The position numbers and the translations under genes were made by a program. Below are positions 1 to 44,262 of a stretch of 44,262 nucleotides of DNA, in pieces. How positions within the stretch are numbered: the first letter of the stretch is position 1; the number at the start of each line of letters is the position of its first letter. This DNA comes from an uncultured archaeon (lineage in GTDB: Archaea; Asgardarchaeota; Thorarchaeia; Thorarchaeales; Thorarchaeaceae), in NCBI GenBank assembly GCA_964473825.1, contig CAYYQL010000019.1:1-44262 (forward strand), in the 5' to 3' direction. A model generated the notes under the pieces. The model searched no databases, was not told where the DNA came from, and worked only from the letters and a program-made list of their open reading frames with translations.

Positions 1-18
1 TCTGTGCCCCACCAGGAA

Positions 19-2743
19 CTTTCAATTCCCTCAATCTGGGATTCTCTTCTGCGACATTGCGTTATCGGGGATTTAGTCGGTCACTGGAATTTTGACTTTC
101 AATTCCCTTAATCTGGGATTCTCTTCTGCGACTTGACCATGACGAACAAAGAATAAACGAATATATGACACTTTCAATTCCCTTAATCTGGGATTCTCTT
201 CTGCGACCATCGACGCTAGAAAACAACATCGGTGCTATAAGGAGTACCTTTCAATTCCCTTAATCTGGGATTCTCTTCTGCGACATGGTTGGATCCGCCA
301 GTGTCCTGTTTCTACTGATGCAGACACCACCCTTTCAATTCCCTTAATCTGGGATTCTCTTCTGCGACTCCCTTTCCTTTTGAAAACGGAAAGTTTTTCG
401 TGCTTCTTTCAATTCCCTTAATCTGGGATTCTCTTCTGCGACGTCCTGGTCACGCACATCAAAACGAACATTACAGGATACTTTCAATTCCCTTAATCTG
501 GGATTCTCTTCTGCGACAGCTAGTGATAGACCGAGATGCTAGAGCTCATATTGTACTTTCAATTCCCTTAATCTGGGATTCTCTTCTGCGACTTCCTCTC
601 TTTCCTCCTTCCTTTGCCCTTGGCTCGGCTTTCAATTCCCTTAATCTGGGATTCTCTTCTGCGACTGCGGTATGTATCCCTATATTGTGGGTCATTTGGT
701 ATCTTCTTTCAATTCCCTTAATCTGGGATTCTCTTCTGCGACCTCAAAGTCGAAATAGACAGGGACTACAGTAGTCACTTTCAATTCCCTTAATCTGGGA
801 TTCTCTTCTGCGACTGTTGCTCGGTATAATGCTGACCATTTAGGGTTCGGCCATTTCTTTCAATTCCCTTAATCTGGGATTCTCTTCTGCGACACTTGAG
901 AATCGCGCCTAGTAACGAGATGGGCTGGGGGCACTTTCAATTCCCTTAATCTGGGATTCTCTTCTGCGACGGAGGGAGAGATGCAAGGCGCTGTTTGTGT
1001 ATCTTGCCTTCTTTCAATTCCCTTAATCTGGGATTCTCTTCTGCGACCAATCACTGTGTTCTTCCTCCCATTCGCGTAGATCCTCTTTCAATTCCCTTAA
1101 TCTGGGATTCTCTTCTGCGACACGGACCACTGGTGAACACACGAAGCATCTGGATCCGCCTTTCAATTCCCTTAATCTGGGATTCTCTTCTGCGACAGGC
1201 CATGAAGAGAGCCGTCGGGAAGGAGTAATAACAACTTTCAATTCCCTTAATCTGGGATTCTCTTCTGCGACACGGCATCCGGGGGGAGGTACGGCATATG
1301 CAATCAGTTACACTTTCAATTCCCTTAATCTGGGATTCTCTTCTGCGACAGTCTACTTGCCCAATCAATACCGAGAGAAGCAATAACCTTTCAATTCCCT
1401 TAATCTGGGATTCTCTTCTGCGACACAAACTCACTAAGAAAATGGAAAAGGAGATTGAGAAGACCTTTCAATTCCCTTAATCTGGGATTCTCTTCTGCGA
1501 CTCAGTGAACGTCCACGTCCCGTTCGCAGAGTGCGTCACCTTTCAATTCCCTTAATCTGGGATTCTCTTCTGCGACTAGGTCGGACAAATGGGTCGTCTC
1601 GGGGAGTGACCACTTTCAATTCCCTTAATCTGGGATTCTCTTCTGCGACTCGAGGACTGTCTCTCTGGCTGAGTCTTACTGCTCTCTCTTTCAATTCCCT
1701 TAATCTGGGATTCTCTTCTGCGACAAATGGCAAATTGGCGACCTACTTATAAACGGTGAGCAAAACTTTCAATTCCCTTAATCTGGGATTCTCTTCTGCG
1801 ACTATCACCCTGTCCCTTGGCAAGCGAGACTGCACATCAATCATGGTGCATGGTTGGATCTGAAACTTTCAATTCCCTTAATCTGGGATTCTCTTCTGCG
1901 ACAACAAACGAAAAAGGTCTTTGACAACATACGTCTTCTCAACTTTCAATTCCCTTAATCTGGGATTCTCTTCTGCGACAGAGTACGGAGAACTTCTTTA
2001 TGAGGCTCATTTAGAAGCTTTCAATTCCCTTAATCTGGGATTCTCTTCTGCGACGCAGGAGTTCTCCCAGCTCGTCCACCTCCCCTTCGTACTCTTTCAA
2101 TTCCCTTAATCTGGGATTCTCTTCTGCGACGTTCAGACAATGGGAATCACCGAATACCAGTTCGTCAATGCTTTCAATTCCCTTAATCTGGGATTCTCTT
2201 CTGCGACTAGGCCACCACCTCGTCCATCTGGTCCACGAGCTCGGCATCTTTCAATTCCCTTAATCTGGGATTCTCTTCTGCGACCGGGGACGACCGCGGA
2301 GGGATAGCCGAGTTCGATATGCACTTTCAATTCCCTTAATCTGGGATTCTCTTCTGCGACGATGCCTACGTGGCCGAGGTGAAGCGCCAGGAGCTCTCCT
2401 TTCAATTCCCTTAATCTGGGATTCTCTTCTGCGACTGTAGTTCGCCGTACTTGCGGGCCAGCGTGAGCACGCCGTCTTTCAATTCCCTTAATCTGGGATT
2501 CTCTTCTGCGACTGACCTCAGAGAGAAACTTGAGCGTGTCACTGAACGGCTCTTTCAATTCCCTTAATCTGGGATTCTCTTCTGCGACCTGACCCGCACG
2601 TACTATCTTGAACGGCTGACACAACTAGCTTTCAATTCCCTTAATCTGGGATTCTCTTCTGCGACGTGCTCCTCGAGTTCGCTATCGAGTCCGGGGCACG
2701 ACGCGGCTTTCAATTCCCTTAATCTGGGATTCTCTTCTGCGAC
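19..2743 (-). CRISPR. CRISPR array 1: 36 repeats of 37 bp in the window (crRNA sense GTCGCAGAAGAGAATCCCAGATTAAGGGAATTGAAAG), 35 complete spacers; may continue left of the window
   Basis: Repeat CTTTCAATTCCCTTAATCTGGGATTCTCTTCTGCGAC counted by eye from 19 to 2743. The ATTGAAAG 3' handle and the leader at 2744-2847 give the minus orientation. Confidence 0.98.
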
Positions 2744-2847
2744 CCGCAGGTTAATCGCTCTATTTAGCAAGAAAAGACCTCATAAGTCTTCTCTCAGCAG
2801 GCCTCGGCGGGGGCCTCCATTCTGCATAGCCCTTTATAAGAGCCCCC
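2744..2847 (-). promoter_or_regulatory. Leader of array 1 with TATA-like boxes
   Basis: Its reverse complement aligns ungapped with 17047-17150 (85/104 identical by manual count). Contains CTTATAAA and a TAAATAG ~20-25 nt before the first repeat. Confidence 0.9.
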
Positions 2848-2895
2848 AACTCTATCTGTGCAGGGCGATTCATTTACCCACATGGAGGGTTTCGT

Positions 2896-3918
2896 ATGGA
2901 GACTATCATACTAGACGACTTTGGAGTCTTCTTAGGAAAGACCAGTGAGCGATTCGTGATCAAGAAGAAAGGAAAGAAGGTAGCAGAGTTTCCTGCAAGA
3001 GAGGTAGAACGCATCATAGTGGCCTCGTCTGGTGCTTCGATGAGTTCATCGGCGCTGTATCTTGCCGTCACCAATCGTGTCCCGGTGGCATTCACCTATG
3101 CATCGGGGAGACCGTTCGCTTTCCTGACCCCCACACAGGGACACGGCACGGTTCTGACGAGACGCGCACAGTATACGGAGGCCGAGTCTACGCGAGCAAC
3201 GCACCTTGCCAGGGAGTTCATCAGGGGAAAGATGACCAATCAGCGGTATCTCCTGAAGTCATGGGCCAAGACGAGAACGAGGACCGCTCCGGATGTCGCC
3301 CAGACACTCTTTGACTTGTCGGATTCCGTTGAGGCCATTGTCAACGAGCTCGATATGTTCGACGGTCCGCTCAACTCGACAATCAGGCTTGACCTGATGA
3401 ATGTGGAAGGGCGAGCCGCTTCGGAGTACTGGGGAGGAGTGGGTCTGTTGGTTCCTTCAGACTACGGCTTTCCGGGAAGGCGCACACGCGGCGCATCAGA
3501 CCCCTTCAACATGATGTTGAACTATGGATATGGTATCCTATACTCGGAGGTCTGGTCCGCTGTCACGACTGCAGGTCTTGATCCATTCGCGGGGTTCCTG
3601 CACGTTGACAGACCAGGACGTCCCTCCTTGGTCCTCGATCTCATTGAGGAGTTTCGCCAGCAAGTCGTTGACAGGACGGTTCTACGCCTCACGCTTCGTA
3701 AGTCACTTCGTCCCGAGGATATTGTGGAGAATGGAGAACTATCACGGGGTACAAGGCAGGAGATTGCCGCTGCAGTCATCGAACGACTCTCTGACAGAGT
3801 ACTTGTTGACAACAAGAAGATACCTATCAAGAATGTCATCGTCCGACAGGCGTGGGCGGTGGCGAAGTTTGTCAGAAGGGAGAGTGAACGGTATAACCCG
3901 TTCTTTCTGAGGTGGTGA
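2896..3918 (+). CDS. cas1: CRISPR-associated endonuclease Cas1
   Basis: Motifs VEGRAASEYW, DPFNMMLNYGYGILY, GLDPFAGFLH and SLVLDLIEEFR; adjacent to the leader. Confidence 0.97.
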   Translation: METIILDDFGVFLGKTSERFVIKKKGKKVAEFPAREVERIIVASSGASMSSSALYLAVTNRVPVAFTYASGRPFAFLTPTQGHGTVLTRRAQYTEAESTRATHLAREFIRGKMTNQRYLLKSWAKTRTRTAPDVAQTLFDLSDSVEAIVNELDMFDGPLNSTIRLDLMNVEGRAASEYWGGVGLLVPSDYGFPGRRTRGASDPFNMMLNYGYGILYSEVWSAVTTAGLDPFAGFLHVDRPGRPSLVLDLIEEFRQQVVDRTVLRLTLRKSLRPEDIVENGELSRGTRQEIAAAVIERLSDRVLVDNKKIPIKNVIVRQAWAVAKFVRRESERYNPFFLRW

Positions 3919-4211
3919 GGATGAAGCTCCTCGTCATCTATGATATCACCGATGATCCTCTGCGAGGCAAGGTGGCCAACCGGCTCAAGGACTACGGGCT
4001 TGAACGGATCCAGTACAGCTCGTTCCAAGGAGAGTTGCGCCGCCACGAGCTCGCCTCGCTTGAGAAAGATATGCGAAAACTCCTGAATGACGGGGAAGAA
4101 ACTGACTCTGTACTGCTCTTTCCTCTCTGCAGTTCGTGCTTTGAGGGACGTCACATGGTGGGAGCAGAGAAGGAGATGAAGGAACGTGAAACGGGAGTCT
4201 CGTTTTACTGA
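3912..4211 (+). CDS. cas2: CRISPR-associated endoribonuclease Cas2 (start probably ATG 3921)
   Basis: LVIYDITDD...RIQYSSFQG motifs; follows cas1. Confidence 0.96.
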   Translation: MVRMKLLVIYDITDDPLRGKVANRLKDYGLERIQYSSFQGELRRHELASLEKDMRKLLNDGEETDSVLLFPLCSSCFEGRHMVGAEKEMKERETGVSFY

Positions 4212-4824
4212 GTTTACAGATGCTGGAGAAGGCTACATCACGCCCACGGATATCAAGCAGTACGTGTTCTGCCCTCGGGTGACCTATTTCACAAAAGTAA
4301 TGCAGCTCCGACCGATTGTCGGTTCGCAACAGGACGCAGCGAAAAAGAGTCATGATCGACTTGCTCAATTGGAGAAGCGCCGCGAGTCGATATTGAAGAC
4401 TGACATTCCGGTTGAGATAGAGTCCAAGAGCTTCGAGGTGTATCTGCGATCAGAGAGACTGCAGGCTCATGGTGTGTTGGATATGCTTGTTGTGACAACA
4501 GATGGTGAGCACATCCCTATAGAGTTCAAGGCCATGTCAAGCAATCGAGGAGCAATCCTTCTTGACCACAAATATCAGCTCGTCCTTCTTGCCCGTCTTC
4601 TTGAACACTCACGCGATGTGATTGTTCGAAGAGGTTTTGTACACTATATGAACGACGACCAGACCGTTAAGCTTGTCATGACTGATAATCTGCGAGGGCG
4701 GGTGAAGACATACACCGATAGGATCAGCAACATGCTTAGAGAGGGGACGATTCCAGCGCCACGAGCGAGATGTCAGTATGGGCGCGTGGGATGTGGATTC
4801 GCAGATAGATGCGCCGACTTCTAG
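4186..4824 (+). CDS. cas4: CRISPR-associated exonuclease Cas4
   Basis: KQYVFCPR, GVLDML...PIEFK, YQL motifs and a C-terminal Cys cluster (4Fe-4S). Confidence 0.93.
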   Translation: MKRESRFTEFTDAGEGYITPTDIKQYVFCPRVTYFTKVMQLRPIVGSQQDAAKKSHDRLAQLEKRRESILKTDIPVEIESKSFEVYLRSERLQAHGVLDMLVVTTDGEHIPIEFKAMSSNRGAILLDHKYQLVLLARLLEHSRDVIVRRGFVHYMNDDQTVKLVMTDNLRGRVKTYTDRISNMLREGTIPAPRARCQYGRVGCGFADRCADF

Positions 4825-4919
4825 AATAATACGCTATCCTCTGTTTTCTAGTTGCATTGTCTGACAGAAGTGTCAGATCTCCCTCTTGCCTGCTCCAGGA
4901 TGCCTTGTGTTGTAGAGGC

Positions 4920-4927
4920 TTAAATAG
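4920..4927 (+). promoter_or_regulatory. Putative TATA box for the intergenic structured RNA
   Basis: TTAAATAG, the same motif as in the array 2 leader, ~30 nt upstream of the RNA's closing helix. Confidence 0.5.
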
Positions 4928-4949
4928 GTTCCATCAGATTGAGGAGTGG

Positions 4950-5423
4950 ACTAGGCAAGTGGGCCAGTGCGATAGCGCGGAGCTCGCGGCCGAAAGCCCG
5001 AGGGAAGTCCACGATTTCTCGACGGAGGTCCTCACTCTCCATGAAAGGGGCTGCATCAGCTCCCGGAGAGTCCGCGGCTGTTCACCCTGCTCAATCGAGC
5101 CTTGCTGCCTTCGGTGACGGAGCCAGCAAGGGTGATGATGAACCCGCCGTGGCAAAGACTGTGGAAAGCCTCACTGTGGCTGAGAGTGATGCCTCAGGGC
5201 ATGCACAGGAGGAGGAAACCCGGACTGTGGGAGGGATTCCATCCCGATGACCACGGACAAAGGCCCTGCTGACCCAGCGATCTTCGGGTTTGCTGGGGGC
5301 GGTGACGCTGGCAGGGGACGGGTGGAACACAGAAGTCTCAGACAGATGAGGTCACTCAATCTGTCAGAGACAGTTTATTCTAGAGTATGAGATTCCACAG
5401 ACACTGGCCCACCGGTTTTGATG
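4950..5423 (+). ncRNA. Putative large (~460 nt) structured ncRNA between cas4 and cas10d; family unassigned (partial RNase P-like motifs)
   Basis: 11-bp closing helix GTGGGCCAGTG(4959-4969)/CACTGGCCCAC(5402-5412), many nested helices, GUGA and UUCG tetraloops, canonical K-turn at 5225-5256, and no convincing ORF. Confidence 0.7.
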
Positions 5424-5558
5424 TCTTACTATCTGATATCTCAGCCAAAGAGCAAAACACCAAAGAATGGCACGCTTGGCCAAAGCAGCTTGAATTCTAC
5501 AAAATATCAAGGTCTTATATGGACGCCAGCAGGATAATAGAGTGACAGCAGAAACCAA

Positions 5559-8216
5559 GTGATGTCCATGGTACCCACTACGACGGATGAGCAGTTTGAT
5601 ATTCTTGAGGAGGGCCTGATAACAGAAGCTCTGACGAGAAGATGGGACATCAAGTATGCCAAGTTCGCAAAGGACGGCAGCCAGTCGCTCTTTGTCCACG
5701 CCCTCAATACATCATACGTTGCCAGAATTCTCGGACAGCACGTATTCGACCTTGAGGGAGATGATCTCTTGCTTGTTTACTTGAGCGGATTCCTGCACGA
5801 TTACCAGAAGGCAGAAGACTCTTGGCAGGAGGCAGCTGTGGCATTCATCAAAGGCAACAGACCCGATGATGCTGCATTCGCACACGACGATGGATCAGAA
5901 GATGCAAGAGTACGCTTGAGAGAGATTCTTGAGAGAGTTCAGGAAAGTGCGACAAGCCATGGAGTTGCCCTCGACATCGTCGCCCTTATCGACCGCATTC
6001 TCAATATTGTGGTGTATACTCACGACAGCAAGAATCCGGCAGAGGGGGGACGGCGAAAGAGGCAGGTGGGCCCGATTGACCAGATTGCCAGAGTCATACG
6101 ACTGGCAGATGCAATAGCGAGCATCCGGCAACCACGCGAAATCCTGAAGAAAGCAGATGATTTGGATATGCCTGAGGGAAGACAACTCTCATTCGACTAC
6201 CACGAGATATCTGTGGTCAGAGGGCTGGTCACCAGCTTCCTCAACGAAGCGATTGTTGAATCCATGGAGGAACTTGGATATATCCCGCTGCTCCATTTTG
6301 GTGCCGGGAGTGTATATCTCTACATTGGAGAACAGAGAGAAAATCTCGATTTCGCCACTATCATCAAGGACAAACTTGACAGACAGGTAGAAGCGTTCCA
6401 AGACTCTGATGCATATGAAACGGGGATGACGAATGCAGTCATTGGCCCTCTTGTTCAGACGAAGTGGCCTGCCATTCATCTTGTGCGAGAAAAGGACATT
6501 CCTGAGATCATCAGCTACCTTTCTTCTCTTCCGGCCATGAACAAGGATGAGAAATACGGCAGGGGTGTGGCAAAGAAGGCAAAATCAGCTGAGAAGAAAG
6601 GCGCATTGGAAGTGTTTCTGAAGAATACAGGTTCAGACACTGACCCCATACTCGCGATGATGACCTCAGACTTCAACCTTCTCGTGTATGTTGCAGATTT
6701 CCTCAAGAGTTATGCTGCTTTCGCGGAAGAGGCAGATCGACTTGACGAATTCGTCCGAGATGTCGATGGTTTCCTCTCAGAGGAGTTTTCCGATCTGGCA
6801 CTAGAATCTCTCAGCGATATCACACATACCACCGGATTCATCCGTCGTCTAGAAGCTGTGTCAACCATCTGGAACCTGGAAGAAGGCGGTCTTCACCGAG
6901 ACCCTGACAGAAGGAAGCGTCTTGAGAAGGCGTTCATACGGATTCTCCGTGAGATTCTCACCAAGTATGGGAGTTGCGCCCCCAAGCTGCTGACAGACCG
7001 TGCCAAGAACTTGCTTATCTCGGATGTTCGCTATCTGCCTTTCTCAGTTCTTGACGACAAGGAAATTAGAGACCTCAGTGAGGGGCCCTCTGACAGATAC
7101 CTCAGAGGAAAGGATCAGAAGAAACGGATATGTAGTTTCTGTGGCGCAGAAGGGGCAGATGATGCACCGGCCACGTTGTTCGGTGACGGTTCGCAGCGCT
7201 TCTCAAACTTCCTGAAAGCGGGAACGAAAATCGGCGCAGGAAGAAAGGCTCAGGTCTGTGAGGTCTGCATGGTTGAGTCAATGCTCAGAGCATTCTACTT
7301 TCCCTCAGCTCCTGCTACGACGATGGTAGTGATTCCGGATTTGTCGCTGTCGCCAGCAATGGCCCGACAATGGGCGAATGCAGTCAAAGACTTCTCCAAG
7401 CGTGAGAGAGTCGGCCTGAGTACAGGCTCAGTATGGAATATGCTTGATGTTTACAAGAGACTTGCCAGAGGGAAGACAATCAACAATGCTTCGCAACTGG
7501 TAAGCTTGCTGAGACCAACCAACACTCGCGTGAAGGCCCTTGTATCGCATCTGAAGAATGTCAGAAGCAGTCCCGAAGAGGTCATCTTCGAAGGTGAACT
7601 AGACTCGGAGGATGAACAGACCTTTGAGAGAATCGCACATGCTCATCTTTCTGGAGATATCAGGATACACGACAGGCTTCTTGAGGGGTACAAGAAACCA
7701 AACAGGATTCAGGGAACAGCATACTTGACTTCTGGGCACATGTTTCTGTTCTTCCGAAATCCCCTCTATGAAGATCGGGACGAGTCACCGAGTACAATCG
7801 CAATTCGAGCGCATCTCTTGGCACTGATTATAGCCAAGATTTACCATGCACGGGTCATCGTCATCGATGGCTTCCAGGCCATTACGGATATCTCAATGGA
7901 CGGTGTTGTGAAATCGACTCTGCCGGCACCCGCTGCATCTGCTCTTAGAAGCCTGGGAGTGAGCGAACAACCACGACTACATGAAGTGATGCCGGCACTG
8001 AGGAAGCTGTCAGCTTTGACCCAGATAACGATGAGCTACGTCAAGAAGATGGGGAAGGATCGCCTCCTTCGGATGGGGTCGATGAATCGTGGCGCAATCT
8101 TGAGGCGTGCTCAGATGGAAGATTCACAACAAGTGAAGAAATACCAGAGGCAGTTCGTCGAGCTGCTGGACGTTCTCCCTGCAGCGGCAGGAGAGGACGA
8201 ATTTGCATCAACTTAG
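5559..8216 (+). CDS. cas10d: Type I-D large subunit Cas10d (Csc3) with N-terminal HD nuclease
   Basis: SLFVHALN...GFLHDYQK...LADAIAS HD-domain motifs; CSFCG...CEVC zinc finger; upstream of csc2 and csc1. Confidence 0.88.
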   Translation: MMSMVPTTTDEQFDILEEGLITEALTRRWDIKYAKFAKDGSQSLFVHALNTSYVARILGQHVFDLEGDDLLLVYLSGFLHDYQKAEDSWQEAAVAFIKGNRPDDAAFAHDDGSEDARVRLREILERVQESATSHGVALDIVALIDRILNIVVYTHDSKNPAEGGRRKRQVGPIDQIARVIRLADAIASIRQPREILKKADDLDMPEGRQLSFDYHEISVVRGLVTSFLNEAIVESMEELGYIPLLHFGAGSVYLYIGEQRENLDFATIIKDKLDRQVEAFQDSDAYETGMTNAVIGPLVQTKWPAIHLVREKDIPEIISYLSSLPAMNKDEKYGRGVAKKAKSAEKKGALEVFLKNTGSDTDPILAMMTSDFNLLVYVADFLKSYAAFAEEADRLDEFVRDVDGFLSEEFSDLALESLSDITHTTGFIRRLEAVSTIWNLEEGGLHRDPDRRKRLEKAFIRILREILTKYGSCAPKLLTDRAKNLLISDVRYLPFSVLDDKEIRDLSEGPSDRYLRGKDQKKRICSFCGAEGADDAPATLFGDGSQRFSNFLKAGTKIGAGRKAQVCEVCMVESMLRAFYFPSAPATTMVVIPDLSLSPAMARQWANAVKDFSKRERVGLSTGSVWNMLDVYKRLARGKTINNASQLVSLLRPTNTRVKALVSHLKNVRSSPEEVIFEGELDSEDEQTFERIAHAHLSGDIRIHDRLLEGYKKPNRIQGTAYLTSGHMFLFFRNPLYEDRDESPSTIAIRAHLLALIIAKIYHARVIVIDGFQAITDISMDGVVKSTLPAPAASALRSLGVSEQPRLHEVMPALRKLSALTQITMSYVKKMGKDRLLRMGSMNRGAILRRAQMEDSQQVKKYQRQFVELLDVLPAAAGEDEFAST

Positions 8217-8218
8217 AG

Positions 8219-8836
8219 GTGAAGTATTTGATAATACGAATGGACAAAGAAGAAGAGAAGACCGACATAGAGCAAGTTAGAGAGGTGAGGAAGAGGGCTG
8301 CAGATGCCCTCGTTTCGTATCTCAAGACCTTCTATCCAGAAGATAGACAGAGGGACTCGAAACACGCCCTGATGGGACCTGTTGGCAAGCTCCTCACACA
8401 GATAACAACCACTGGGGAGATTAACTGGGGGGCGGTAAAGGGATATGTCTTGAATATTCACAAGAACCAGCAGGGCGGAAGGAGCGTCTCAGCAGATGCC
8501 GCAGAACGCCTAGAAGACGCCGTTGACCTGCTGGAGGACCTCAGAACGTTACTCCCACCAACGAAATGGCTCAAAACGGTAGAGGACCTTGATGACGAGG
8601 TCTTCTTCGGCGCATACAAAGAGAATCTCGTTGGACGGAGGAAAGGAATCCAGAAAAAGTTCCATGATTGGCTAAAGGCAAACTACGACTCGATTGATGA
8701 GCTCAACAAGCATCTTGAGGAAGAGGAGGAATATGCTTCCTTTGACAAGGTGCCTGATCCCTTCTCAGCCCCACCCGAGATTAAGGAAATCGTGGATCAG
8801 TTCTGGAAAGACTACAAGAAGACAAAGGAGGAATGA
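8219..8836 (+). CDS. Probable separately encoded small subunit (Cas11d-like), helical and charged; alternative start ATG 8240
   Basis: Sits between cas10d and csc2 with tight junctions and a GAGGTGA RBS. Assigned by position only. Confidence 0.55.
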   Translation: MKYLIIRMDKEEEKTDIEQVREVRKRAADALVSYLKTFYPEDRQRDSKHALMGPVGKLLTQITTTGEINWGAVKGYVLNIHKNQQGGRSVSADAAERLEDAVDLLEDLRTLLPPTKWLKTVEDLDDEVFFGAYKENLVGRRKGIQKKFHDWLKANYDSIDELNKHLEEEEEYASFDKVPDPFSAPPEIKEIVDQFWKDYKKTKEE

Positions 8837-9765
8837 ATATGGCTACAACGAAGATGCCAGAGAGTTTTGCAAAACTGGAACCCTATCTTGCGAAGGAACT
8901 CTCTCCACTTCTCGATGCAAGAGTTGTGCAGGTATTGCTCTTGAGGCAGACTCACGACTACACAATCTTACGCACGGAAGAGAGCAGAGAACTGAACACA
9001 GTTGTGGTTCCCGAGAGTATCGAATCCACGAAGCCCACGGTGAAGGTCGCTTTTCTCGCTTCCAAGCAGAAGGCGCCCGAGACGCGCATGTTCTCGCGCT
9101 TTCTAAGAACCGCGGATGACAATATAGAATGCTACCTGAAGGACGAGCTGTGCATGAAGTGCCCACGTTGTGCGTTGTTTGGTGCAGTTTCTGTGAAGAG
9201 CGGCAGAGATTACAACATCAAGCATAGAATCGAGTACTCTACTGCCTTCTCGGTGGAAAAGTATGAGGACCTGCTTGAGTCTATCACATTCAACGCAGTC
9301 GGTGAAACGAACCAGCTTACAGGGCAGGCATTGAACATCACTCACAATGTGCGCCCCTTGGCTAACTTCCCATCTGTGGTGTCCTTGAACACGGCTACTT
9401 GGCAGGAACTGGCTCTCTATCTCAAGACTCTATTGGCCACCAAGGCCTACGGCGCCGAAACTAGGACAAAGGGCGACATGAGGAACATCGTGCTCGGAAT
9501 CGTTGGAGGACTTGAGGAAGTCATCACATCGCTCGAATACTCGTTGGAACTTGCAGCTCGATGGGAGGACGATCTTCCAGATGCAACTCACGAGATCCTA
9601 GAGAAGTACGCCAGCATAAGCGCATCGCGGGCGAACCTAGTGGTCCTTACAGCGAACGAAACGAGCGAGTTAATCTCTGATGTGCAGGACATCAGCCCAG
9701 ACAAGGCCTTTGTAGAAAGCATGCAGAAGCAGGTCGATAACTTCGTTTCGCAAGCAAAAGCGTAA
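8833..9765 (+). CDS. csc2: Type I-D Cas7 (Csc2)
   Basis: LLRQTHDYTILRTE, SKQKAPE, LCMKCPRCALFG and RIEYSTAFS motifs. Confidence 0.92.
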   Translation: MNMATTKMPESFAKLEPYLAKELSPLLDARVVQVLLLRQTHDYTILRTEESRELNTVVVPESIESTKPTVKVAFLASKQKAPETRMFSRFLRTADDNIECYLKDELCMKCPRCALFGAVSVKSGRDYNIKHRIEYSTAFSVEKYEDLLESITFNAVGETNQLTGQALNITHNVRPLANFPSVVSLNTATWQELALYLKTLLATKAYGAETRTKGDMRNIVLGIVGGLEEVITSLEYSLELAARWEDDLPDATHEILEKYASISASRANLVVLTANETSELISDVQDISPDKAFVESMQKQVDNFVSQAKA

Positions 9766-9782
9766 CAGGAGATGGTGCCTCG

Positions 9783-10547
9783 GTGTCCAGTCACCTAAGT
9801 GTGAATCTCGGAATAATGACATGTCATGACTATCTCTTCTATGCTAGTCGTGACTACGGAGCGACTGCGAAACCGGCTGACTTCATTGGGAACTACGCTC
9901 TCATGTATGCTATGAACCGGCGCACCCCCGAAATACGCCGAATGATAGACGGAACAACTCCGCACTACAATGAGGACTTGAGCAGGATGCCTGTCTATGT
10001 TACGCCCGCAGCATTCGTCGACGACTTCCCTCATGAAGTATCAACGGGGCAAAGCTGGATTAAGTCATCGGTGCTTCTCGGAGCAATGCGGAAGGGGCAT
10101 TGGAATCGAGGCAACATGACCAGGCTAACTTGGAACAGCATCGGAGAGAGTCTGTTAGAGCGGATGGAGCAAGACAACATCAATCTGCCAAAGAAGGGAG
10201 CATACTATCAACATCCCCCGCTCTCGTCACTTTACTTCTACGCCGTGGGCGAATCTCTACCTACGGTGTTCAGACTCGGCAAGAAGTACTCTCCTGTCAG
10301 AGCGTCATTCTATCCCCTCGACGTGAGAGAGAAGGAGGGGCGCTTTACTCCAACTTGTCCCGTTACAGTCAGCGACCTTCCGGAGTCGACCCGCATACTT
10401 CGCGGCAGTCTTCTTACGGTTCCCCCAACACCTACCCTGATCCTCTCAGAACTGGAAGGAAAATACATCGAGGGAAAAGACCCCGAAGGGGTGGTTCATC
10501 GGTTCCCGATACCGGATACGGAAAAATACCACGAATCTTGGGATTGA
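9783..10547 (+). CDS. csc1: Type I-D Cas5 (Csc1)
   Basis: HDYLFYASR...IGNYALMYA N-terminus and RLGKK; follows csc2. Confidence 0.87.
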   Translation: MSSHLSVNLGIMTCHDYLFYASRDYGATAKPADFIGNYALMYAMNRRTPEIRRMIDGTTPHYNEDLSRMPVYVTPAAFVDDFPHEVSTGQSWIKSSVLLGAMRKGHWNRGNMTRLTWNSIGESLLERMEQDNINLPKKGAYYQHPPLSSLYFYAVGESLPTVFRLGKKYSPVRASFYPLDVREKEGRFTPTCPVTVSDLPESTRILRGSLLTVPPTPTLILSELEGKYIEGKDPEGVVHRFPIPDTEKYHESWD

Positions 10548-10548
10548 G

Positions 10549-12639
10549 GTGTCTGTTGTGAGTCAGGAGAGCCAAGTGACTGTCGGCCCGGTTTTCATAC
10601 CCCAGTCGGAGGTCCAGCTTGGCGAGTTTGAAGCGCTCTACGACCACCAAGTTGCAGCCATCGAGTCCGAGAGCAGTGTAATAGTCGTAGATGCCCCCAC
10701 CGGCGCAGGAAAGACGCTTGCTGCTCTGGCCCGTGTGCTGGAAAGAGACCTACCAACTGTCTTTGTCTATCCTACGAACGCGCTGGTCACAGACCAGGCT
10801 CGAGCAATCAGCGTCCTACTCCAGAAGCTCGGAAGAGAGGTGAATCTGATTGACCGTGAATGGGATCCCAAAACGCTTGGGGAGAGCTCCGATCGGGCTG
10901 TTGATGTGCTTCACTTAACTGGCGAGACCCTTCAGGACCTAGCTGCTGGTGGAGCGAAAGGAACAGCCCTTGAGAAGATCCTGAAAGGCATCTATCAAGG
11001 GGATAGGCTCCGACTGCTACTTACAAATCCCGATATGCTTTACCTAGCCATGAGCGGACGATATGCGCGGCATGGACGTATCATCGAGCAACTTGATACA
11101 TTCAAGACGTTCGTTGTTGATGAGTTTCATCTGTACTCAGGTCCTTCTCTTGCACGGCTTGTGTTCATGTTGAACCACCTCAGGGTGAGCGATTCGAATC
11201 CCGCGGTTGACATCGTATTCCTCAGTGCGACTCATGGCGAGACTATTGACTTGATTACCAATAGCTACATGGACGTAGATATTGTGAGGGCGGAGCCACT
11301 CACTGAGCCCAGCAGTCGCAGCCGACAAGTGCGGCACGAAACCCTCTGCAAGCTCACCACGAAGAACAGGGTGATGACTGGTACCGAGGATGCAGATCAG
11401 GTCGCGAAGAGCCTGATAGAGTTCTACTTCCAAGACTACATCTGGCCAGGAGAACCGCCCAATGTCAAAGTGTTGGGAATCTTCTCTTCCGTTACCTTTG
11501 CTGTACAAGTGACGGAGAGAGTCAAAGAGGAACTGACAGAGAGGGGACTGGATGCAGACGCCATAGTGAAGCAGCTGCACGGTCTGATTCCTCATAGTGC
11601 CCGGCCGAAAATCCAGACCCTATCCGAGTGTATACTGGTGGGCACCTCTGCAATCGAGGTGGGTGTCGATTTTGATGTTCCATTCTTGGTCATGGAGGCA
11701 CACGATTTAGCATCTTTCCTACAAAGGTTTGGCAGAGGGGGCAGACACAACAAATGCGAATCCATCCTCTACCTTCCAAACACTATGGTAGACAGACTCA
11801 GAGATGCATCATCTTGGTCATTCCCTGATCTTGTGAATCTGGCTGCGGATGCATTCAGGGAACTTCCCTCGTATGCCGCATTCATGTGTAGCTCCCAAGC
11901 GAGAGAAATGCTGCTGTCCATGGCCCTAGCCGGAAGCCAGGAGTTGGAGTTCTACCCAAAGAAGAGGATGACCTACAATGTGCAGTCGGCAGTTGAACAC
12001 TTCCGTTTCTTGGTTGATGCCAATGCGGCAGTGAGTATTGGAAACGAGTCTTTGTCAGAATCTATAGGGCCCTTGGAATCGGAGATTATCAAGATAGACT
12101 TGTACCATCCGCGGGTAAAGACCATGGCAGAGTATAGTTTTTTGCGAGGTACAATGAACTCGATTCTGGTAGCATTTCCCGGGGCGCTTGTTGGAAGCAA
12201 TCTCGCAAAAGTCTATTCAGAACTTGATGTGTTTGAAGTCTTCAGATTGAGAGGAAGGCTAGAGGAGGCAAAGGCTCACTGGGAGATGATTCCAGCTGCG
12301 TACAAGAGAAGATATGGCGAGAACGACCCAGTCTTCATCGTGGAGGAGATTGGGAAAACGGACTACCCACGGGTCTTTGTGACTTCAGATGCATATTGCA
12401 GACGGTGCACGGCGGTGTTCAATGATGATGTCACGATTCGAGTCGGCAATACTCGGATGCGGCATATCCTTCGTGATCTCCTACACAGGCGGAATCTCGT
12501 CTATTTCTGGAGAGGGATGAACCGAATGACCGATTATCGAATCCCTCGAATCTACGCAGAGGAGGAGAATGGTGCCGTCGTTATTGGCGACTGGGCCCTG
12601 GTTGCAGAATACCTTGACAAGGAGGAGGAGTCAGAATGA
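10549..12639 (+). CDS. cas3: Type I-D Cas3' helicase (no HD domain)
   Basis: APTGAGKT, YPTNAL, DEFH, SAT, GTSAIEVGVD and QRFGRGGR SF2 motifs. Confidence 0.92.
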   Translation: MSVVSQESQVTVGPVFIPQSEVQLGEFEALYDHQVAAIESESSVIVVDAPTGAGKTLAALARVLERDLPTVFVYPTNALVTDQARAISVLLQKLGREVNLIDREWDPKTLGESSDRAVDVLHLTGETLQDLAAGGAKGTALEKILKGIYQGDRLRLLLTNPDMLYLAMSGRYARHGRIIEQLDTFKTFVVDEFHLYSGPSLARLVFMLNHLRVSDSNPAVDIVFLSATHGETIDLITNSYMDVDIVRAEPLTEPSSRSRQVRHETLCKLTTKNRVMTGTEDADQVAKSLIEFYFQDYIWPGEPPNVKVLGIFSSVTFAVQVTERVKEELTERGLDADAIVKQLHGLIPHSARPKIQTLSECILVGTSAIEVGVDFDVPFLVMEAHDLASFLQRFGRGGRHNKCESILYLPNTMVDRLRDASSWSFPDLVNLAADAFRELPSYAAFMCSSQAREMLLSMALAGSQELEFYPKKRMTYNVQSAVEHFRFLVDANAAVSIGNESLSESIGPLESEIIKIDLYHPRVKTMAEYSFLRGTMNSILVAFPGALVGSNLAKVYSELDVFEVFRLRGRLEEAKAHWEMIPAAYKRRYGENDPVFIVEEIGKTDYPRVFVTSDAYCRRCTAVFNDDVTIRVGNTRMRHILRDLLHRRNLVYFWRGMNRMTDYRIPRIYAEEENGAVVIGDWALVAEYLDKEEESE

Positions 12640-13445
12640 TAACACTAGACTTTCACGTGATGAGTCCATTCTCAGGAACACTGAACTACACTGGTAGCCC
12701 TCTGCGAGCTGCCTTTCTCAACTTGGTGAGAGATTGCGATTATGAACTGAGCAACAATATTCATGAGACGGGGGCCATTCGCCAGTATTCGTTGCACCCG
12801 TTTCCGTTTAACCGCCAGTTCAACACGAATTTCAACGAGGGAGAGGAGTACAGATTCAAAGTCAATCTTCTTGATGCTGACAAGTTCAAAGACGCCATAC
12901 GAAATATCGCCTTGGGCATCAATTCGGACATACGACTCCATCATCACGCATTCCCAATCAGGCGGATTGACTTCGATCATAATGATGCGAATCAGCTCAT
13001 GACTGGATGGACCGAACCTGTGAAGGAGTTGGATGTCAAATCGATCCGAATAGGCATGTATTTTGAAACCCCTACTCAGCTCTCAGTGTATGGAAGCGAC
13101 TATGCATGTGTACTTCCGCAGCCTGCGCGCGTCTTCACAGCATTGCTTCGGGTCTGGGAGTCTATCGAGAAGAGCTCGACAGTCGAATATACCTCGGAGT
13201 ACCGCGACTGGGTGGAGCAGAACGTTCATATCAGTCGCCACCGTATTCATACTGCACATGTCCCGATAGGAAGGCGGCGACAAGTTGTAGGATTTGTGGG
13301 CGATGTGGACTACATCATAGACACAGCGGATTCGCAGCTGGTGGCTCTTACGGTAGGGCTGGCAAGATTCGCTGAATTGAGCAACATAGGAAAAAATCGC
13401 ACTGCCGGATTTGGCAAGGTGTCAGTCGATGTGACTGGGGGTTGA
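12636..13445 (+). CDS. cas6: CRISPR RNA-processing endoribonuclease Cas6
   Basis: C-terminal Gly-rich loop IGKNRTAGFGKV, plus FETPT and GFVG. Confidence 0.92.
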   Translation: MITLDFHVMSPFSGTLNYTGSPLRAAFLNLVRDCDYELSNNIHETGAIRQYSLHPFPFNRQFNTNFNEGEEYRFKVNLLDADKFKDAIRNIALGINSDIRLHHHAFPIRRIDFDHNDANQLMTGWTEPVKELDVKSIRIGMYFETPTQLSVYGSDYACVLPQPARVFTALLRVWESIEKSSTVEYTSEYRDWVEQNVHISRHRIHTAHVPIGRRRQVVGFVGDVDYIIDTADSQLVALTVGLARFAELSNIGKNRTAGFGKVSVDVTGG

Positions 13446-13477
13446 AGGATAAGGCAAAGGCATGATGGAGTTGGAGG

Positions 13478-14428
13478 GTGGAAATGTATCTCATTCCTGA
13501 GAATGTGAAGAGGAGGCTGTTGAGACGGTATCGAAAGAGGTCTCGCGAAGTAGTTGTGGATGAGAGGTTCAGAGGGTGGTCATGGGAGTATCCGCCTCTC
13601 GACCCGCCGTACGACATCCATCTCTCCCTCAGCGAGCTTGCCGGCAGATACTGTGAATCGATGCGCGATATCTATCTGAAGCATGTTGAGGGAATAAAGA
13701 AGCCCACAACAGCCAAGATGATCATGGGAGGACTCTATCACGAGATTGTGGCCCTTGTCTTCGAGAATGCAAAACGCGGCCTCTACAGCCTAGGTCAGGT
13801 GACAGGTACAGAACTCGGCAACCATCTCACAGAGATTCGTGATGACGTCATCGAGGACATGATGAACAAGACCAGAAAGCCGGACGTCACTGACCGCGGC
13901 GGGGGGTGGAACCCTGAGACCATCAGCACGAACCTCGCATGGCTCTGGGACTACGCAGTCAGCCAGATTATAGCATCCGTTGATCGCGTTCGAGCTGACC
14001 AACCGTATATCGGTCTTGATGCTCTCGTAAGCACTGCCTTGCCCATCGTTGTGGAACAAAAGCTCGACGGAAGAAATCTTGGATTGAGTGGCTACCTCAG
14101 CGCTGATGCCTACGGTTCTGAGGGTGTGGTCATGGACATCAAGACGGGGCGAAAGTGGCGATTTCACAGGCTTGCCACAACTGGATATGCCCTGGTGATT
14201 GAGAGTATTCACGAATATCCGGTTGACGTTGGTTGTATCATCTATTGCTGGTTAGAAGGAGCCCCCAAGCCCACAGTCAAGTACGAGGTGCACAGCATTG
14301 ATGAGCCATTACGACAAGAATTCATCGAGAACAGGGATGATGCCATGAAGATAGTATATGACGAACGTGATCCAGGGTTACCGACAAAGTGCTATGAGGA
14401 TTGTCCGTACTGGCACCACTGTCACTGA
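13478..14428 (+). CDS. csa1: Cas4-family protein Csa1/Cas4a
   Basis: RGWSWEYPPLDPP...LSELAGRYCESMRDIYL, DIKTG, GYALVIES and terminal CYEDCPYWHHC. Confidence 0.87.
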   Translation: MEMYLIPENVKRRLLRRYRKRSREVVVDERFRGWSWEYPPLDPPYDIHLSLSELAGRYCESMRDIYLKHVEGIKKPTTAKMIMGGLYHEIVALVFENAKRGLYSLGQVTGTELGNHLTEIRDDVIEDMMNKTRKPDVTDRGGGWNPETISTNLAWLWDYAVSQIIASVDRVRADQPYIGLDALVSTALPIVVEQKLDGRNLGLSGYLSADAYGSEGVVMDIKTGRKWRFHRLATTGYALVIESIHEYPVDVGCIIYCWLEGAPKPTVKYEVHSIDEPLRQEFIENRDDAMKIVYDERDPGLPTKCYEDCPYWHHCH

Positions 14429-14560
14429 AAAAGAAACCAGCTCCGAGGGAGTGCGATGACACCAGACCGCTCGGAGCCTTCCATTGAACTAGGGTGGGGC
14501 ACTCAGGCCCCTTAGACCCACGACCAACCGTGTCTTACCACGGCCAGTCAGGATCCTCAG
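14429..14560 (-). ncRNA. Candidate small structured RNA, convergent with csa1
   Basis: Consecutive hairpins that pair better on the minus strand through G-U pairs (GACTGGCCGTG/CACGGTTGGTC, GCTCCGAG/CTCGGAGC), ending in a T-rich tract. Confidence 0.4.
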
Positions 14561-14663
14561 GATCAAAGACAACTACATACATAGTAATCGATGATACTGG
14601 ACCCAGTCATAGTGAAGGCCTAGAACGCTTCAAGTTGCGACAGCAGACGAAAGCTGTTACACA

Positions 14664-14680
14664 AGAGGAAACTTTCCTCT
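14664..14680. promoter_or_regulatory. Perfect palindrome AGAGGAAA-C-TTTCCTCT upstream of csa3; candidate operator
   Basis: 8-bp inverted repeat with a 1-nt centre, ~50 nt before the csa3 start. Confidence 0.4.
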
Positions 14681-14729
14681 CCAACGGAAAGTCTTATCGG
14701 AGAGCAATGCATCGAACCTGCAGTCAAAA

Positions 14730-15383
14730 ATGAAACTCCACGTGGCTACTCTAGGACTCCACGCGAATCAACGCGTGATTCGTTCAATCATGGAAAGAGG
14801 TGCACAGAAAGTAGTGCTCTTGTTCACCGACAAGAATGAGTCAGAGTTACCACGGTTGTTATCTCTTTTTGAGCAGTCAGGAATACCTGTTGAGAAGATC
14901 AAGACCAAACCTTGGAATTACGACGCGGTTCTCAAGGATATCCTTGAGGTTGTATCGCACCATCCCAATGCAGAGATCGAATTCAACGGATCCTGCGGAA
15001 CAAGAATCATGACGGCAGCCGTATACATGGCCGCCATACTAACACAGTCCCCTGTGTTGATTGTTGCTGAGGACGAAGCGGGAGAGCCCAAGGGAGATCT
15101 CCTCACAATCTCTCCGGGCCAGACCATGAAACTCACACCTCCCAAGATGCGAATCATAGAGAAGCTACTAGACGAAGGCGGCTCAGTTGAAACCCAGAGT
15201 GACCTAGGCTCAAGGCGTAGCCTGAAATCGGGGTCCATCACGAAACATCTGCAAGAACTTGAGAGAGCAGGGTACATCCGTCGGAAGAAGTCAGGCCGGG
15301 CGAAACGTGTGACCCTGACAGACCTCGGACGCGCTATGTTCGATGCCAAGAAGGTCAGAAGACAGAGAATCTGGAGGGGGTAG
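14730..15383 (+). CDS. csa3: Csa3-like CARF-wHTH transcriptional regulator
   Basis: N-terminal Rossmann-like VATLG...NGSCGTRIM; C-terminal wHTH SITKHLQELERAGYI...RVTLTDLG. Confidence 0.8.
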   Translation: MKLHVATLGLHANQRVIRSIMERGAQKVVLLFTDKNESELPRLLSLFEQSGIPVEKIKTKPWNYDAVLKDILEVVSHHPNAEIEFNGSCGTRIMTAAVYMAAILTQSPVLIVAEDEAGEPKGDLLTISPGQTMKLTPPKMRIIEKLLDEGGSVETQSDLGSRRSLKSGSITKHLQELERAGYIRRKKSGRAKRVTLTDLGRAMFDAKKVRRQRIWRG

Positions 15384-17010
15384 GTGTCTGACCTCCAGTT
15401 CTGAGGATTGGATTGAAGGAGAGGGGGTCGATAGACTCTGGAAAAGGCATGCTCAAAACATCTATTCGCAGTTTGGACTGCAGGCATCCCCAAAGCCTGA
15501 GACTGTAAGACTGGTTCGCGAAACCCAACACCTGCCGCCCCATGGGTACTCAAGAGAGGGACCCTCACTCGTACTGTCACAGGAAATCTCCAACGCTGAT
15601 GTACCTCTAGAGGGAATCGTGGCTAGTGAAGCCCTTCGGAGTGCCATCGATGAACTTGCAATCTGTTCCGAGGCCAAGACTGACATTTCCATGGAATATG
15701 CGCGTCAGGCCCTCTCCGGTACTGACGAAGAAAAGTGGCGTGAATGGTGGGCTGAGACCTACCCCAAGCAGAGAGTGTCGCCTAATCTACTACATCATCC
15801 TGCGAGGGTTTTCACTCGGCTCTATAGCATTGCAGGAATAGAAGGCATCCATTCCCTTCTCAGGATGGTAAGAGCCGTATCAAGGACTCAGGACGAACTC
15901 GACCTGGTGGACTACGTTCGGTTACTGCACGTCAGAATCCGCGAGATGAGCTCGACCCTCAATGAGACTGAGCTTCTCATCGCAGCAGAGCTGACTCGCA
16001 GTCACAATGTGACTCTCAAGGAGGTGGCGGAGAAGACAGATTTCAGTCCGCAGTGGGTCTCAAAGAACGTGCGGGAGATGAAGAAGAGAGGTGTCTTACG
16101 AGAGTTCCAACACATCAGATTCTCCAAAGTTGGAATCCGGATGTTCAATGTACTCCTCGCTTCGTCACGAGAAGAGGTCGATCCTCTGGAGCTCGTAGAG
16201 AACTGCCCATTCTTGTATGGATATCGCAGGATTCTGACCGGACGTTGGACTCTCCATGCAGTCTTGACCGTGCCCGACTCGGTGCATAACATCAAGGCCA
16301 TCGAACAGCTTCCCGCTTATGGGAAGAAATGGGGTGTCTTGGTAGACATATCTGAGGTCAGTAGTTCCTGCACAAGATTCGCATTCGAACACTATGACTG
16401 TCAGTCGCAAGCATGGAGGATTCCTTGGCAATCAATTCGAGAAGCCGCAGCTCTGCTACTGAATGGTCATCTCGACATGGATCCAGTGGAGCTCGAATAC
16501 GCCGAACAGAGAATCAAGTATCAGTTGGACAGGCTCGATATCAAGATCATGGATGCCATAAGACGGCGTCTACCGAACATTGCTGCAATACGTCGGGACG
16601 TTCAAGCGAGTCAGAACAAAGTGGCGAGCAAAGTTCAGAAACTGCGCGACCTTGGTGTTATCGTGACCCGTAGGGAGGTACACAACATAGGCTTGAATGA
16701 GGGAGTTGTTATCAAGACACAGGGAGAGAGTCTTGTCCCCGAGTTGCTCTCATGGGTGAACTATCTCCCGAGGTCGATCACCTCCCTAGATACTGCTGGC
16801 AATCTGTTTGTCTCGTCGTACCTTCCCCTTGGTGGCGCCTATGGGGCCATCAGGGCAGCCAGAGAATTCGGCCCAGATGTGTCAGTTAACGTTGTAGGAG
16901 ACTATGTGTATGGAGGCTGGGGATTCCCAGCGGAACTCTGGGACAAAGACAGGCAGCTGTGGACTGCGCCACGCGAGAGAATCATGGATTGGATCGAATT
17001 GCTGAGGTAA
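15343..17010 (+). CDS. ~550-aa protein with tandem wHTH + Lrp/AsnC-like domains (paralog A); true start probably near 15388
   Basis: HTH segments LKEVAEKTDFSPQWVSKNVREM and IAAIRRDVQASQNKVASKVQKLRDLGVI; colinear with 19403-21031. Confidence 0.75.
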   Translation: MPRRSEDRESGGGRCLTSSSEDWIEGEGVDRLWKRHAQNIYSQFGLQASPKPETVRLVRETQHLPPHGYSREGPSLVLSQEISNADVPLEGIVASEALRSAIDELAICSEAKTDISMEYARQALSGTDEEKWREWWAETYPKQRVSPNLLHHPARVFTRLYSIAGIEGIHSLLRMVRAVSRTQDELDLVDYVRLLHVRIREMSSTLNETELLIAAELTRSHNVTLKEVAEKTDFSPQWVSKNVREMKKRGVLREFQHIRFSKVGIRMFNVLLASSREEVDPLELVENCPFLYGYRRILTGRWTLHAVLTVPDSVHNIKAIEQLPAYGKKWGVLVDISEVSSSCTRFAFEHYDCQSQAWRIPWQSIREAAALLLNGHLDMDPVELEYAEQRIKYQLDRLDIKIMDAIRRRLPNIAAIRRDVQASQNKVASKVQKLRDLGVIVTRREVHNIGLNEGVVIKTQGESLVPELLSWVNYLPRSITSLDTAGNLFVSSYLPLGGAYGAIRAAREFGPDVSVNVVGDYVYGGWGFPAELWDKDRQLWTAPRERIMDWIELLR

Positions 17011-17046
17011 ACCAGAATCAATCTCTGATTCTAGATGGCCTGACAA

Positions 17047-17150
17047 GGGGGCTCTTATAAAGGACTATACAGAATGGAGGCCCCCGCCGCGGTTCTTCGA
17101 AAGAAGGTTTATGAGGACTTCTCTCGTTAAATAGAGCGAAAAACCCGCGG
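17047..17150 (+). promoter_or_regulatory. Leader of array 2
   Basis: Homologous to leader 1; CTTATAAA and TTAAATAG boxes. Confidence 0.9.
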
Positions 17151-18489
17151 GTTGCAGAAGTAAATCCCAGATTGAGGGAATTGAAAGGGATATAGGTCTT
17201 TCATCCAGACCCCGTAACGGTGGCGCTGTTGCAGAAGTAAATCCCAGATTGAGGGAATTGAAAGTTGCTAGGATTACACTCGTTGTTCGATCAGACATGT
17301 TTCCGTTGCAGAAGTAAATCCCAGATTGAGGGAATTGAAAGCCGTAGTATTTGTCTTTGACAATCCGCACAAGCTCCATAGTTGCAGAAGTAAATCCCAG
17401 ATTGAGGGAATTGAAAGCTCAGCTCAAGGCCTTCATTGATTATCAGTTCAGCCCAGTGTTGCAGAAGTAAATCCCAGATTGAGGGAATTGAAAGGGGTGT
17501 AACCCTTGCGACTCTAACGCTCGCTCTATCAACTCAGTTGCAGAAGTAAATCCCAGATTGAGGGAATTGAAAGACAACGGCCCATTTAGGCCCCTGTTGG
17601 GTTAACTCAAGGTTGCAGAAGTAAATCCCAGATTGAGGGAATTGAAAGACCACCGGCCAGTAGCCGATAGCTGGTTGACGGGGGGACTGTTGCAGAAGTA
17701 AATCCCAGATTGAGGGAATTGAAAGGTTCAGGAGGCGCTTGAAAGACGTATTTCTCTTTGTCGGCGTTGCAGAAGTAAATCCCAGATTGAGGGAATTGAA
17801 AGTTTCTTTAGCGGCGTCAACGGTAAACGTTGGCGTTGGAGAAGTTGCAGAAGTAAATCCCAGATTGAGGGAATTGAAAGTTTCTTTAGCGGCGTCAACG
17901 GTAAACGTTGGCGTTGGAGAAGTTGCAGAAGTAAATCCCAGATTGAGGGAATTGAAAGAGACACTTACGCACGCTAGTCGGCCTCCGGGATAGCACCATG
18001 TTGCAGAAGTAAATCCCAGATTGAGGGAATTGAAAGGATATCGAGGCCTTGATTGAAGTTCACTCTGAGACCGTTGCAGAAGTAAATCCCAGATTGAGGG
18101 AATTGAAAGGTTCCATCTAAGAAGAAAAGAGGAAGAAGGAGGTCAAAAAGTTGCAGAAGTAAATCCCAGATTGAGGGAATTGAAAGAAGTGTTAAGATTT
18201 TGATAGGGAAGTTTGTCTTGTCCTGCAGTTGCAGAAGTAAATCCCAGATTGAGGGAATTGAAAGTTCTTGTTCATTGATTGTTTGCATAGTTGTTTCATT
18301 CGTTGCAGAAGTAAATCCCAGATTGAGGGAATTGAAAGACGACACGCCTCTCCAACTTGGGCATCCGATACTGTGTGCGTTGCAGAAGTAAATCCCAGAT
18401 TGAGGGAATTGAAAGGGATCAGGCAGTCCTGTTACCGAAGTAAACTCGGTATGTTGCAGAAGTAAATCCCAGATTGAGGGAATTGAAAG
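17151..18489 (+). CRISPR. CRISPR array 2: 18 intact 37-bp repeats GTTGCAGAAGTAAATCCCAGATTGAGGGAATTGAAAG, plus a degenerate terminal repeat at 18527-18563
   Basis: Repeats counted by eye; differs from the array 1 repeat at 4 positions. Confidence 0.98.
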
Positions 18490-18526
18490 GGCTCGTGTGA
18501 AAGGTAAGAAATGGAAGAAACAGCTA

Positions 18527-18622
18527 GTTGTAGGGATGGATCTCAAATCGAAAGAATGGTGGGAGAAGAAGTTGGAGGCTCTGGGATTGCAGAACCCCAC
18601 CTCTTCCAATCAGTCTTGAAAC
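18527..18622 (+). repeat. Two degenerate repeat-like 37-mers separated by 22 nt
   Basis: 18527-18563 matches the array 2 repeat at 22/37 positions. 18586-18622 is ATTGCAGAA...TTGAAAC, 37 nt with repeat-like ends. Confidence 0.55.
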
Positions 18623-19030
18623 AAGAGAGTACAAGTCCGGGCCTACGTTATTTTCGGAGTGAAGTGATGAGTGGTAAGAATGAGGTGGCGCCCACGCGGG
18701 TAATCGTGGTAGGAGGGGGGAGTTTCGTAATTGAGGGCATGTAACGAAAACTAGCCCGCACAGGCGCCTTGTTGTCGACGTTTCATGCCGCTCAACTATA
18801 GTTGTGGAGGGCTTCCTAATAAATCCAACTGATGTGTACAGCTGCTTACTCAACACATCCCGACATTAGTATGCAAATCCACAGAAACAGTAGTTAATAA
18901 TTCATATCAATACCAATCTCCCACCCCTTAGGCTAGTGGGTCACCGCACAGGCCTAAAATTCGGCCTCTAAGGCACATTTCGAGAGAAGCACCCTTCTAT
19001 TATATACCCGTTTCAAGTTCTGGAAACATA

Positions 19031-19351
19031 CATTCCGTGTGGATGAGGGTCAGCGGACCCTACGGGATGGCATTGGTATCCAGACGTAGAGTCTGTTCGA
19101 CGGATGCGGTAGCACGGGAACAACTCGCATTGTCTCCTTACGGACGACGACCGTGAAGTGTCAATGAGTCCACTGAGGAAGTAGTATCCCTCGGTGAACA
19201 CCGTCATTGATGCTCACTGGCCCCGCGTTCTGGCCCAGTCCATCCGAACAAGGAGTCCGTGCAGGCCCCGCCCCTAGGGGTCTGCGGCATTGCATAGGGA
19301 ACAAAACAGTAGGAGAGGGGGGGACACCCCTCGTCTCCTACAACTTTTTTT
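19031..19351 (+). ncRNA. Putative ~320-nt structured ncRNA with its own TATA box and terminator
   Basis: TTATATA at 19000-19006, first helix starting at 19031, at least 6 hairpins, and a terminal hairpin followed by T7. Confidence 0.65.
19309..19351 (+). terminator. Hairpin plus oligo-T terminator
   Basis: GTAGGAGA-GGGG...CCCC-TC-GTCTCCTAC followed by AAC and TTTTTTT. Confidence 0.75.
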
Positions 19352-19402
19352 GTGGAGATGTCATACTCATGATGAGACTCATGTTTGATCATGGTTCAGT
19401 AG

Positions 19403-21031
19403 GTGGGAATTCGGTTGTCCAAGAAGCCTGATGCAGAAAGGGTCACGCATGTCCACAGGATATGGAATCAAGCGCAGGATGAGATCAGAGATCGTTTTGG
19501 ATTGGATGCTCCCGACCTCCAGATAAAAGAGGTGGTGATAGATGGAACTCATCGATTTGGCGCCATCAAGAATGAGACCCTCTATGTCCCTGATGATATC
19601 CCCATAGAGGGGGTTGTGGCCAGCCTCTGTCTCCGCAAGGCGATGGGCAGTGACAAGATCTGCAGAAACTGTATTGACGATCTAGCCATGGAGTTTGCCC
19701 GTCAGTTCTTGGAGGGAGATGCGAGAGAACGCTGGTTCAAGGTTTGGCTCGAGCACACACAGATGCGCTATCCGGACAGCCCACTCTCCTATCATCCAAG
19801 CTGGACATATCGCTTTGTTCACAGGATGGTGGGCCAAGAGGGTTTGGATGAGATTGTGCGCGAAGTCAGAGATCTGGATCGTTGTGATATATTCATGGGG
19901 AAGGAAGACTACGTCATCTTCCTGAAGACCCGCCTTCGACGGTTCGTGGTTCCGCTTAACTCAACGGAACTCAAACTCCTCGACGTCCTGCTTCGAAACC
20001 CCAATACCGCATTCAAGGATATCAGCGACGACCTGAACATGAGCCCACAATGGGTATCAAAGAAGATCAAAGACCTGAGACTCAGGAGGGTATTGCGCAA
20101 ACATGACAGGGTACCGCTCTCCAGGATTGGGATCCGGAGTTTCCATGTCCTCATCGGCTGTGAAGACAAATCCCGGAGTCTTGTGTCGTATCTGACCAGC
20201 AGTCCTTTCCTGTACAAATCTCATAATATGATGAGCGGCATCTGGGATCTTGAAGCGTCGCTGTGCGTTCCCGATAACAGGATTAATGTCCTTGCCCTCG
20301 AGAAGTTCGTGACCGAGATGGAAGAACGCGGGATTCAAGCAGAGGTGCTAGAGGTCGATTCTACAGGAATCTCGCACTGCTATGACCACTATGTGCCCTC
20401 TGAGTCTGGATGGCATATCCCTTGGGAGGTCATGAGGGTACAGCTGAGGAAGATCTACAATGATGAGCTCGCCGATGTGATTCCTCGGATAGACGAGCGG
20501 TCAAACAGAACGAACCTCTATCTCGATGAACTCGATATGAGGATATTCAATCTTGCACAGAAGGGGATCACTTCAATCTCCAGGGTTAGAGACAGGCTAC
20601 GCATGGCACAGGAGACCGTGGCACACAGACTGAAGCGACTCAAGAACGATGGCCTCATCGATAACAGATACTCAGCCCAGAACATCGGCCTCATCGAGAA
20701 GGCGCTGATAATGACAGAAGATGAACGCACCGGGGAGGCCATGGCTGCATGGGCCCAGCGGCTCCCTCAGGCAATCATCTCCTTTACACGAGAGGGGACT
20801 CTTTACAGCCAACTCTGGTTGCCTGTTGGTGGAGGATATGGAGCCATGTGGGCCCTCGATGTTCTTCCAATCAGGGTAACAGCTGGCCTGTTATCCCTTC
20901 CAGCGGTGTTCAACTACTGGATACCGCACAGGCTGTGGGATGTTGACAACCAGAGTTGGCGGCATTCATCTGAAGCACTAGAGAAGTGGTTCACATCGCT
21001 CGATGAGGCTGACCGTGAGGTCAGACCCTAG
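19403..21031 (+). CDS. ~540-aa tandem wHTH + Lrp/AsnC-like protein (paralog B)
   Basis: Shares SPQWVSK, PFLY, VPD, W.IPW, NIGL.E, LP.GG.YGA and LWD blocks with 15343-17010. Confidence 0.8.
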   Translation: MGIRLSKKPDAERVTHVHRIWNQAQDEIRDRFGLDAPDLQIKEVVIDGTHRFGAIKNETLYVPDDIPIEGVVASLCLRKAMGSDKICRNCIDDLAMEFARQFLEGDARERWFKVWLEHTQMRYPDSPLSYHPSWTYRFVHRMVGQEGLDEIVREVRDLDRCDIFMGKEDYVIFLKTRLRRFVVPLNSTELKLLDVLLRNPNTAFKDISDDLNMSPQWVSKKIKDLRLRRVLRKHDRVPLSRIGIRSFHVLIGCEDKSRSLVSYLTSSPFLYKSHNMMSGIWDLEASLCVPDNRINVLALEKFVTEMEERGIQAEVLEVDSTGISHCYDHYVPSESGWHIPWEVMRVQLRKIYNDELADVIPRIDERSNRTNLYLDELDMRIFNLAQKGITSISRVRDRLRMAQETVAHRLKRLKNDGLIDNRYSAQNIGLIEKALIMTEDERTGEAMAAWAQRLPQAIISFTREGTLYSQLWLPVGGGYGAMWALDVLPIRVTAGLLSLPAVFNYWIPHRLWDVDNQSWRHSSEALEKWFTSLDEADREVRP

Positions 21032-22466
21032 GCCACTTGGGACGAATCTCCACACCCGAACGTTCAAGCAGATCAGGAATGCGTCGTCTCGACTTCTCGA
21101 TGATGGCCTGCTCATCAATTGTGAGAAGTTCTCGGTTACGCATGAGGACTCTGCCGTCGACGATAACATCAGTAACATCCCTTCCAGAACCCGCATATAC
21201 CAGATTTGAGACGGGATTAGGTGAGGGATTCAGGCCCACATAGTCTAGTGATACCACAATCAGGTCTGCTCGCTTGCCCACTTCCAGAGAACCCACCAGA
21301 CGCTCAATGCCCATAGCACGAGCTCCTGCCAGAGTAGCCATCTCGATGACATCTTCAGCACTCACAACCAGCGGGTCGTCTGCAATCGGTTTGTGAATCA
21401 GTGCTGCAAGCCGCATCTCACGGATCATATCATAGGTGTTATTACTAGGTCCACCGTCACAGCCTAGGGAGACCGCCACACCGCGGTCGAGCATATAAGG
21501 GACCTTCGCAAACCCTGACGCTAGTTTGGTGTTGCTGGCGGGACAGTGGGAGATGTGTGACCCTGTTTCTGCCAGAACACCCAGTTCATCCTCTTCGAAG
21601 TGGATTCCGTGGGCGAAAACCATGTCAGGACCCAGGAGATCCATGTCCCTTGCGAAGCTGGTGAGATTCGGATAGCCCCGCGACTCGACATACCGGACGT
21701 CGTCAACAACCTCTCCAAGGTGCATGGTCATTCTGGTCTTCTTGGACCGTGCAGTCTCAGTGACTTCTCGGAAGAGCTCGTCAGTGACTGCTCCAAGAGA
21801 GCGGAGGCCATACCAAACCTGTATCCTATCATTCGCCTCACCGTGCCATTTCTCGTACATGTTCTCGGTCTCGCGCATGCAGTCATCAGCATCTTCGACC
21901 ATCCCGGGATACATGATGTCATCACTGTCGGCATAGCCGGTGGAGTCCATGATGATCTTTGAGAGAGCACCCCGCATACCCACCCGTTCCAGTGTCTTTG
22001 CAATACCGTCGAATCCGTAGCGGGTGTGAATCATGCACTCGATAAAAGAGGTTGTTCCCGTCCGTATCATCTCTGCCATACACAGCTCTGCGGACAGCTG
22101 GCCGTCATCCGTCGTGTAGTTTCCCTGAAGAACCCAGACGCAGTTCTTCAGCCAGTCCACCAGAGAGACATCATCGGCACAGCCCCGTATCAGGGCCTGA
22201 GCAAGATGCACATGCGTGTCGATCAGACCCGGCATCACAATCGAGCCATGAGCATCGATCACAGTATCAGCGTCATGGTGCTTGAGGTCCTCTGTTGGCC
22301 CGATTTCACGGATTGTATCCTCTTCGATGTATAGAGCGCCGTCCGGAATAATCTCGCGTTTCTTGTTTAGAGTCAGCACATATCCGTTCTTCACAAGGAT
22401 GGACTTTGACAAAATGGCAACCTCTCTATGTGATGTATTTGGTTCCAGTAAAAAGGGGTTCGCCAT
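21021..22466 (-). CDS. Metal-dependent amidohydrolase (MTA/SAH or purine deaminase, SsnA-like); probable start TTG 22412
   Basis: MPGLIDTHVH, MHLGE, AHGIH, SHCPASN.KL.SG and LGCDG motifs. Confidence 0.9.
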   Translation of the reverse strand: MANPFLLEPNTSHREVAILSKSILVKNGYVLTLNKKREIIPDGALYIEEDTIREIGPTEDLKHHDADTVIDAHGSIVMPGLIDTHVHLAQALIRGCADDVSLVDWLKNCVWVLQGNYTTDDGQLSAELCMAEMIRTGTTSFIECMIHTRYGFDGIAKTLERVGMRGALSKIIMDSTGYADSDDIMYPGMVEDADDCMRETENMYEKWHGEANDRIQVWYGLRSLGAVTDELFREVTETARSKKTRMTMHLGEVVDDVRYVESRGYPNLTSFARDMDLLGPDMVFAHGIHFEEDELGVLAETGSHISHCPASNTKLASGFAKVPYMLDRGVAVSLGCDGGPSNNTYDMIREMRLAALIHKPIADDPLVVSAEDVIEMATLAGARAMGIERLVGSLEVGKRADLIVVSLDYVGLNPSPNPVSNLVYAGSGRDVTDVIVDGRVLMRNRELLTIDEQAIIEKSRRRIPDLLERSGVEIRPKWPRV

Positions 22467-22581
22467 GTCGGTTGATGCGTATTATCATCCTGCCAACGGG
22501 ACCGCATATTCGTAAGCAACAACTTAAAGGTGGATTCACGCAACACCAGAAGGCCCAACATACCAAGAAAGGGAGCCAAAT

Positions 22582-23070
22582 ATGTTGAAGCACTTCATCA
22601 CCATCGACACAGACCTCTGTACAGGCTGTCGGAACTGCGAGCTTGCATGCTCCATCAGGAACTCTGGGGTATTCAATCCACGCCAGTCCCGCATACAGGT
22701 TCTCAAGAAAGAGGCACAGAATCTCATTCTGCCGGTTGTATGTCTACAGTGTGAAGAGCCTCTCTGCGAAGAGGCCTGCCCATCAAATGCTATCAGGCTT
22801 AACGATGCGGGGGTTCTCACTGTTAAGAAGGATGTATGCATCGGATGTCAGAACTGCGTTACAGCCTGCGTCTACGGGGGGATTGAGATAGACCCGGTCA
22901 CGAAGAAGGCAATCAAGTGCGACCTCTGTGGAGGGGACCCGGCCTGTGTGGACGCATGCGAGTATGGAGCTATCAGTCTCGTTGAGCGAACCGAAGAAGG
23001 ACTTCGCACGCGACTGGTTGGGATCAGTCGAGCCGCCAAGCAGATAGGTATAGAGATGGAGGAGGCATGA
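22582..23070 (+). CDS. 4Fe-4S dicluster electron-transfer subunit
   Basis: Four CxxCxxCxxxC-type motifs; coupled to the AOR gene. Confidence 0.92.
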   Translation: MLKHFITIDTDLCTGCRNCELACSIRNSGVFNPRQSRIQVLKKEAQNLILPVVCLQCEEPLCEEACPSNAIRLNDAGVLTVKKDVCIGCQNCVTACVYGGIEIDPVTKKAIKCDLCGGDPACVDACEYGAISLVERTEEGLRTRLVGISRAAKQIGIEMEEA

Positions 23071-25007
23071 GAATGACATTTCCGTACAAGGGATATGCAG
23101 GGCACTACTTGGATATCGACCTCGAGAAGGGGAAGATCCACAAGAAGGAGATGGAGAAAGAGTGGGCCCGACTGTATATGGGAGGAACAGGAACTGCTGC
23201 AAGAATCCTCTGGGACAGAACAGGACCCCAGACAGATCCACTCTCCCCGGACAACGTAGTGGTAGTGGGGACCGGCCCGCTCACAGGCGTTATGTTCTCT
23301 CCGTCTGGAAGGATGATGTTTGCGAGCAAGAGCCCCCTCACCGGGATATGGGCAGAGAGTCACGCAGGCGGTTTCTTTGGTCCTGAGATCAAATATGCCG
23401 GGTTCGACATGATTGTCTTCAACGGAAGGTCGCCAAAGCCAGTATATCTCCTGCTGCAGGATGGACGAGCAGAGCTGAAGGACGCAGGGCATCTGTGGGG
23501 CAGGGAGACCGATGTCACCACTGACATAATCCGGGAGGAGAATCGAGACCCCTCCATGGAAACGGCTGTCATCGGTCCCGCAGGAGAGAATCAAGTCCTC
23601 TACTCATGCGTCATAGTTGACTACTACAGGGCAGCGGGACGTACAGGCCTAGGTGCAGTCCTTGGTTCGAAGAATGTAAAGGGAATTGCCGCATCAGGTG
23701 CCCTCCCAATCGAGGCTCATGATATGGACAGGTATCTTGAGGCCAACGAAGAAGAGATGGCAAGGCTTCACGACCCGTTATGGACCGAGTCTATTGCATC
23801 GCTGAGAAAGTATGGAACCACCGACCTCGTGGCGATGATAAACGAGATAGGCAGGCTGCCAACCAAGAATCACTGGACCGGTTTCTTTGAGGATGCAGAT
23901 GATATTGGGCCCGAAATTATCGCGAACAAGTACAGAGTGGGCCAGGAGGCCTGCCATGGCTGCGCGATAGGGTGCAAATACATCTACCGTGTAAGAGAAG
24001 GCAAGTTCCGAGGAGGGCCAGCTGGAGGTCCCGAGTATGAAACCCTCATGGCCTTCGGGTCCAACTGCCTGAACAACGATGTCGAGTCAATCTTTCATCT
24101 GGGTCAGAGATGTGACCTGCTGGGAATGGACACCATCTCCTGCGGGAAGACCATCGGTTTCGCCATGGAACTCTGGGAGAGAGGTATAATCGATGAGAGC
24201 GACACAGGGGGCATTGACCTCTCATGGGGAAATGTCGAGAGCATGGCCAGGCTAGTTGAGCTTATTGCACGACGCGAGGGTTTTGGGGCCCTCCTTGCAA
24301 AGGGCACGCGGAAGGCTGCTGAAGAGATCGGTGGAGATGCATGGAAGTATGCAGTCCATGTCAAGGGCTTGGAGGCCAGTGGTCAGGATCCACGAGCACA
24401 CCAGTCCGTGGGATTGACCTACGCCACGAACGTCCGGGGTGCAGACCATCTCCGAAGTCTCTCCTCCCTTGAGGAATTGAACTACCCAGAGGTCATCATT
24501 AGCAGATTCGGAGAGAAGAAGGCGGAGGCCATCAGCCAGATTATGTCGCCGAAGTACAAGGGCGAGGTAATCAAGGACATCGAAGACCTCTATGCTGTTG
24601 TTGACTCGGCTGTGATCTGCAAGTATGGCACTATGTGGCCACCTGTATTCTATTTCGATACTTTTGCGAACGTGATTCCACCCCTCACAGGAATGGAAGA
24701 GTGGGCGGATGTCAAGTACGTACGTGATGTCGGAGCTAGAGTGTCCCATCTCAGAAGGGCGTACAACCATCGTCTCGGAGTCACAAGAGAACACGAGACT
24801 CTCCCAAGGAGGCTTCTCAAGGAGCCCATGCCTACTGGACCAGCCAAGGGCGGGCTACCCGACCTCGACTACATGCTCGATGAATACTACGAGTTGAGGG
24901 GTAGTGAAAAAGAGACTGGATATCCCAAGAGGTCAATGCTTGAAGAGCTGAACCTCGACTTTGTCGCTGAAGACCTTGAGAAGCGTAAGATGTTGGCTAA
25001 GCAGTAG
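23067..25007 (+). CDS. aor: Aldehyde:ferredoxin oxidoreductase family (tungstopterin) protein
   Basis: KSPLTG, AAGRTGLGAVLGSKNVK, GPEYET, LGMDTIS and RGADHL motifs. Confidence 0.93.
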   Translation: MRMTFPYKGYAGHYLDIDLEKGKIHKKEMEKEWARLYMGGTGTAARILWDRTGPQTDPLSPDNVVVVGTGPLTGVMFSPSGRMMFASKSPLTGIWAESHAGGFFGPEIKYAGFDMIVFNGRSPKPVYLLLQDGRAELKDAGHLWGRETDVTTDIIREENRDPSMETAVIGPAGENQVLYSCVIVDYYRAAGRTGLGAVLGSKNVKGIAASGALPIEAHDMDRYLEANEEEMARLHDPLWTESIASLRKYGTTDLVAMINEIGRLPTKNHWTGFFEDADDIGPEIIANKYRVGQEACHGCAIGCKYIYRVREGKFRGGPAGGPEYETLMAFGSNCLNNDVESIFHLGQRCDLLGMDTISCGKTIGFAMELWERGIIDESDTGGIDLSWGNVESMARLVELIARREGFGALLAKGTRKAAEEIGGDAWKYAVHVKGLEASGQDPRAHQSVGLTYATNVRGADHLRSLSSLEELNYPEVIISRFGEKKAEAISQIMSPKYKGEVIKDIEDLYAVVDSAVICKYGTMWPPVFYFDTFANVIPPLTGMEEWADVKYVRDVGARVSHLRRAYNHRLGVTREHETLPRRLLKEPMPTGPAKGGLPDLDYMLDEYYELRGSEKETGYPKRSMLEELNLDFVAEDLEKRKMLAKQ

Positions 25008-25368
25008 CATCATGAAGCTGAACACCTGGGGCGAAAGAAGTCTGTAGTGCTCTCCGGCCGCCCGAGATCAACCGGTGACTGAGAGTCTCTTCAGAGAGGG
25101 TCTTCTGCATGAACTCCTCCAGTTCTACATCAGGTTCGTCTGCAATTCCAGCCTCGATCAGTGGTACAAGACGTTCCAAGAGAAAATCCCTGAGTTGACG
25201 GAGCTCGTAGGTTATTCGGTTTGCGCCTCCGAATCGTTCCTCACAGGTGAAACACTCCTGATCGATGAGACCTGAGAAGTAATCAATGCTCTGCGTGTTC
25301 ACGCCAGATTCTCTCAGCCGATTCATGATGTCCTCTACCGTGAAGTGTCGATTCCTGCTTGTTTGCAT
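24997..25368 (-). CDS. Hypothetical protein
   Basis: 123-aa ORF with GGTGA RBS and natural-looking composition; convergent overlap with aor. Confidence 0.55.
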   Translation of the reverse strand: MQTSRNRHFTVEDIMNRLRESGVNTQSIDYFSGLIDQECFTCEERFGGANRITYELRQLRDFLLERLVPLIEAGIADEPDVELEEFMQKTLSEETLSHRLISGGRRALQTSFAPGVQLHDATA

Positions 25369-25495
25369 CGTGACTCACCCATCCGGTGACAGGATCAATC
25401 AGATTCAACTTTTAAGCGTTTTTGGGTGGCCTACCACCTCCCAGAGGCCTCCGACAAGCGCTATCCTTATGATTGAGATGCCCCCAGTTACTGGT

Positions 25496-26593
25496 ATGGC
25501 AAGTACGCGTGTAGAGATTGCTGGACTGCGCTTCAAAAACCCGATCCTAACCGCTGCGGGGCCTGGGTCCAAAGATGGTATGACTCTACTGTCTGCCGCT
25601 GCAGGAGGAGCAGGGGGGCTCGTCGCCAAGACCGTCAGTGTGAGGCCAGCTGAAGTGCCGCGGCCCAACATGAGTGCTCTCGGAAGTGGTCGAGTCGCAT
25701 CACGGAGGGGGCTTCTGAACGCAGAGCTCTGGAGTGAACTCTCCGTCGAACGCTGGGTGGAGAAAGAGTACGCTATTGCCCTCAGTTCGGGACTGCCTCT
25801 CATTGCAAGTGTGGGCTACACCCCCGATGAGGTCACGGAACTCGGACCCAAAGTCGCCGGTGCAGGAGTTCATGCTATCGAGTTTAGCACCCATTATGTT
25901 GGAGGACATCACAAGATAGCAGAGGCACTGAGAGAGGCTGTAGACGTCCCCATCTTTGCCAAACTAAGCCCCAGAGTGGATGTCTCAGATGTGGCCAGAG
26001 AGATCGAACCTTTTGTTGACGGCTTCGTGGCTATCAACACCTATGGACCGTGTCTTCGGATCGACGTTGAAACAGGACGCCCCACCCTGGGAAGTGACAA
26101 CGGATACGGATGGCTCAGCGGAGCAGCACTGAAGCCTATCGCCCTCAGATGTGTGGCAGACCTTGCCCAATCAGTGGAGAAACCGGTCATAGGAGTTGGG
26201 GGCGTGAGCAGCGGAGAAGATGCCATCGAGTTCTTCATGGCGGGCGCACACTTGGTGCAGGTATGTACTGCCGCGATTCTCAATGGAGATACAATATACG
26301 GTCAGATTGCCAGAGAAGTGAATGAATGGCTAGACAACCATGATTATGGCTCACTTGAAGAGGTGCGGGGAATGGCAATACCATATATCAGAGACAATCA
26401 GTCGCTGAGTCCCCCTGCTGAAGTTAACACGGAGATGTGTACTCTGTGTGGACTATGCCCCAAGTCCTGTGTCTACGACGCAATCACCCTGGACAGAGAG
26501 AATGAGGTCCTTATCATCGATCCTAAGAAGTGTACAGGCTGTGGACTCTGCGTCACTGTCTGCCCAGAGCATGCACTATCTCTCAGATGCTAA
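25496..26593 (+). CDS. Dihydroorotate/dihydropyrimidine dehydrogenase-like FMN protein with C-terminal 2x[4Fe-4S] (PreA-like)
   Basis: FKNPILTAAGP, VAKT, AKLSP, AINT, GWLSG.ALKP, IGVGGV and VQVCTA motifs, then two ferredoxin motifs. Start re-set to ATG 25496. Confidence 0.85.
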   Translation: MASTRVEIAGLRFKNPILTAAGPGSKDGMTLLSAAAGGAGGLVAKTVSVRPAEVPRPNMSALGSGRVASRRGLLNAELWSELSVERWVEKEYAIALSSGLPLIASVGYTPDEVTELGPKVAGAGVHAIEFSTHYVGGHHKIAEALREAVDVPIFAKLSPRVDVSDVAREIEPFVDGFVAINTYGPCLRIDVETGRPTLGSDNGYGWLSGAALKPIALRCVADLAQSVEKPVIGVGGVSSGEDAIEFFMAGAHLVQVCTAAILNGDTIYGQIAREVNEWLDNHDYGSLEEVRGMAIPYIRDNQSLSPPAEVNTEMCTLCGLCPKSCVYDAITLDRENEVLIIDPKKCTGCGLCVTVCPEHALSLRC

Positions 26594-26598
26594 CAATC

Positions 26599-27792
26599 TC
26601 AGAGAAAGACGAAGTCATCAAGCCCGGTGGTGAGCCGTTTCGCCTTGCCCTTTGTGACCGCATAATCGTTCTCGATGCGTACGCCACCAATGGATTTCAG
26701 ATAGACACCCGGTTCGATGGCCATGACATTGCCAGCCTCAAATCTGGCGGTCTTGTTGTACATGCTGGGGTTCTCGTGTACTTCGAGTCCGATGCCGTGG
26801 CCGAGTCCGTGGGTCATTCCCTCTTCTGTCTGGGGATCCAGCCTTCGTGACTTGTAACCATCTTTCTGGAGGGACTCGAAGCAAGCCATGTTCATATCGT
26901 CAATAAGCACGCCATCACTCATCTTATCAACGCAGGCATCCGCAGCTCGTTTCACTGCATCAAACATATGCTGGAGTTTCTCATCGACGGCACCCTTCAC
27001 AATGGTTCGGGTCACATCAGCGACATACCGGTCCAGTTTCAGCCTCGGGAAGACATCCAGTATGATTGGGACTCCAGCCTTGAGGACATCATCAGGTTTC
27101 CCCAGATAGTGCCAGTCAAATCCCTTCTTGCCCACTGCAGTGATAGCATCCTCAGCAGATTCAGCCCCATGACCAAGGAGAGCGTGCTCCAGTGCGAGCT
27201 TCACCTGTCGGACAGTCAACGGTCTCTGTTCGTAGAGGAGTTTCTTGTTTGGACCGATCTCTGTATCGTTGATGAGATCGATGACCTTCTTGATTGCATC
27301 CACAGTTGCATCGCCCGCCCTCTTGATGGTCTTGATCTCCTCGTCAGACTTCGTTCCTCGAGCGTCTTTGATGAGGTCTGGAAGTATCTTGATGTTATAT
27401 CCCAGAGCCTGGATGGCGAGCACCACACGGGCCGGTAGATGATCAGGAATCCCGATGACATCCCCATGGAAGAGGTCGCCCAAGACCTTGCGATATACAA
27501 CCTCTGGGTGGTAGTAAGGCCTCTTATCATCGCTAATGAGATCTGTATAGAGTTCGGTCATATCTAGAGTCTGCTCAATGTGACTCTCCCTCTTGATCCG
27601 CTCCAAGGTATGGAAGTATGCAGCGACTACTCCCGTCTCTCCACGGTTCTTGAAGTATATCACAGAGTCGGGAGAACGGAAGCCTGTCAACCAGAAGATG
27701 TCAGGAACCTCAAACGCGTTTCCCTCTGCTACAATGGCATCCACACCGGCCTGTTCCATCAATGGGTCTAAATCCTGAAGCAATGATTTCAC
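26599..27792 (-). CDS. Xaa-Pro aminopeptidase (M24 family)
   Basis: DVTRT, HGLGHGIGLEVHE, IEPGVY and GVRIEND motifs. Confidence 0.93.
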   Translation of the reverse strand: MKSLLQDLDPLMEQAGVDAIVAEGNAFEVPDIFWLTGFRSPDSVIYFKNRGETGVVAAYFHTLERIKRESHIEQTLDMTELYTDLISDDKRPYYHPEVVYRKVLGDLFHGDVIGIPDHLPARVVLAIQALGYNIKILPDLIKDARGTKSDEEIKTIKRAGDATVDAIKKVIDLINDTEIGPNKKLLYEQRPLTVRQVKLALEHALLGHGAESAEDAITAVGKKGFDWHYLGKPDDVLKAGVPIILDVFPRLKLDRYVADVTRTIVKGAVDEKLQHMFDAVKRAADACVDKMSDGVLIDDMNMACFESLQKDGYKSRRLDPQTEEGMTHGLGHGIGLEVHENPSMYNKTARFEAGNVMAIEPGVYLKSIGGVRIENDYAVTKGKAKRLTTGLDDFVFL

Positions 27793-27845
27793 TCCCTAGT
27801 GAAAACTCAGAACGGTTGTTGAGAGGATAAGTGTTCTCGTTTGAA

Positions 27846-28733
27846 CTATAGATAGATCTTCATTCGGTCCTCGACCTGTTTGCGGGTGGGCAGGTCATAG
27901 GGCCCAATGGTCTCCAGATTGAAGGACGCGCAGGTGGCACCGAACAGACCAGATCTCCTGATATCACCACTTCGGAAATACTCAAGCAAGAACCCAATCA
28001 TGTAAGTGTCACCCGAGCCGGTGGCATCAACGAACTTGTCGGCAAGAACCAGCGGGATGTCAACCTGAGTATTCCGGGTGTAGATTGTTGAACCCTTCTG
28101 GTCTCTCGTGACCACGACGATTCTGGGGCCGAAACTCAGGATCTCTGTCACCGCCGAGACCTCGGACTTGGACTCTGTGGCATGCATCATCTCTTCTTGG
28201 TCAGCCTTGACAACGTCCACGAACCTGAGCACGGCATCACGACTCATCCATTTCCCATCCAGTACCTCGCCGTCCTCTATTCTTCGCGTGTATCCCTGGA
28301 TGTCTAAGGAGGTGAGAGAGCCACGCATCCTTGCCGCCTCGATACAGGAGGGATGTATCTCATCTGGCGTCAGAGGGCAGAAATGGGTGATGCTCACCCC
28401 AAAATGTTGCGGCATGAAGTCTTCTGAGCGGATGCTAGGTGCGATGTGCTCTACTCTCTGCGTGCGATTTCCATCCTTATCATACTCGTTCACAAAACGG
28501 GTACTTCTCTGGCCAGAGACTCTCAGGCCAGTCAGGTCAAGTCCAGAACTCCGCAGAAGGGTCATGTATTCCTGCTCAAAATCGGAACCAACCCGAGTCA
28601 CGATTCCCGCACCAAGAGCGCCAATTGTTGGGGCCAGCATCGCATAGGCAGTCCCACCACCCAATGCCTCACGTCTCATCTCAGGCGTAATAAGCAAGTC
28701 TCTGCTGAGATGTCCAACAACGACTATCTCCAT
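27846..28733 (-). CDS. PfkB-family carbohydrate/nucleoside kinase
   Basis: VVGHLSRD...GGGTAY N-terminus and VDATGSGDTY signature; start set at MEIVVVG. Confidence 0.9.
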   Translation of the reverse strand: MEIVVVGHLSRDLLITPEMRREALGGGTAYAMLAPTIGALGAGIVTRVGSDFEQEYMTLLRSSGLDLTGLRVSGQRSTRFVNEYDKDGNRTQRVEHIAPSIRSEDFMPQHFGVSITHFCPLTPDEIHPSCIEAARMRGSLTSLDIQGYTRRIEDGEVLDGKWMSRDAVLRFVDVVKADQEEMMHATESKSEVSAVTEILSFGPRIVVVTRDQKGSTIYTRNTQVDIPLVLADKFVDATGSGDTYMIGFLLEYFRSGDIRRSGLFGATCASFNLETIGPYDLPTRKQVEDRMKIYL

Positions 28734-28838
28734 CTTAACCACCTGCTGCAATGTCAAGGAAGTGGGGTCAGAATAGCAACATCAGCCTTTCGCTTTGTCA
28801 CAGGTCGCAACTGTTAATATGTCAAGTCGGTAGGCATA

Positions 28839-29138
28839 GTGATTGAGTGTTCCAACTTGGCAAACGTCACAGTGAAGTTCTATGCAGGCATCCGCGAGGC
28901 TGCAGGTATGAGAACAAGAGAACTTGAGGCCGAAGATATCAGAGGGCTCCTCTCCGCCCTTAGAGAGGAGTTCGGTGATGAGTTCATGGATGTCATCCTA
29001 GATGATGAGACAGGTGACCTCAAGAGGTTCTACTCATGCATGATCAACGGGAAGAGAATCGAACTCCTCGACGGTTACGATACCCCTCTAGAAGACGGCG
29101 ACAGAGTTGCCCTGTTTCCGCCTGTCGGAGGAGGTTAG
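28839..29138 (+). CDS. moaD: MoaD/ThiS/SAMP ubiquitin-like sulfur carrier
   Basis: VKFYAGIREAAG...DGDRVALFPPVGGG C-terminus. Confidence 0.88.
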   Translation: MIECSNLANVTVKFYAGIREAAGMRTRELEAEDIRGLLSALREEFGDEFMDVILDDETGDLKRFYSCMINGKRIELLDGYDTPLEDGDRVALFPPVGGG

Positions 29139-29151
29139 GGGGACCAAGAGA

Positions 29152-30519
29152 ATGAAGAATGTAGACCTGGTCATCAAGAATGCAAGAATGCTGCTGGAGG
29201 GCGGCATCGCAGCCGGCGGGGTCGGGGTGTTAGATGGAAAAATCTGCGTCATTGCACGTGATACCCATCTGCCTGATGCGGATCGAGAGATTGACATCGA
29301 AGGGAAGCTGCTGATGCCAGGGCTCATCGATGGCCACGCCCATTTTCACGACCCGGCTATGTTGGATCATGAAGACTTCACAACAGGTTCCCGGGCAGCA
29401 GCAGCCGGGGGCGTCACCACGTTTGTTGATATGCCGTTGACATCCAACGTGATACGACCAGCCGATGTGAATGAGAAAATTCAGCAGGGTGAGAAGATGT
29501 CTGTCATTGACTTCTCGCTGTATGGGGGAATGATTGATGCTGAGAACTACCTCATGATTCCAGAGCTCTCGTCAATGGGGATTGAGGGTTTCAAAGCCTT
29601 CACTTCCGACCCTTTCTACGCAAATGGAGGTGTGATAGCAAAAGCACTGAGCGAGGTCTCGGAGGTGGGCGGGCACCTCACGGTACACTCAGAGGACCAG
29701 GGAGTTCTCAAAGAGTTTGCTGAAGATATGGATGGCGACTGGGATGCACCAATCTCACACTCTCTCTCTAGACCGGATATTGCTGAGAGTCTTGCAATCA
29801 GTCAGAACATAGAGATTGCCAAGCTCACAGGAGGGCACCTTCACATAGCCCACATAACAACCTCACAGGGAGTAGAGAGAGTCGCAGACGCAAGGGCCGA
29901 AGGGGTCACAGTGACTACAGAGGTCTGCCCCCATCATCTCGTCTTCACCAGAGATGATATGAACCGCCTGGGGCCAAAGAGCAAGATGAATCCGCCGCTA
30001 AGGTCGTCCCATGACAGAGGGGCCCTCTGGTCAGCCCTCTTGAGAGGCACCATAGACATGACAGTCAGCGACCATGCCCCGGCTCCAGTAGAGAAGAAGA
30101 TGAAGGGAAGAGATGATATTCGAGATGCGTGGGCCGGCGTCGACGGAACTCAGATGATACTCAGGGTGCTCCTCTCTGAGGGAATAGACAGAGGTAGACT
30201 CTCTTTCGACAGGCTTTTACATGCTGCATGCAGGAATCCCGCGAAGATATTCGGTCTATACCCCAAGAAGGGAGTCATCGCAATAGGTTCAGATGCAGAC
30301 TTGGTGGTGGTTGACCGAAACGTCGAACAGGAGATCACCGCAGACATGATGTTCTCAAAGTGTGGATGGACTCTCTATCAGGGAATGAAGATGAAGGGGG
30401 CACCCATCATGACCTTTGTCAGGGGCATAAAGGTCTTCGGAGAGGAACGTATAATGGTGAAACCGGGTCACGGGCAGTTCCAGCCCATGGGCGGAATGAG
30501 GAGGAATCTTGGAAGATGA
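29152..30519 (+). CDS. Cyclic amidohydrolase (allantoinase/dihydropyrimidinase/dihydroorotase family)
   Basis: PGLIDGHAH, AAAGGVTT..DMP, HIAHIT, EVCPHHL, MNPPLR and SDHAP motifs. Confidence 0.92.
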   Translation: MKNVDLVIKNARMLLEGGIAAGGVGVLDGKICVIARDTHLPDADREIDIEGKLLMPGLIDGHAHFHDPAMLDHEDFTTGSRAAAAGGVTTFVDMPLTSNVIRPADVNEKIQQGEKMSVIDFSLYGGMIDAENYLMIPELSSMGIEGFKAFTSDPFYANGGVIAKALSEVSEVGGHLTVHSEDQGVLKEFAEDMDGDWDAPISHSLSRPDIAESLAISQNIEIAKLTGGHLHIAHITTSQGVERVADARAEGVTVTTEVCPHHLVFTRDDMNRLGPKSKMNPPLRSSHDRGALWSALLRGTIDMTVSDHAPAPVEKKMKGRDDIRDAWAGVDGTQMILRVLLSEGIDRGRLSFDRLLHAACRNPAKIFGLYPKKGVIAIGSDADLVVVDRNVEQEITADMMFSKCGWTLYQGMKMKGAPIMTFVRGIKVFGEERIMVKPGHGQFQPMGGMRRNLGR

Positions 30520-31013
30520 ACGACTCGTCTGAACTCAAGTATGCGATTGGCGACCCCGAGGTCTGCACTGGTTGCATGATATGCGCCAATGTCTGCAGTA
30601 TGTACTATTTCAAAGTCATAAGCCCTGAAAGAGCCCGAGTCAGGGTGGTCCGTCTGGATAATGGGCTGGACTTCCCCCTCTTCTGCAGAAACTGCCCCGA
30701 CGCACCCTGTATGGAGGCATGCCCGGAGGGGGCCATCAGTCGAACATCAAAAGGAATTGTCATTGTGAACAATCGGAAGTGCGACGGGTGTGGCGACTGT
30801 GTTGAGGCCTGTCCGTACGATGCCATCTGGATCAACCCGGATACGGAAAAGGCCATCAAGTGTATTCAATGTGGTCAATGCATAGAACGGTGTCCGGTGG
30901 ATGCAATCTGGATAACAACCGATGAGGAACTCGGAGACAGGGACCCGCAGGGGCGAATCATGGATCTCCATGACAAGCATGCAAAGGTTCTCTACCCAGG
31001 GAGGGAGGCATAG
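30516..31013 (+). CDS. 4Fe-4S dicluster electron-transfer subunit
   Basis: Four Cys clusters; ATG 30516 overlaps the previous stop. Confidence 0.9.
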   Translation: MNDSSELKYAIGDPEVCTGCMICANVCSMYYFKVISPERARVRVVRLDNGLDFPLFCRNCPDAPCMEACPEGAISRTSKGIVIVNNRKCDGCGDCVEACPYDAIWINPDTEKAIKCIQCGQCIERCPVDAIWITTDEELGDRDPQGRIMDLHDKHAKVLYPGREA

Positions 31014-32872
31014 TGATAAAGGGGATTGGTGGAGAGATCCTGTGGGTCGACCTGGACAGGTCCAAGATAGAGAAGCGTCCAGTTGATGAAGAGACCGTTC
31101 ACAAGTACCTTCTGGGAGCAGGAATACTCTCAAAGGTGCTCTATGACAAGATTCCTGTGGGAATTGACCCGCTCTCCTCCAAGAATGTTCTCGGAATTGC
31201 CACAGGGCTGTTGACCGCATCCATGTTCCCTCAGGCCTCTCGCCATGTCATTGCAGGTCTGTCGCCGCTGACGGACATCTGGGGAGAGAGTCATGCTGCA
31301 GGATTCTGGGGGGCAGAGCTGAAGTTCGCAGGGTATGATGCGATATTCTTCACTGGTGTATCTTCAGACCCTGTCTATCTCAATATCCATGACTCAGAGG
31401 TTGAACTGCTTGACGCTGAGCCTGTCTGGGGACGTGACGTGTTCGAGACTGATGACATCCTGCGAGAGCGTCATGGAAAGCAGTGTCGCGTGCTATCTAT
31501 CGGCCAAGCCGGTGAGAACCTCGTCCGGTTTGCAGCAATAATGAATGACAGAGACAGAGCCTCTGCAAGATCGGGTCTGGGAGCGGTCATGGGCTCTAAG
31601 AGAATGAAGGCCGTCTGTGTCCGAGGTACCGGGAAGCTAGAAGTTGCAGAACCGGGGAAGTACTTGGAGACCATGGACAGATTCTATGAACGCATGCTCG
31701 CGAATCCCTTCACTCCTGAACGCGCGAAGTATGGTACGACCAACCTCATAGAGATGATGCACAATATCGGGAGACTGCCGAGCTATAACATGAGGGAGGG
31801 GGTCTTCGATGATTATGAAGACATCAGTGGTGAGACCATCACTAGAGAATATCTCGTGAAGCCGCGGGCGGATTGGTCTTGCTTACAGCGCTGCGGTAGG
31901 TTCACAAGGGTCAGAGACCTGCCGTACAAGTACATAGGTGGATCTCCCGAGTTCGAGTCCCAGGTCGCCCTAGGGTCAAGGTGTGGGAACAGAAATGTTG
32001 AATCTGTCCTGTTCAGCCATCATCTAGCAAACCAGTATGGGATGGACACCATCTCACTGGGAGGAACGATATCGTGGGCGATGGAGGCATGGGAAGAGGG
32101 GCTCTTAACAGAAGAAGACACTGGCGGGCTGAATCTTGACTGGGGAAACCATGAGACCGTCGTGAAACTGACCAAGATGATTGCATTCAGAGAGGGCTTC
32201 GGAGACATACTGGCAGAGGGAAGCTATCGGGCTGCAAAGAAGATTGGGAAGGGAAGCGATGAGTTCGTCATGGCAGTCAAGAAGCAGGAGATTGCGGGAC
32301 AGGAGCCACGTGGACAGAAGTCTATGGGTCTTGCCGCTGCGACTGCAGCAAGGGGAGCAGACCATCTCTATGCCTTTCCCGTGTTAGACGAGGCAGGGTT
32401 TGATGATGAGATAAAGGAACGCCTTGGAGAGGAGTTTCTCCCCGAGATGGCTGACCGGCTTGATCCCACCTACAAGGGAATCATGGTGAAGGAATGCGAG
32501 GACTATATGGTCATGATAGAGAGCGTCGGAGTTTGCAAATACGGGACGCAAATCCCTCCCGAGTTATACTATGATGACATATCTGAGGCCCTAAGGGTCC
32601 ACAACGGGATCGTGCTCTCACCGAAGGAACTGCAAGAGATAGGGGAACGGATAGTCAATCTCAACAGGATGTTCAATGTAGAGAGAGGCGTGACTCGCCA
32701 AGACGACAATCTGCCCAGAAGGCTCACTGAGGTCCCCTCCCCACGAGGACCTGCAAAGGGGGAGGTTGTGGAACTGGAACTGATGCTGAACGAGTACTAC
32801 ACACAGAGAGGGTGGGACCCCAAGACAGGAATCCCAACAGAGGAGACTCTGAAACGACTTGGTCTGAAGTAG
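31013..32872 (+). CDS. aor: Aldehyde:ferredoxin oxidoreductase family protein (second paralog)
   Basis: SPLT, GLGAVMGSK, YGMDTIS and RGADHL motifs. Confidence 0.93.
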   Translation: MIKGIGGEILWVDLDRSKIEKRPVDEETVHKYLLGAGILSKVLYDKIPVGIDPLSSKNVLGIATGLLTASMFPQASRHVIAGLSPLTDIWGESHAAGFWGAELKFAGYDAIFFTGVSSDPVYLNIHDSEVELLDAEPVWGRDVFETDDILRERHGKQCRVLSIGQAGENLVRFAAIMNDRDRASARSGLGAVMGSKRMKAVCVRGTGKLEVAEPGKYLETMDRFYERMLANPFTPERAKYGTTNLIEMMHNIGRLPSYNMREGVFDDYEDISGETITREYLVKPRADWSCLQRCGRFTRVRDLPYKYIGGSPEFESQVALGSRCGNRNVESVLFSHHLANQYGMDTISLGGTISWAMEAWEEGLLTEEDTGGLNLDWGNHETVVKLTKMIAFREGFGDILAEGSYRAAKKIGKGSDEFVMAVKKQEIAGQEPRGQKSMGLAAATAARGADHLYAFPVLDEAGFDDEIKERLGEEFLPEMADRLDPTYKGIMVKECEDYMVMIESVGVCKYGTQIPPELYYDDISEALRVHNGIVLSPKELQEIGERIVNLNRMFNVERGVTRQDDNLPRRLTEVPSPRGPAKGEVVELELMLNEYYTQRGWDPKTGIPTEETLKRLGLK

Positions 32873-33086
32873 ACCGATCATGCTGCCCATTCGTCTTCCT
32901 CGGTCATCACTGTACTAGTATTGCGTCTTCCTCTGACAAGGCCATTACTTCGGATTCAGAATCAAGCATAACTCCTCCCAGATCAAGAACAGCAATTCAA
33001 GTTTCCATATCTAAGAAGACGCCGGTGGTTCTCTCTCTCCGACCCCACACACTCTGCGACTGAGAATTCTCAATGTGGATACGTCT

Positions 33087-33323
33087 CTAATCACACGTGG
33101 CACAGACATTTGTGACCGTATCACGAACGCCATCTAGATTCCTTAGGTCATCAACGACAAAAGAGCTGAGCTTCTCAGGGGTCTTGAACATTCCCTTGAT
33201 TAGCAGGTCGTACGCACCATAGATCAAGTATGCCTCATCGACCTCCTCAAATTCTCGGACTTTGGTCAGAATCTCTCGTGCTTTTGCCGACTCAATCTTA
33301 GCCATTATGAAAGCCATTATCAT
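33087..33323 (-). CDS. Stand-alone Lrp/AsnC ligand-binding (RAM) domain protein
   Basis: AYLIYGAYDLLIK...LRNLDGVRDTVT pattern. Confidence 0.85.
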   Translation of the reverse strand: MIMAFIMAKIESAKAREILTKVREFEEVDEAYLIYGAYDLLIKGMFKTPEKLSSFVVDDLRNLDGVRDTVTNVCATCD

Positions 33324-33557
33324 TGTGTGCCACTTTACCTATGGGATTACTGGATGTAATTATTCGTCGCTCACAATAAAAATTGTTGCTTCGCTACTAC
33401 AAGACGAGGGCGACTTCAAACTGGTTCCCTCTTAACGAAGAAGAGCCGTAAGTGCCCATGAAGGAGACAAGAAAGTTAACAAAGTGAAAGTGACAATCAG
33501 TAATACTTTAAAACCTGTAAGGGAAAGCTCGGAAAACATAGCGGAGGCCAACCTTCT

Positions 33558-34028
33558 TTGACATCGACAGCAGATACCTCAAGCTCATCAGCAAGAACAA
33601 AGAGAAAGCGAAAGAAGGGCTTTGAGCCTCAGATTCTGTCATTCTGCTGCAACTGGTGCTCTTACGCCGGAGCAGACTTGGCGGGGACTAGCAGGATGCA
33701 GATGCCGCCCAATGTCAGAATCGTCAGGGTGAATTGCACTGGCCGCATAGACCCATCATTCATTCTCGATGCTCTCGCCCAGGGAGCAGATGGCATCCTG
33801 ATATCGGGCTGTCATCCTGGGGACTGCCATTACACCAGTGGAAACCTGAAGATGGCGGGTCGCTTCGCACTGTTGACCAGTCTCGTTGAGCAGGCAGGAT
33901 TTGACCCAAGACGCATTCATCTACAGTGGGCGAGCGCTGCTGAAGGTGATGTATTCAGAAACGGCGTGACTGAGATGGTGAAACGAATCAAAGAACTGGG
34001 TCCGAACCCTGTAAGGGAGGACGTGTAG
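33558..34028 (+). CDS. mvhD: F420-non-reducing hydrogenase delta subunit MvhD/VhuD (Cys form)
   Basis: FCCNWCSYAGADLAG, RVNCTGRID and GCHPGDCHY motifs. Confidence 0.95.
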   Translation: MTSTADTSSSSARTKRKRKKGFEPQILSFCCNWCSYAGADLAGTSRMQMPPNVRIVRVNCTGRIDPSFILDALAQGADGILISGCHPGDCHYTSGNLKMAGRFALLTSLVEQAGFDPRRIHLQWASAAEGDVFRNGVTEMVKRIKELGPNPVREDV

Positions 34029-34029
34029 A

Positions 34030-34944
34030 ATGACAAAGAGAGTAGCATTTACGCAGCTCACCTCGTGTTGGGGCTGTGACCAATCATTGGTCGATCTCCA
34101 TTTTCGACTTCTTGAAGTACTCCCTGAGCTGGAGATAGTGTTCTGGCCGGCCGTCGTCGACTTCAAACTGAAAGATCTTGAGAGCCTGCCCGATGAGTCG
34201 ATTCACCTCGGATTCGTTGAGGGAAGCTGCAGAACCAATGAAGATCTGCACCTGCTGAAGACGATGCGTAAGAAGAGCAAGTTCCTGATAGCATGGGGCT
34301 CATGCTCATGTTTCGGTGGTGTCCAGGGCCTTGGAAACCAGTGGCCTATCGACGAACTGGTAGAGAGGAAGTTCCTGCAGGCGGACTCCGTTACAGATCC
34401 AAGGATTCCAGAGAGCAATATGCCGGGTTTTCTCGGGATAGTCAAGCCAAATCCCGCTCATGTCAAGTTCAACATGGTTCTTCCAGGTTGTCCACCCACG
34501 TCGGACAACACGTACAATGTTGTAGAGGCGCTACTCACGGGTAAGCCATTCGACCTCCCGGAGAAGACGGTGTGTGACGAATGTCCAAAGGAACGAGAGG
34601 ACAAGCACATCGAGAAGTTCTACAGGACCCACGAGGGGAAGATAGACCCTGATAGATGCCTTCTTGATCAAGGGTATCTCTGTCTGGGTTTTGCAACCAT
34701 CGGGCTCTGTGGGGCACAGTGTCCAACAGTGAACACACCATGCAAGGGATGCTTTGGACCCCCTCCGTCCGTTAGAGACCATGGTGCCAAGATAATCTCT
34801 GCTCTGGGTGCTGTGGCAGAGATGAGTCCAGAAGAACTGAAGGAGGCCTTTCCTGACCCAATCGGTTCCTTCTATTTCACTGATTATGCGGCATCCTATC
34901 TATCGAGCATTACCGCGAAGAAGAGGGAGGAAAAAGGCAAATGA
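34030..34944 (+). CDS. vhuG: F420-non-reducing hydrogenase small subunit MvhG/VhuG
   Basis: SCWGCD, VEGS, WGSCSCFGG, PGCPP and C-terminal Cys clusters. Confidence 0.93.
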   Translation: MTKRVAFTQLTSCWGCDQSLVDLHFRLLEVLPELEIVFWPAVVDFKLKDLESLPDESIHLGFVEGSCRTNEDLHLLKTMRKKSKFLIAWGSCSCFGGVQGLGNQWPIDELVERKFLQADSVTDPRIPESNMPGFLGIVKPNPAHVKFNMVLPGCPPTSDNTYNVVEALLTGKPFDLPEKTVCDECPKEREDKHIEKFYRTHEGKIDPDRCLLDQGYLCLGFATIGLCGAQCPTVNTPCKGCFGPPPSVRDHGAKIISALGAVAEMSPEELKEAFPDPIGSFYFTDYAASYLSSITAKKREEKGK

Positions 34945-36254
34945 CTGACGAGAAGGTAATACGGATCGAACCAGTGACTCGATTGGAAGGCCACGGTGAG
35001 CTGACACTCAAGCTCTCGAAGACTGGCAAGGTGAAAGATGTCCAGTTCAATGTCTCGAGCACACGGTTCTTTGAGAAGTTCCTTGAGGGACGCTTCGCAG
35101 AAGAGGTGCCAAGGATTGCCGAGCGCATCTGTGGCATCTGTCCTGAGCCGCACCATCTGGCTTCAGTCAAGGCGGTAGAGGCAGCATGGAGAGTGACTCC
35201 GCCACCAGCAGCAGTCAAGGTAAGACGACTGTTAATCAATGCCAAGCAGTTATCATCACACGCACTCCACTTCTTTGCACTGGCTGCACCTGACTTCTTA
35301 GCTGGGCCCTTTGCAGAGCCATCCAAGAGAAATGTTGTCGAGGTTATCAAACAACTCCCCGATGTCGGAAAGCTCGCTCTAAGCGTCATGAAGTACGGTC
35401 AAGAGCTTGCCACTGCTATCGGCGGGAAGGCCATCCACCCTGTCACGGCAACTCCCGGTGGGATGTTGAATCCGTTCTCCGAAGAGAAGAGAGACAACTT
35501 CCTTGGTCTCATGGACGGACTCAAGGAGAACATAACAGAAACGGTGGAATTGGCGAAGAAAGTCGTTGAGGATTACTGGGACCCGATAACAAAACTTGGC
35601 GTTGTGCCGACTTATTATCTAGGGACCCATGATAAGGGAAGGCTTGAGATATACGATGGAAACATACGCGTGATGGACCCAGAGGGCAAGATAGTCGAAG
35701 ACTTCAAACCGAAGGACTATCTGGACTACTACGGGGAGTATGTGCCGGATCATTCCTATGCAACGCACATCTATTACAAACCTGCGGGGTATCCAGATGG
35801 AATCTGGAGAGCGAACTCCCTGGCCCGGGTCAACATTGCAGACAAAATGAAGACACCTCTTGCCCAGGAGGCGCTCCAGGAGATGCGCGACAAACTGGGC
35901 AGGCCAATCCACGCGGTGTTTGCCTACCACTGGGCACGGGTCATCGAGATGGTTCAGGCCATGGAAGAGATGGATGAACTGCTCCAAGACCCAGATATTG
36001 TCAGCACCGATGTCAAACTGACAGATGTTGAGCCACGCAAAGGTAATGGAGTTGGCTGTGTCGAGGCACCACGGGGGACTCTAGTCCATCATTACTGGAC
36101 AGATGACCGAGGAATCATCACCAAGGTGAACCTCGTTGTTGCAACAAACAACAATATAGCGGGCATTGAGAAGAGCCTCATGCAGGCAGCCAAACAGATA
36201 TTCGAGAAGAAAGAGCATGAACAGCTAGACCTACCGGAGCCGATGATGAAGTAG
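34941..36254 (+). CDS. vhuA: [NiFe(Se)] hydrogenase large subunit VhuA, lacking the C-terminal L2 motif (supplied by VhuU)
   Basis: EPVTRLEGH, RICGICPEPH (L1) and EAPRGTLVHHY motifs; ends without DPCxxC. Confidence 0.93.
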   Translation: MTDEKVIRIEPVTRLEGHGELTLKLSKTGKVKDVQFNVSSTRFFEKFLEGRFAEEVPRIAERICGICPEPHHLASVKAVEAAWRVTPPPAAVKVRRLLINAKQLSSHALHFFALAAPDFLAGPFAEPSKRNVVEVIKQLPDVGKLALSVMKYGQELATAIGGKAIHPVTATPGGMLNPFSEEKRDNFLGLMDGLKENITETVELAKKVVEDYWDPITKLGVVPTYYLGTHDKGRLEIYDGNIRVMDPEGKIVEDFKPKDYLDYYGEYVPDHSYATHIYYKPAGYPDGIWRANSLARVNIADKMKTPLAQEALQEMRDKLGRPIHAVFAYHWARVIEMVQAMEEMDELLQDPDIVSTDVKLTDVEPRKGNGVGCVEAPRGTLVHHYWTDDRGIITKVNLVVATNNNIAGIEKSLMQAAKQIFEKKEHEQLDLPEPMMK

Positions 36255-36262
36255 TGATAAAA

Positions 36263-36415
36263 ATGACAGATGAAATAGACGAAGGCCTGCTGAACCTCCT
36301 GGAAATGGTGGTTCGCTGCTACGACTGCTGACTATCCTGCGGCGCTCATTTCGTCGTTGTGGACGATGAGGGTCGCGAGATAGTCCGGAAGGAGTTAGTG
36401 ACTGGCGGCGGATGA
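36263..36415 (+). CDS. vhuU: Selenoprotein VhuU (50 aa, in-frame UGA=Sec at 36329-36331): MTDEIDEGLLNLLEMVVRCYDCULSCGAHFVVVDDEGREIVRKELVTGGG
   Basis: Manual translation. The EMVVRxYDxUxSCxxH motif is the L2 motif missing from VhuA, and a SECIS follows. Not in the ORF track. Confidence 0.92.
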
Positions 36416-36450
36416 AGGCCCGGCGTAAAGATGTGAGCCGGGTTGGACAC
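36408..36450 (+). promoter_or_regulatory. Eukaryote-like (Asgard-type) SECIS element
   Basis: AUGAA-GGCCCGGC-(GUAAAGAUGUGA loop with AAA)-GCCGGGUU-GGAC: AUGA/GA quartet, stem and apical adenines. Confidence 0.8.
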
Positions 36451-36626
36451 GCCCCGCAAGGGCGCGTCGGTCGCACTCCTTGGATATTTCTTTAACTACT
36501 AAAAAACCATGAGATGTACGTAAAATTGGAAGTAGGACTATTGTCGGTTACCGAAAAGCGATGTAGCTATCGAGGTCCTAGAATTGAGAGAAGGAACCGA
36601 TTTGCTCACTGGTTTGTTCTAGACAT

Positions 36627-39600
36627 TTATTTTTCAAAAGGTTGAAGATTCCGTCCGGGTACAGTATAACCGGAAAGAATAGCCCAAATTTTTCTTAGAT
36701 CCGGTGGATCTAAGGCGAGATTACTTAGGGCCTCGTCCTGCCAAGCACCATGCTCTAGTGAAGAAAGCCACTCCCGAGCTTTTCGAATAGACGGCATGCT
36801 ACCATCTAGAAATTCCCTAAATGCATCCGCCATGAGTTTGGCTGCAGCACGAGGAACGCCTGCATTGCACAGAACCATGCCTTCAAGCGTATCGATTCCA
36901 AAATAAGCCATCGCCGGTAGGCTGAGAATCTCATACTTCTTCCTCAAATCGAGGCCTTCAAACCCCTTGTTCGTTCTCATGCTTTCTATCAACGCACCAA
37001 GTCCCCAGCTGCCAAACACGCGAATGGAATGAATGAGATCCACTGCTGCGTCTATGCGTTCAATTACATTGTTCATATCGAATATCGTAGGCACGGCAAT
37101 CTGGGAAACGGGAACTCCCTTTACCCAGAGAGCAATTGCTTTCTTCAATTGGTCACTGCTGATATCCTCAAGTTTCGATTCAATCTCGGGTATCTGTTTT
37201 AGCATTGCTGCGAACTGCGAAAGGAAGGGTCCACCCGGCTGCAACAAAGATTCTACATTCACATATTCACCTAGCTCAATCTTTTCGCTACTTGAAGAAA
37301 TCATCTGGACGGATTGAGGCGAAAAGCCAGTCCTATCAACTCTTTCCAGCAAATCATCGGAGTATGACAAAAGACTTTCAGAGAATTCCCTACACCCATC
37401 CAACAATTTCTGCGCCTCATTCGGATTTGACTTCAGTAGATTCTGATATCCTAAAGTCGCTTGAACTAGGGTGTCGATATGATTCTTAATATCCTCTTTG
37501 CCCTCCATCTGGCGATATGCGTGAGTAAGATACTGTATGAAGCTTGACCACGCCGAGTCAACTTTGAAGGCGTGTTCAAGATTCACTCTGCCAGCCTTGA
37601 GAACCGTGTCAATTACAATTTGCTGTAATCCTGTGACTAGATTGTCTACACTCCGATTCACAAACGAATTCAAGTCTTTGTCATCGTCTTTATTCGTAAA
37701 CACAATCAAGCCGACCAGGTCCTGATGAGCTCGCCCCACTCGACCTGCAATGTTCCAGAACAGGTCCGAACTCATGGGCTTGGGGGGTTGACCAATGAGA
37801 TAATCATTCAGAATAAGAGAGGATATGGGGAAATTGACCCCATAGGCTATTGTAGGGGTTGCAACTAAGACCCTCAGTCTGTTCCGTCGCATTAGCCATT
37901 CAACGAGGAAACGAACCTCCTCTGAAACTTTGCCGTGATGGTAGGCGATTCCCTTCCTTAGCAATGAAACCAAATCATATTCAGATCCATATTCCATTTC
38001 AAGAAACCTGCAGACTAATTCAATATCAGGGTGATCAGTATCAGCGCAAAGGTCGGAGAGGAAATTAGCTATCTTGCGTGCGTATGTCGTCTTTTGACTA
38101 TACACGACGAGATTGCCACGGGCTGACAAGAAATGCCCAAAGATAGCTGCAACCTGGTATTTCGCAAGTTGAGATTTCGTGAGTTTCATGCCCGGGTTGG
38201 AGCAGCAATCAATCTCGCCTTGAAATGCCAGAGTTTCATGTGATGTATAGAGTGGTTCTAGCCGAAACTGCCAGTCTTTTCCCCATCCAACAGGTTTAGC
38301 AAAACCAATAAATTGCTTGTTCGGGCGCCATTCAAGCCGTATGTCAGTACCTTCTGTGCCCCCAAGCCACTCTGCGAGGTTTCGGGAATTCGGTATAGAG
38401 GGAGCAAGAAGCAGAAAGCGTGCCTCTTCACAATCTAGCTTCAGTGTGGTAAGAAGCATTTCTGACTTAAGAGGGCGTTCGTTATTGTTGCGACTGCCTC
38501 GGAGAGAGTCAGCCTCATCGAAGACAACAAGTCTGAGTTTCCTGCTTGTTTCTCCAACCCTGCCGCTACGTAGAAGAAGATCTAGCTTCTCTGGCGTTGT
38601 CACCAAGATATCAAATCCCCCCTCTTCTACTAGGGCCTCCTCCGTGGGATCAATCTCCGAAACAGGAACAGCCTTCTCAACTCTGTAACCCAAGGGCTCC
38701 AAGTCTACCCTTAGGTCAACTGCGACTTGGTTCACCAGAGTTCTCGTAGGAACAATATAGGCAACCCAAGACTCCGAAGTATTCTCAAGAGTATAGACAA
38801 TCTTAAACTCGGCGAGTAGAGTCTTGCCTGCGCTAGTTGGCATAGTCACGACTATAGCCGGAGTTGCGTGCTTCAGAAGGTCATATTGATATATTGCATC
38901 ACGTTGTGCCGGCCAGAGCTCGAGTATTGGACCCCCTTTATCCGGGCTCGCCAGATGTCTAATCATATCTGATAGCGTAGTTTCAGTTTCAGCTAGAAGA
39001 GTCCATATGCTTGATTCGATTAGTTTGGCTGCTGCTTGCCGAATCCAGATAGATATCGTAGTTAGCCTCGCAAGTCCAGAGTCTTCAGCCAGCTTTAGAG
39101 CTCTACCAAAATGATGCTGAAGTCCATCTTCTGTTGGAATCCTTTCTCCGGATATTAGAAACTTACCAAGAATCTCCACTGCTCGGGCTAGATGATATAA
39201 TGCAAGAAGTTCTGTGGCTGCAGGAAAGCCTTTGTTCCGACCCTTGAGATATTCACCCTCTTTCTCTAACTGCCATTCTCTCAGCTTCTGAATTGACTCG
39301 ACAGCATTCTTTAGTTCATCCCAATTCCCCTTTCTGACTAGAAGTAAAAACGTTCTCATGATGCCCCTGTAGACAGTCTCCGGCCAGCTTGAATCCTGGG
39401 ATGATAGGGAAGGTACCAGAGTTTCCAGCCACTTACTAACATCGATAGATCGCTCACCAAGAACGCCAAGACAGGATGCTTTTACCAAATGGGTCAGCAA
39501 GTCTGTCATATTGTCAGGAACTGGTACGGTGCAATAGAAACTAAACGCCCTAGCAGAGAGATCGTGTATGTCCTCCGTATCTCCTTCCACGCATTTCGCG

Positions 39601-39698
39601 AATACCTGCATCTCAAGAAGGCCAGCTGTTTGAAGCATCTGGTCAATCTCTGATGCCTGGACAGAACACTCATTCTCAGGAATTGCGGCTCCCAGCAT
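36627..39698 (-). CDS. Ski2-like SF2 DEAD/DEAH helicase, Hachiman HamB-like (frame is open up to 39776)
   Basis: MPTSAGKT, TPEKLD, FDEAD, AYHHG, ATPTIAYGVNFP and NIAGRVGR motifs; long helical N-terminus; follows a nuclease gene. Confidence 0.8.
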   Translation of the reverse strand: MLGAAIPENECSVQASEIDQMLQTAGLLEMQVFAKCVEGDTEDIHDLSARAFSFYCTVPVPDNMTDLLTHLVKASCLGVLGERSIDVSKWLETLVPSLSSQDSSWPETVYRGIMRTFLLLVRKGNWDELKNAVESIQKLREWQLEKEGEYLKGRNKGFPAATELLALYHLARAVEILGKFLISGERIPTEDGLQHHFGRALKLAEDSGLARLTTISIWIRQAAAKLIESSIWTLLAETETTLSDMIRHLASPDKGGPILELWPAQRDAIYQYDLLKHATPAIVVTMPTSAGKTLLAEFKIVYTLENTSESWVAYIVPTRTLVNQVAVDLRVDLEPLGYRVEKAVPVSEIDPTEEALVEEGGFDILVTTPEKLDLLLRSGRVGETSRKLRLVVFDEADSLRGSRNNNERPLKSEMLLTTLKLDCEEARFLLLAPSIPNSRNLAEWLGGTEGTDIRLEWRPNKQFIGFAKPVGWGKDWQFRLEPLYTSHETLAFQGEIDCCSNPGMKLTKSQLAKYQVAAIFGHFLSARGNLVVYSQKTTYARKIANFLSDLCADTDHPDIELVCRFLEMEYGSEYDLVSLLRKGIAYHHGKVSEEVRFLVEWLMRRNRLRVLVATPTIAYGVNFPISSLILNDYLIGQPPKPMSSDLFWNIAGRVGRAHQDLVGLIVFTNKDDDKDLNSFVNRSVDNLVTGLQQIVIDTVLKAGRVNLEHAFKVDSAWSSFIQYLTHAYRQMEGKEDIKNHIDTLVQATLGYQNLLKSNPNEAQKLLDGCREFSESLLSYSDDLLERVDRTGFSPQSVQMISSSSEKIELGEYVNVESLLQPGGPFLSQFAAMLKQIPEIESKLEDISSDQLKKAIALWVKGVPVSQIAVPTIFDMNNVIERIDAAVDLIHSIRVFGSWGLGALIESMRTNKGFEGLDLRKKYEILSLPAMAYFGIDTLEGMVLCNAGVPRAAAKLMADAFREFLDGSMPSIRKAREWLSSLEHGAWQDEALSNLALDPPDLRKIWAILSGYTVPGRNLQPFEK

Positions 39699-39765
39699 GA
39701 GCTTGGCAGAGGTTTCTTTTGCGTCAGAGAGCTGATCTGAAGTCCATAATTGGTATTCTTCATTA

Positions 39766-40539
39766 TCAGGCGACAGTCATATCAATCCTCCCTCTTAGTT
39801 CAAGAAGGCAATTTTCGAATGGCAGTTGAATGTAAAGTGCAATCAGAACAACCTTAGGTGATGATGAGTTAGAGTATCGTTGTAGCACAACATCTAGGTC
39901 CCTTCTGTCTGGTTGTGTGTCCTTCACAAGCAAGCCATGTATCTTATATCTGCCATCTTTGTGTTGTTTCAGTGCCTCCATAAATCGATCGATCTTACCG
40001 AGTTTGCTGCACCTTATATAGAGCCAATGAATTGCGTACGTGGCTCTCTTGCCCTGCAGAGACACGAGTTGGCTTATTAGTCCGTCTTTGCCATAGAGAC
40101 ATCGTGGTGGGGCTCCATCACTTGTCGTCTTTACTTCGCCAAATGCAAAGAAGGTCGAGCCGTCTTCCTCAGAAAAACCAATGATATCTGCTCCTGCGCC
40201 ACTCTCTCGCGCGTTCTTCTCATCCCAGAAAACTGACCAAGGAAGTTCAACTCGAGAGGTTTGCTGAAGGTAGCATGTTGCAAGAAGTTGGCCAAGCTTC
40301 GGCTTGTCAAGATACCTTGTCTGCCGGATATCTTCCTGGAGGTAATCAAGACTGAATTGGGTTGAGGTTGCCTGCTGTAAGTCTTCTTCTGACAGTTGAA
40401 CCAAATGCCTCCTCAGGCACGGAATAAAATCCCCGCAGAGATACGTAAGGAAATCATCACCACTTAGAGCCTTCATCCCGAGCATTTCCACAGAACCAAT
40501 TGATTCACTGTATTCCTGTACCCACAAACGGATCACCAA
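39766..40539 (-). CDS. PD-(D/E)XK nuclease-like protein, Hachiman HamA-like
   Basis: GADIIGF...FGEVKT motif; directly upstream of the helicase. Confidence 0.65.
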   Translation of the reverse strand: MVIRLWVQEYSESIGSVEMLGMKALSGDDFLTYLCGDFIPCLRRHLVQLSEEDLQQATSTQFSLDYLQEDIRQTRYLDKPKLGQLLATCYLQQTSRVELPWSVFWDEKNARESGAGADIIGFSEEDGSTFFAFGEVKTTSDGAPPRCLYGKDGLISQLVSLQGKRATYAIHWLYIRCSKLGKIDRFMEALKQHKDGRYKIHGLLVKDTQPDRRDLDVVLQRYSNSSSPKVVLIALYIQLPFENCLLELRGRIDMTVA

Positions 40540-41095
40540 GCATGTTGACGCATCGCCTCAGAGGCAGGAGTATCTTCGGAATATGCTTTGGAGCACCGCT
40601 CGAATTCCCCATTCAAATTTTGGCAGTTGGACAAAGACACCGTTCGCTGAGTGCTTTCAGCCACTATTTGTCCCAATATCAAACGCCTCCAATTGCTAGC
40701 TTGATGTATCTGATATAAGTATTCTCTGCAGAATGGCTCTGTAAAATAATTCTCATATTGTTCACGAAATGAATTCTGTGAGCAACGAAATGGGTCTCTT
40801 CTGATAGTTTTGAGTTGCTCCATACAAGTTTTCCTTCATCTAAGCCATGTGAACTCGATTTATTTTACAGGGCCCTGCAGAATGACACTCTACGTTCATG
40901 GATCTAGACACTACCCAATGAAAGCAGATGGTCGTCCTTCCTAGCGCACCCTATTCTTGCCTCTAAGTATTACGTCTGTCAAAATGATTGGTTAGGCCCG
41001 TATTATCTAATTCAATAGAGAGTGGTTAAAGTGAATCGACCAGGAATATGAGATGAAAACACCACGTCAGAGATTCGGGCCGGACAGGTCCTGCA

Positions 41096-41123
41096 CCGCA
41101 AGGGCGCGCTGGTCGCACTCCTT
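41096..41123 (+). repeat. Partial copy of the post-SECIS hairpin region (36454-36481)
   Basis: CCGCAAGGGCGCG(CT/TC)GGTCGCACTCCTT, 26/28 identical. Confidence 0.8.
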
Positions 41124-41436
41124 CTATTACCACTCCTCGTCCAAGGTACAAAAGCAAAGTGAAACAATGGCTGTTCGCGGCAGCCTTGGGTTTCCCAAAG
41201 CTTCGAGAAAAATGGAGGCTCAACATAGTGTTTGGGCGAGCGATCCCCCGTGTTTCACCATATTGCTGGATGAAGTGTGAACGTCAATCCGATTCTTCAT
41301 TTGAGAGATAAAACGCACACCCTTCATTGGATTTCTGAATTCAAGGGATTTCGTATTATCTGCGAAAAATATGCAGGCTGCACTGAGGAAAAAGACCGAC
41401 CAGACATATCTTTCAGAGGGTTCTCGACAGGCTCTG

Positions 41437-43191
41437 CTATTCCCAATGCTGCTTGATGTACCTCAGTGTTTCTTCTAAATCGTAGTGCACAGTACTTCCC
41501 CCAGCTCGAACGTATAGGACTTGTCTTCCGTCCTTCTTCATGAAGACAGGATTTGGCGAACGTCGAACATCAACTCGGCAAATCTCCACTCCATTAGAAA
41601 CCGGGAAACTTACCATGTAGTATTTTCTGAAGGCCCCTCCAACTTCTCTATTGAATATGTTGGTCAGATGAATCTCAAACCTGTCCGAGTCCTTTCTGCT
41701 GCTGAAGGATGCGTAGTCGTCCTCCAGTCCGAGGACTTCGCCTTCATCATCTACCCCGATGAGAAGGGTTCCTCCCTCAGAATTCATGAAGCCGCAAATT
41801 GTCTTCAGAACTGGCTTCCACAATTCCTTGTTTGGTTTCCCTTCTTCATAGCTATATATCAATGAAGACTTGAATTCTAGAAAGCGGGATTCTTTAGATT
41901 GTATTAGCTCCTCTACACTCAGATTCCGGAGTTTCTCTGGCGCGAAGGCATGTGGACTCTTTCTATACCAAAACCAAAACCCCCCAAGAAACACAAGCCC
42001 TCCAACCCACATTGAGGATCGAATAGTGACCAGTTGAATCATAGATGTTGGTGAGTACGACTTGGGCACTTGAATGATATATCCGTCGGCCGTTCCAATG
42101 TAGAGATAATCCCGTCCGGTATTCTCGGGAACGAGAATCGACCGAGGGTCTGCAGGATACCGGTTGAGTTTCATTTGCTCTCTAGTAATCTTTGCAACGA
42201 CGGTTTGGTCATCTCTATCCAAATCAAAATACGCTAGACCTCCATAAGTGCCAACATATAGTAGTTTCTCATCTTTGTCAAATCCAAATGCATTGACTCT
42301 TCGTGATTCGAGACCGTCATCTTCTGTCAATCTAGATCTGACTAGATTCGCGTGTGTACCATTCTCTTGGAATATGAATAAGCCATTATCGGTTCCAACG
42401 TAGATCTTGTGATGGTACTGATAGTATTCAATGCAGTTCACGGATATCCAGTCCCCAAACTCATCCTTCTCTGAATAGGTGAAGTTCTTTCCGGTCCTCA
42501 AATCGATGAAAGAGAATCCCCGATCCGTACCTGCTAATAGAATATCCCCCCGAATCTGCATACTCCTAACATAGTTGGAGGGAAGCCCATGTGACGTGTT
42601 GATGAACCTAATCTCTCGCGAAGCCATGAGGCATTCAACGATTCCAAAGCCCGGACTACCAAAGAAGACCCTAGAATTGGCACCATCATCATAGTATTCG
42701 ACTTCTTCGAATCTCATGTCCTCGGTCATATTGCGGATGAAGAAGGATTGGAATTCATAGGTTGAAGAGGGATATGTGTGTGTGTAATGATATACTGAAC
42801 CGTTCTCTCTTCCGGTTGTGTAGAAATGACTGAATCCTGATAGATATGGTTCTATATCATATGCGTGGGTAGTCCATGTACTATTGTCCATTTTGATTGG
42901 TCCAGTAATATTTCGGTTTCCTCTATCATAGAAGTATAATCCGTCCAGCCCCTGGAAAATAATCTCGAACTCATTTGGGTCAGCAAAAGCCATAGGTCTG
43001 ACAGTATAACCACCATAGGGGCCGACATGTGTCCAGATTAAATCCTCATAGTTTGGCTGAAGATAGTGTACGTCTAATGTTGCCACAGTGGGAAGTACAA
43101 GGAATGTCACTATCAGCATTTGCAAGAACCGCCTGTTTGTCCATCTTAGGCTTCGCTGTTCAATCTCAGGCTTCGTCTCCCTGATAGTCAT
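41437..43191 (-). CDS. Membrane-anchored protein: signal/TM, beta-propeller ectodomain, TM, cytoplasmic Schlafen/AlbA_2 domain
   Basis: GLPSNYV/GLESRRV and LYVGTYGGL propeller repeats; TM MWVGGLVFLGGFWFWY-RK; ES..LEFKSS, CGFMNSEGGTLLIGVDD.G...G and YVRAGGST motifs. Confidence 0.85.
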   Translation of the reverse strand: MTIRETKPEIEQRSLRWTNRRFLQMLIVTFLVLPTVATLDVHYLQPNYEDLIWTHVGPYGGYTVRPMAFADPNEFEIIFQGLDGLYFYDRGNRNITGPIKMDNSTWTTHAYDIEPYLSGFSHFYTTGRENGSVYHYTHTYPSSTYEFQSFFIRNMTEDMRFEEVEYYDDGANSRVFFGSPGFGIVECLMASREIRFINTSHGLPSNYVRSMQIRGDILLAGTDRGFSFIDLRTGKNFTYSEKDEFGDWISVNCIEYYQYHHKIYVGTDNGLFIFQENGTHANLVRSRLTEDDGLESRRVNAFGFDKDEKLLYVGTYGGLAYFDLDRDDQTVVAKITREQMKLNRYPADPRSILVPENTGRDYLYIGTADGYIIQVPKSYSPTSMIQLVTIRSSMWVGGLVFLGGFWFWYRKSPHAFAPEKLRNLSVEELIQSKESRFLEFKSSLIYSYEEGKPNKELWKPVLKTICGFMNSEGGTLLIGVDDEGEVLGLEDDYASFSSRKDSDRFEIHLTNIFNREVGGAFRKYYMVSFPVSNGVEICRVDVRRSPNPVFMKKDGRQVLYVRAGGSTVHYDLEETLRYIKQHWE

Positions 43192-43194
43192 ATG

Positions 43195-44157
43195 TCAAAG
43201 AGCCTCCAGTATTCGCAAGATGCTGTAGAGTGAATTATGTATCGTATGTATGGCCCAAGGATGAGTGATTTTGTTAGATGATACCCAAACTGCTCCGAAT
43301 GTTAGGCCAAATCCGAGTCTGGTCAGGAGCGCACTCAGCATTGAACTGACCGGATCGAAGAGAACTCGTGAATATTGCGCATCAGAAACAAAGTGAAGAA
43401 ACGCAAATATCGTTGAAGAAACAAGTAGGCCCATCACCCTGCTTCCGAAATACTGCGAGAGTCTCGGTTGAGCTATGGCTCGAAAGACCAATTCTTCAAC
43501 GAAACCCGTTATTATCCCGAGGGATATAATTAGGGATATCATACGCGTGAAGATCTCGGGTGTTATGAGTAACGGCAAAGCTCTAGAGAGTGGTATTAGA
43601 CGAAACAAGAAAACGATGACCAAGGCCATCAAGACGACCTTTGTGAGATTGTCTTCATCTCCATCACCTTGCCCAAAAAAAAGAGGTTTCAAAGATTGGC
43701 CCCAACCCCGAGTCAAAATCAGTACAATCGGAATAGAACCGATAAGAAGCAAAATGCCTGAAAAGAGAACGCCGAAACCCTCTAGGAGCGGCAGAACGAC
43801 CCATGCAGCAGTTAGATAGAGCAAAATGATGAGAGTTGCTTCTTCGAGCGGATTGATGTAGAGCTTGATTGTATTTGACAACTCGTGACTATAGGCACTT
43901 ATCAGCAAATAGGCAAGAACTAATGAAGTTAGACCAAGAACCAAGATAGAGATGTCTGAATAGGTGATTGCAGCTGCGACTGCTAGCGATGAAACGAAAA
44001 CCACAAACACCTGCAGGATTGCCTTGTCGCGTTCAAAAATAGGTAATGTGTGTCTTTCCTCCGGCCCCTGCCTTTCAGGGATATTTGCGTCATCTACTTG
44101 CACAGTACTACACGCCCCAATATGCGATTCTCTGATTCTTGATATGTAGGTATCCAA
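43195..44157 (-). CDS. CPBP (CAAX/Abi) family intramembrane metalloprotease
   Basis: Multiple TM segments; EELVFR, FAFLH and HTIHN motifs. Confidence 0.9.
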   Translation of the reverse strand: MDTYISRIRESHIGACSTVQVDDANIPERQGPEERHTLPIFERDKAILQVFVVFVSSLAVAAAITYSDISILVLGLTSLVLAYLLISAYSHELSNTIKLYINPLEEATLIILLYLTAAWVVLPLLEGFGVLFSGILLLIGSIPIVLILTRGWGQSLKPLFFGQGDGDEDNLTKVVLMALVIVFLFRLIPLSRALPLLITPEIFTRMISLIISLGIITGFVEELVFRAIAQPRLSQYFGSRVMGLLVSSTIFAFLHFVSDAQYSRVLFDPVSSMLSALLTRLGFGLTFGAVWVSSNKITHPWAIHTIHNSLYSILRILEAL

Positions 44158-44204
44158 ATTTAAGGTTTCGAATTCCTATATCCTCTTTCCCACTCGGCAC
44201 ATTG

Positions 44205-44262
44205 TGTGGCGCTCATTTCGTCGTGGTTGACGATGAGGGTCGCGAGATAGTCCGGAAGGAGT
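44205..44262 (+). repeat. Duplicated 3' part of vhuU (att-like direct repeat)
   Basis: Matches 36338-36395 with 3 synonymous differences; the sequence upstream is not homologous to vhuU. Confidence 0.9.

What the first reader, a model, noticed from the sequence alone, without database searches (positions are those of the whole stretch)
4920..5423. Large, highly structured ncRNA candidate embedded between the adaptation and I-D effector operons
Seen: the 730-bp gap contains TTAAATAG (4920) and a perfect 11-bp closing helix (4959-4969/5402-5412) followed by TTTT. Inside are CGCGGA/TCCGCG, CTCTCC/GGAGAG and GGGGCT/AGCTCC helices. There is a three-way junction (TCACC/GGTGA, GCTC/GAGC, CTTGCTG/CAGCAAG capped by GUGA), a CTGTGGAA/TTCCACAG helix, a C(UUCG)G hairpin at 5273-5297 and a long hairpin at 5335-5371. 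A textbook K-turn (CTGTGG-GA-GGGAT/ATCCC-GAT-GA-CCACGG, 5225-5256) suggests L7Ae binding. Some motifs recall RNase P RNA conserved regions in order (GAGGGAAGTCC, TGCACAG..GAAACC, GGGTGGAAC, CTAGAGTATGA, ACAGA), but the canonical P4 pairing and spacing do not fit. Established: type I-D systems have no known large accessory RNA. Inference: an undescribed Cas-associated RNA or ribozyme, or a highly diverged RNase P-like RNA.
Basis: partly seen in the sequence, partly recalled or inferred. Interest (0 to 1): 0.85.

Follow-up and report, generated by a model that had tools for sequence, protein, structure and literature searches.

The report
Mini-transposon carrying oversized TnpB guide RNA
The folded RNA is real, but it is neither part of the CRISPR system nor an RNase P. 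It is a 553-bp gene-less jumping element of Asgard archaea that landed at the end of cas4 and keeps only a promoter and the unusually large (about 430 nt) probable guide-RNA scaffold of a TnpB nuclease.

Summary
The structured RNA is real: 94% of cells pair and 51 of 92 pairs show two-sided changes in 38 copies. There is no Rfam match. The housekeeping RNase P RNA lies elsewhere, and only 1 of 103 loci carrying the RNA has cas genes. Bases 4826-5378 are a mobile element flanked by TCTAGA on both sides, multicopy in this genome and matched in 25/36 family genomes (Thorarchaeota). A same-genus genome has the empty cas4-cas10d site. The 'closing helix' and three other cited features use host flank. 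In full 7.6-8.3-kb parents the RNA overlaps the last ~100 codons of tnpB and ends at the right end, opposite a giant Cas1-fold gene: the published, untested aCas1-TnpB loci. RNA-only copies gained TATA boxes (38/56 vs 3/44) and often lost the reading frame. Best reading: a standalone omega RNA whose guide is the 3' flank. The K-turn is conserved. Transcription, TnpB binding and the transposase are not shown. The scan noted this family before on other genomes.

The parts
4186..4824 (+). Host cas4; its stop codon lies inside the left hexamer, so the gene is intact
   Evidence: Pfam Cas_Cas4; ORF list
4820..4825 (.). Left copy of the target/core hexamer TCTAGA (a 7-bp repeat if T4819/T5378 is included)
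4826..5378 (+). Non-autonomous RNA-only element, 553 bp
   Evidence: Copies on C102 (92%) and C12 (93%) share the right boundary exactly; C102, C84, C48, C76 and C3 share the left one; empty site in G002
4826..4880 (+). Left end with repeated TGTCAGA motifs (4860-4866 inverted, 4871-4877 direct); putative transposase sites
   Evidence: Same motif cluster at the left end of full elements L073, L074, L113; function inferred
4920..4926 (+). Archaeal TATA box about 25 nt before the conserved 5' boundary of the RNA
   Evidence: TATA-like in 38/56 RNA-only copies, 3/44 tnpB-linked copies and 1/104 control windows
4948..5378 (+). Conserved structured RNA of about 430 nt; predicted TnpB omega-RNA scaffold
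4948..5250 (+). Relic of the last ~100 codons of tnpB, overlapping the RNA; the stop codon coincides with the K-turn GA
   Evidence: tblastn 69.7% over 99 aa to TnpB of L113; alignment A3
5092..5112 (+). Codons of a PIP-box-like motif (Q-x-x-L-x-x-F) in the TnpB tail
   Evidence: Q invariant in 20/20; in frame in 29/35 tnpB-linked copies; PCNA binding not tested
5082..5135 (+). Conserved three-way junction with GYGA-capped arm
5225..5256 (+). Standard K-turn (3-nt bulge 5246-5248; GA at 5231-5232 and 5249-5250)
   Evidence: helices 12-13
5335..5378 (+). Terminal hairpin with the TCACTCA loop motif, and the right end
   Evidence: motif noted in PMC10691335
5379..5384 (.). Right copy of the hexamer TCTAGA (host-derived)
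   Evidence: Present once at the empty site
5379..5404 (+). Predicted guide: host 3' flank, matching the empty cas4-cas10d junction
   Evidence: Inference from ISDra2 reRNA (PMC8612924); unique in the genome
5393..5412 (+). Host flank that happens to pair with this copy (8 + 11 bp); not part of the conserved structure
5559..8216 (+). Host cas10d, first gene of the I-D effector operon
   Evidence: TIGR03174; 72% DNA identity to G002

Best explanation
Bases 4826-5378 are an internally deleted derivative of a Thorarchaeota transposon whose full form (7.6-8.3 kb) carries a giant Cas1-fold gene and, divergently, a ~560-aa TnpB. SHOWN: the element moved as a unit into the TCTAGA site at the cas4 stop codon. 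It keeps the two ends, a TATA box and the ~430-nt structured region that in parents overlaps the 3' end of tnpB and stops at the right end. That region is under selection for RNA structure, including a K-turn. INFERRED: it is transcribed from the TATA box as a standalone omega RNA (scaffold plus ~16-25 nt of 3' flank as guide), folds with host L7Ae, and loads in trans onto a TnpB of the same clade. TnpB would then cut the empty cas4-cas10d allele left by excision, favouring repair from the filled copy. Mobility is supplied in trans, most likely by the Cas1-fold protein. Its place in the CRISPR locus is incidental. Own odds by step: mobile element 0.97; RNA is the TnpB guide scaffold 0.8; this copy transcribed 0.75; a compatible TnpB is present in this cell 0.5.
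For: Multicopy with sharp shared ends; empty site; the same hexamer on both sides of full, RNA-only and 160-172-bp mini elements. The RNA follows all 27 loci of the 544-612-aa TnpB group where the downstream DNA is present, and none of 8 loci of the ~720-aa TnpB group, although both groups have the giant gene. It also follows tnpB copies with no intact giant gene nearby, so it tracks the TnpB clade. TnpB keeps RuvC-I D243, alternative E404, RuvC-III D438 and the zinc finger, the rearranged site described in PMC10691335. Covariation. RNA-only copies gain TATA boxes and lose the frame: intact in 20/53 vs 31/35. The giant protein's N-terminus has a Cas1 fold: top 12 rows all Cas1, Z 9.2-13.2, next row 6.9. 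The position matches ISDra2 reRNA, and standalone omega RNAs are known.
Against: The scaffold is almost three times the ~150-nt ISDra2 reRNA. Because the hexamer is on both sides, it is unclear what TAM would separate empty from filled sites. The two intact TnpBs of this clade in this assembly are only 55-60% identical to the TnpB of the nearest complete element, and their RNAs are diverged; a cognate parent may be unassembled, since several ends lie at contig breaks. PMC10691335 suggested an internal guide upstream of GTTCACTCA instead. In this copy the flank is predicted to out-compete two conserved helices if it is transcribed. Copies are related, so the counts overstate independence, and my TATA pattern was written after seeing examples.
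Confidence: 0.82

Rival explanations
1. The RNA serves transposition itself: a scaffold that links TnpB, the Cas1-fold integrase and L7Ae and helps choose the target, rather than only guiding a nuclease to empty sites.
For: Very large scaffold. The left hexamer tracks the left-end subfamily, and the right one usually matches it. No serine recombinase was found in G000-G003, G013, G027 or G035, and no Y1 transposase in G000, G002, G003 or G027.
Against: 160-172-bp mini elements with the same ends move without the RNA core. Sibling insertions share no flank similarity beyond the hexamer. The giant gene also occurs with the other TnpB group, which lacks this RNA.
Confidence: 0.08
2. The structure is a cis element of the tnpB message (processing, stability or translational control through L7Ae) or a passive relic; RNA-only copies are simple MITEs with no function in trans.
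For: The first 300 nt overlap a coding tail kept open in 31/35 tnpB copies. The region before tnpB holds an inverted copy of the 3' motif that could pair with it.
Against: Several RNA-only subfamilies with unrelated upstream sequence each have a TATA box at the same distance. Pairing and the K-turn persist while the frame decays.
Confidence: 0.06
3. A Cas-associated accessory RNA of the type I-D system, or a copy domesticated by this CRISPR locus.
For: It sits between cas4 and cas10d with a promoter facing the effector operon; this copy has a unique 19-bp pairing with its flank.
Against: Only 1 of 103 loci has cas genes; the orthologous site is empty in G002; no anti-repeat; it is 92-93% identical to copies at unrelated sites.
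Confidence: 0.02
4. A diverged RNase P RNA or other ribozyme.
For: Short motif look-alikes and a K-turn, as in archaeal RNase P RNA.
Against: The canonical copy is elsewhere and RF00373 does not hit here; no Rfam family matches at E<=1, and two parent loci give only chance-level hits; the motifs are unconserved or host flank.
Confidence: 0.02

Closest known systems
aCas1-associated TnpB loci of Asgard archaea (Cas1H-Asgard-1/-2; Altae-Tran et al. 2023, PMC10691335, citing Makarova et al. 2020, which I could not open)
   Same: Cas1-fold giant gene beside tnpB, two TnpB groups, flanking repeats, and the conserved GTTCACTCA motif downstream of tnpB.
   Different: That paper notes only the short motif and guesses an internal guide. 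It does not describe (main text; supplement not read) the 430-nt fold, the K-turn, the TCNNGA junctions or promoter-bearing RNA-only derivatives. Here the stretch before the motif is a hairpin arm, which favours a 3'-flank guide.
TnpB reRNA/omega RNA of ISDra2 (Karvelis et al. 2021, PMC8612924) and standalone omega RNAs (PMC10691335)
   Same: RNA overlaps the tnpB 3' end, ends at the transposon right end with variable flank beyond, and occurs as mobilised copies without protein genes.
   Different: About 430 nt versus about 150 nt; K-turn; overlap with a ~100-aa tail bearing a PIP-like motif; hexamer repeated at both junctions instead of a TAM on one side; no Y1 transposase.
IS607-family elements
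   Same: Short repeated motifs at both ends and a lineage-linked central dinucleotide, reminiscent of core-matched recombination (IS607 mechanism from my own knowledge).
   Different: No serine recombinase in the three complete elements. The IS607 TnpA genes found in relatives have other ends, and those examined in context lie beside the ~720-aa TnpB group.
Archaeal RNase P RNA (RF00373)
   Same: Size range, K-turn, a few short purine-rich motifs.
   Different: No covariance-model hit, no P4, multicopy and mobile; the real gene is on contig C3.

Membership tests
TnpB omega RNA (reRNA) | Overlaps or follows the tnpB 3' end and ends at the transposon right end | tested here: met
   27/27 loci of the clade; boundary at 5378
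TnpB omega RNA (reRNA) | Conserved secondary structure followed by a variable flank | tested here: met
TnpB omega RNA (reRNA) | Partner TnpB with RuvC triad and zinc finger | tested here: met
   D243, alternative E404, D438, four Cys; Pfam and PDB hits
TnpB omega RNA (reRNA) | Is transcribed, binds TnpB and guides TAM-dependent cleavage | not testable with these tools
   Needs RNP purification and a cleavage assay
aCas1-TnpB loci (Cas1H-Asgard) | Parent element pairs tnpB with an Asgard Cas1-like gene | tested here: met
   Complete elements L073, L074, L113; Cas1 fold Z 13.2, rmsd 4.1, 193 aligned
aCas1-TnpB loci (Cas1H-Asgard) | GTTCACTCA-type motif downstream of tnpB | tested here: met
   window has the variant at 5351-5358
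aCas1-TnpB loci (Cas1H-Asgard) | aCas1 is the transposase; assignment to group 1 or 2 | not testable with these tools
   Untested in the literature read; reference sequences for the two groups were not at hand
IS200/IS605 | Y1 TnpA in the autonomous element | tested here: not met
   None in three complete elements; none found in G000, G002, G003, G027
IS200/IS605 | Insertion 3' of a fixed motif without a repeat at the right junction | tested here: not met
   Hexamer on both sides, once at the empty site
IS607 | Serine recombinase TnpA in the autonomous element | tested here: not met
   action in trans from an unassembled gene is not excluded
IS607 | Core-matched crossover and repeated end motifs | tested here: inconclusive
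   Repeats present; central dinucleotide equal on both sides in 13/15 and 11/15 and lineage-linked
Archaeal RNase P RNA | Match to RF00373; P4 pseudoknot with conserved regions I and V | tested here: not met
Archaeal RNase P RNA | The genome's housekeeping single copy | tested here: not met
   Canonical gene on C3; this element is multicopy
Cas accessory RNA (tracr-like) | Conserved linkage to cas genes | tested here: not met
   1/103 loci, with flanks of about 0.5-10 kb; empty site
Cas accessory RNA (tracr-like) | Anti-repeat | tested here: not met
   Longest match to the repeat is 7 nt
Standard K-turn | 3-nt bulge, tandem G-A/A-G, flanking C and NC stems, conserved | tested here: met
Standard K-turn | L7Ae binding | not testable with these tools
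   Inference from the motif

The most novel reading that the evidence does not exclude
The 430-nt, K-turn RNA is the hub of a new kind of ribonucleoprotein transposition machine in which TnpB, a Cas1-type integrase and host L7Ae (with PCNA via the TnpB tail) act together, so that a Cas1-family enzyme and an RNA-guided nuclease cooperate in choosing or re-occupying sites without a CRISPR array.
Probability: 0.1. Interest if true: 0.85.

Novelty: new variant of a known kind. Interest (0 to 1): 0.45.

Why it matters
It removes a false lead: type I-D needs no large accessory RNA here, and this is not a second RNase P. What remains is useful. The aCas1-TnpB elements of Asgard archaea are catalogued but, in the papers I could read, untested. 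This analysis supplies what a bench test needs: RNA boundaries, a covariation-supported fold, a probable L7Ae requirement, both transposon ends, the TCNNGA site, an empty allele, and natural 550-bp and 165-bp mini substrates. That makes two open questions testable: whether a Cas1-fold protein outside casposons is a transposase, and how a TnpB uses a scaffold almost three times the size of ISDra2's.

Tried and rejected
Rfam: nothing at E<=1 in the window; only chance-level hits in two parent loci. Sequencing runs: no RNA holder listed; no conclusion drawn and no reads laid. Giant protein: Pfam, ESM Atlas features (top 0.77, no usable lead), PDB sequence search and hhalign to the window's Cas1 (probability 1%) were uninformative; Foldseek ranked Cas1 first but at E>0.1; only the exhaustive structural search was clear. 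Pseudoknot between loop 5184-5189 and 5352-5357: possible by sequence, but without two-sided changes, and some copies lack the 3' loop, so not claimed. Group I intron reading: rejected, no Rfam hit and no conserved upstream core. Aloposons are a different element. Makarova 2020 was not held. Searches for Thorarchaeota with TnpB gave 0 papers, and aCas1 with Asgard gave 1. CRISPR spacers of this array do not target the element. No complex prediction was run: a PIP-like peptide would pass by likeness to solved structures.

Full report
Setting. The window holds a CRISPR array (36 repeats), cas1-cas2-cas4, a 734-bp gap, and a type I-D operon starting with cas10d. A contig of a same-genus genome is a Ca. 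Thorarchaeota record, so the host is an Asgard archaeon of that group.

Observation. No Rfam family matches. The genome's RNase P RNA is on contig C3 (151.9 bits, E 6e-45), and that model does not hit this locus at E<=10.

It is a mobile element. The region matches 25 of 36 family genomes, often many times per genome, and none of 24 more distant genomes searched. In this genome, copies on C102 (92%) and C12 (93%) stop at exactly 5378. C102 and four end fragments start at 4819-4820. In G002 the orthologous cas4 stop codon is followed directly by the sequence found here after 5380 (23/24 identical) and then by cas10d. The element is therefore 4826-5378, with TCTAGA on each side; cas4 and cas10d are intact. 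The same ends bound three size classes: complete elements of 7,648, 8,181 and 8,296 bp, RNA-only elements of 540-565 bp, and 160-172-bp minis. Only 1 of 103 loci carrying the RNA has a cas gene, namely this one, and the RNA has no anti-repeat.

The parent. In 44 of 103 copies the RNA is preceded by the RuvC-III motif of TnpB. These TnpBs keep D243, a glycine at the canonical RuvC-II position with a conserved alternative E404, D438 and a zinc finger, the rearranged, probably active site of PMC10691335. Opposite tnpB lies a 1,500-1,960-aa gene. Its N-terminal 360 residues model well (pLDDT 87) and match Cas1: the top 12 rows are all Cas1, Z 9.2-13.2, and the next row is 6.9. This is the aCas1-TnpB arrangement of PMC10691335; I took that lead from an earlier scan note and tested it here. 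The giant gene pairs with two TnpB groups. The RNA follows all 27 loci of the 544-612-aa group with downstream DNA and none of 8 of the ~720-aa group, so it tracks the TnpB clade, not the giant gene.

Structure. An unbiased mutual-information scan of 88 copies ranks Watson-Crick pairs on top. For a 92-pair model, 94.4% of cells pair and 51 pairs show two-sided changes; slid controls give 40-47% (the model was derived from these sequences, and kin are not independent). Supported: a 5' domain closed by 4948-4952/5027-5031, the 5034-5071 arm, 5072-5078/5146-5152 enclosing the three-way junction, and 5159-5163/5328-5332 enclosing three arms, one with the K-turn, followed by the terminal hairpin. 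Both K-turn GA steps are kept in 52/53 RNA-only copies. They dominate the single-sequence fold, but the 11-bp pairing occurs in 1 of 39 copies. Random 45-mers give it 0.45% of the time, which is roughly a 16% chance over 39 copies, so chance suffices.

Expression signal. RNA-only copies have a TATA-like box 16-36 nt before the conserved 5' boundary in 38/56 cases, against 3/44 tnpB-linked copies and 1/104 shifted windows (pattern written after inspection). Their upstream sequences fall into several unrelated subfamilies. The tail frame is intact in 31/35 tnpB-linked but 20/53 RNA-only copies. What is kept in the short elements is thus the RNA and a promoter, not the peptide. Transcription itself is not shown.

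Mechanism. By analogy with ISDra2, whose ~150-nt reRNA matches the tnpB 3' end and right end plus ~16 nt of flank that act as guide (PMC8612924), and with standalone omega RNAs that work in trans (PMC10691335), I infer a standalone guide whose target is the empty cas4-cas10d junction. PMC10691335 suggested an internal guide before GTTCACTCA; in these copies that stretch is a hairpin arm, so I favour the flank. Open points: (i) the TAM, since the hexamer is on both sides; (ii) the cognate TnpB, since the two intact ones here are 55-60% identical to the nearest parent's; (iii) the transposase. No serine recombinase was found in G000-G003, G013, G027 or G035, and no Y1 enzyme in G000, G002, G003 or G027, while the giant gene is present in all of them. 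IS607 TnpA genes in relatives have different ends. The giant protein is the best candidate but is unproven. The left hexamer tracks the left-end subfamily and usually equals the right one (13/15; 11/15), which fits either core-matched recombination or subfamily-specific target preference.

Verdict. Real RNA, wrong identity. It works like a TnpB omega RNA and meets every testable feature of that class; it fails the tests for RNase P RNA, Cas accessory RNA, IS200/IS605 and IS607. The parent loci are published but untested; the RNA's size, fold, K-turn and RNA-only derivatives were not found described in the papers searched. The scan reported the same family on other genomes. New variant of a known kind; interest 0.45.

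Noticed in passing
window 5092-5112; alignment A3: The ~100-aa TnpB tail that overlaps the RNA carries a PIP-box-like motif (Q invariant in 20/20, Q-x-x-L/I/M-x-x-F/Y in frame in 29/35), suggesting PCNA recruitment. PMC3971601 shows a PCNA motif in an archaeal IS200 transposase.
   Followed up: partly
upstream of tnpB in L073, L074, L107, L112, L113 and others: Between the divergent genes lies an inverted copy of the GTTCACTC motif inside a hairpin flanked by TATA-like boxes; it could pair with the RNA's 3' hairpin or form a small separate RNA.
   Followed up: partly
left ends: The central dinucleotide of the hexamer follows the left-end subfamily across species; in two cases a relative or the opposite junction has its reverse complement.
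   Followed up: partly
G000 contigs C2, C3, C6, C82: 160-172-bp mini elements made only of the two ends; one such unit is nested in the left end of the complete element L113.
   Followed up: partly
L181, L190, L178, L182; G000 C1 near 113.7-114.3 kb: IS607 serine-recombinase genes with a different set of ends; L181 and L190 adjoin giant-gene elements of the ~720-aa TnpB group. This genome has only a deleted TnpA-TnpB fusion of that type.
   Followed up: partly
L033, L107, L108, L111: Several tnpB-RNA copies with worn right ends abut tRNA-like sequence, suggesting tRNA-site insertion or domestication.
   Followed up: no
L113:6804-7544, L074:4367-5038, L131:3400-4053: A 218-247-aa ORF with no convincing Pfam family lies between tnpB and the giant gene in some elements.
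   Followed up: no
giant protein, alignment A2, residues about 399-436: Conserved E-D-ExK pattern of a PD-(D/E)XK nuclease after the Cas1 domain, seen by eye in the consensus.
   Followed up: no
window 5393-5412: If transcribed, this copy's flank is predicted to displace two conserved helices, which could silence this guide; probably chance.
   Followed up: partly
window 5130-5145: A second conserved TGATNATGA stretch between two stems may be another L7Ae site.
   Followed up: no
window 13478-14428: A Csa1-family (Cas4-like) gene follows cas6 in this I-D operon.
   Followed up: no

Follow-up and report, generated by a model that had tools for sequence, protein, structure and literature searches.

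The window, a stretch of 44,262 nt of Thorarchaeota DNA, carries a leader RNA with its own TATA box and terminator-like hairpin ahead of a gene for a wHTH regulator (paralogue B), a divergent small RNA, and a convergent amidohydrolase gene (Table 1). Relatives of the protein encoded downstream of the leader mark the source organism as a Thorarchaeote. The protein model of paralogue B (pLDDT 95) has its best matches in NirDL and Lrp/AsnC proteins. Its GTG is GCG in L047 and a TTG is found in all four sequences compared, and the gene probably starts at this TTG (19415), after a Shine-Dalgarno (SD)-like site at 19401-19408.

Table 1. Features of the leader RNA, the small RNA and the adjoining genes (window coordinates).
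Feature	Position	Strand	Remarks
Small RNA, divergent, about 90 nt	18680..18800	-	230 nt upstream of the leader; 83/86 family genomes
Small RNA: 14-bp terminal stem	18683-18768	-	Compensatory changes
Small RNA: invariant C-rich strand	18708-18720	-	
Small RNA: invariant apical loop	18732-18741	-	
Small RNA: 5' extension with cis copy of box 1	18784-18795	-	
Small RNA: TATA-like site	18816-18825	-	
TATA box of the leader RNA	18998..19007	+	Identical in G000, G002, L047 and L048
Structured leader RNA, about 320 nt	19031..19351	+	Start inferred from TATA spacing; z -4.78; four homologues
Box 1, AUGAGGGU	19043..19050	+	Complementary to the small RNA apical loop; within the 5' hairpin domain 19031-19069
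Expansion: long-range rod with two arms, 3' hairpin and possible pseudoknot	19065..19301	+	Pair probabilities and conservation
Expansion: 3' hairpin	19261-19285	+	
Expansion: possible CCCUA/UAGGG pseudoknot	19272-19276 with 19295-19299	+	Invariant
Terminator-like hairpin and T7 tract	19309..19351	+	Strongest in the genome; z -5.5; formed by a different sequence in L048
Box 2, G-rich, 5' arm of the terminator hairpin	19309..19323	+	Complementary to the small RNA C-rich strand
wHTH paralogue B: N-terminal domain and two Lrp/AsnC-like modules	19403..21031	+	Pfam HTH_24
Amidohydrolase gene, synteny anchor of the cassette	21021..22466	-	Convergent with the wHTH gene in five genera

The region 19025-19355 folds at -144.5 kcal/mol, a value equalled by none of 100 shuffled sequences, and the minus strand of the same region gave a z-score of only -2.08. 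Without its terminator the leader retained a z-score of -3.9, and none of 107 random windows of the genome was as low (minimum -3.0). The 3' hairpin (19309-19341, -26.8 kcal/mol) is followed by a T7 at 19345-19351, and together they rank first among the 403 T6 tracts of the genome, whose non-coding T tracts show a modest excess of preceding strong hairpins (11% versus 2% at -15 kcal/mol). Between the end of the T7 and the GTG at 19403 lie 51 nt, and no canonical TATA box was found between the terminator and the wHTH gene. The leader is present as a single copy in the genome, has no Rfam match at the gathering threshold or at E<=10, and gave no ARAGORN call; its short ORFs shift frame and end at different stops, with none conserved across the four homologues. 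We consider the leader almost certainly to be a real, uncatalogued RNA. The initial annotation had described a TTATATA at 19000-19006, a strong hairpin with T7 some 50 nt before paralogue B, and a novel structured RNA without a credible ORF, all of which were borne out, and the Rfam check that it advised for SRP RNA, RNase P RNA and riboswitches returned no housekeeping identity.

Every inverted repeat listed in that annotation is present in the sequence, although not all of them are likely to be helices of the RNA. The first helix is fully conserved and is the earliest to form in 5' prefixes; it is displaced in the full-length minimum free energy (MFE) fold of three of the four sequences, and the 5' domain has two mutually exclusive folds. 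The proposed CAGAC/GTCTG and ACTGG/CCAGT helices, in contrast, are probably wrong, with pair probabilities of about 0 and disruption in L048, the most distant homologue; their strands form instead the long-range rod, in which 19072-19086 pairs with 19226-19239 in all four homologues. Formal covariation was not significant in this set of four leader sequences, three of which are nearly alike (one doubly changed pair; score reached by 91 of 500 shuffles), and the possible pseudoknot is unproven because its strands are invariant. In three homologues we found no shared bulge-helix-bulge motif that would mark the expansion as flanked by intron ends.

The TATA box, RNA and terminator are kept ahead of the orthologous gene in G002, L047 and L048, down to approximately 72% identity. 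Compared with L048, whose own leader folds with a z-score of -5.8, identity is 65-80% in the leader RNA, 48-59% in the flanks and 51% at third codon positions. BLAST and a sequence-only model, run over 86 family genomes, recovered the same-genus copy alone, and the distant members of the family were located by synteny; a pattern scan of metagenomes gave three matches, all of them chance occurrences in coding regions. The leaders thus collected range from 60 to 320 nt, the RNA of the window being the longest form, and most keep two short motifs: box 1, UGAGGG near the leader start, and box 2, GGUAG..GGGGGGAC. Leaders of about 190 nt in a second genus, before a syntenic or paralogous wHTH gene, and of about 170 nt in a third (G009) carry the same boxes; a leader of about 100 nt in G016 is missing box 1, and one of about 60 nt precedes a third wHTH paralogue on contig C58 of the window genome, and also in G001 and G002. 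Close variants of the TATA box precede these shorter relatives, which have weak hairpins and no T7.

The boxes are constrained in position as well as in sequence. GAGGG stands 35-46 nt after the TATA start in nine of 11 leaders, with box 1 invariant in A3, while box 2, conserved upstream of syntenic wHTH orthologues, lies 124-125 nt upstream of a common protein anchor in the long and the minimal leader alike. The strict G-run motif occurs seven times in 6.5 Mb (both strands of the window genome) and is present in G009 and G034, two genomes picked by synteny; in G034 another, convergent RNA stands between the box-2 motif and the wHTH operon. Since wHTH leaders of 60-190 nt share the boxes (box 2 alone in G016), the 320-nt RNA is the expanded form of a two-box leader. 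The expansion is missing from the minimal relatives, and the body of 260 nt lies outside the shared core of the family; the existence of 60-nt relatives makes this large body dispensable.

In 19 of the 26 amidohydrolase loci that were read outside the two leader-bearing genera, an ABC permease adjoins the amidohydrolase (gaps of 6-81 nt) and both the RNA and the wHTH gene are missing, which supports the reading of leader and gene as one cassette. An inserted wHTH gene that shares no operon with another gene is usually headed by a TATA-driven leader. The leader was never found away from a wHTH gene, and the leader family appears to be present or absent jointly with the tandem-Lrp wHTH gene. Synteny and co-occurrence thus uphold the tie to the wHTH paralogue that had been proposed from the sequence, and the accompanying expectation of homologues upstream of other paralogues holds in part: several have shorter leaders, but the non-operonic paralogues L055, L059, L070 and L073-L079 have none. 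A leader was also predicted directly upstream of P0005, which groups weakly with paralogue B in the tree; the prediction failed, and P0005 is operonic. Upstream of L073-L079, which form a separate wHTH clade, lies another conserved non-coding block, possibly a third RNA family. In G002, an island of about 46 kb holding CRISPR-Cas genes (contig C4, 80750-128957; L191, L193, L051) separates minimal-leader from long-leader wHTH paralogues, within the ABC permease-amidohydrolase gap.

The divergent small RNA is found in one to ten copies per genome in the 83 family genomes that hold it. Its exact core pattern occurs in none of 314 other Asgard genomes, and it has no Rfam match. Three paralogues in G009 (L206, L211 and L225) contain five insertions of 30-31 nt whose removal restores the invariant core exactly. 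The three that were scored have a 3-nt bulge on either side of a central 4-nt helix, as archaeal introns do, and these intron-like ends support both the strand and the RNA nature of the small RNA; the insertions would be introns of the archaeal type in an RNA outside the tRNA and rRNA classes. In one subfamily a 5' extension is complementary to the invariant core of the same RNA, which may thereby mask itself, and a diverged copy (near 51350 of contig C13 in G000; L218 in G009) keeps the C-rich strand and has lost the apical loop. The apical loop is also complementary to 8 nt of the CRISPR repeat (17151-18489), probably by chance. Identity to G002 (L002/L015) stops at 18676, the 3' end of the small RNA, beyond which lie the CRISPR array in the window and a 995-aa ORF in G002, as at an integration site.

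Both boxes of the leader are complementary to invariant parts of this small RNA. The predicted duplex of box 2 (-27.7 kcal/mol) is reached by 0.09% of non-coding windows and that of box 1 (-11.9 kcal/mol) by 4.5%; in G001 and G002, box 1 forms 12 consecutive pairs. Box 2 is laid out as GGUAG, a variable insert of 4-11 nt, a G run and AC, as expected for pairing to a contiguous guide. Real seeds outperformed composition-matched shuffled seeds (P<=0.01) in 10 of 11 leaders, which are kin from about four lineages and not independent samples; the exception was G016 (P 0.13). When the 499 non-coding TATA-like sites of the window genome were scored, with scan windows fixed after both leaders had been seen, the two wHTH leaders came first and second (-41.1 and -39.9) and the small RNA's own 5' extension third, the next site reaching -32.4. 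Whole-molecule cofolding of the finished RNA with the neighbouring small-RNA copy gave almost no binding (-0.8 kcal/mol), and that of the nascent leader no gain over shuffled small RNAs, with a program that cannot draw the crossed topology of two sites. A compensatory test is ruled out because the small RNA core is invariant. Neither the small RNA nor the leader has a long complement in 16S, 23S, SRP or RNase P RNA. Overall, we consider pairing between leader and small RNA rather probable. Because the two boxes follow one another in permuted order compared with their counterparts in the small RNA, binding would form two separate helices; the permutation also makes it unlikely that the leader arose from a small-RNA gene by inversion.

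Our best reading, to which we give a probability of about 0.45, is that of a small-RNA-gated leader controlling read-through into the wHTH regulator gene. The RNA would be both the 5' leader and the terminated, stand-alone form of a cassette of leader and tandem-Lrp wHTH gene, and a base-pairing target of the multicopy small RNA. Transcription would start near 19030 and normally stop at the T tract, releasing a stable RNA of about 320 nt. Box 1 would be captured by the small RNA as it emerges, and the rod would then fold the spacer out and bring box 2 alongside; in the predicted fold the expansion holds the two boxes close, with the closing stem of the rod setting them side by side. Pairing of box 2 before the 3' arm is made would prevent the hairpin, altering read-through or processing and with it the level of the regulator mRNA. 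In the finished long form box 2 is paired at a probability of about 1.0, and box 1 is paired too, while the short forms have weaker hairpins; with box 2 locked in the terminator, productive binding would need to be co-transcriptional. Activation is the simpler guess for the sign of control. A more specific version, in which the small RNA would be a two-point trans-antiterminator acting on the nascent leaders of the tandem-Lrp family, with a freely expanding scaffold between the boxes, is speculative, and so is its corollary of a T-box-like logic with a non-tRNA ligand and RNA-gated termination in archaea.

Several alternatives were weighed against the gated leader. The transcript might work as a free-standing RNA, either soaking up the small RNA as a sponge or joining it as one part of a bipartite RNA that the wHTH protein may carry; the gene would then have a weak promoter of its own, and read-through would be incidental. 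We judge this unlikely; it stays a real rival because archaeal terminators studied so far rely on U tracts and aCPSF1 and do not strictly need a hairpin (PMC8716108), because the short forms have weak hairpins, and because of the G034 layout. The T tract of the leader might, moreover, double as a weak TATA box for the wHTH gene, which counts against gating. A free RNA would fit the paired ends, the size and stability of the fold and a terminator stronger than any other in the genome, another conserved RNA flanks other wHTH paralogues, and the opposition of G-rich boxes to C-rich loops recalls RosA of Bacillus subtilis, a sponge of about 230 nt for RoxS and FsrA whose G-rich boxes face C-rich sRNA regions (PMC8216469). 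However, the boxes of RosA are single-stranded, whereas the finished leader locks box 2 in its terminator hairpin and pairs box 1, both in cis, leaving no accessible G-rich boxes in the mature RNA. The two RNAs share no homology, and the leader, unlike RosA, is tied to one gene family, from which it is never separated and at a fixed distance from the gene. Somewhat less likely again is a switch acting in cis alone (a riboswitch, or an attenuator bound by a protein or coupled to translation), with the two boxes competing for one 3' pyrimidine strand and the likeness to the small RNA incidental. The two exclusive folds of the 5' domain accord with such a switch, and box 1 is able to pair with the 3' strand both in the constrained fold and in the minimal leader; but forbidding the terminator cost 19-24 kcal/mol, and the alternatives that result differ between homologues, with no helix common to them and no conserved antiterminator competing with the terminator. 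Given this cost, the want of a shared alternative and the dispensable body, the classical cis attenuator or riboswitch, which the initial annotation had offered as one of two options, is not supported. Known riboswitch classes were rejected, with no Rfam aptamer at E<=10 and no cobalamin match in the genome, as was a leader-peptide attenuator, the short ORFs being frameshifted and differently stopped among the four homologues; nor does cis pairing explain the 12-pair match to the small RNA. The description of the RNA as self-contained also overlooks its most important trait, its conserved parts being two short boxes complementary to a separate small RNA.

The remaining explanations are improbable to varying degrees. 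Were the boxes SD-like ribosome loading sites and the small RNA an anti-SD mimic, the complementarity would be a by-product of the 16S tail, and AGGAG does lie within box 2 and CCUCCU within the small RNA, in a family whose 16S tail is the normal GAUCACCUCCU. Against this improbable reading, neither box has a conserved start codon after it, and the match runs into the C run and the apical loop, both absent from the 16S tail. A role of the small RNA as substitute for a lost 16S tail is discounted, that tail being normal; separately, the 16S rRNA 3' end of G021 (L095) has an insertion of about 90 nt, absent in G010, that bears tandem hairpins and interrupts the last helix before the anti-SD tail. 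Slightly more improbable is that the boxes act as DNA, as wHTH operators or as targets of an RNA-guided complex of wHTH protein and small RNA that autoregulates the cassette. The gene does encode an HTH regulator and box 1 stands at a nearly fixed distance from the TATA box, yet the boxes are not palindromic, their spacing varies from a few to about 260 nt, and long spacers adopt RNA folds that place the boxes next to each other. A diverged housekeeping RNA (SRP or RNase P) or the remnant of a mobile element is very improbable indeed, even though the locus borders a CRISPR-Cas island and the leader contains short words reminiscent of RNase P. In length (about 300 nt), TATA-driven transcription and branched rod shape it does resemble archaeal SRP RNA (RF01857) and RNase P RNA (RF00373), but it lacks a match to either model, shows neither the helix-8 motif nor the P4 pseudoknot, has a dispensable body and is patchily distributed; canonical copies of the SRP and RNase P RNAs lie on contigs C2 and C3. 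Single copy number, the absence of any Rfam match at E<=10 and the lack of an adjoining nuclease gene also speak against this origin. A CRISPR-regulated RNA of the CreT/CreA or CreR type was rejected as well: no guide in the degenerate tail of the array matches the leader promoter, the best match (14/22, longest run 6) falls at the terminator, and leader relatives occur without an array. This degenerate-repeat tail (18490-18660 of the window) is 80% identical in L048 and has no convincing target in 13000-22000.

The small-RNA-gated leader comes closest to UpsM of Rhodobacter sphaeroides, a 268-nt 5' leader with an intrinsic terminator that is released as a stable RNA, and its trans-acting sRNA StsR, which pairs with UpsM and alters read-through transcripts (PMC5089854, PMC8266604). 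As in that system, we find a promoter, a long leader and a terminator upstream of a same-strand gene, the first of its unit, and conserved complementarity to a trans-encoded sRNA, the pairing being a prediction here. UpsM/StsR is, in contrast, bacterial and dependent on Hfq and RNase E, and shares no sequence likeness or homology with the archaeal leader, which has two boxes in permuted order, one of them inside the terminator arm, and which varies between 60 and 320 nt in length.

T-box leaders capture a small structured RNA at two points, the first close to the leader's 5' end and the second at its terminator. The Thorarchaeota leader would follow the same two-point logic, but the ligand is not a tRNA (no ARAGORN call), and the leader has no T-box Rfam match and no antiterminator helix in cis.

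The window also holds a second uncatalogued RNA family (14430-14620, minus strand), divergent from a CARF-like/wHTH operon, with a conserved CCAGA.UGGCC.UGG core, a hairpin and a U tract; we identified it at 14 loci in many genera, often right after csa1.

Literature searches returned no published description of the leader or of its pairing, and no case of sRNA control of premature termination in an archaeon; the link between small RNA and leader is new here. A small RNA kept in several copies, with an invariant core, in nearly every Thorarchaeota genome thereby gains a first well-defined target that can be put to the test, and the small size of both molecules permits gel shifts and in vitro transcription with no need of a culture. 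Should their pairing control read-through, this would be an archaeal instance of premature termination governed by an sRNA, from a lineage close to the eukaryotes.

Follow-up and report, generated by a model that had tools for sequence, protein, structure and literature searches.

In streptococci, CIMEs accrete in tandem at the 3' ends of the protein-coding genes fda, rpsI, rplL and rpmG (PMC7563491). In the T6SS effector–immunity clusters of Vibrio and in rhs orphan modules, 3' ends are displaced sequentially, for which homology-facilitated illegitimate recombination has been proposed, a type of event orders of magnitude rarer than ordinary recombination (Kirchberger 2017, PMC5361080). The e14 prophage in Escherichia coli icd supplies a replacement gene end, carries its own integrase and excises precisely, as recounted in a passage of PMC3105296 citing Hill 1989. 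Integrons and CALINs have also been described, including Asgard ones (PMC9668308). Here, we describe arrays at the 3' end of the selenoprotein gene vhuU in Thorarchaeia, where, we infer, the gene's tail and its recoding hairpin have been repeatedly replaced by incoming DNA, with the old tails left to bracket swappable cassettes.

The window analysed is the whole of a 44,262-nt contig (C19) from a 3.27-Mb metagenome-assembled genome (MAG) of an uncultured archaeon, hereafter the source genome (G000), which belongs to a set of 86 family genomes. It carries a hydrogenase operon of the order vhuD-G-A-U (Table 1), whose mvhA has its closest named relative in Ca. Thorarchaeota TEKIR_12S (96% identity). 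The UGA of the SECIS core doubles as the vhuU stop codon, and the Sec motif of vhuU was matched in 57 of the 86 genomes.

Table 1. Annotated features of the window with their positions, strands and supporting evidence
Feature	Position	Strand	Evidence
mvhD/vhuD, hydrogenase delta subunit, conserved operon upstream	33558..34028	+	PF02662, E 7e-52
mvhG/vhuG, small subunit	34030..34944	+	PF01058
mvhA/vhuA, large subunit without its C-terminal Ni motif	34941..36254	+	PF00374
vhuU, 50 codons, Sec UGA at 36329-36331	36263..36415	+	sequence
Resident functional copy (R): last 25 codons, SECIS, small hairpin, start of pyrimidine tail	36338..36481	+	repeat comparison; loose end at 36481 in two runs
SECIS, predicted three-way junction with long stem and small hairpin	36398..36474	+	predicted fold; 93-99% pairing of the stems in 47 resident copies
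Cassette 1: HamB-like DEAD-box helicase, 1023 aa	36627..39698	-	PADLOC PDC-M23B, E 3e-255; HamB1, E 5e-64; PF00270
Cassette 1: HamA-like protein, 257 aa	39766..40539	-	PDC-M23A, E 1e-40; Atlas clusters with PF08878, score 0.96
MITE, 141 bp, terminal inverted repeats, 8-bp target duplication (40727-40734 / 40876-40883)	40735..40875	.	12 genomic copies, each flanked by a target duplication of its own
Decayed internal copy (r1) between the two cassettes, from the SECIS core to the terminator	41052..41127	+	77% over 53 nt; nhmmer E 2e-12; CM E 1e-11
Cassette 2: membrane-anchored protein, C-terminal Schlafen/AlbA_2 domain, 584 aa	41437..43191	-	PF04326, E 3e-18
Cassette 2: CAAX (Rce1-like) protease, 320 aa	43195..44157	-	PF02517, E 5e-15
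Young displaced copy (r2), cut by contig end	44205..44262	+	repeat comparison; contig stops at 55-mer graph node

A first-pass annotation had singled out a 58-bp repeat, 36338-36395 and 44205-44262, as the borders of an AT-rich defence island inserted into vhuU. The repeat is confirmed (55 of 58 bases identical, blastn E 3e-19), as is the synonymous nature, in the vhuU frame, of its three differences (TGC/TGT, GTT/GTG, GTG/GTT). Its 5' edge had been placed immediately after Sec; it lies instead three codons past it, at the second Cys (U-L-S-C). The right copy probably continues through the SECIS. The intervening 7.7 kb is indeed poorer in GC (43-48%) than the upstream DNA (48-54%), its four long ORFs all lie on the minus strand and match other Pfam families, and the domain searches agree that no integrase or recombinase lies inside. 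This stretch comprises two cassettes rather than one element, because a second, decayed copy of the vhuU SECIS separates them; in the predicted fold this copy has lost SECIS folding, and it ends at the same base as the repeat. This third copy had escaped the first-pass annotation, as had a second full vhu operon in the source genome, whose vhuU tail is identical to the left copy, and the MITE, which is a later and unrelated insertion.

As in Hachiman (HamAB) and the PADLOC candidate system PDC-M23, the HamA-like gene of the first cassette lies directly upstream of an adjacent DEAD-box helicase gene; unlike in Hachiman, the best matches of this pair are PDC-M23A/B, and its anti-viral activity is only putative. 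A literature search for PDC-M23 yielded no paper. The HamA-like query had no match among the 85 other family genomes, and a homolog search with the protein retrieved itself alone. The label of a defence island suits this locus, where the Hachiman-like pair is the main cargo, but not the arrays elsewhere, whose cargo is mixed and not mainly defensive.

HMM and CM searches of the 86 genomes, through which alone the arrays came to light, recovered copies in roughly 25-30 of them, truncated at the 5' end, on the strand of vhuU and 0.5-7 kb downstream of it, with up to five per locus. Among loci fetched by a vhuU match and having at least 3 kb downstream, arrays were present at 12 of 44 in Thorarchaeia versus none of 19 in Lokiarchaeia, kin not being independent in this count. 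As controls we took about 16 single CM matches which, judging by their different 3' ends, are probably true SECIS elements of other selenoprotein genes; arrays were found at 0/16 of these loci (five with less than 2 kb downstream). Each cassette has the form of a vhuU tail with SECIS and terminator, followed by cargo and a junction, and includes one to five genes in either orientation. The gene-proximal copy is the functional one; those further downstream are direct repeats that lack their 5' part and are decaying. Among the cargo, found in both orientations, are a DUF6036 nucleotidyltransferase seen in about ten genomes, DUF5615 and HepT/MNT toxin–antitoxin genes, a saccharopine dehydrogenase, a hydrolase and a regulator of the AsnC type.

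In the 41 truncated copies, the first base lies between model position 16 (the window's copy, the longest, which begins 75 nt before the stop) and about 141, inside the terminator, and none includes the Sec codon. A further copy starting at the Cys codon was found nowhere else in the 86 genomes. Most truncated copies are nearer to the resident copy of another species than to that of their own genome. The arms upstream of the vhuU junctions show an identity of 0.27, which is the chance level, and the vhuU-tail/SECIS repeats have no Rfam match.

Genome comparison shows that cassettes are gained, lost and reordered between relatives. In G086, the resident copy (R) is followed by the hydrolase, a truncated copy (r), a gene for an 806-aa protein and another r; in G088, whose shared backbone is about 95% identical, the order is R, 806-aa gene, r, hydrolase, r. 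A third genome, G090, has the 806-aa gene in first place and shares the first cassette of G088. The resident SECIS of G088 is 99% identical to the first truncated copy of G086, and the 806-aa gene follows both; thus, a SECIS moves together with the cargo behind it, and a 5' junction with the cargo in front of it. This bears out the earlier proposal that the inserted DNA supplies a replacement vhuU 3' end with its SECIS. Each junction is reused ahead of a different SECIS variant in the two genomes, which requires recombination among repeats, most simply host homologous recombination. On these sequences, the reversal must have involved at least one crossover between model positions 46 and 95 in all the scenarios we constructed. 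The link from the 806-aa junction to the SECIS has at most 18 exact bases in common with other copies in either genome, and the order is therefore not a graph ambiguity. In the filled/empty pair G056 and G078, the additional block of two genes brings a duplicate of no more than the last ~25-35 bp; hence, crossovers are not confined to one site.

The state of the island within the source population could be read from assembly graphs. The MAG was assembled at k=55, and the contig ends with a 55-mer starting directly after the first repeat difference; the contig end is thus a branch point of the graph. Two runs from which the MAG may derive cover the island with the unitigs 36437-40764 and 40846-44237; the latter, being a single unitig, shows that the right junction is present in the data. 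Unitig depths, which are coarse and come from two runs of one study, are 75.5 and 60.2 upstream versus 47 and 41 in both island halves (ratio 0.62-0.69, or 0.74-0.78 against the second vhu operon); about two-thirds of the population carry the island and about one-third lack it. The unitigs break exactly at 36357/8 and at 44208, implying a form in which the upstream Cys codon is joined to the variant of the right copy. The depth ratio of the left variant to the shared sequence is 0.59 and 0.60 in the two runs; the expectation is 0.59/0.62 if the empty allele has the right copy's variant and 0.74 otherwise. The observed values match an empty allele with that variant, as displacement predicts. 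Another species (G072) has the same variant as the right copy, and a co-resident species could be the source of the graph branches that hint at an empty allele.

In the comparison with relatives that the first-pass annotation had suggested, the two congeners carry neither the island nor any partial copy at the locus. The circular attP junction that it had also suggested looking for was not seen, the unitig 36328-36391 being unbroken (contigs drop rare forms). A further run, X3, is nearly devoid of the stretch. As to the proposed extension of the contig, the continuation that shows as a loose end at 36481 is absent from the bin, both congeners and JGI metagenomes; synteny suggests that, after a gap, the backbone resumes on contig C35.

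We consider it somewhat probable that the vhuU 3' end is a cassette docking site operating without a dedicated integrase, through homology-anchored illegitimate joining and host recombination. A cassette would be born when DNA of a related Thorarchaeon, bearing a vhu tail, SECIS and cargo, pairs with conserved mvhA/vhuU sequence, with mvhA/vhuA as the likely anchor. The far end of the donor DNA would then be joined illegitimately inside the resident tail, by homology-facilitated illegitimate recombination or by one-ended repair with end joining, so that the donor tail takes over the function and the resident tail is displaced downstream. Host homologous recombination among the leftover tails would subsequently excise, add and reorder cassettes, while selection would preserve the first copy, because of its Ni-binding Cys/His and SECIS. 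We infer both displacement and inter-repeat recombination; no joining event or intermediate was observed. Given the rarity of such illegitimate recombination, the commonness of the arrays in Thorarchaeia counts against this view.

Gene ends other than that of vhuU are also duplicated in the source genome, one of them at uS19 (PF00203). Across the family, the uS19 end occurs in two to seven tandem copies on one contig in 23 of the 63 genomes with a match, as synonymous variants. None of these copies extends further than 81-87 nt ahead of the stop, a sharp limit at Phe-Ser codons, and the junction arms are at chance identity (0.259 versus 0.257 in shuffled sequences). The limit shared by the uS19 and vhuU copies could lie where the sequences of donor and recipient start to differ, or it could result from a loss of longer repeats or from a site-directed step. 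It looks like a site-directed pattern, which counts against the docking-site view, and it is the main support for two other readings.

The stronger of these, though we think it rather unlikely, is a CIME-like tandem accretion, which carries the proposal of the first-pass annotation over to an array: a helper-encoded recombinase would act in trans on elements that target the vhuU and uS19 3' ends, the integrase would later be lost and the old att sites would erode from the 5' side. The architecture is that of the streptococcal CIMEs, the replacement ends are synonymous, the upper boundary at uS19 is sharp and the switch between alleles in the window falls within 36341-36357, where the repeat has its 5' edge. 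The variable 5' starts could come from erosion; however, the starting points are many even among short copies retaining 90-100% identity to a resident copy, the arms lack conservation and the crossover of the G086/G088 swap lies outside the segment implied by the window. Moreover, no integrase-bearing ICE or IME was found near the vhuU or uS19 arrays among the 86 MAGs, which are incomplete. No array contig carried a recombinase. Tyrosine recombinases (PF00589), present in 29 of the 86 genomes, were absent from the vicinity of every array; most array genomes have none (zero matches in G086, G088, G062, G071, G056 and G078). The sole PF00589 gene of the source genome lies on another contig (C1) in a different gene context and has no relative in any fetched locus. 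A serine resolvase was absent from G000, G002, G081 and G088 (serine recombinases were checked in five genomes). A trans-acting recombinase may be unbinned, the MAGs being incomplete, or too divergent for PF00589/PF00239. An imperfect inverted repeat surrounding the two Val codons was a candidate recombinase core but was rejected, as allele differences fall inside its spacer. The second reading, more tentative still, is a dedicated gene-capture pathway of the Thorarchaeia that cuts or exchanges DNA ~60-85 nt before the stop of certain conserved genes (vhuU, uS19 and perhaps others), dispenses with tyrosine and serine recombinases and builds shuffled, integron-like arrays on host gene ends.

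It is improbable that the extra copies are retained as working parts, be it as SECIS elements of hidden selenoproteins or as cargo terminators, and are not scars of recombination. The pyrimidine tail is equally conserved in truncated and resident copies and some cargo genes end within a copy, but stem pairing falls to 0.80-0.85 in truncated copies versus 0.93-0.99 in resident ones, the SECIS core is missing from 13 of 41, and cargo is often antisense, entirely so in the window. Further, the tail motif is restricted to these arrays or to same-strand clusters and is therefore not a dispersed terminator. Use as a terminator may account for the retention of copies, not for their origin.

That the right copy arose by misassembly at the contig end, or is a piece of the second vhu operon, is largely refuted, and we give it very little credence. 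Its position at the contig end and the identity of the second vhuU tail to the left copy would suit such a reading; yet the independent assembly of two runs crosses the junction in one unitig, neither full gene matches the right copy at any of the three variable sites, the repeat copies of G086 share at most 20 exact bases and another array sits within a 916-kb contig (G052). Misassembly, an independent paralog and relatives with the same genes but no repeat had been named beforehand as grounds against the insertion, and none of them was found. Equally remote is an origin as 5'-truncated retrocopies of mRNA 3' ends, since, although the 3' end is fixed at the terminator and the 5' truncation variable, reverse transcriptase (PF00078) occurs in 5 of 86 genomes and not in the source genome, copies lie only in tandem behind their own gene, cargo runs in both orientations and SECIS variants travel with the downstream cassette.

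On the docking-site reading, the vhuU and uS19 ends offer a route by which an Asgard class can gain, lose and reorder accessory genes (for membrane proteins, enzymes, toxin–antitoxin systems and defence) at conserved loci without a visible integrase, and by which SECIS variants move between species. Orphan SECIS matches in Thorarchaeia would often be scars, and contigs would frequently break at vhuU and uS19 ends, which would serve poorly as phylogenetic markers. The abundance of the arrays makes the mechanism directly testable with long-read population data. A selenoprotein tail with its SECIS as an exchanged part is absent from the literature searched: keyword searches of an Asgard selenoproteome survey (PMC11227280) and an Asgard mobile-element paper (PMC11529989) returned no passage on such copies, and a literature search lying outside most subscription papers found none combining SECIS, attB and a genomic island.

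The vhuU locus resembles CIME-type tandem accretion and displacement arrays and lacks the defining features of integrons and of att-defined elements. The single integrative element with a fixed attP proposed in the first-pass annotation gives way to a two-cassette array: starts range from 16 to about 141, arms are at chance level, crossovers differ, and neither a linked recombinase nor a circle was found. With e14 in icd, the locus shares an incoming homologous replacement end for a protein-coding gene, but e14 is a single element with its own integrase, whereas the array of the window has neither an integrase nor an observed circle. Like integrons and CALINs, it is a repeat-delimited cassette array of changing order (G086 versus G088; G090); unlike in these, the repeat is a host gene end rather than attC, the vhu operon stands upstream in place of intI, the cassettes are often multi-gene and in either orientation, and the hairpins decay instead of being conserved. 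As in the CIMEs, cargo blocks of 1-13 kb that lack an integrase follow one another in tandem behind the 3' end of a conserved protein gene, with direct repeats between them. However, CIMEs derive from ICEs/IMEs, have defined att sites and occur beside integrase-bearing elements, whereas the Thorarchaeia arrays have variable boundaries, a repeat that includes a recoding signal and no integrase-bearing element found. With the T6SS and rhs arrays they share a conserved anchor on the upstream side, displacement of the old 3' end by an incoming one, variable-length orphan ends downstream and the lack of an integrase. The swapped tip of those arrays is a selected toxin with its immunity gene, whereas in Thorarchaeia the tip is functionally constant (a propeptide with SECIS, or a uS19 tail), and unrelated, mixed cargo rides along with it.

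Where a genome carries two vhuU paralogues, their sequences agree almost completely between Sec and the end of the SECIS and have diverged upstream, as is seen when the window (36323-36466) is compared with the second vhu operon of the source genome, G000 (contig C40), and likewise in three other family genomes (G001, G003 and G018). This distribution of identity along the sequence suggests that conversion or tail exchange may occur between the paralogues of one genome, with assembly collapse as another possible source of near-identical tails. Separately, one truncated copy (locus L049 of G077, ~6100-6240) still has an uninterrupted reading frame that looks like the VhuU tail, most of its changes being conservative. 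Apparently the same SECIS-plus-tail sequence lies at contig ends in genomes of two genera (G086:C8 77554-77670 and G072:C10 1-112), as a result of a recent transfer or of a mistake in binning.

The 3' end of the uS19 gene is also found in tandem with cargo between the copies, in each case on a single contig, in 23 genomes. The repeated part comprises the last 18-28 codons, with Phe-Ser codons forming a hard 5' limit, and the copies differ as synonymous variants. Across the tandem arrays of these 23 genomes, we found no conserved arm beside the copies and saw no recombinase. Among the 86 Thorarchaeia MAGs searched, only 29 have any PF00589 match; a universal recombinase of the XerA type therefore appears to be either absent or very diverged.

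Further gene-end repeats occur in the source genome, including one whose copies lie around cargo genes at intervals of 0.8-6 kb on C42 and C75, contigs which we joined via a 55-nt overlap. One of the duplications on C10, C22 and C55 surrounds a putative PIN-type toxin pair.

Repeat features of the window, the source genome (G000) and related genomes
Feature	Location	Details
MITE, 141 bp	window 40735-40875	12 copies, 97-100% identity, 8-bp target duplications
Two CRISPR arrays	window 19-2743 and 17151-18491	related 37-bp repeats, opposite orientations
uS19 3'-end arrays	loci L208-L227, e.g., G069:C188, G081:C84, G088:C13	
uS19 3'-end copies	G000:C60 8462-8510 and 10395-10442	
Additional gene-end-plus-motif repeat	G000:C42 2828-12060 and C75 559-1650	7 copies, same strand
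Further gene-end duplications flanking cargo	G000:C10 15906-16122 / 20450-20666; C10 2328 / 8058; C22; C55

Follow-up and report, generated by a model that had tools for sequence, protein, structure and literature searches.

Why would an Asgard archaeon carry a Schlafen-type nuclease domain at the cytoplasmic end of a membrane-spanning receptor with a beta-propeller outside, and why would the gene for this receptor be accompanied by one for an intramembrane protease? The question is raised by a two-gene cassette on the minus strand of the window, the whole 44,262-nucleotide stretch analysed here (contig CAYYQL010000019.1 of assembly GCA_964473825.1, an uncultured member of the Thorarchaeaceae), in which a CPBP/Rce1-like gene and a receptor-like Schlafen gene lie 3 nt apart (Table 1). 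The original prediction took the pair for a transmembrane sensor-RNase that is activated by clustering, or else released or controlled by the protease.

The gene pair and the anatomy of the receptor

Both open reading frames lie where the original prediction had put them, with the CAT spacer as their 3-nt gap, and a GGAGG, read directly from the sequence, stands 11 nt 5' of the receptor ATG. At locus L001 the CPBP and receptor genes are likewise 3 nt apart. A reading of the pair as chance open reading frames is out, since homologues of the receptor at 25-50% identity keep its architecture. From N- to C-terminus, this architecture runs from an anchor through a seven-bladed beta-propeller and a second membrane helix to a Schlafen/AlbA_2 domain.

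Table 1. Features of the cassette and its surroundings, in coordinates of the window.
Feature	Position	Strand	Details and evidence
Degenerate direct-repeat copy, Schlafen side of the cassette	41071..41123	+	77% identical to 36429-36481
Receptor-like Schlafen gene	41437..43191	-	584 aa, ATG start; ORF list
Predicted cytoplasmic Schlafen/AlbA_2 domain, aa 434-584	41440..41892	-	Ex4ExK 41869-41892, GVDD 41746-41757; Pfam, alignment, model, Foldseek
Predicted cytoplasmic juxtamembrane linker, aa 410-433, candidate protease target	41893..41964	-	pLDDT <50 at aa 412-416
TM2, aa ~385-409, aromatic belt FWFWY at end, then RK	41965..42039	-	Hydropathy, AF2 model, alignment
Predicted extracellular seven-bladed beta-propeller, probably Reg_prop class, aa 49-379	42055..43047	-	AF2 model, profile, structural matches, sequons
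Predicted cytoplasmic N-terminus (aa 1-22, 6 K/R) and TM1/signal anchor (aa 23-44)	43060..43191	-	Hydropathy, AF2 helix aa 20-48, charge counts
Gene junction	43192..43207	-	GGAGG 43203-43207; CPBP stop TGA 43195-43197; spacer CAT 43192-43194
CPBP/Rce1-like polytopic membrane protease gene	43195..44157	-	320 aa, TTG start; ORF list
CPBP motif 3, HTIHN, aa 304-308	43234..43248	-	H304, N308 invariant
CPBP motif 2, FAFLH, aa 251-255	43393..43407	-	F251, H255 invariant
CPBP motif 1, EELVFR, aa 221-226 (E221, E222, R226)	43480..43497	-	Invariant in 7 partner CPBPs
Direct-repeat copy, CPBP side of the cassette	44205..44262	+	95% identical to 36338-36395; runs off the window end

The AF2 model of the receptor has a mean pLDDT of 78.7, and the N-terminal hydrophobic segment and the transmembrane segment before an RK pair, both noticed earlier, correspond to the two helices listed in Table 1. 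Relatives likewise have two membrane helices, save L026/P0136, which is without TM1. Lysines and arginines number six in the N-terminus, none after TM1 and four after TM2. Across 11 family members, NxS/T sequons occur at 1.78 per 100 aa in the propeller and 0.47 in the C-terminal domain, an approximately 4-fold difference, and the window propeller has seven where 2.4 are expected, with five sequon positions conserved in the family. Because of this charge distribution and the enrichment of N-glycosylation sequons, we place the propeller outside the cell and the Schlafen domain inside, which agrees with the opposite-sides topology on which the original prediction depended. TM1 may be retained as a signal anchor or cleaved off as a signal peptide, and the predicted sides of the domains are unchanged in both cases.

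The propeller scores only 13.6 bits with the Reg_prop Pfam repeat, below the threshold of 20.4. The AF2 model nevertheless contains 27 strands within aa 52-376 and superimposes on seven-bladed propeller structures with Z ~26 and an rmsd of ~3 A over ~285 residues. A profile of the ectodomain matches Reg_prop-rich proteins at 1e-88; its 45,118 protein matches include one whose own Reg_prop match is 1e-37. The periplasmic propeller of BT4663 is among the top Foldseek matches of the ectodomain, at 17-18% identity. On the evidence of the model, then, the propeller fold is real despite the sub-threshold Reg_prop score, and the propeller of the original prediction survives with structural backing.

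At the other end of the receptor, SLFN_AlbA_2 (PF04326) scores 67.1 bits over aa 434-569, with a cut-off of 25.3, and it is the sole Pfam match in the cytoplasmic part. The model of this domain is confident (pLDDT 96.5), and in the Foldseek search of the PDB its ranks 1-36 are all AlbA_2, SLFN or SAMD9 structures, with a sharp drop thereafter. The E..LEFK and GVDD residues pointed out earlier are present, as ESRFLEFK at aa 434-441 and GVDD at aa 479-482. The catalytic Ex4ExK reads E434-SRFL-E439-F-K441 and is invariant in the 11 family members; it aligns to ESQSIEFK of SLFN11, and D481/D482 align to the GVDD of SLFN11 and SLFN13. The catalytic E, E and D all align to residues of these two proteins. 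Most of the 11 members retain the GVDD aspartate, and two deviate: in L006 (= P0121) it has moved by one position, and P0148 lacks it. The catalytic residues, whose absence would have refuted the original prediction, are thus in place across most of the family. The AlbA_2 proteins most closely related to the domain are fusions of the DUF262/GmrSD, BrxL-type, restriction-enzyme and REC kinds. Judged from its sequence, the receptor C-terminus is a single-lobe prokaryotic Schlafen nuclease domain with an intact putative Ex4ExK and Asp active site.

The CPBP partner and the exchange of effectors

The partner protein matches the CPBP Rce1-like family of glutamic-type intramembrane proteases (PF02517) with 55.9 bits against a cut-off of 22.4, and its hydropathy indicates at least six hydrophobic segments. 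The EExxxR, FxxxH and HxxxN motifs that had been recognised in it are all there, and E221, E222, R226, F251, H255, H304 and N308 are invariant in seven partner CPBPs that share only 27-39% identity. The catalytic cavity of the archaeal family member MmRce1 opens towards the cytosol and also sideways into the bilayer (PDB 4CAD, reviewed in PMC5874806), a geometry that, by analogy, would suit cleavage close behind a membrane helix. The window CPBP resembles Rce1/MmRce1, a Type II CAAX prenyl protease, in its Pfam family and in its Glu/His/His/Asn motifs, but neither a CAAX box nor a prenylated substrate is apparent in the window pair; its hypothetical substrate would instead be the juxtamembrane linker that follows the membrane helix. 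A predicted complex of receptor and CPBP scored 0.28, against a mark of 0.32, which weighs on neither side of the question of binding.

How strictly are the two genes linked? A CPBP gene is adjacent to the sensor gene on the same strand at ten loci (the window, L001, L005, L006, L007, L025, the P0130 contig, L008, L137 and L138), and it comes first in nine of them, the order being reversed in L008. The one exception is L026/P0136, the relative without TM1, which also has no CPBP; a search of this locus for a CPBP remnant found none. The partner CPBPs form a dedicated subclade that occurs only beside the sensor: members (E <= 1e-69; next best 1e-18) are found in exactly those 5 of 86 same-family genomes in which the sensor is encoded, and no propeller gene lies next to the generic CPBP paralogues. 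The pairwise identities of the CPBPs rise and fall with those of the propellers (r = 0.57, a value reached by 11 of 5000 permutations). The linkage that the original prediction wished to see in other genomes is therefore conserved, with the single exception, and this strict co-occurrence leads us to reject the idea that the two genes are neighbours by chance.

The effector end of the receptor is less constant than the rest. At three loci (L008/P0122, L137/P0133 and L138) the sensor bears a non-Schlafen C-terminal domain, which matches the defence candidate PDC-S05 at 4e-8 in P0122 and at 0.006 in P0133; the L138 domain resembles that of P0133 by eye only. By BLASTP, the P0122 and P0133 domains have in common only an HxRxLIxE-type motif. 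A sequence search of the PDB with the alternative domain gave no match, and Atlas matches provide the lead that it is possibly PLD-like. The propeller tree needs at least two changes of effector type. As far as the sequences can tell, receptor and CPBP together are a conserved chassis with a swappable effector.

Mobility and genomic neighbourhood

The cassette is bounded by repeats on both sides (Table 1) and, from this sequence arrangement, looks mobile. It is rare and its distribution is patchy, sensor and CPBP being present in five genera among the 86 genomes. A search of IMG/VR viral contigs yielded no relatives of the pair, a result that counts neither way, and a metagenome scan seeded on the Schlafen-domain pattern yielded AlbA_2-domain relatives only and no further full-length receptors.

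The original prediction placed the pair in a defence island, and this description holds in part. A Hachiman-like PDC-M23A/B pair (HamA/HamB-like) lies directly downstream of the window cassette, but ~17 kb of metabolic genes stand between the PDC-M23A/B pair and the type I-D CRISPR-Cas locus (2.9-17 kb). Elsewhere, at G323, the pair is flanked by a gene for a GajA/OLD-like ATPase-TOPRIM protein and by PDC-S27, while L001 has no recognisable defence neighbours. No PADLOC model matches either protein of the pair. We also considered whether the pair might belong to Hachiman itself and rejected this, the PDC-M23 pair being a separate cassette on the far side of a repeat copy, and one that the other loci lack.

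A proposed nuclease under protease control, its relatives and its rivals

Because the topology, the catalytic motifs and the linkage all passed examination, a transmembrane sensor-nuclease under protease control is a good reading of the anatomy. What might such a protein do? The explanation that we favour, and to which we would give a little better than an even chance, is that the two genes make up a mobile and self-contained conflict module of Asgard archaea, embedded in the membrane and most likely antiviral, in which the nuclease is under the control of the protease, probably by release. Taken by itself, the proposition that the module serves defence and has a Schlafen nuclease as its effector is reasonably probable, and the more specific proposition that activation proceeds via CPBP cleavage and release is tentative, falling somewhat short of an even chance. 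In the mechanism envisaged, the propeller would detect a surface event, which could be the attachment of a virus, a surface glycan that is foreign or damaged, or a perturbation of the envelope; the signal would alter the presentation of the receptor membrane helices to the CPBP, which would cleave the receptor in its juxtamembrane linker, behind TM2; and the freed nuclease domain would oligomerise and cut tRNA, so that translation and virus production would stop. A stronger version, which we regard as rather unlikely, amounts to immunity of the pattern-recognition-receptor kind in Asgard archaea, in which the propeller would sense a virus or a foreign surface molecule, either ahead of entry or in the course of it, and the dedicated intramembrane protease would release a swappable nuclease, either Schlafen or PDC-S05-like, into the cytoplasm. 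Regulated intramembrane proteolysis would then serve antiviral immunity, and this would be the first prokaryotic Schlafen system to sense outside the cell, in the archaeal lineage closest to eukaryotes.

The effector class itself has precedents. Work of 2026 established prokaryotic Schlafens (pSlfns) as tRNases that defend against phages and carry varied fused sensors (PMC13056530, PMC13462974). In experiments their tRNase activity is switched on by phages, with Ex4(E/D)xK as the defining motif and the fused sensor as the driver, and a DUF262-Slfn fusion protects E. coli (PMC13056530), while CbCash is switched on by cA4-induced filament assembly (PMC13462974). RorSlfn5 (Ig-like + Slfn) and EcoSlfn7 (DUF262 + Slfn) (PMC13056530) and Cash (Csx15 + Slfn) (PMC13462974) share with the window receptor a single-lobe AlbA_2/Slfn domain, Ex4(E/D)xK, a fused sensor and a defence neighbourhood, and the closest sequence relatives of the window domain are DUF262-Slfn fusions. 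The published sensors, however, are cytoplasmic, namely an Ig-like domain that binds a phage chaperone and a cA4-binding Csx15, whereas the window sensor is a predicted extracellular propeller with two membrane helices; and unlike the published systems, the window receptor comes with an obligatory second gene, that of the CPBP. The words membrane, transmembrane, CPBP and propeller are absent from the main text of PMC13056530, a paper that lists 55 architectures, and the propeller-membrane-CPBP wiring is unmentioned in the Schlafen literature that we covered. The original prediction of a new immunity or signalling system must accordingly be narrowed: the effector class was already known (PMC13056530, PMC13462974), and what is new is the wiring of the sensor and the partner protease. 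Among 81 sampled metagenomic AlbA_2 relatives, 33 have a small membrane-tethered form, 2TM-AlbA_2 or bPH_2-AlbA_2. These proteins are of the same AlbA_2 subclade and are tethered by N-terminal helices, but a large ectodomain is missing from them, and no CPBP gene lies beside theirs.

The proposed control logic is reminiscent of systems outside the Schlafen family. PrsW, a membrane protease of the CPBP/PrsW clan in its wider sense, and then RasP cut the membrane-anchored anti-sigma factor RsiW after an envelope signal, and a cytoplasmic activity is released. The same logic is proposed for the window pair, with the differences that the cargo would be a nuclease, that the receptor has a large propeller ectodomain and that cleavage is hypothetical. 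Reg_prop hybrid two-component sensors, represented by the BT4663 periplasmic domain (PDB 4a2l), likewise have an extracytoplasmic propeller, probably of the same repeat class, but the window receptor has one propeller rather than two, and a nuclease output. Membership of the HTCS class was considered and rejected, Pfam detecting no Y_Y_Y, histidine kinase, receiver or HTH domain. The original prediction also likened the receptor to IRE1, the eukaryotic ER stress sensor-RNase, in which a far-side sensor is joined through a membrane helix to a cytosolic RNase, with no partner protease. The likeness holds for the layout, and in that the RNase is probably switched by oligomerisation, but it does not extend to the domains, which are not homologous: Pfam finds neither a kinase nor a KEN (Ribonuc_2-5A) domain in the window receptor.

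To our knowledge, almost every known prokaryotic immune sensor responds to cues in the cytoplasm. Those of the prokaryotic Schlafens do so too (PMC13056530, PMC13462974). If the favoured explanation is true, archaea would couple cell-surface events to a translation-arresting nuclease, which is the logic of eukaryotic receptor immunity, with a nuclease family that humans also use against viruses. Through the dedicated, catalytically intact CPBP, a large family of intramembrane proteases in prokaryotes, most of them without an assigned function, would gain a concrete substrate, and two unrelated effectors on one chassis would make a natural system for studying the link between signalling at the membrane and the activation of an effector.

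Could the pair instead serve envelope or nutrient signalling of a non-immune kind? The propeller would then sense a glycan or the state of the surface, like the Reg_prop sensors in hybrid two-component systems, and the AlbA_2 domain would be a nucleic-acid-binding regulator or a stress RNase, possibly membrane-tethered and proteolytically released, much as PrsW-RsiW is a case of a membrane-tethered factor released by regulated proteolysis. The best-matching sensor class, the glycan-sensing BT4663 propeller, would fit such a role, as would the lack of known defence genes near L001, and the ~30% of pSlfn genes that lie away from defence genes may have roles outside immunity (PMC13056530). Against this are the invariance of the catalytic Ex4ExK, the absence of an HTH or kinase output domain, and the patchy distribution of a repeat-bounded cassette that has defence neighbours at several loci; moreover, the swap of the output for a PDC-S05-like domain is typical of effector shuffling in conflict systems and not of regulators. 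We consider non-immune signalling improbable. A different objection concerns the CPBP, which might be a non-cleaving membrane chaperone or regulator acting on the receptor helices, with activation arising from ligand-induced oligomerisation alone. CPBP/Abi proteins do control two-helix sensor kinases, as in Abx1-CovS (PMC3578759), SpdC-WalK (PMC5854430) and CflP-CovS (PMC13692083), where a polytopic CPBP is coupled, as in the window pair, to a two-helix sensor with an extracytoplasmic loop; Abx1, SpdC and CflP regulate and do not cleave, and activation of pSlfns through a change of oligomeric state is documented. Those systems, however, are bacterial and act on histidine kinases, and CflP is described as noncatalytic, whereas the window pair combines invariant catalytic motifs and a nuclease output in one cassette. 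The invariance of EExxxR, FxxxH and HxxxN at such low overall identity points to selection on catalysis, and with one type of partner serving two unrelated effectors, release by cleavage fits more easily than effector-specific allostery, which leaves a purely regulatory CPBP quite improbable.

It might also be asked whether the pair is a toxin-immunity or addiction pair, in which the membrane Schlafen would be the toxin and the CPBP the immunity protein that keeps it degraded or inactive, for self-stabilisation or competition between cells. Abi-family proteins do give self-immunity to bacteriocins, the spacing of the genes permits translational coupling with the CPBP usually first, and the cassette looks mobile. 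Yet a conserved, sequon-rich extracellular propeller of 330 aa would be without a role in a simple toxin-antitoxin pair, and the gene order is reversed in L008; we hold this explanation to be very improbable in comparison with the protease-controlled conflict module. The toxin-immunity and defence readings are not exclusive, as many defence systems are built as toxin-antitoxin pairs.

A CPBP protein paired with a transmembrane Schlafen receptor

New in this pair is an extracellular sensor with an obligate partner that is a predicted intramembrane protease; defense by prokaryotic Schlafen nucleases (pSlfns) is already known. Only CAT separates the stop codon of the CPBP gene from the receptor ATG, which has a GGAGG 11 nt upstream. 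All the motifs on which the original prediction based a CPBP-Schlafen pair are present, EELVFR, FAFLH, and HTIHN in the CPBP protein and ESRFLEFK (Ex4ExK) and GVDD in the receptor C-terminal domain, and both Pfam families score above cut-off; a Reg_prop repeat in the receptor falls below the Pfam threshold. Judged by sequence, the catalytic sites of both proteins are intact.

The AlphaFold2 model of the receptor, built on six homologues (mean pLDDT 78.7), exhibits a helix (TM1, aa 20-48), 27 β-strands (aa 52-376), a second helix (TM2, aa 381-411), and a compact α/β domain starting at aa 426. The β region resembles seven-bladed propellers (Z about 26, rmsd about 3 Å, about 285 residues), and its best Foldseek matches include the glycan-sensing BT4663 periplasmic domain, with the highest identities of that list (17-18%). 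A profile of ten ectodomains retrieved 45,118 proteins, including long multi-propeller proteins, one with Reg_prop at 1e-37. Modeled alone from 42 sequences, the C-terminal domain reached a pLDDT of 96.5; its PDB matches 1-36 are all AlbA_2, SAMD9, or Schlafen, with scores collapsing beyond, and alignment to SLFN11/SLFN13 places ESRFLEFK over ESQSIEFK and LLIGVDDEG over LFIGVDDKS, corresponding to the catalytic Glu, Glu, and Asp.

On which sides of the membrane do the two domains lie? Two independent lines predict the propeller outside and the C-terminal domain inside, as originally proposed. Lys and Arg residues cluster before TM1 (six) and after TM2 (four), with none just after TM1. Across 11 family members, the density of NxS/T sequons in the propeller (66 in 3718 aa) is nearly four times that in the C-terminal domain (9 in 1913 aa), as expected for an N-glycosylated archaeal surface domain; the window propeller has seven, where shuffling predicts 2.4, and five sequon positions are conserved. 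All relatives compared for hydropathy have these two hydrophobic helices. Whether the N-terminal helix serves as a signal anchor or is cleaved off as a signal peptide, the sides of the domains are the same.

Conserved linkage and exchange of the output domain

Full-length relatives of the receptor are very rare, each 90% cluster examined having one member. One same-family homologue carries the NCBI label Candidatus Lokiarchaeota, and in locus L001 a TBP gene beside the pair is in keeping with an archaeal host. So far, the module is known only from a few Asgard archaeal genomes and metagenome contigs. The linkage anticipated in the original prediction is conserved: in ten loci the receptor gene has a CPBP gene as its immediate same-strand neighbor (the window; L001, also with a 3-nt gap; L005, L006, L007, and L008 in genomes G349, G323, G322, and G387; L025; L137; L138; and the contig of protein P0130). 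Among 86 same-family genomes, the partner CPBP is a clearly distinct group, found at E <= 1e-69 in five (next best 1e-18), and these five, from five different genera, are exactly the five that bear a receptor. Ordinary CPBP paralogues had no propeller gene among the neighbors checked. Receptor-CPBP pairing is obligate, with a single exception, P0136 of L026, which lacks both the CPBP gene and the N-terminal helix and may be a decayed or remodeled copy. CPBP and propeller pairwise identities co-vary (r = 0.57, reached by 11 of 5000 permutations), a descriptive value only since the sequences are related. The three catalytic motifs are invariant among CPBP partners that share only 27-39% identity.

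Same-family genomes also encode proteins of ~390-430 aa in which a related propeller is combined with two membrane helices but no cytoplasmic domain; no CPBP gene was found among the neighbors checked.

Three receptors (P0122 of L008, P0133 of L137, and that of L138) carry on the same chassis another C-terminal domain of about 180 aa and no Schlafen domain. The P0122 and P0133 domains resemble the C-terminal half of the PADLOC defense candidate (PDC) PDC-S05 (4e-8 and 0.006) and have in common an HxRxLIxE-type motif; the L138 domain resembles that of P0133, judged by eye in translation only, and its gene is split between propeller and output domain by a frameshift or sequencing error. ESM Atlas matches (feature score 0.90-0.91; TM 0.76 to a PLD phosphodiesterase cluster) offer a PLD-like fold as a lead only. 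In a maximum-likelihood propeller tree, the Schlafen-type L007 receptor groups with two PDC-S05-type receptors (supports 96/90, 91/98), and the third PDC-S05-type receptor groups with the Schlafen clade of the window (92/96); these well-supported branches require effector type to have changed at least twice. Such exchange of effectors on a conserved sensor core is characteristic of conflict systems.

A mobile, defense-associated context

The context of the pair is mobile and defense-associated. In the window its neighbors are PDC-M23A and PDC-M23B genes, relatives of Hachiman HamA/HamB and together a candidate Hachiman-like two-gene defense system, and in G323 it is flanked on one side by a GajA/OLD-like ATPase-TOPRIM gene (GajA 9e-32) and on the other by an ATPase_2 + DUF234 gene (PDC-S27, 6e-43). 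Direct repeats bracket a 7.9-kb island, and one copy lies between its Hachiman-like part and the CPBP-Schlafen pair. The pair therefore seems to be a cassette acquired on its own (41124-44204); the layout suggests serial insertion at one site. The proposed defense island is retained for the PDC-M23A/B neighbors; the CRISPR-Cas locus is not part of it, metabolic genes lying in between.

Coordinates of features in the window and in other loci
Feature	Position	Strand	Remarks
CPBP gene	43195-44157	minus	320 aa; Rce1-like/CPBP PF02517, 55.9 bits (cut-off 22.4)
Receptor gene	41437-43191	minus	584 aa; aa 434-569 SLFN_AlbA_2 PF04326, 67.1 bits (cut-off 25.3)
PDC-M23A/B pair	36627-40539	minus	257 aa (PDC-M23A, 1e-40; weak HamA); 1023-aa DEAD-box helicase (PDC-M23B 3e-255; HamB 5e-64)
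Direct repeat pair	36338-36395, 44205-44262		95% identity over 58 nt; second copy runs off window end
Direct repeat pair	36429-36481, 41071-41123		77%; 41071-41123 is a degenerate third copy
Type I-D-like CRISPR-Cas locus	2896-17010		Cas1, Cas4, HD-domain large subunit, Csc2, Cas3-type helicase, Cas6, Csa1, Csa3-like regulator, wHTH protein
G323 defense-like flanking genes	L023 4380-5987, 9269-10630		
P0136 propeller-TM-AlbA_2 gene	L026 2043-3698		Neighbors: secreted 451-aa protein with poly-Gly stretch; 455-aa PNP_UDP_1-domain protein
Short propeller-only proteins	L016 3889-5172; L017 3264-4442; L018 1037-2206		
Receptors with alternative output domain	L008 973-2796; L137 770-2452; L138 3001-4789		

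Proposed mechanism and relation to known systems

The architecture, predicted sidedness, catalytic sites, and pairing of the proposed transmembrane sensor-RNase with its protease stand; surface sensing, cleavage, and tRNA cutting we infer. In the most likely reading, that of a defense module, the propeller would report a surface event and the CPBP protein would act on the receptor. The simplest such action would be a cut in the juxtamembrane linker that follows TM2 (aa 410-433), which is poorly ordered. TM2 might occupy the CPBP lateral gate, in the way that Rce1 takes up a prenyl group. Structurally, the closest precedent for the CPBP protein is archaeal MmRce1, with a cavity open both to the cytosol and sideways to the bilayer. 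The freed nuclease would oligomerize and cut tRNA, resulting in translation arrest.

For function, the closest precedents are CPBP/Abi proteins by which two-helix sensor kinases are controlled (Abx1-CovS, SpdC-WalK, and the noncatalytic CflP), and the CPBP protein could likewise be a non-cleaving regulator of the receptor. Release by cleavage best explains both the invariant catalytic residues and one protease subclade serving two unrelated effectors, and we regard the non-cleaving role as improbable; that the two proteins are a toxin and its immunity partner is less probable still. Non-immune signaling, with which the absence of any known defense gene near the L001 pair would agree, is slightly the least improbable of these alternatives, set against the effector exchange and the defense-associated context elsewhere.

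Prokaryotic Schlafens are antiviral tRNases (PMC13056530, PMC13462974; both 2026). The former defines pSlfns by Ex4(E/D)xK, lists 55 architectures, and reports that two fusions are protective, DUF262-Slfn and Ig-like-Slfn; a phage tail-assembly chaperone activates the second of these. In PMC13462974, cA4-driven filament formation opens the Cash Schlafen active site. A transmembrane Schlafen, propeller sensor, or CPBP partner is unmentioned in the main text of PMC13056530, in PMC13462974, and in a Schlafen-Argonaute preprint, and a wider literature text search found none.

Membrane helices just before the domain are present in 33 of 81 metagenomic proteins of the same AlbA_2 subclade (L057-L136), so tethering alone is not unique to the receptor. 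These tethered proteins are mostly two-helix, about 265 aa, and without ectodomain or CPBP, and appear to form a widespread class of membrane-tethered Schlafens, not mentioned in the pSlfn literature cited here. Among the closest matches of the Schlafen domain are also bPH_2-AlbA_2 fusions.
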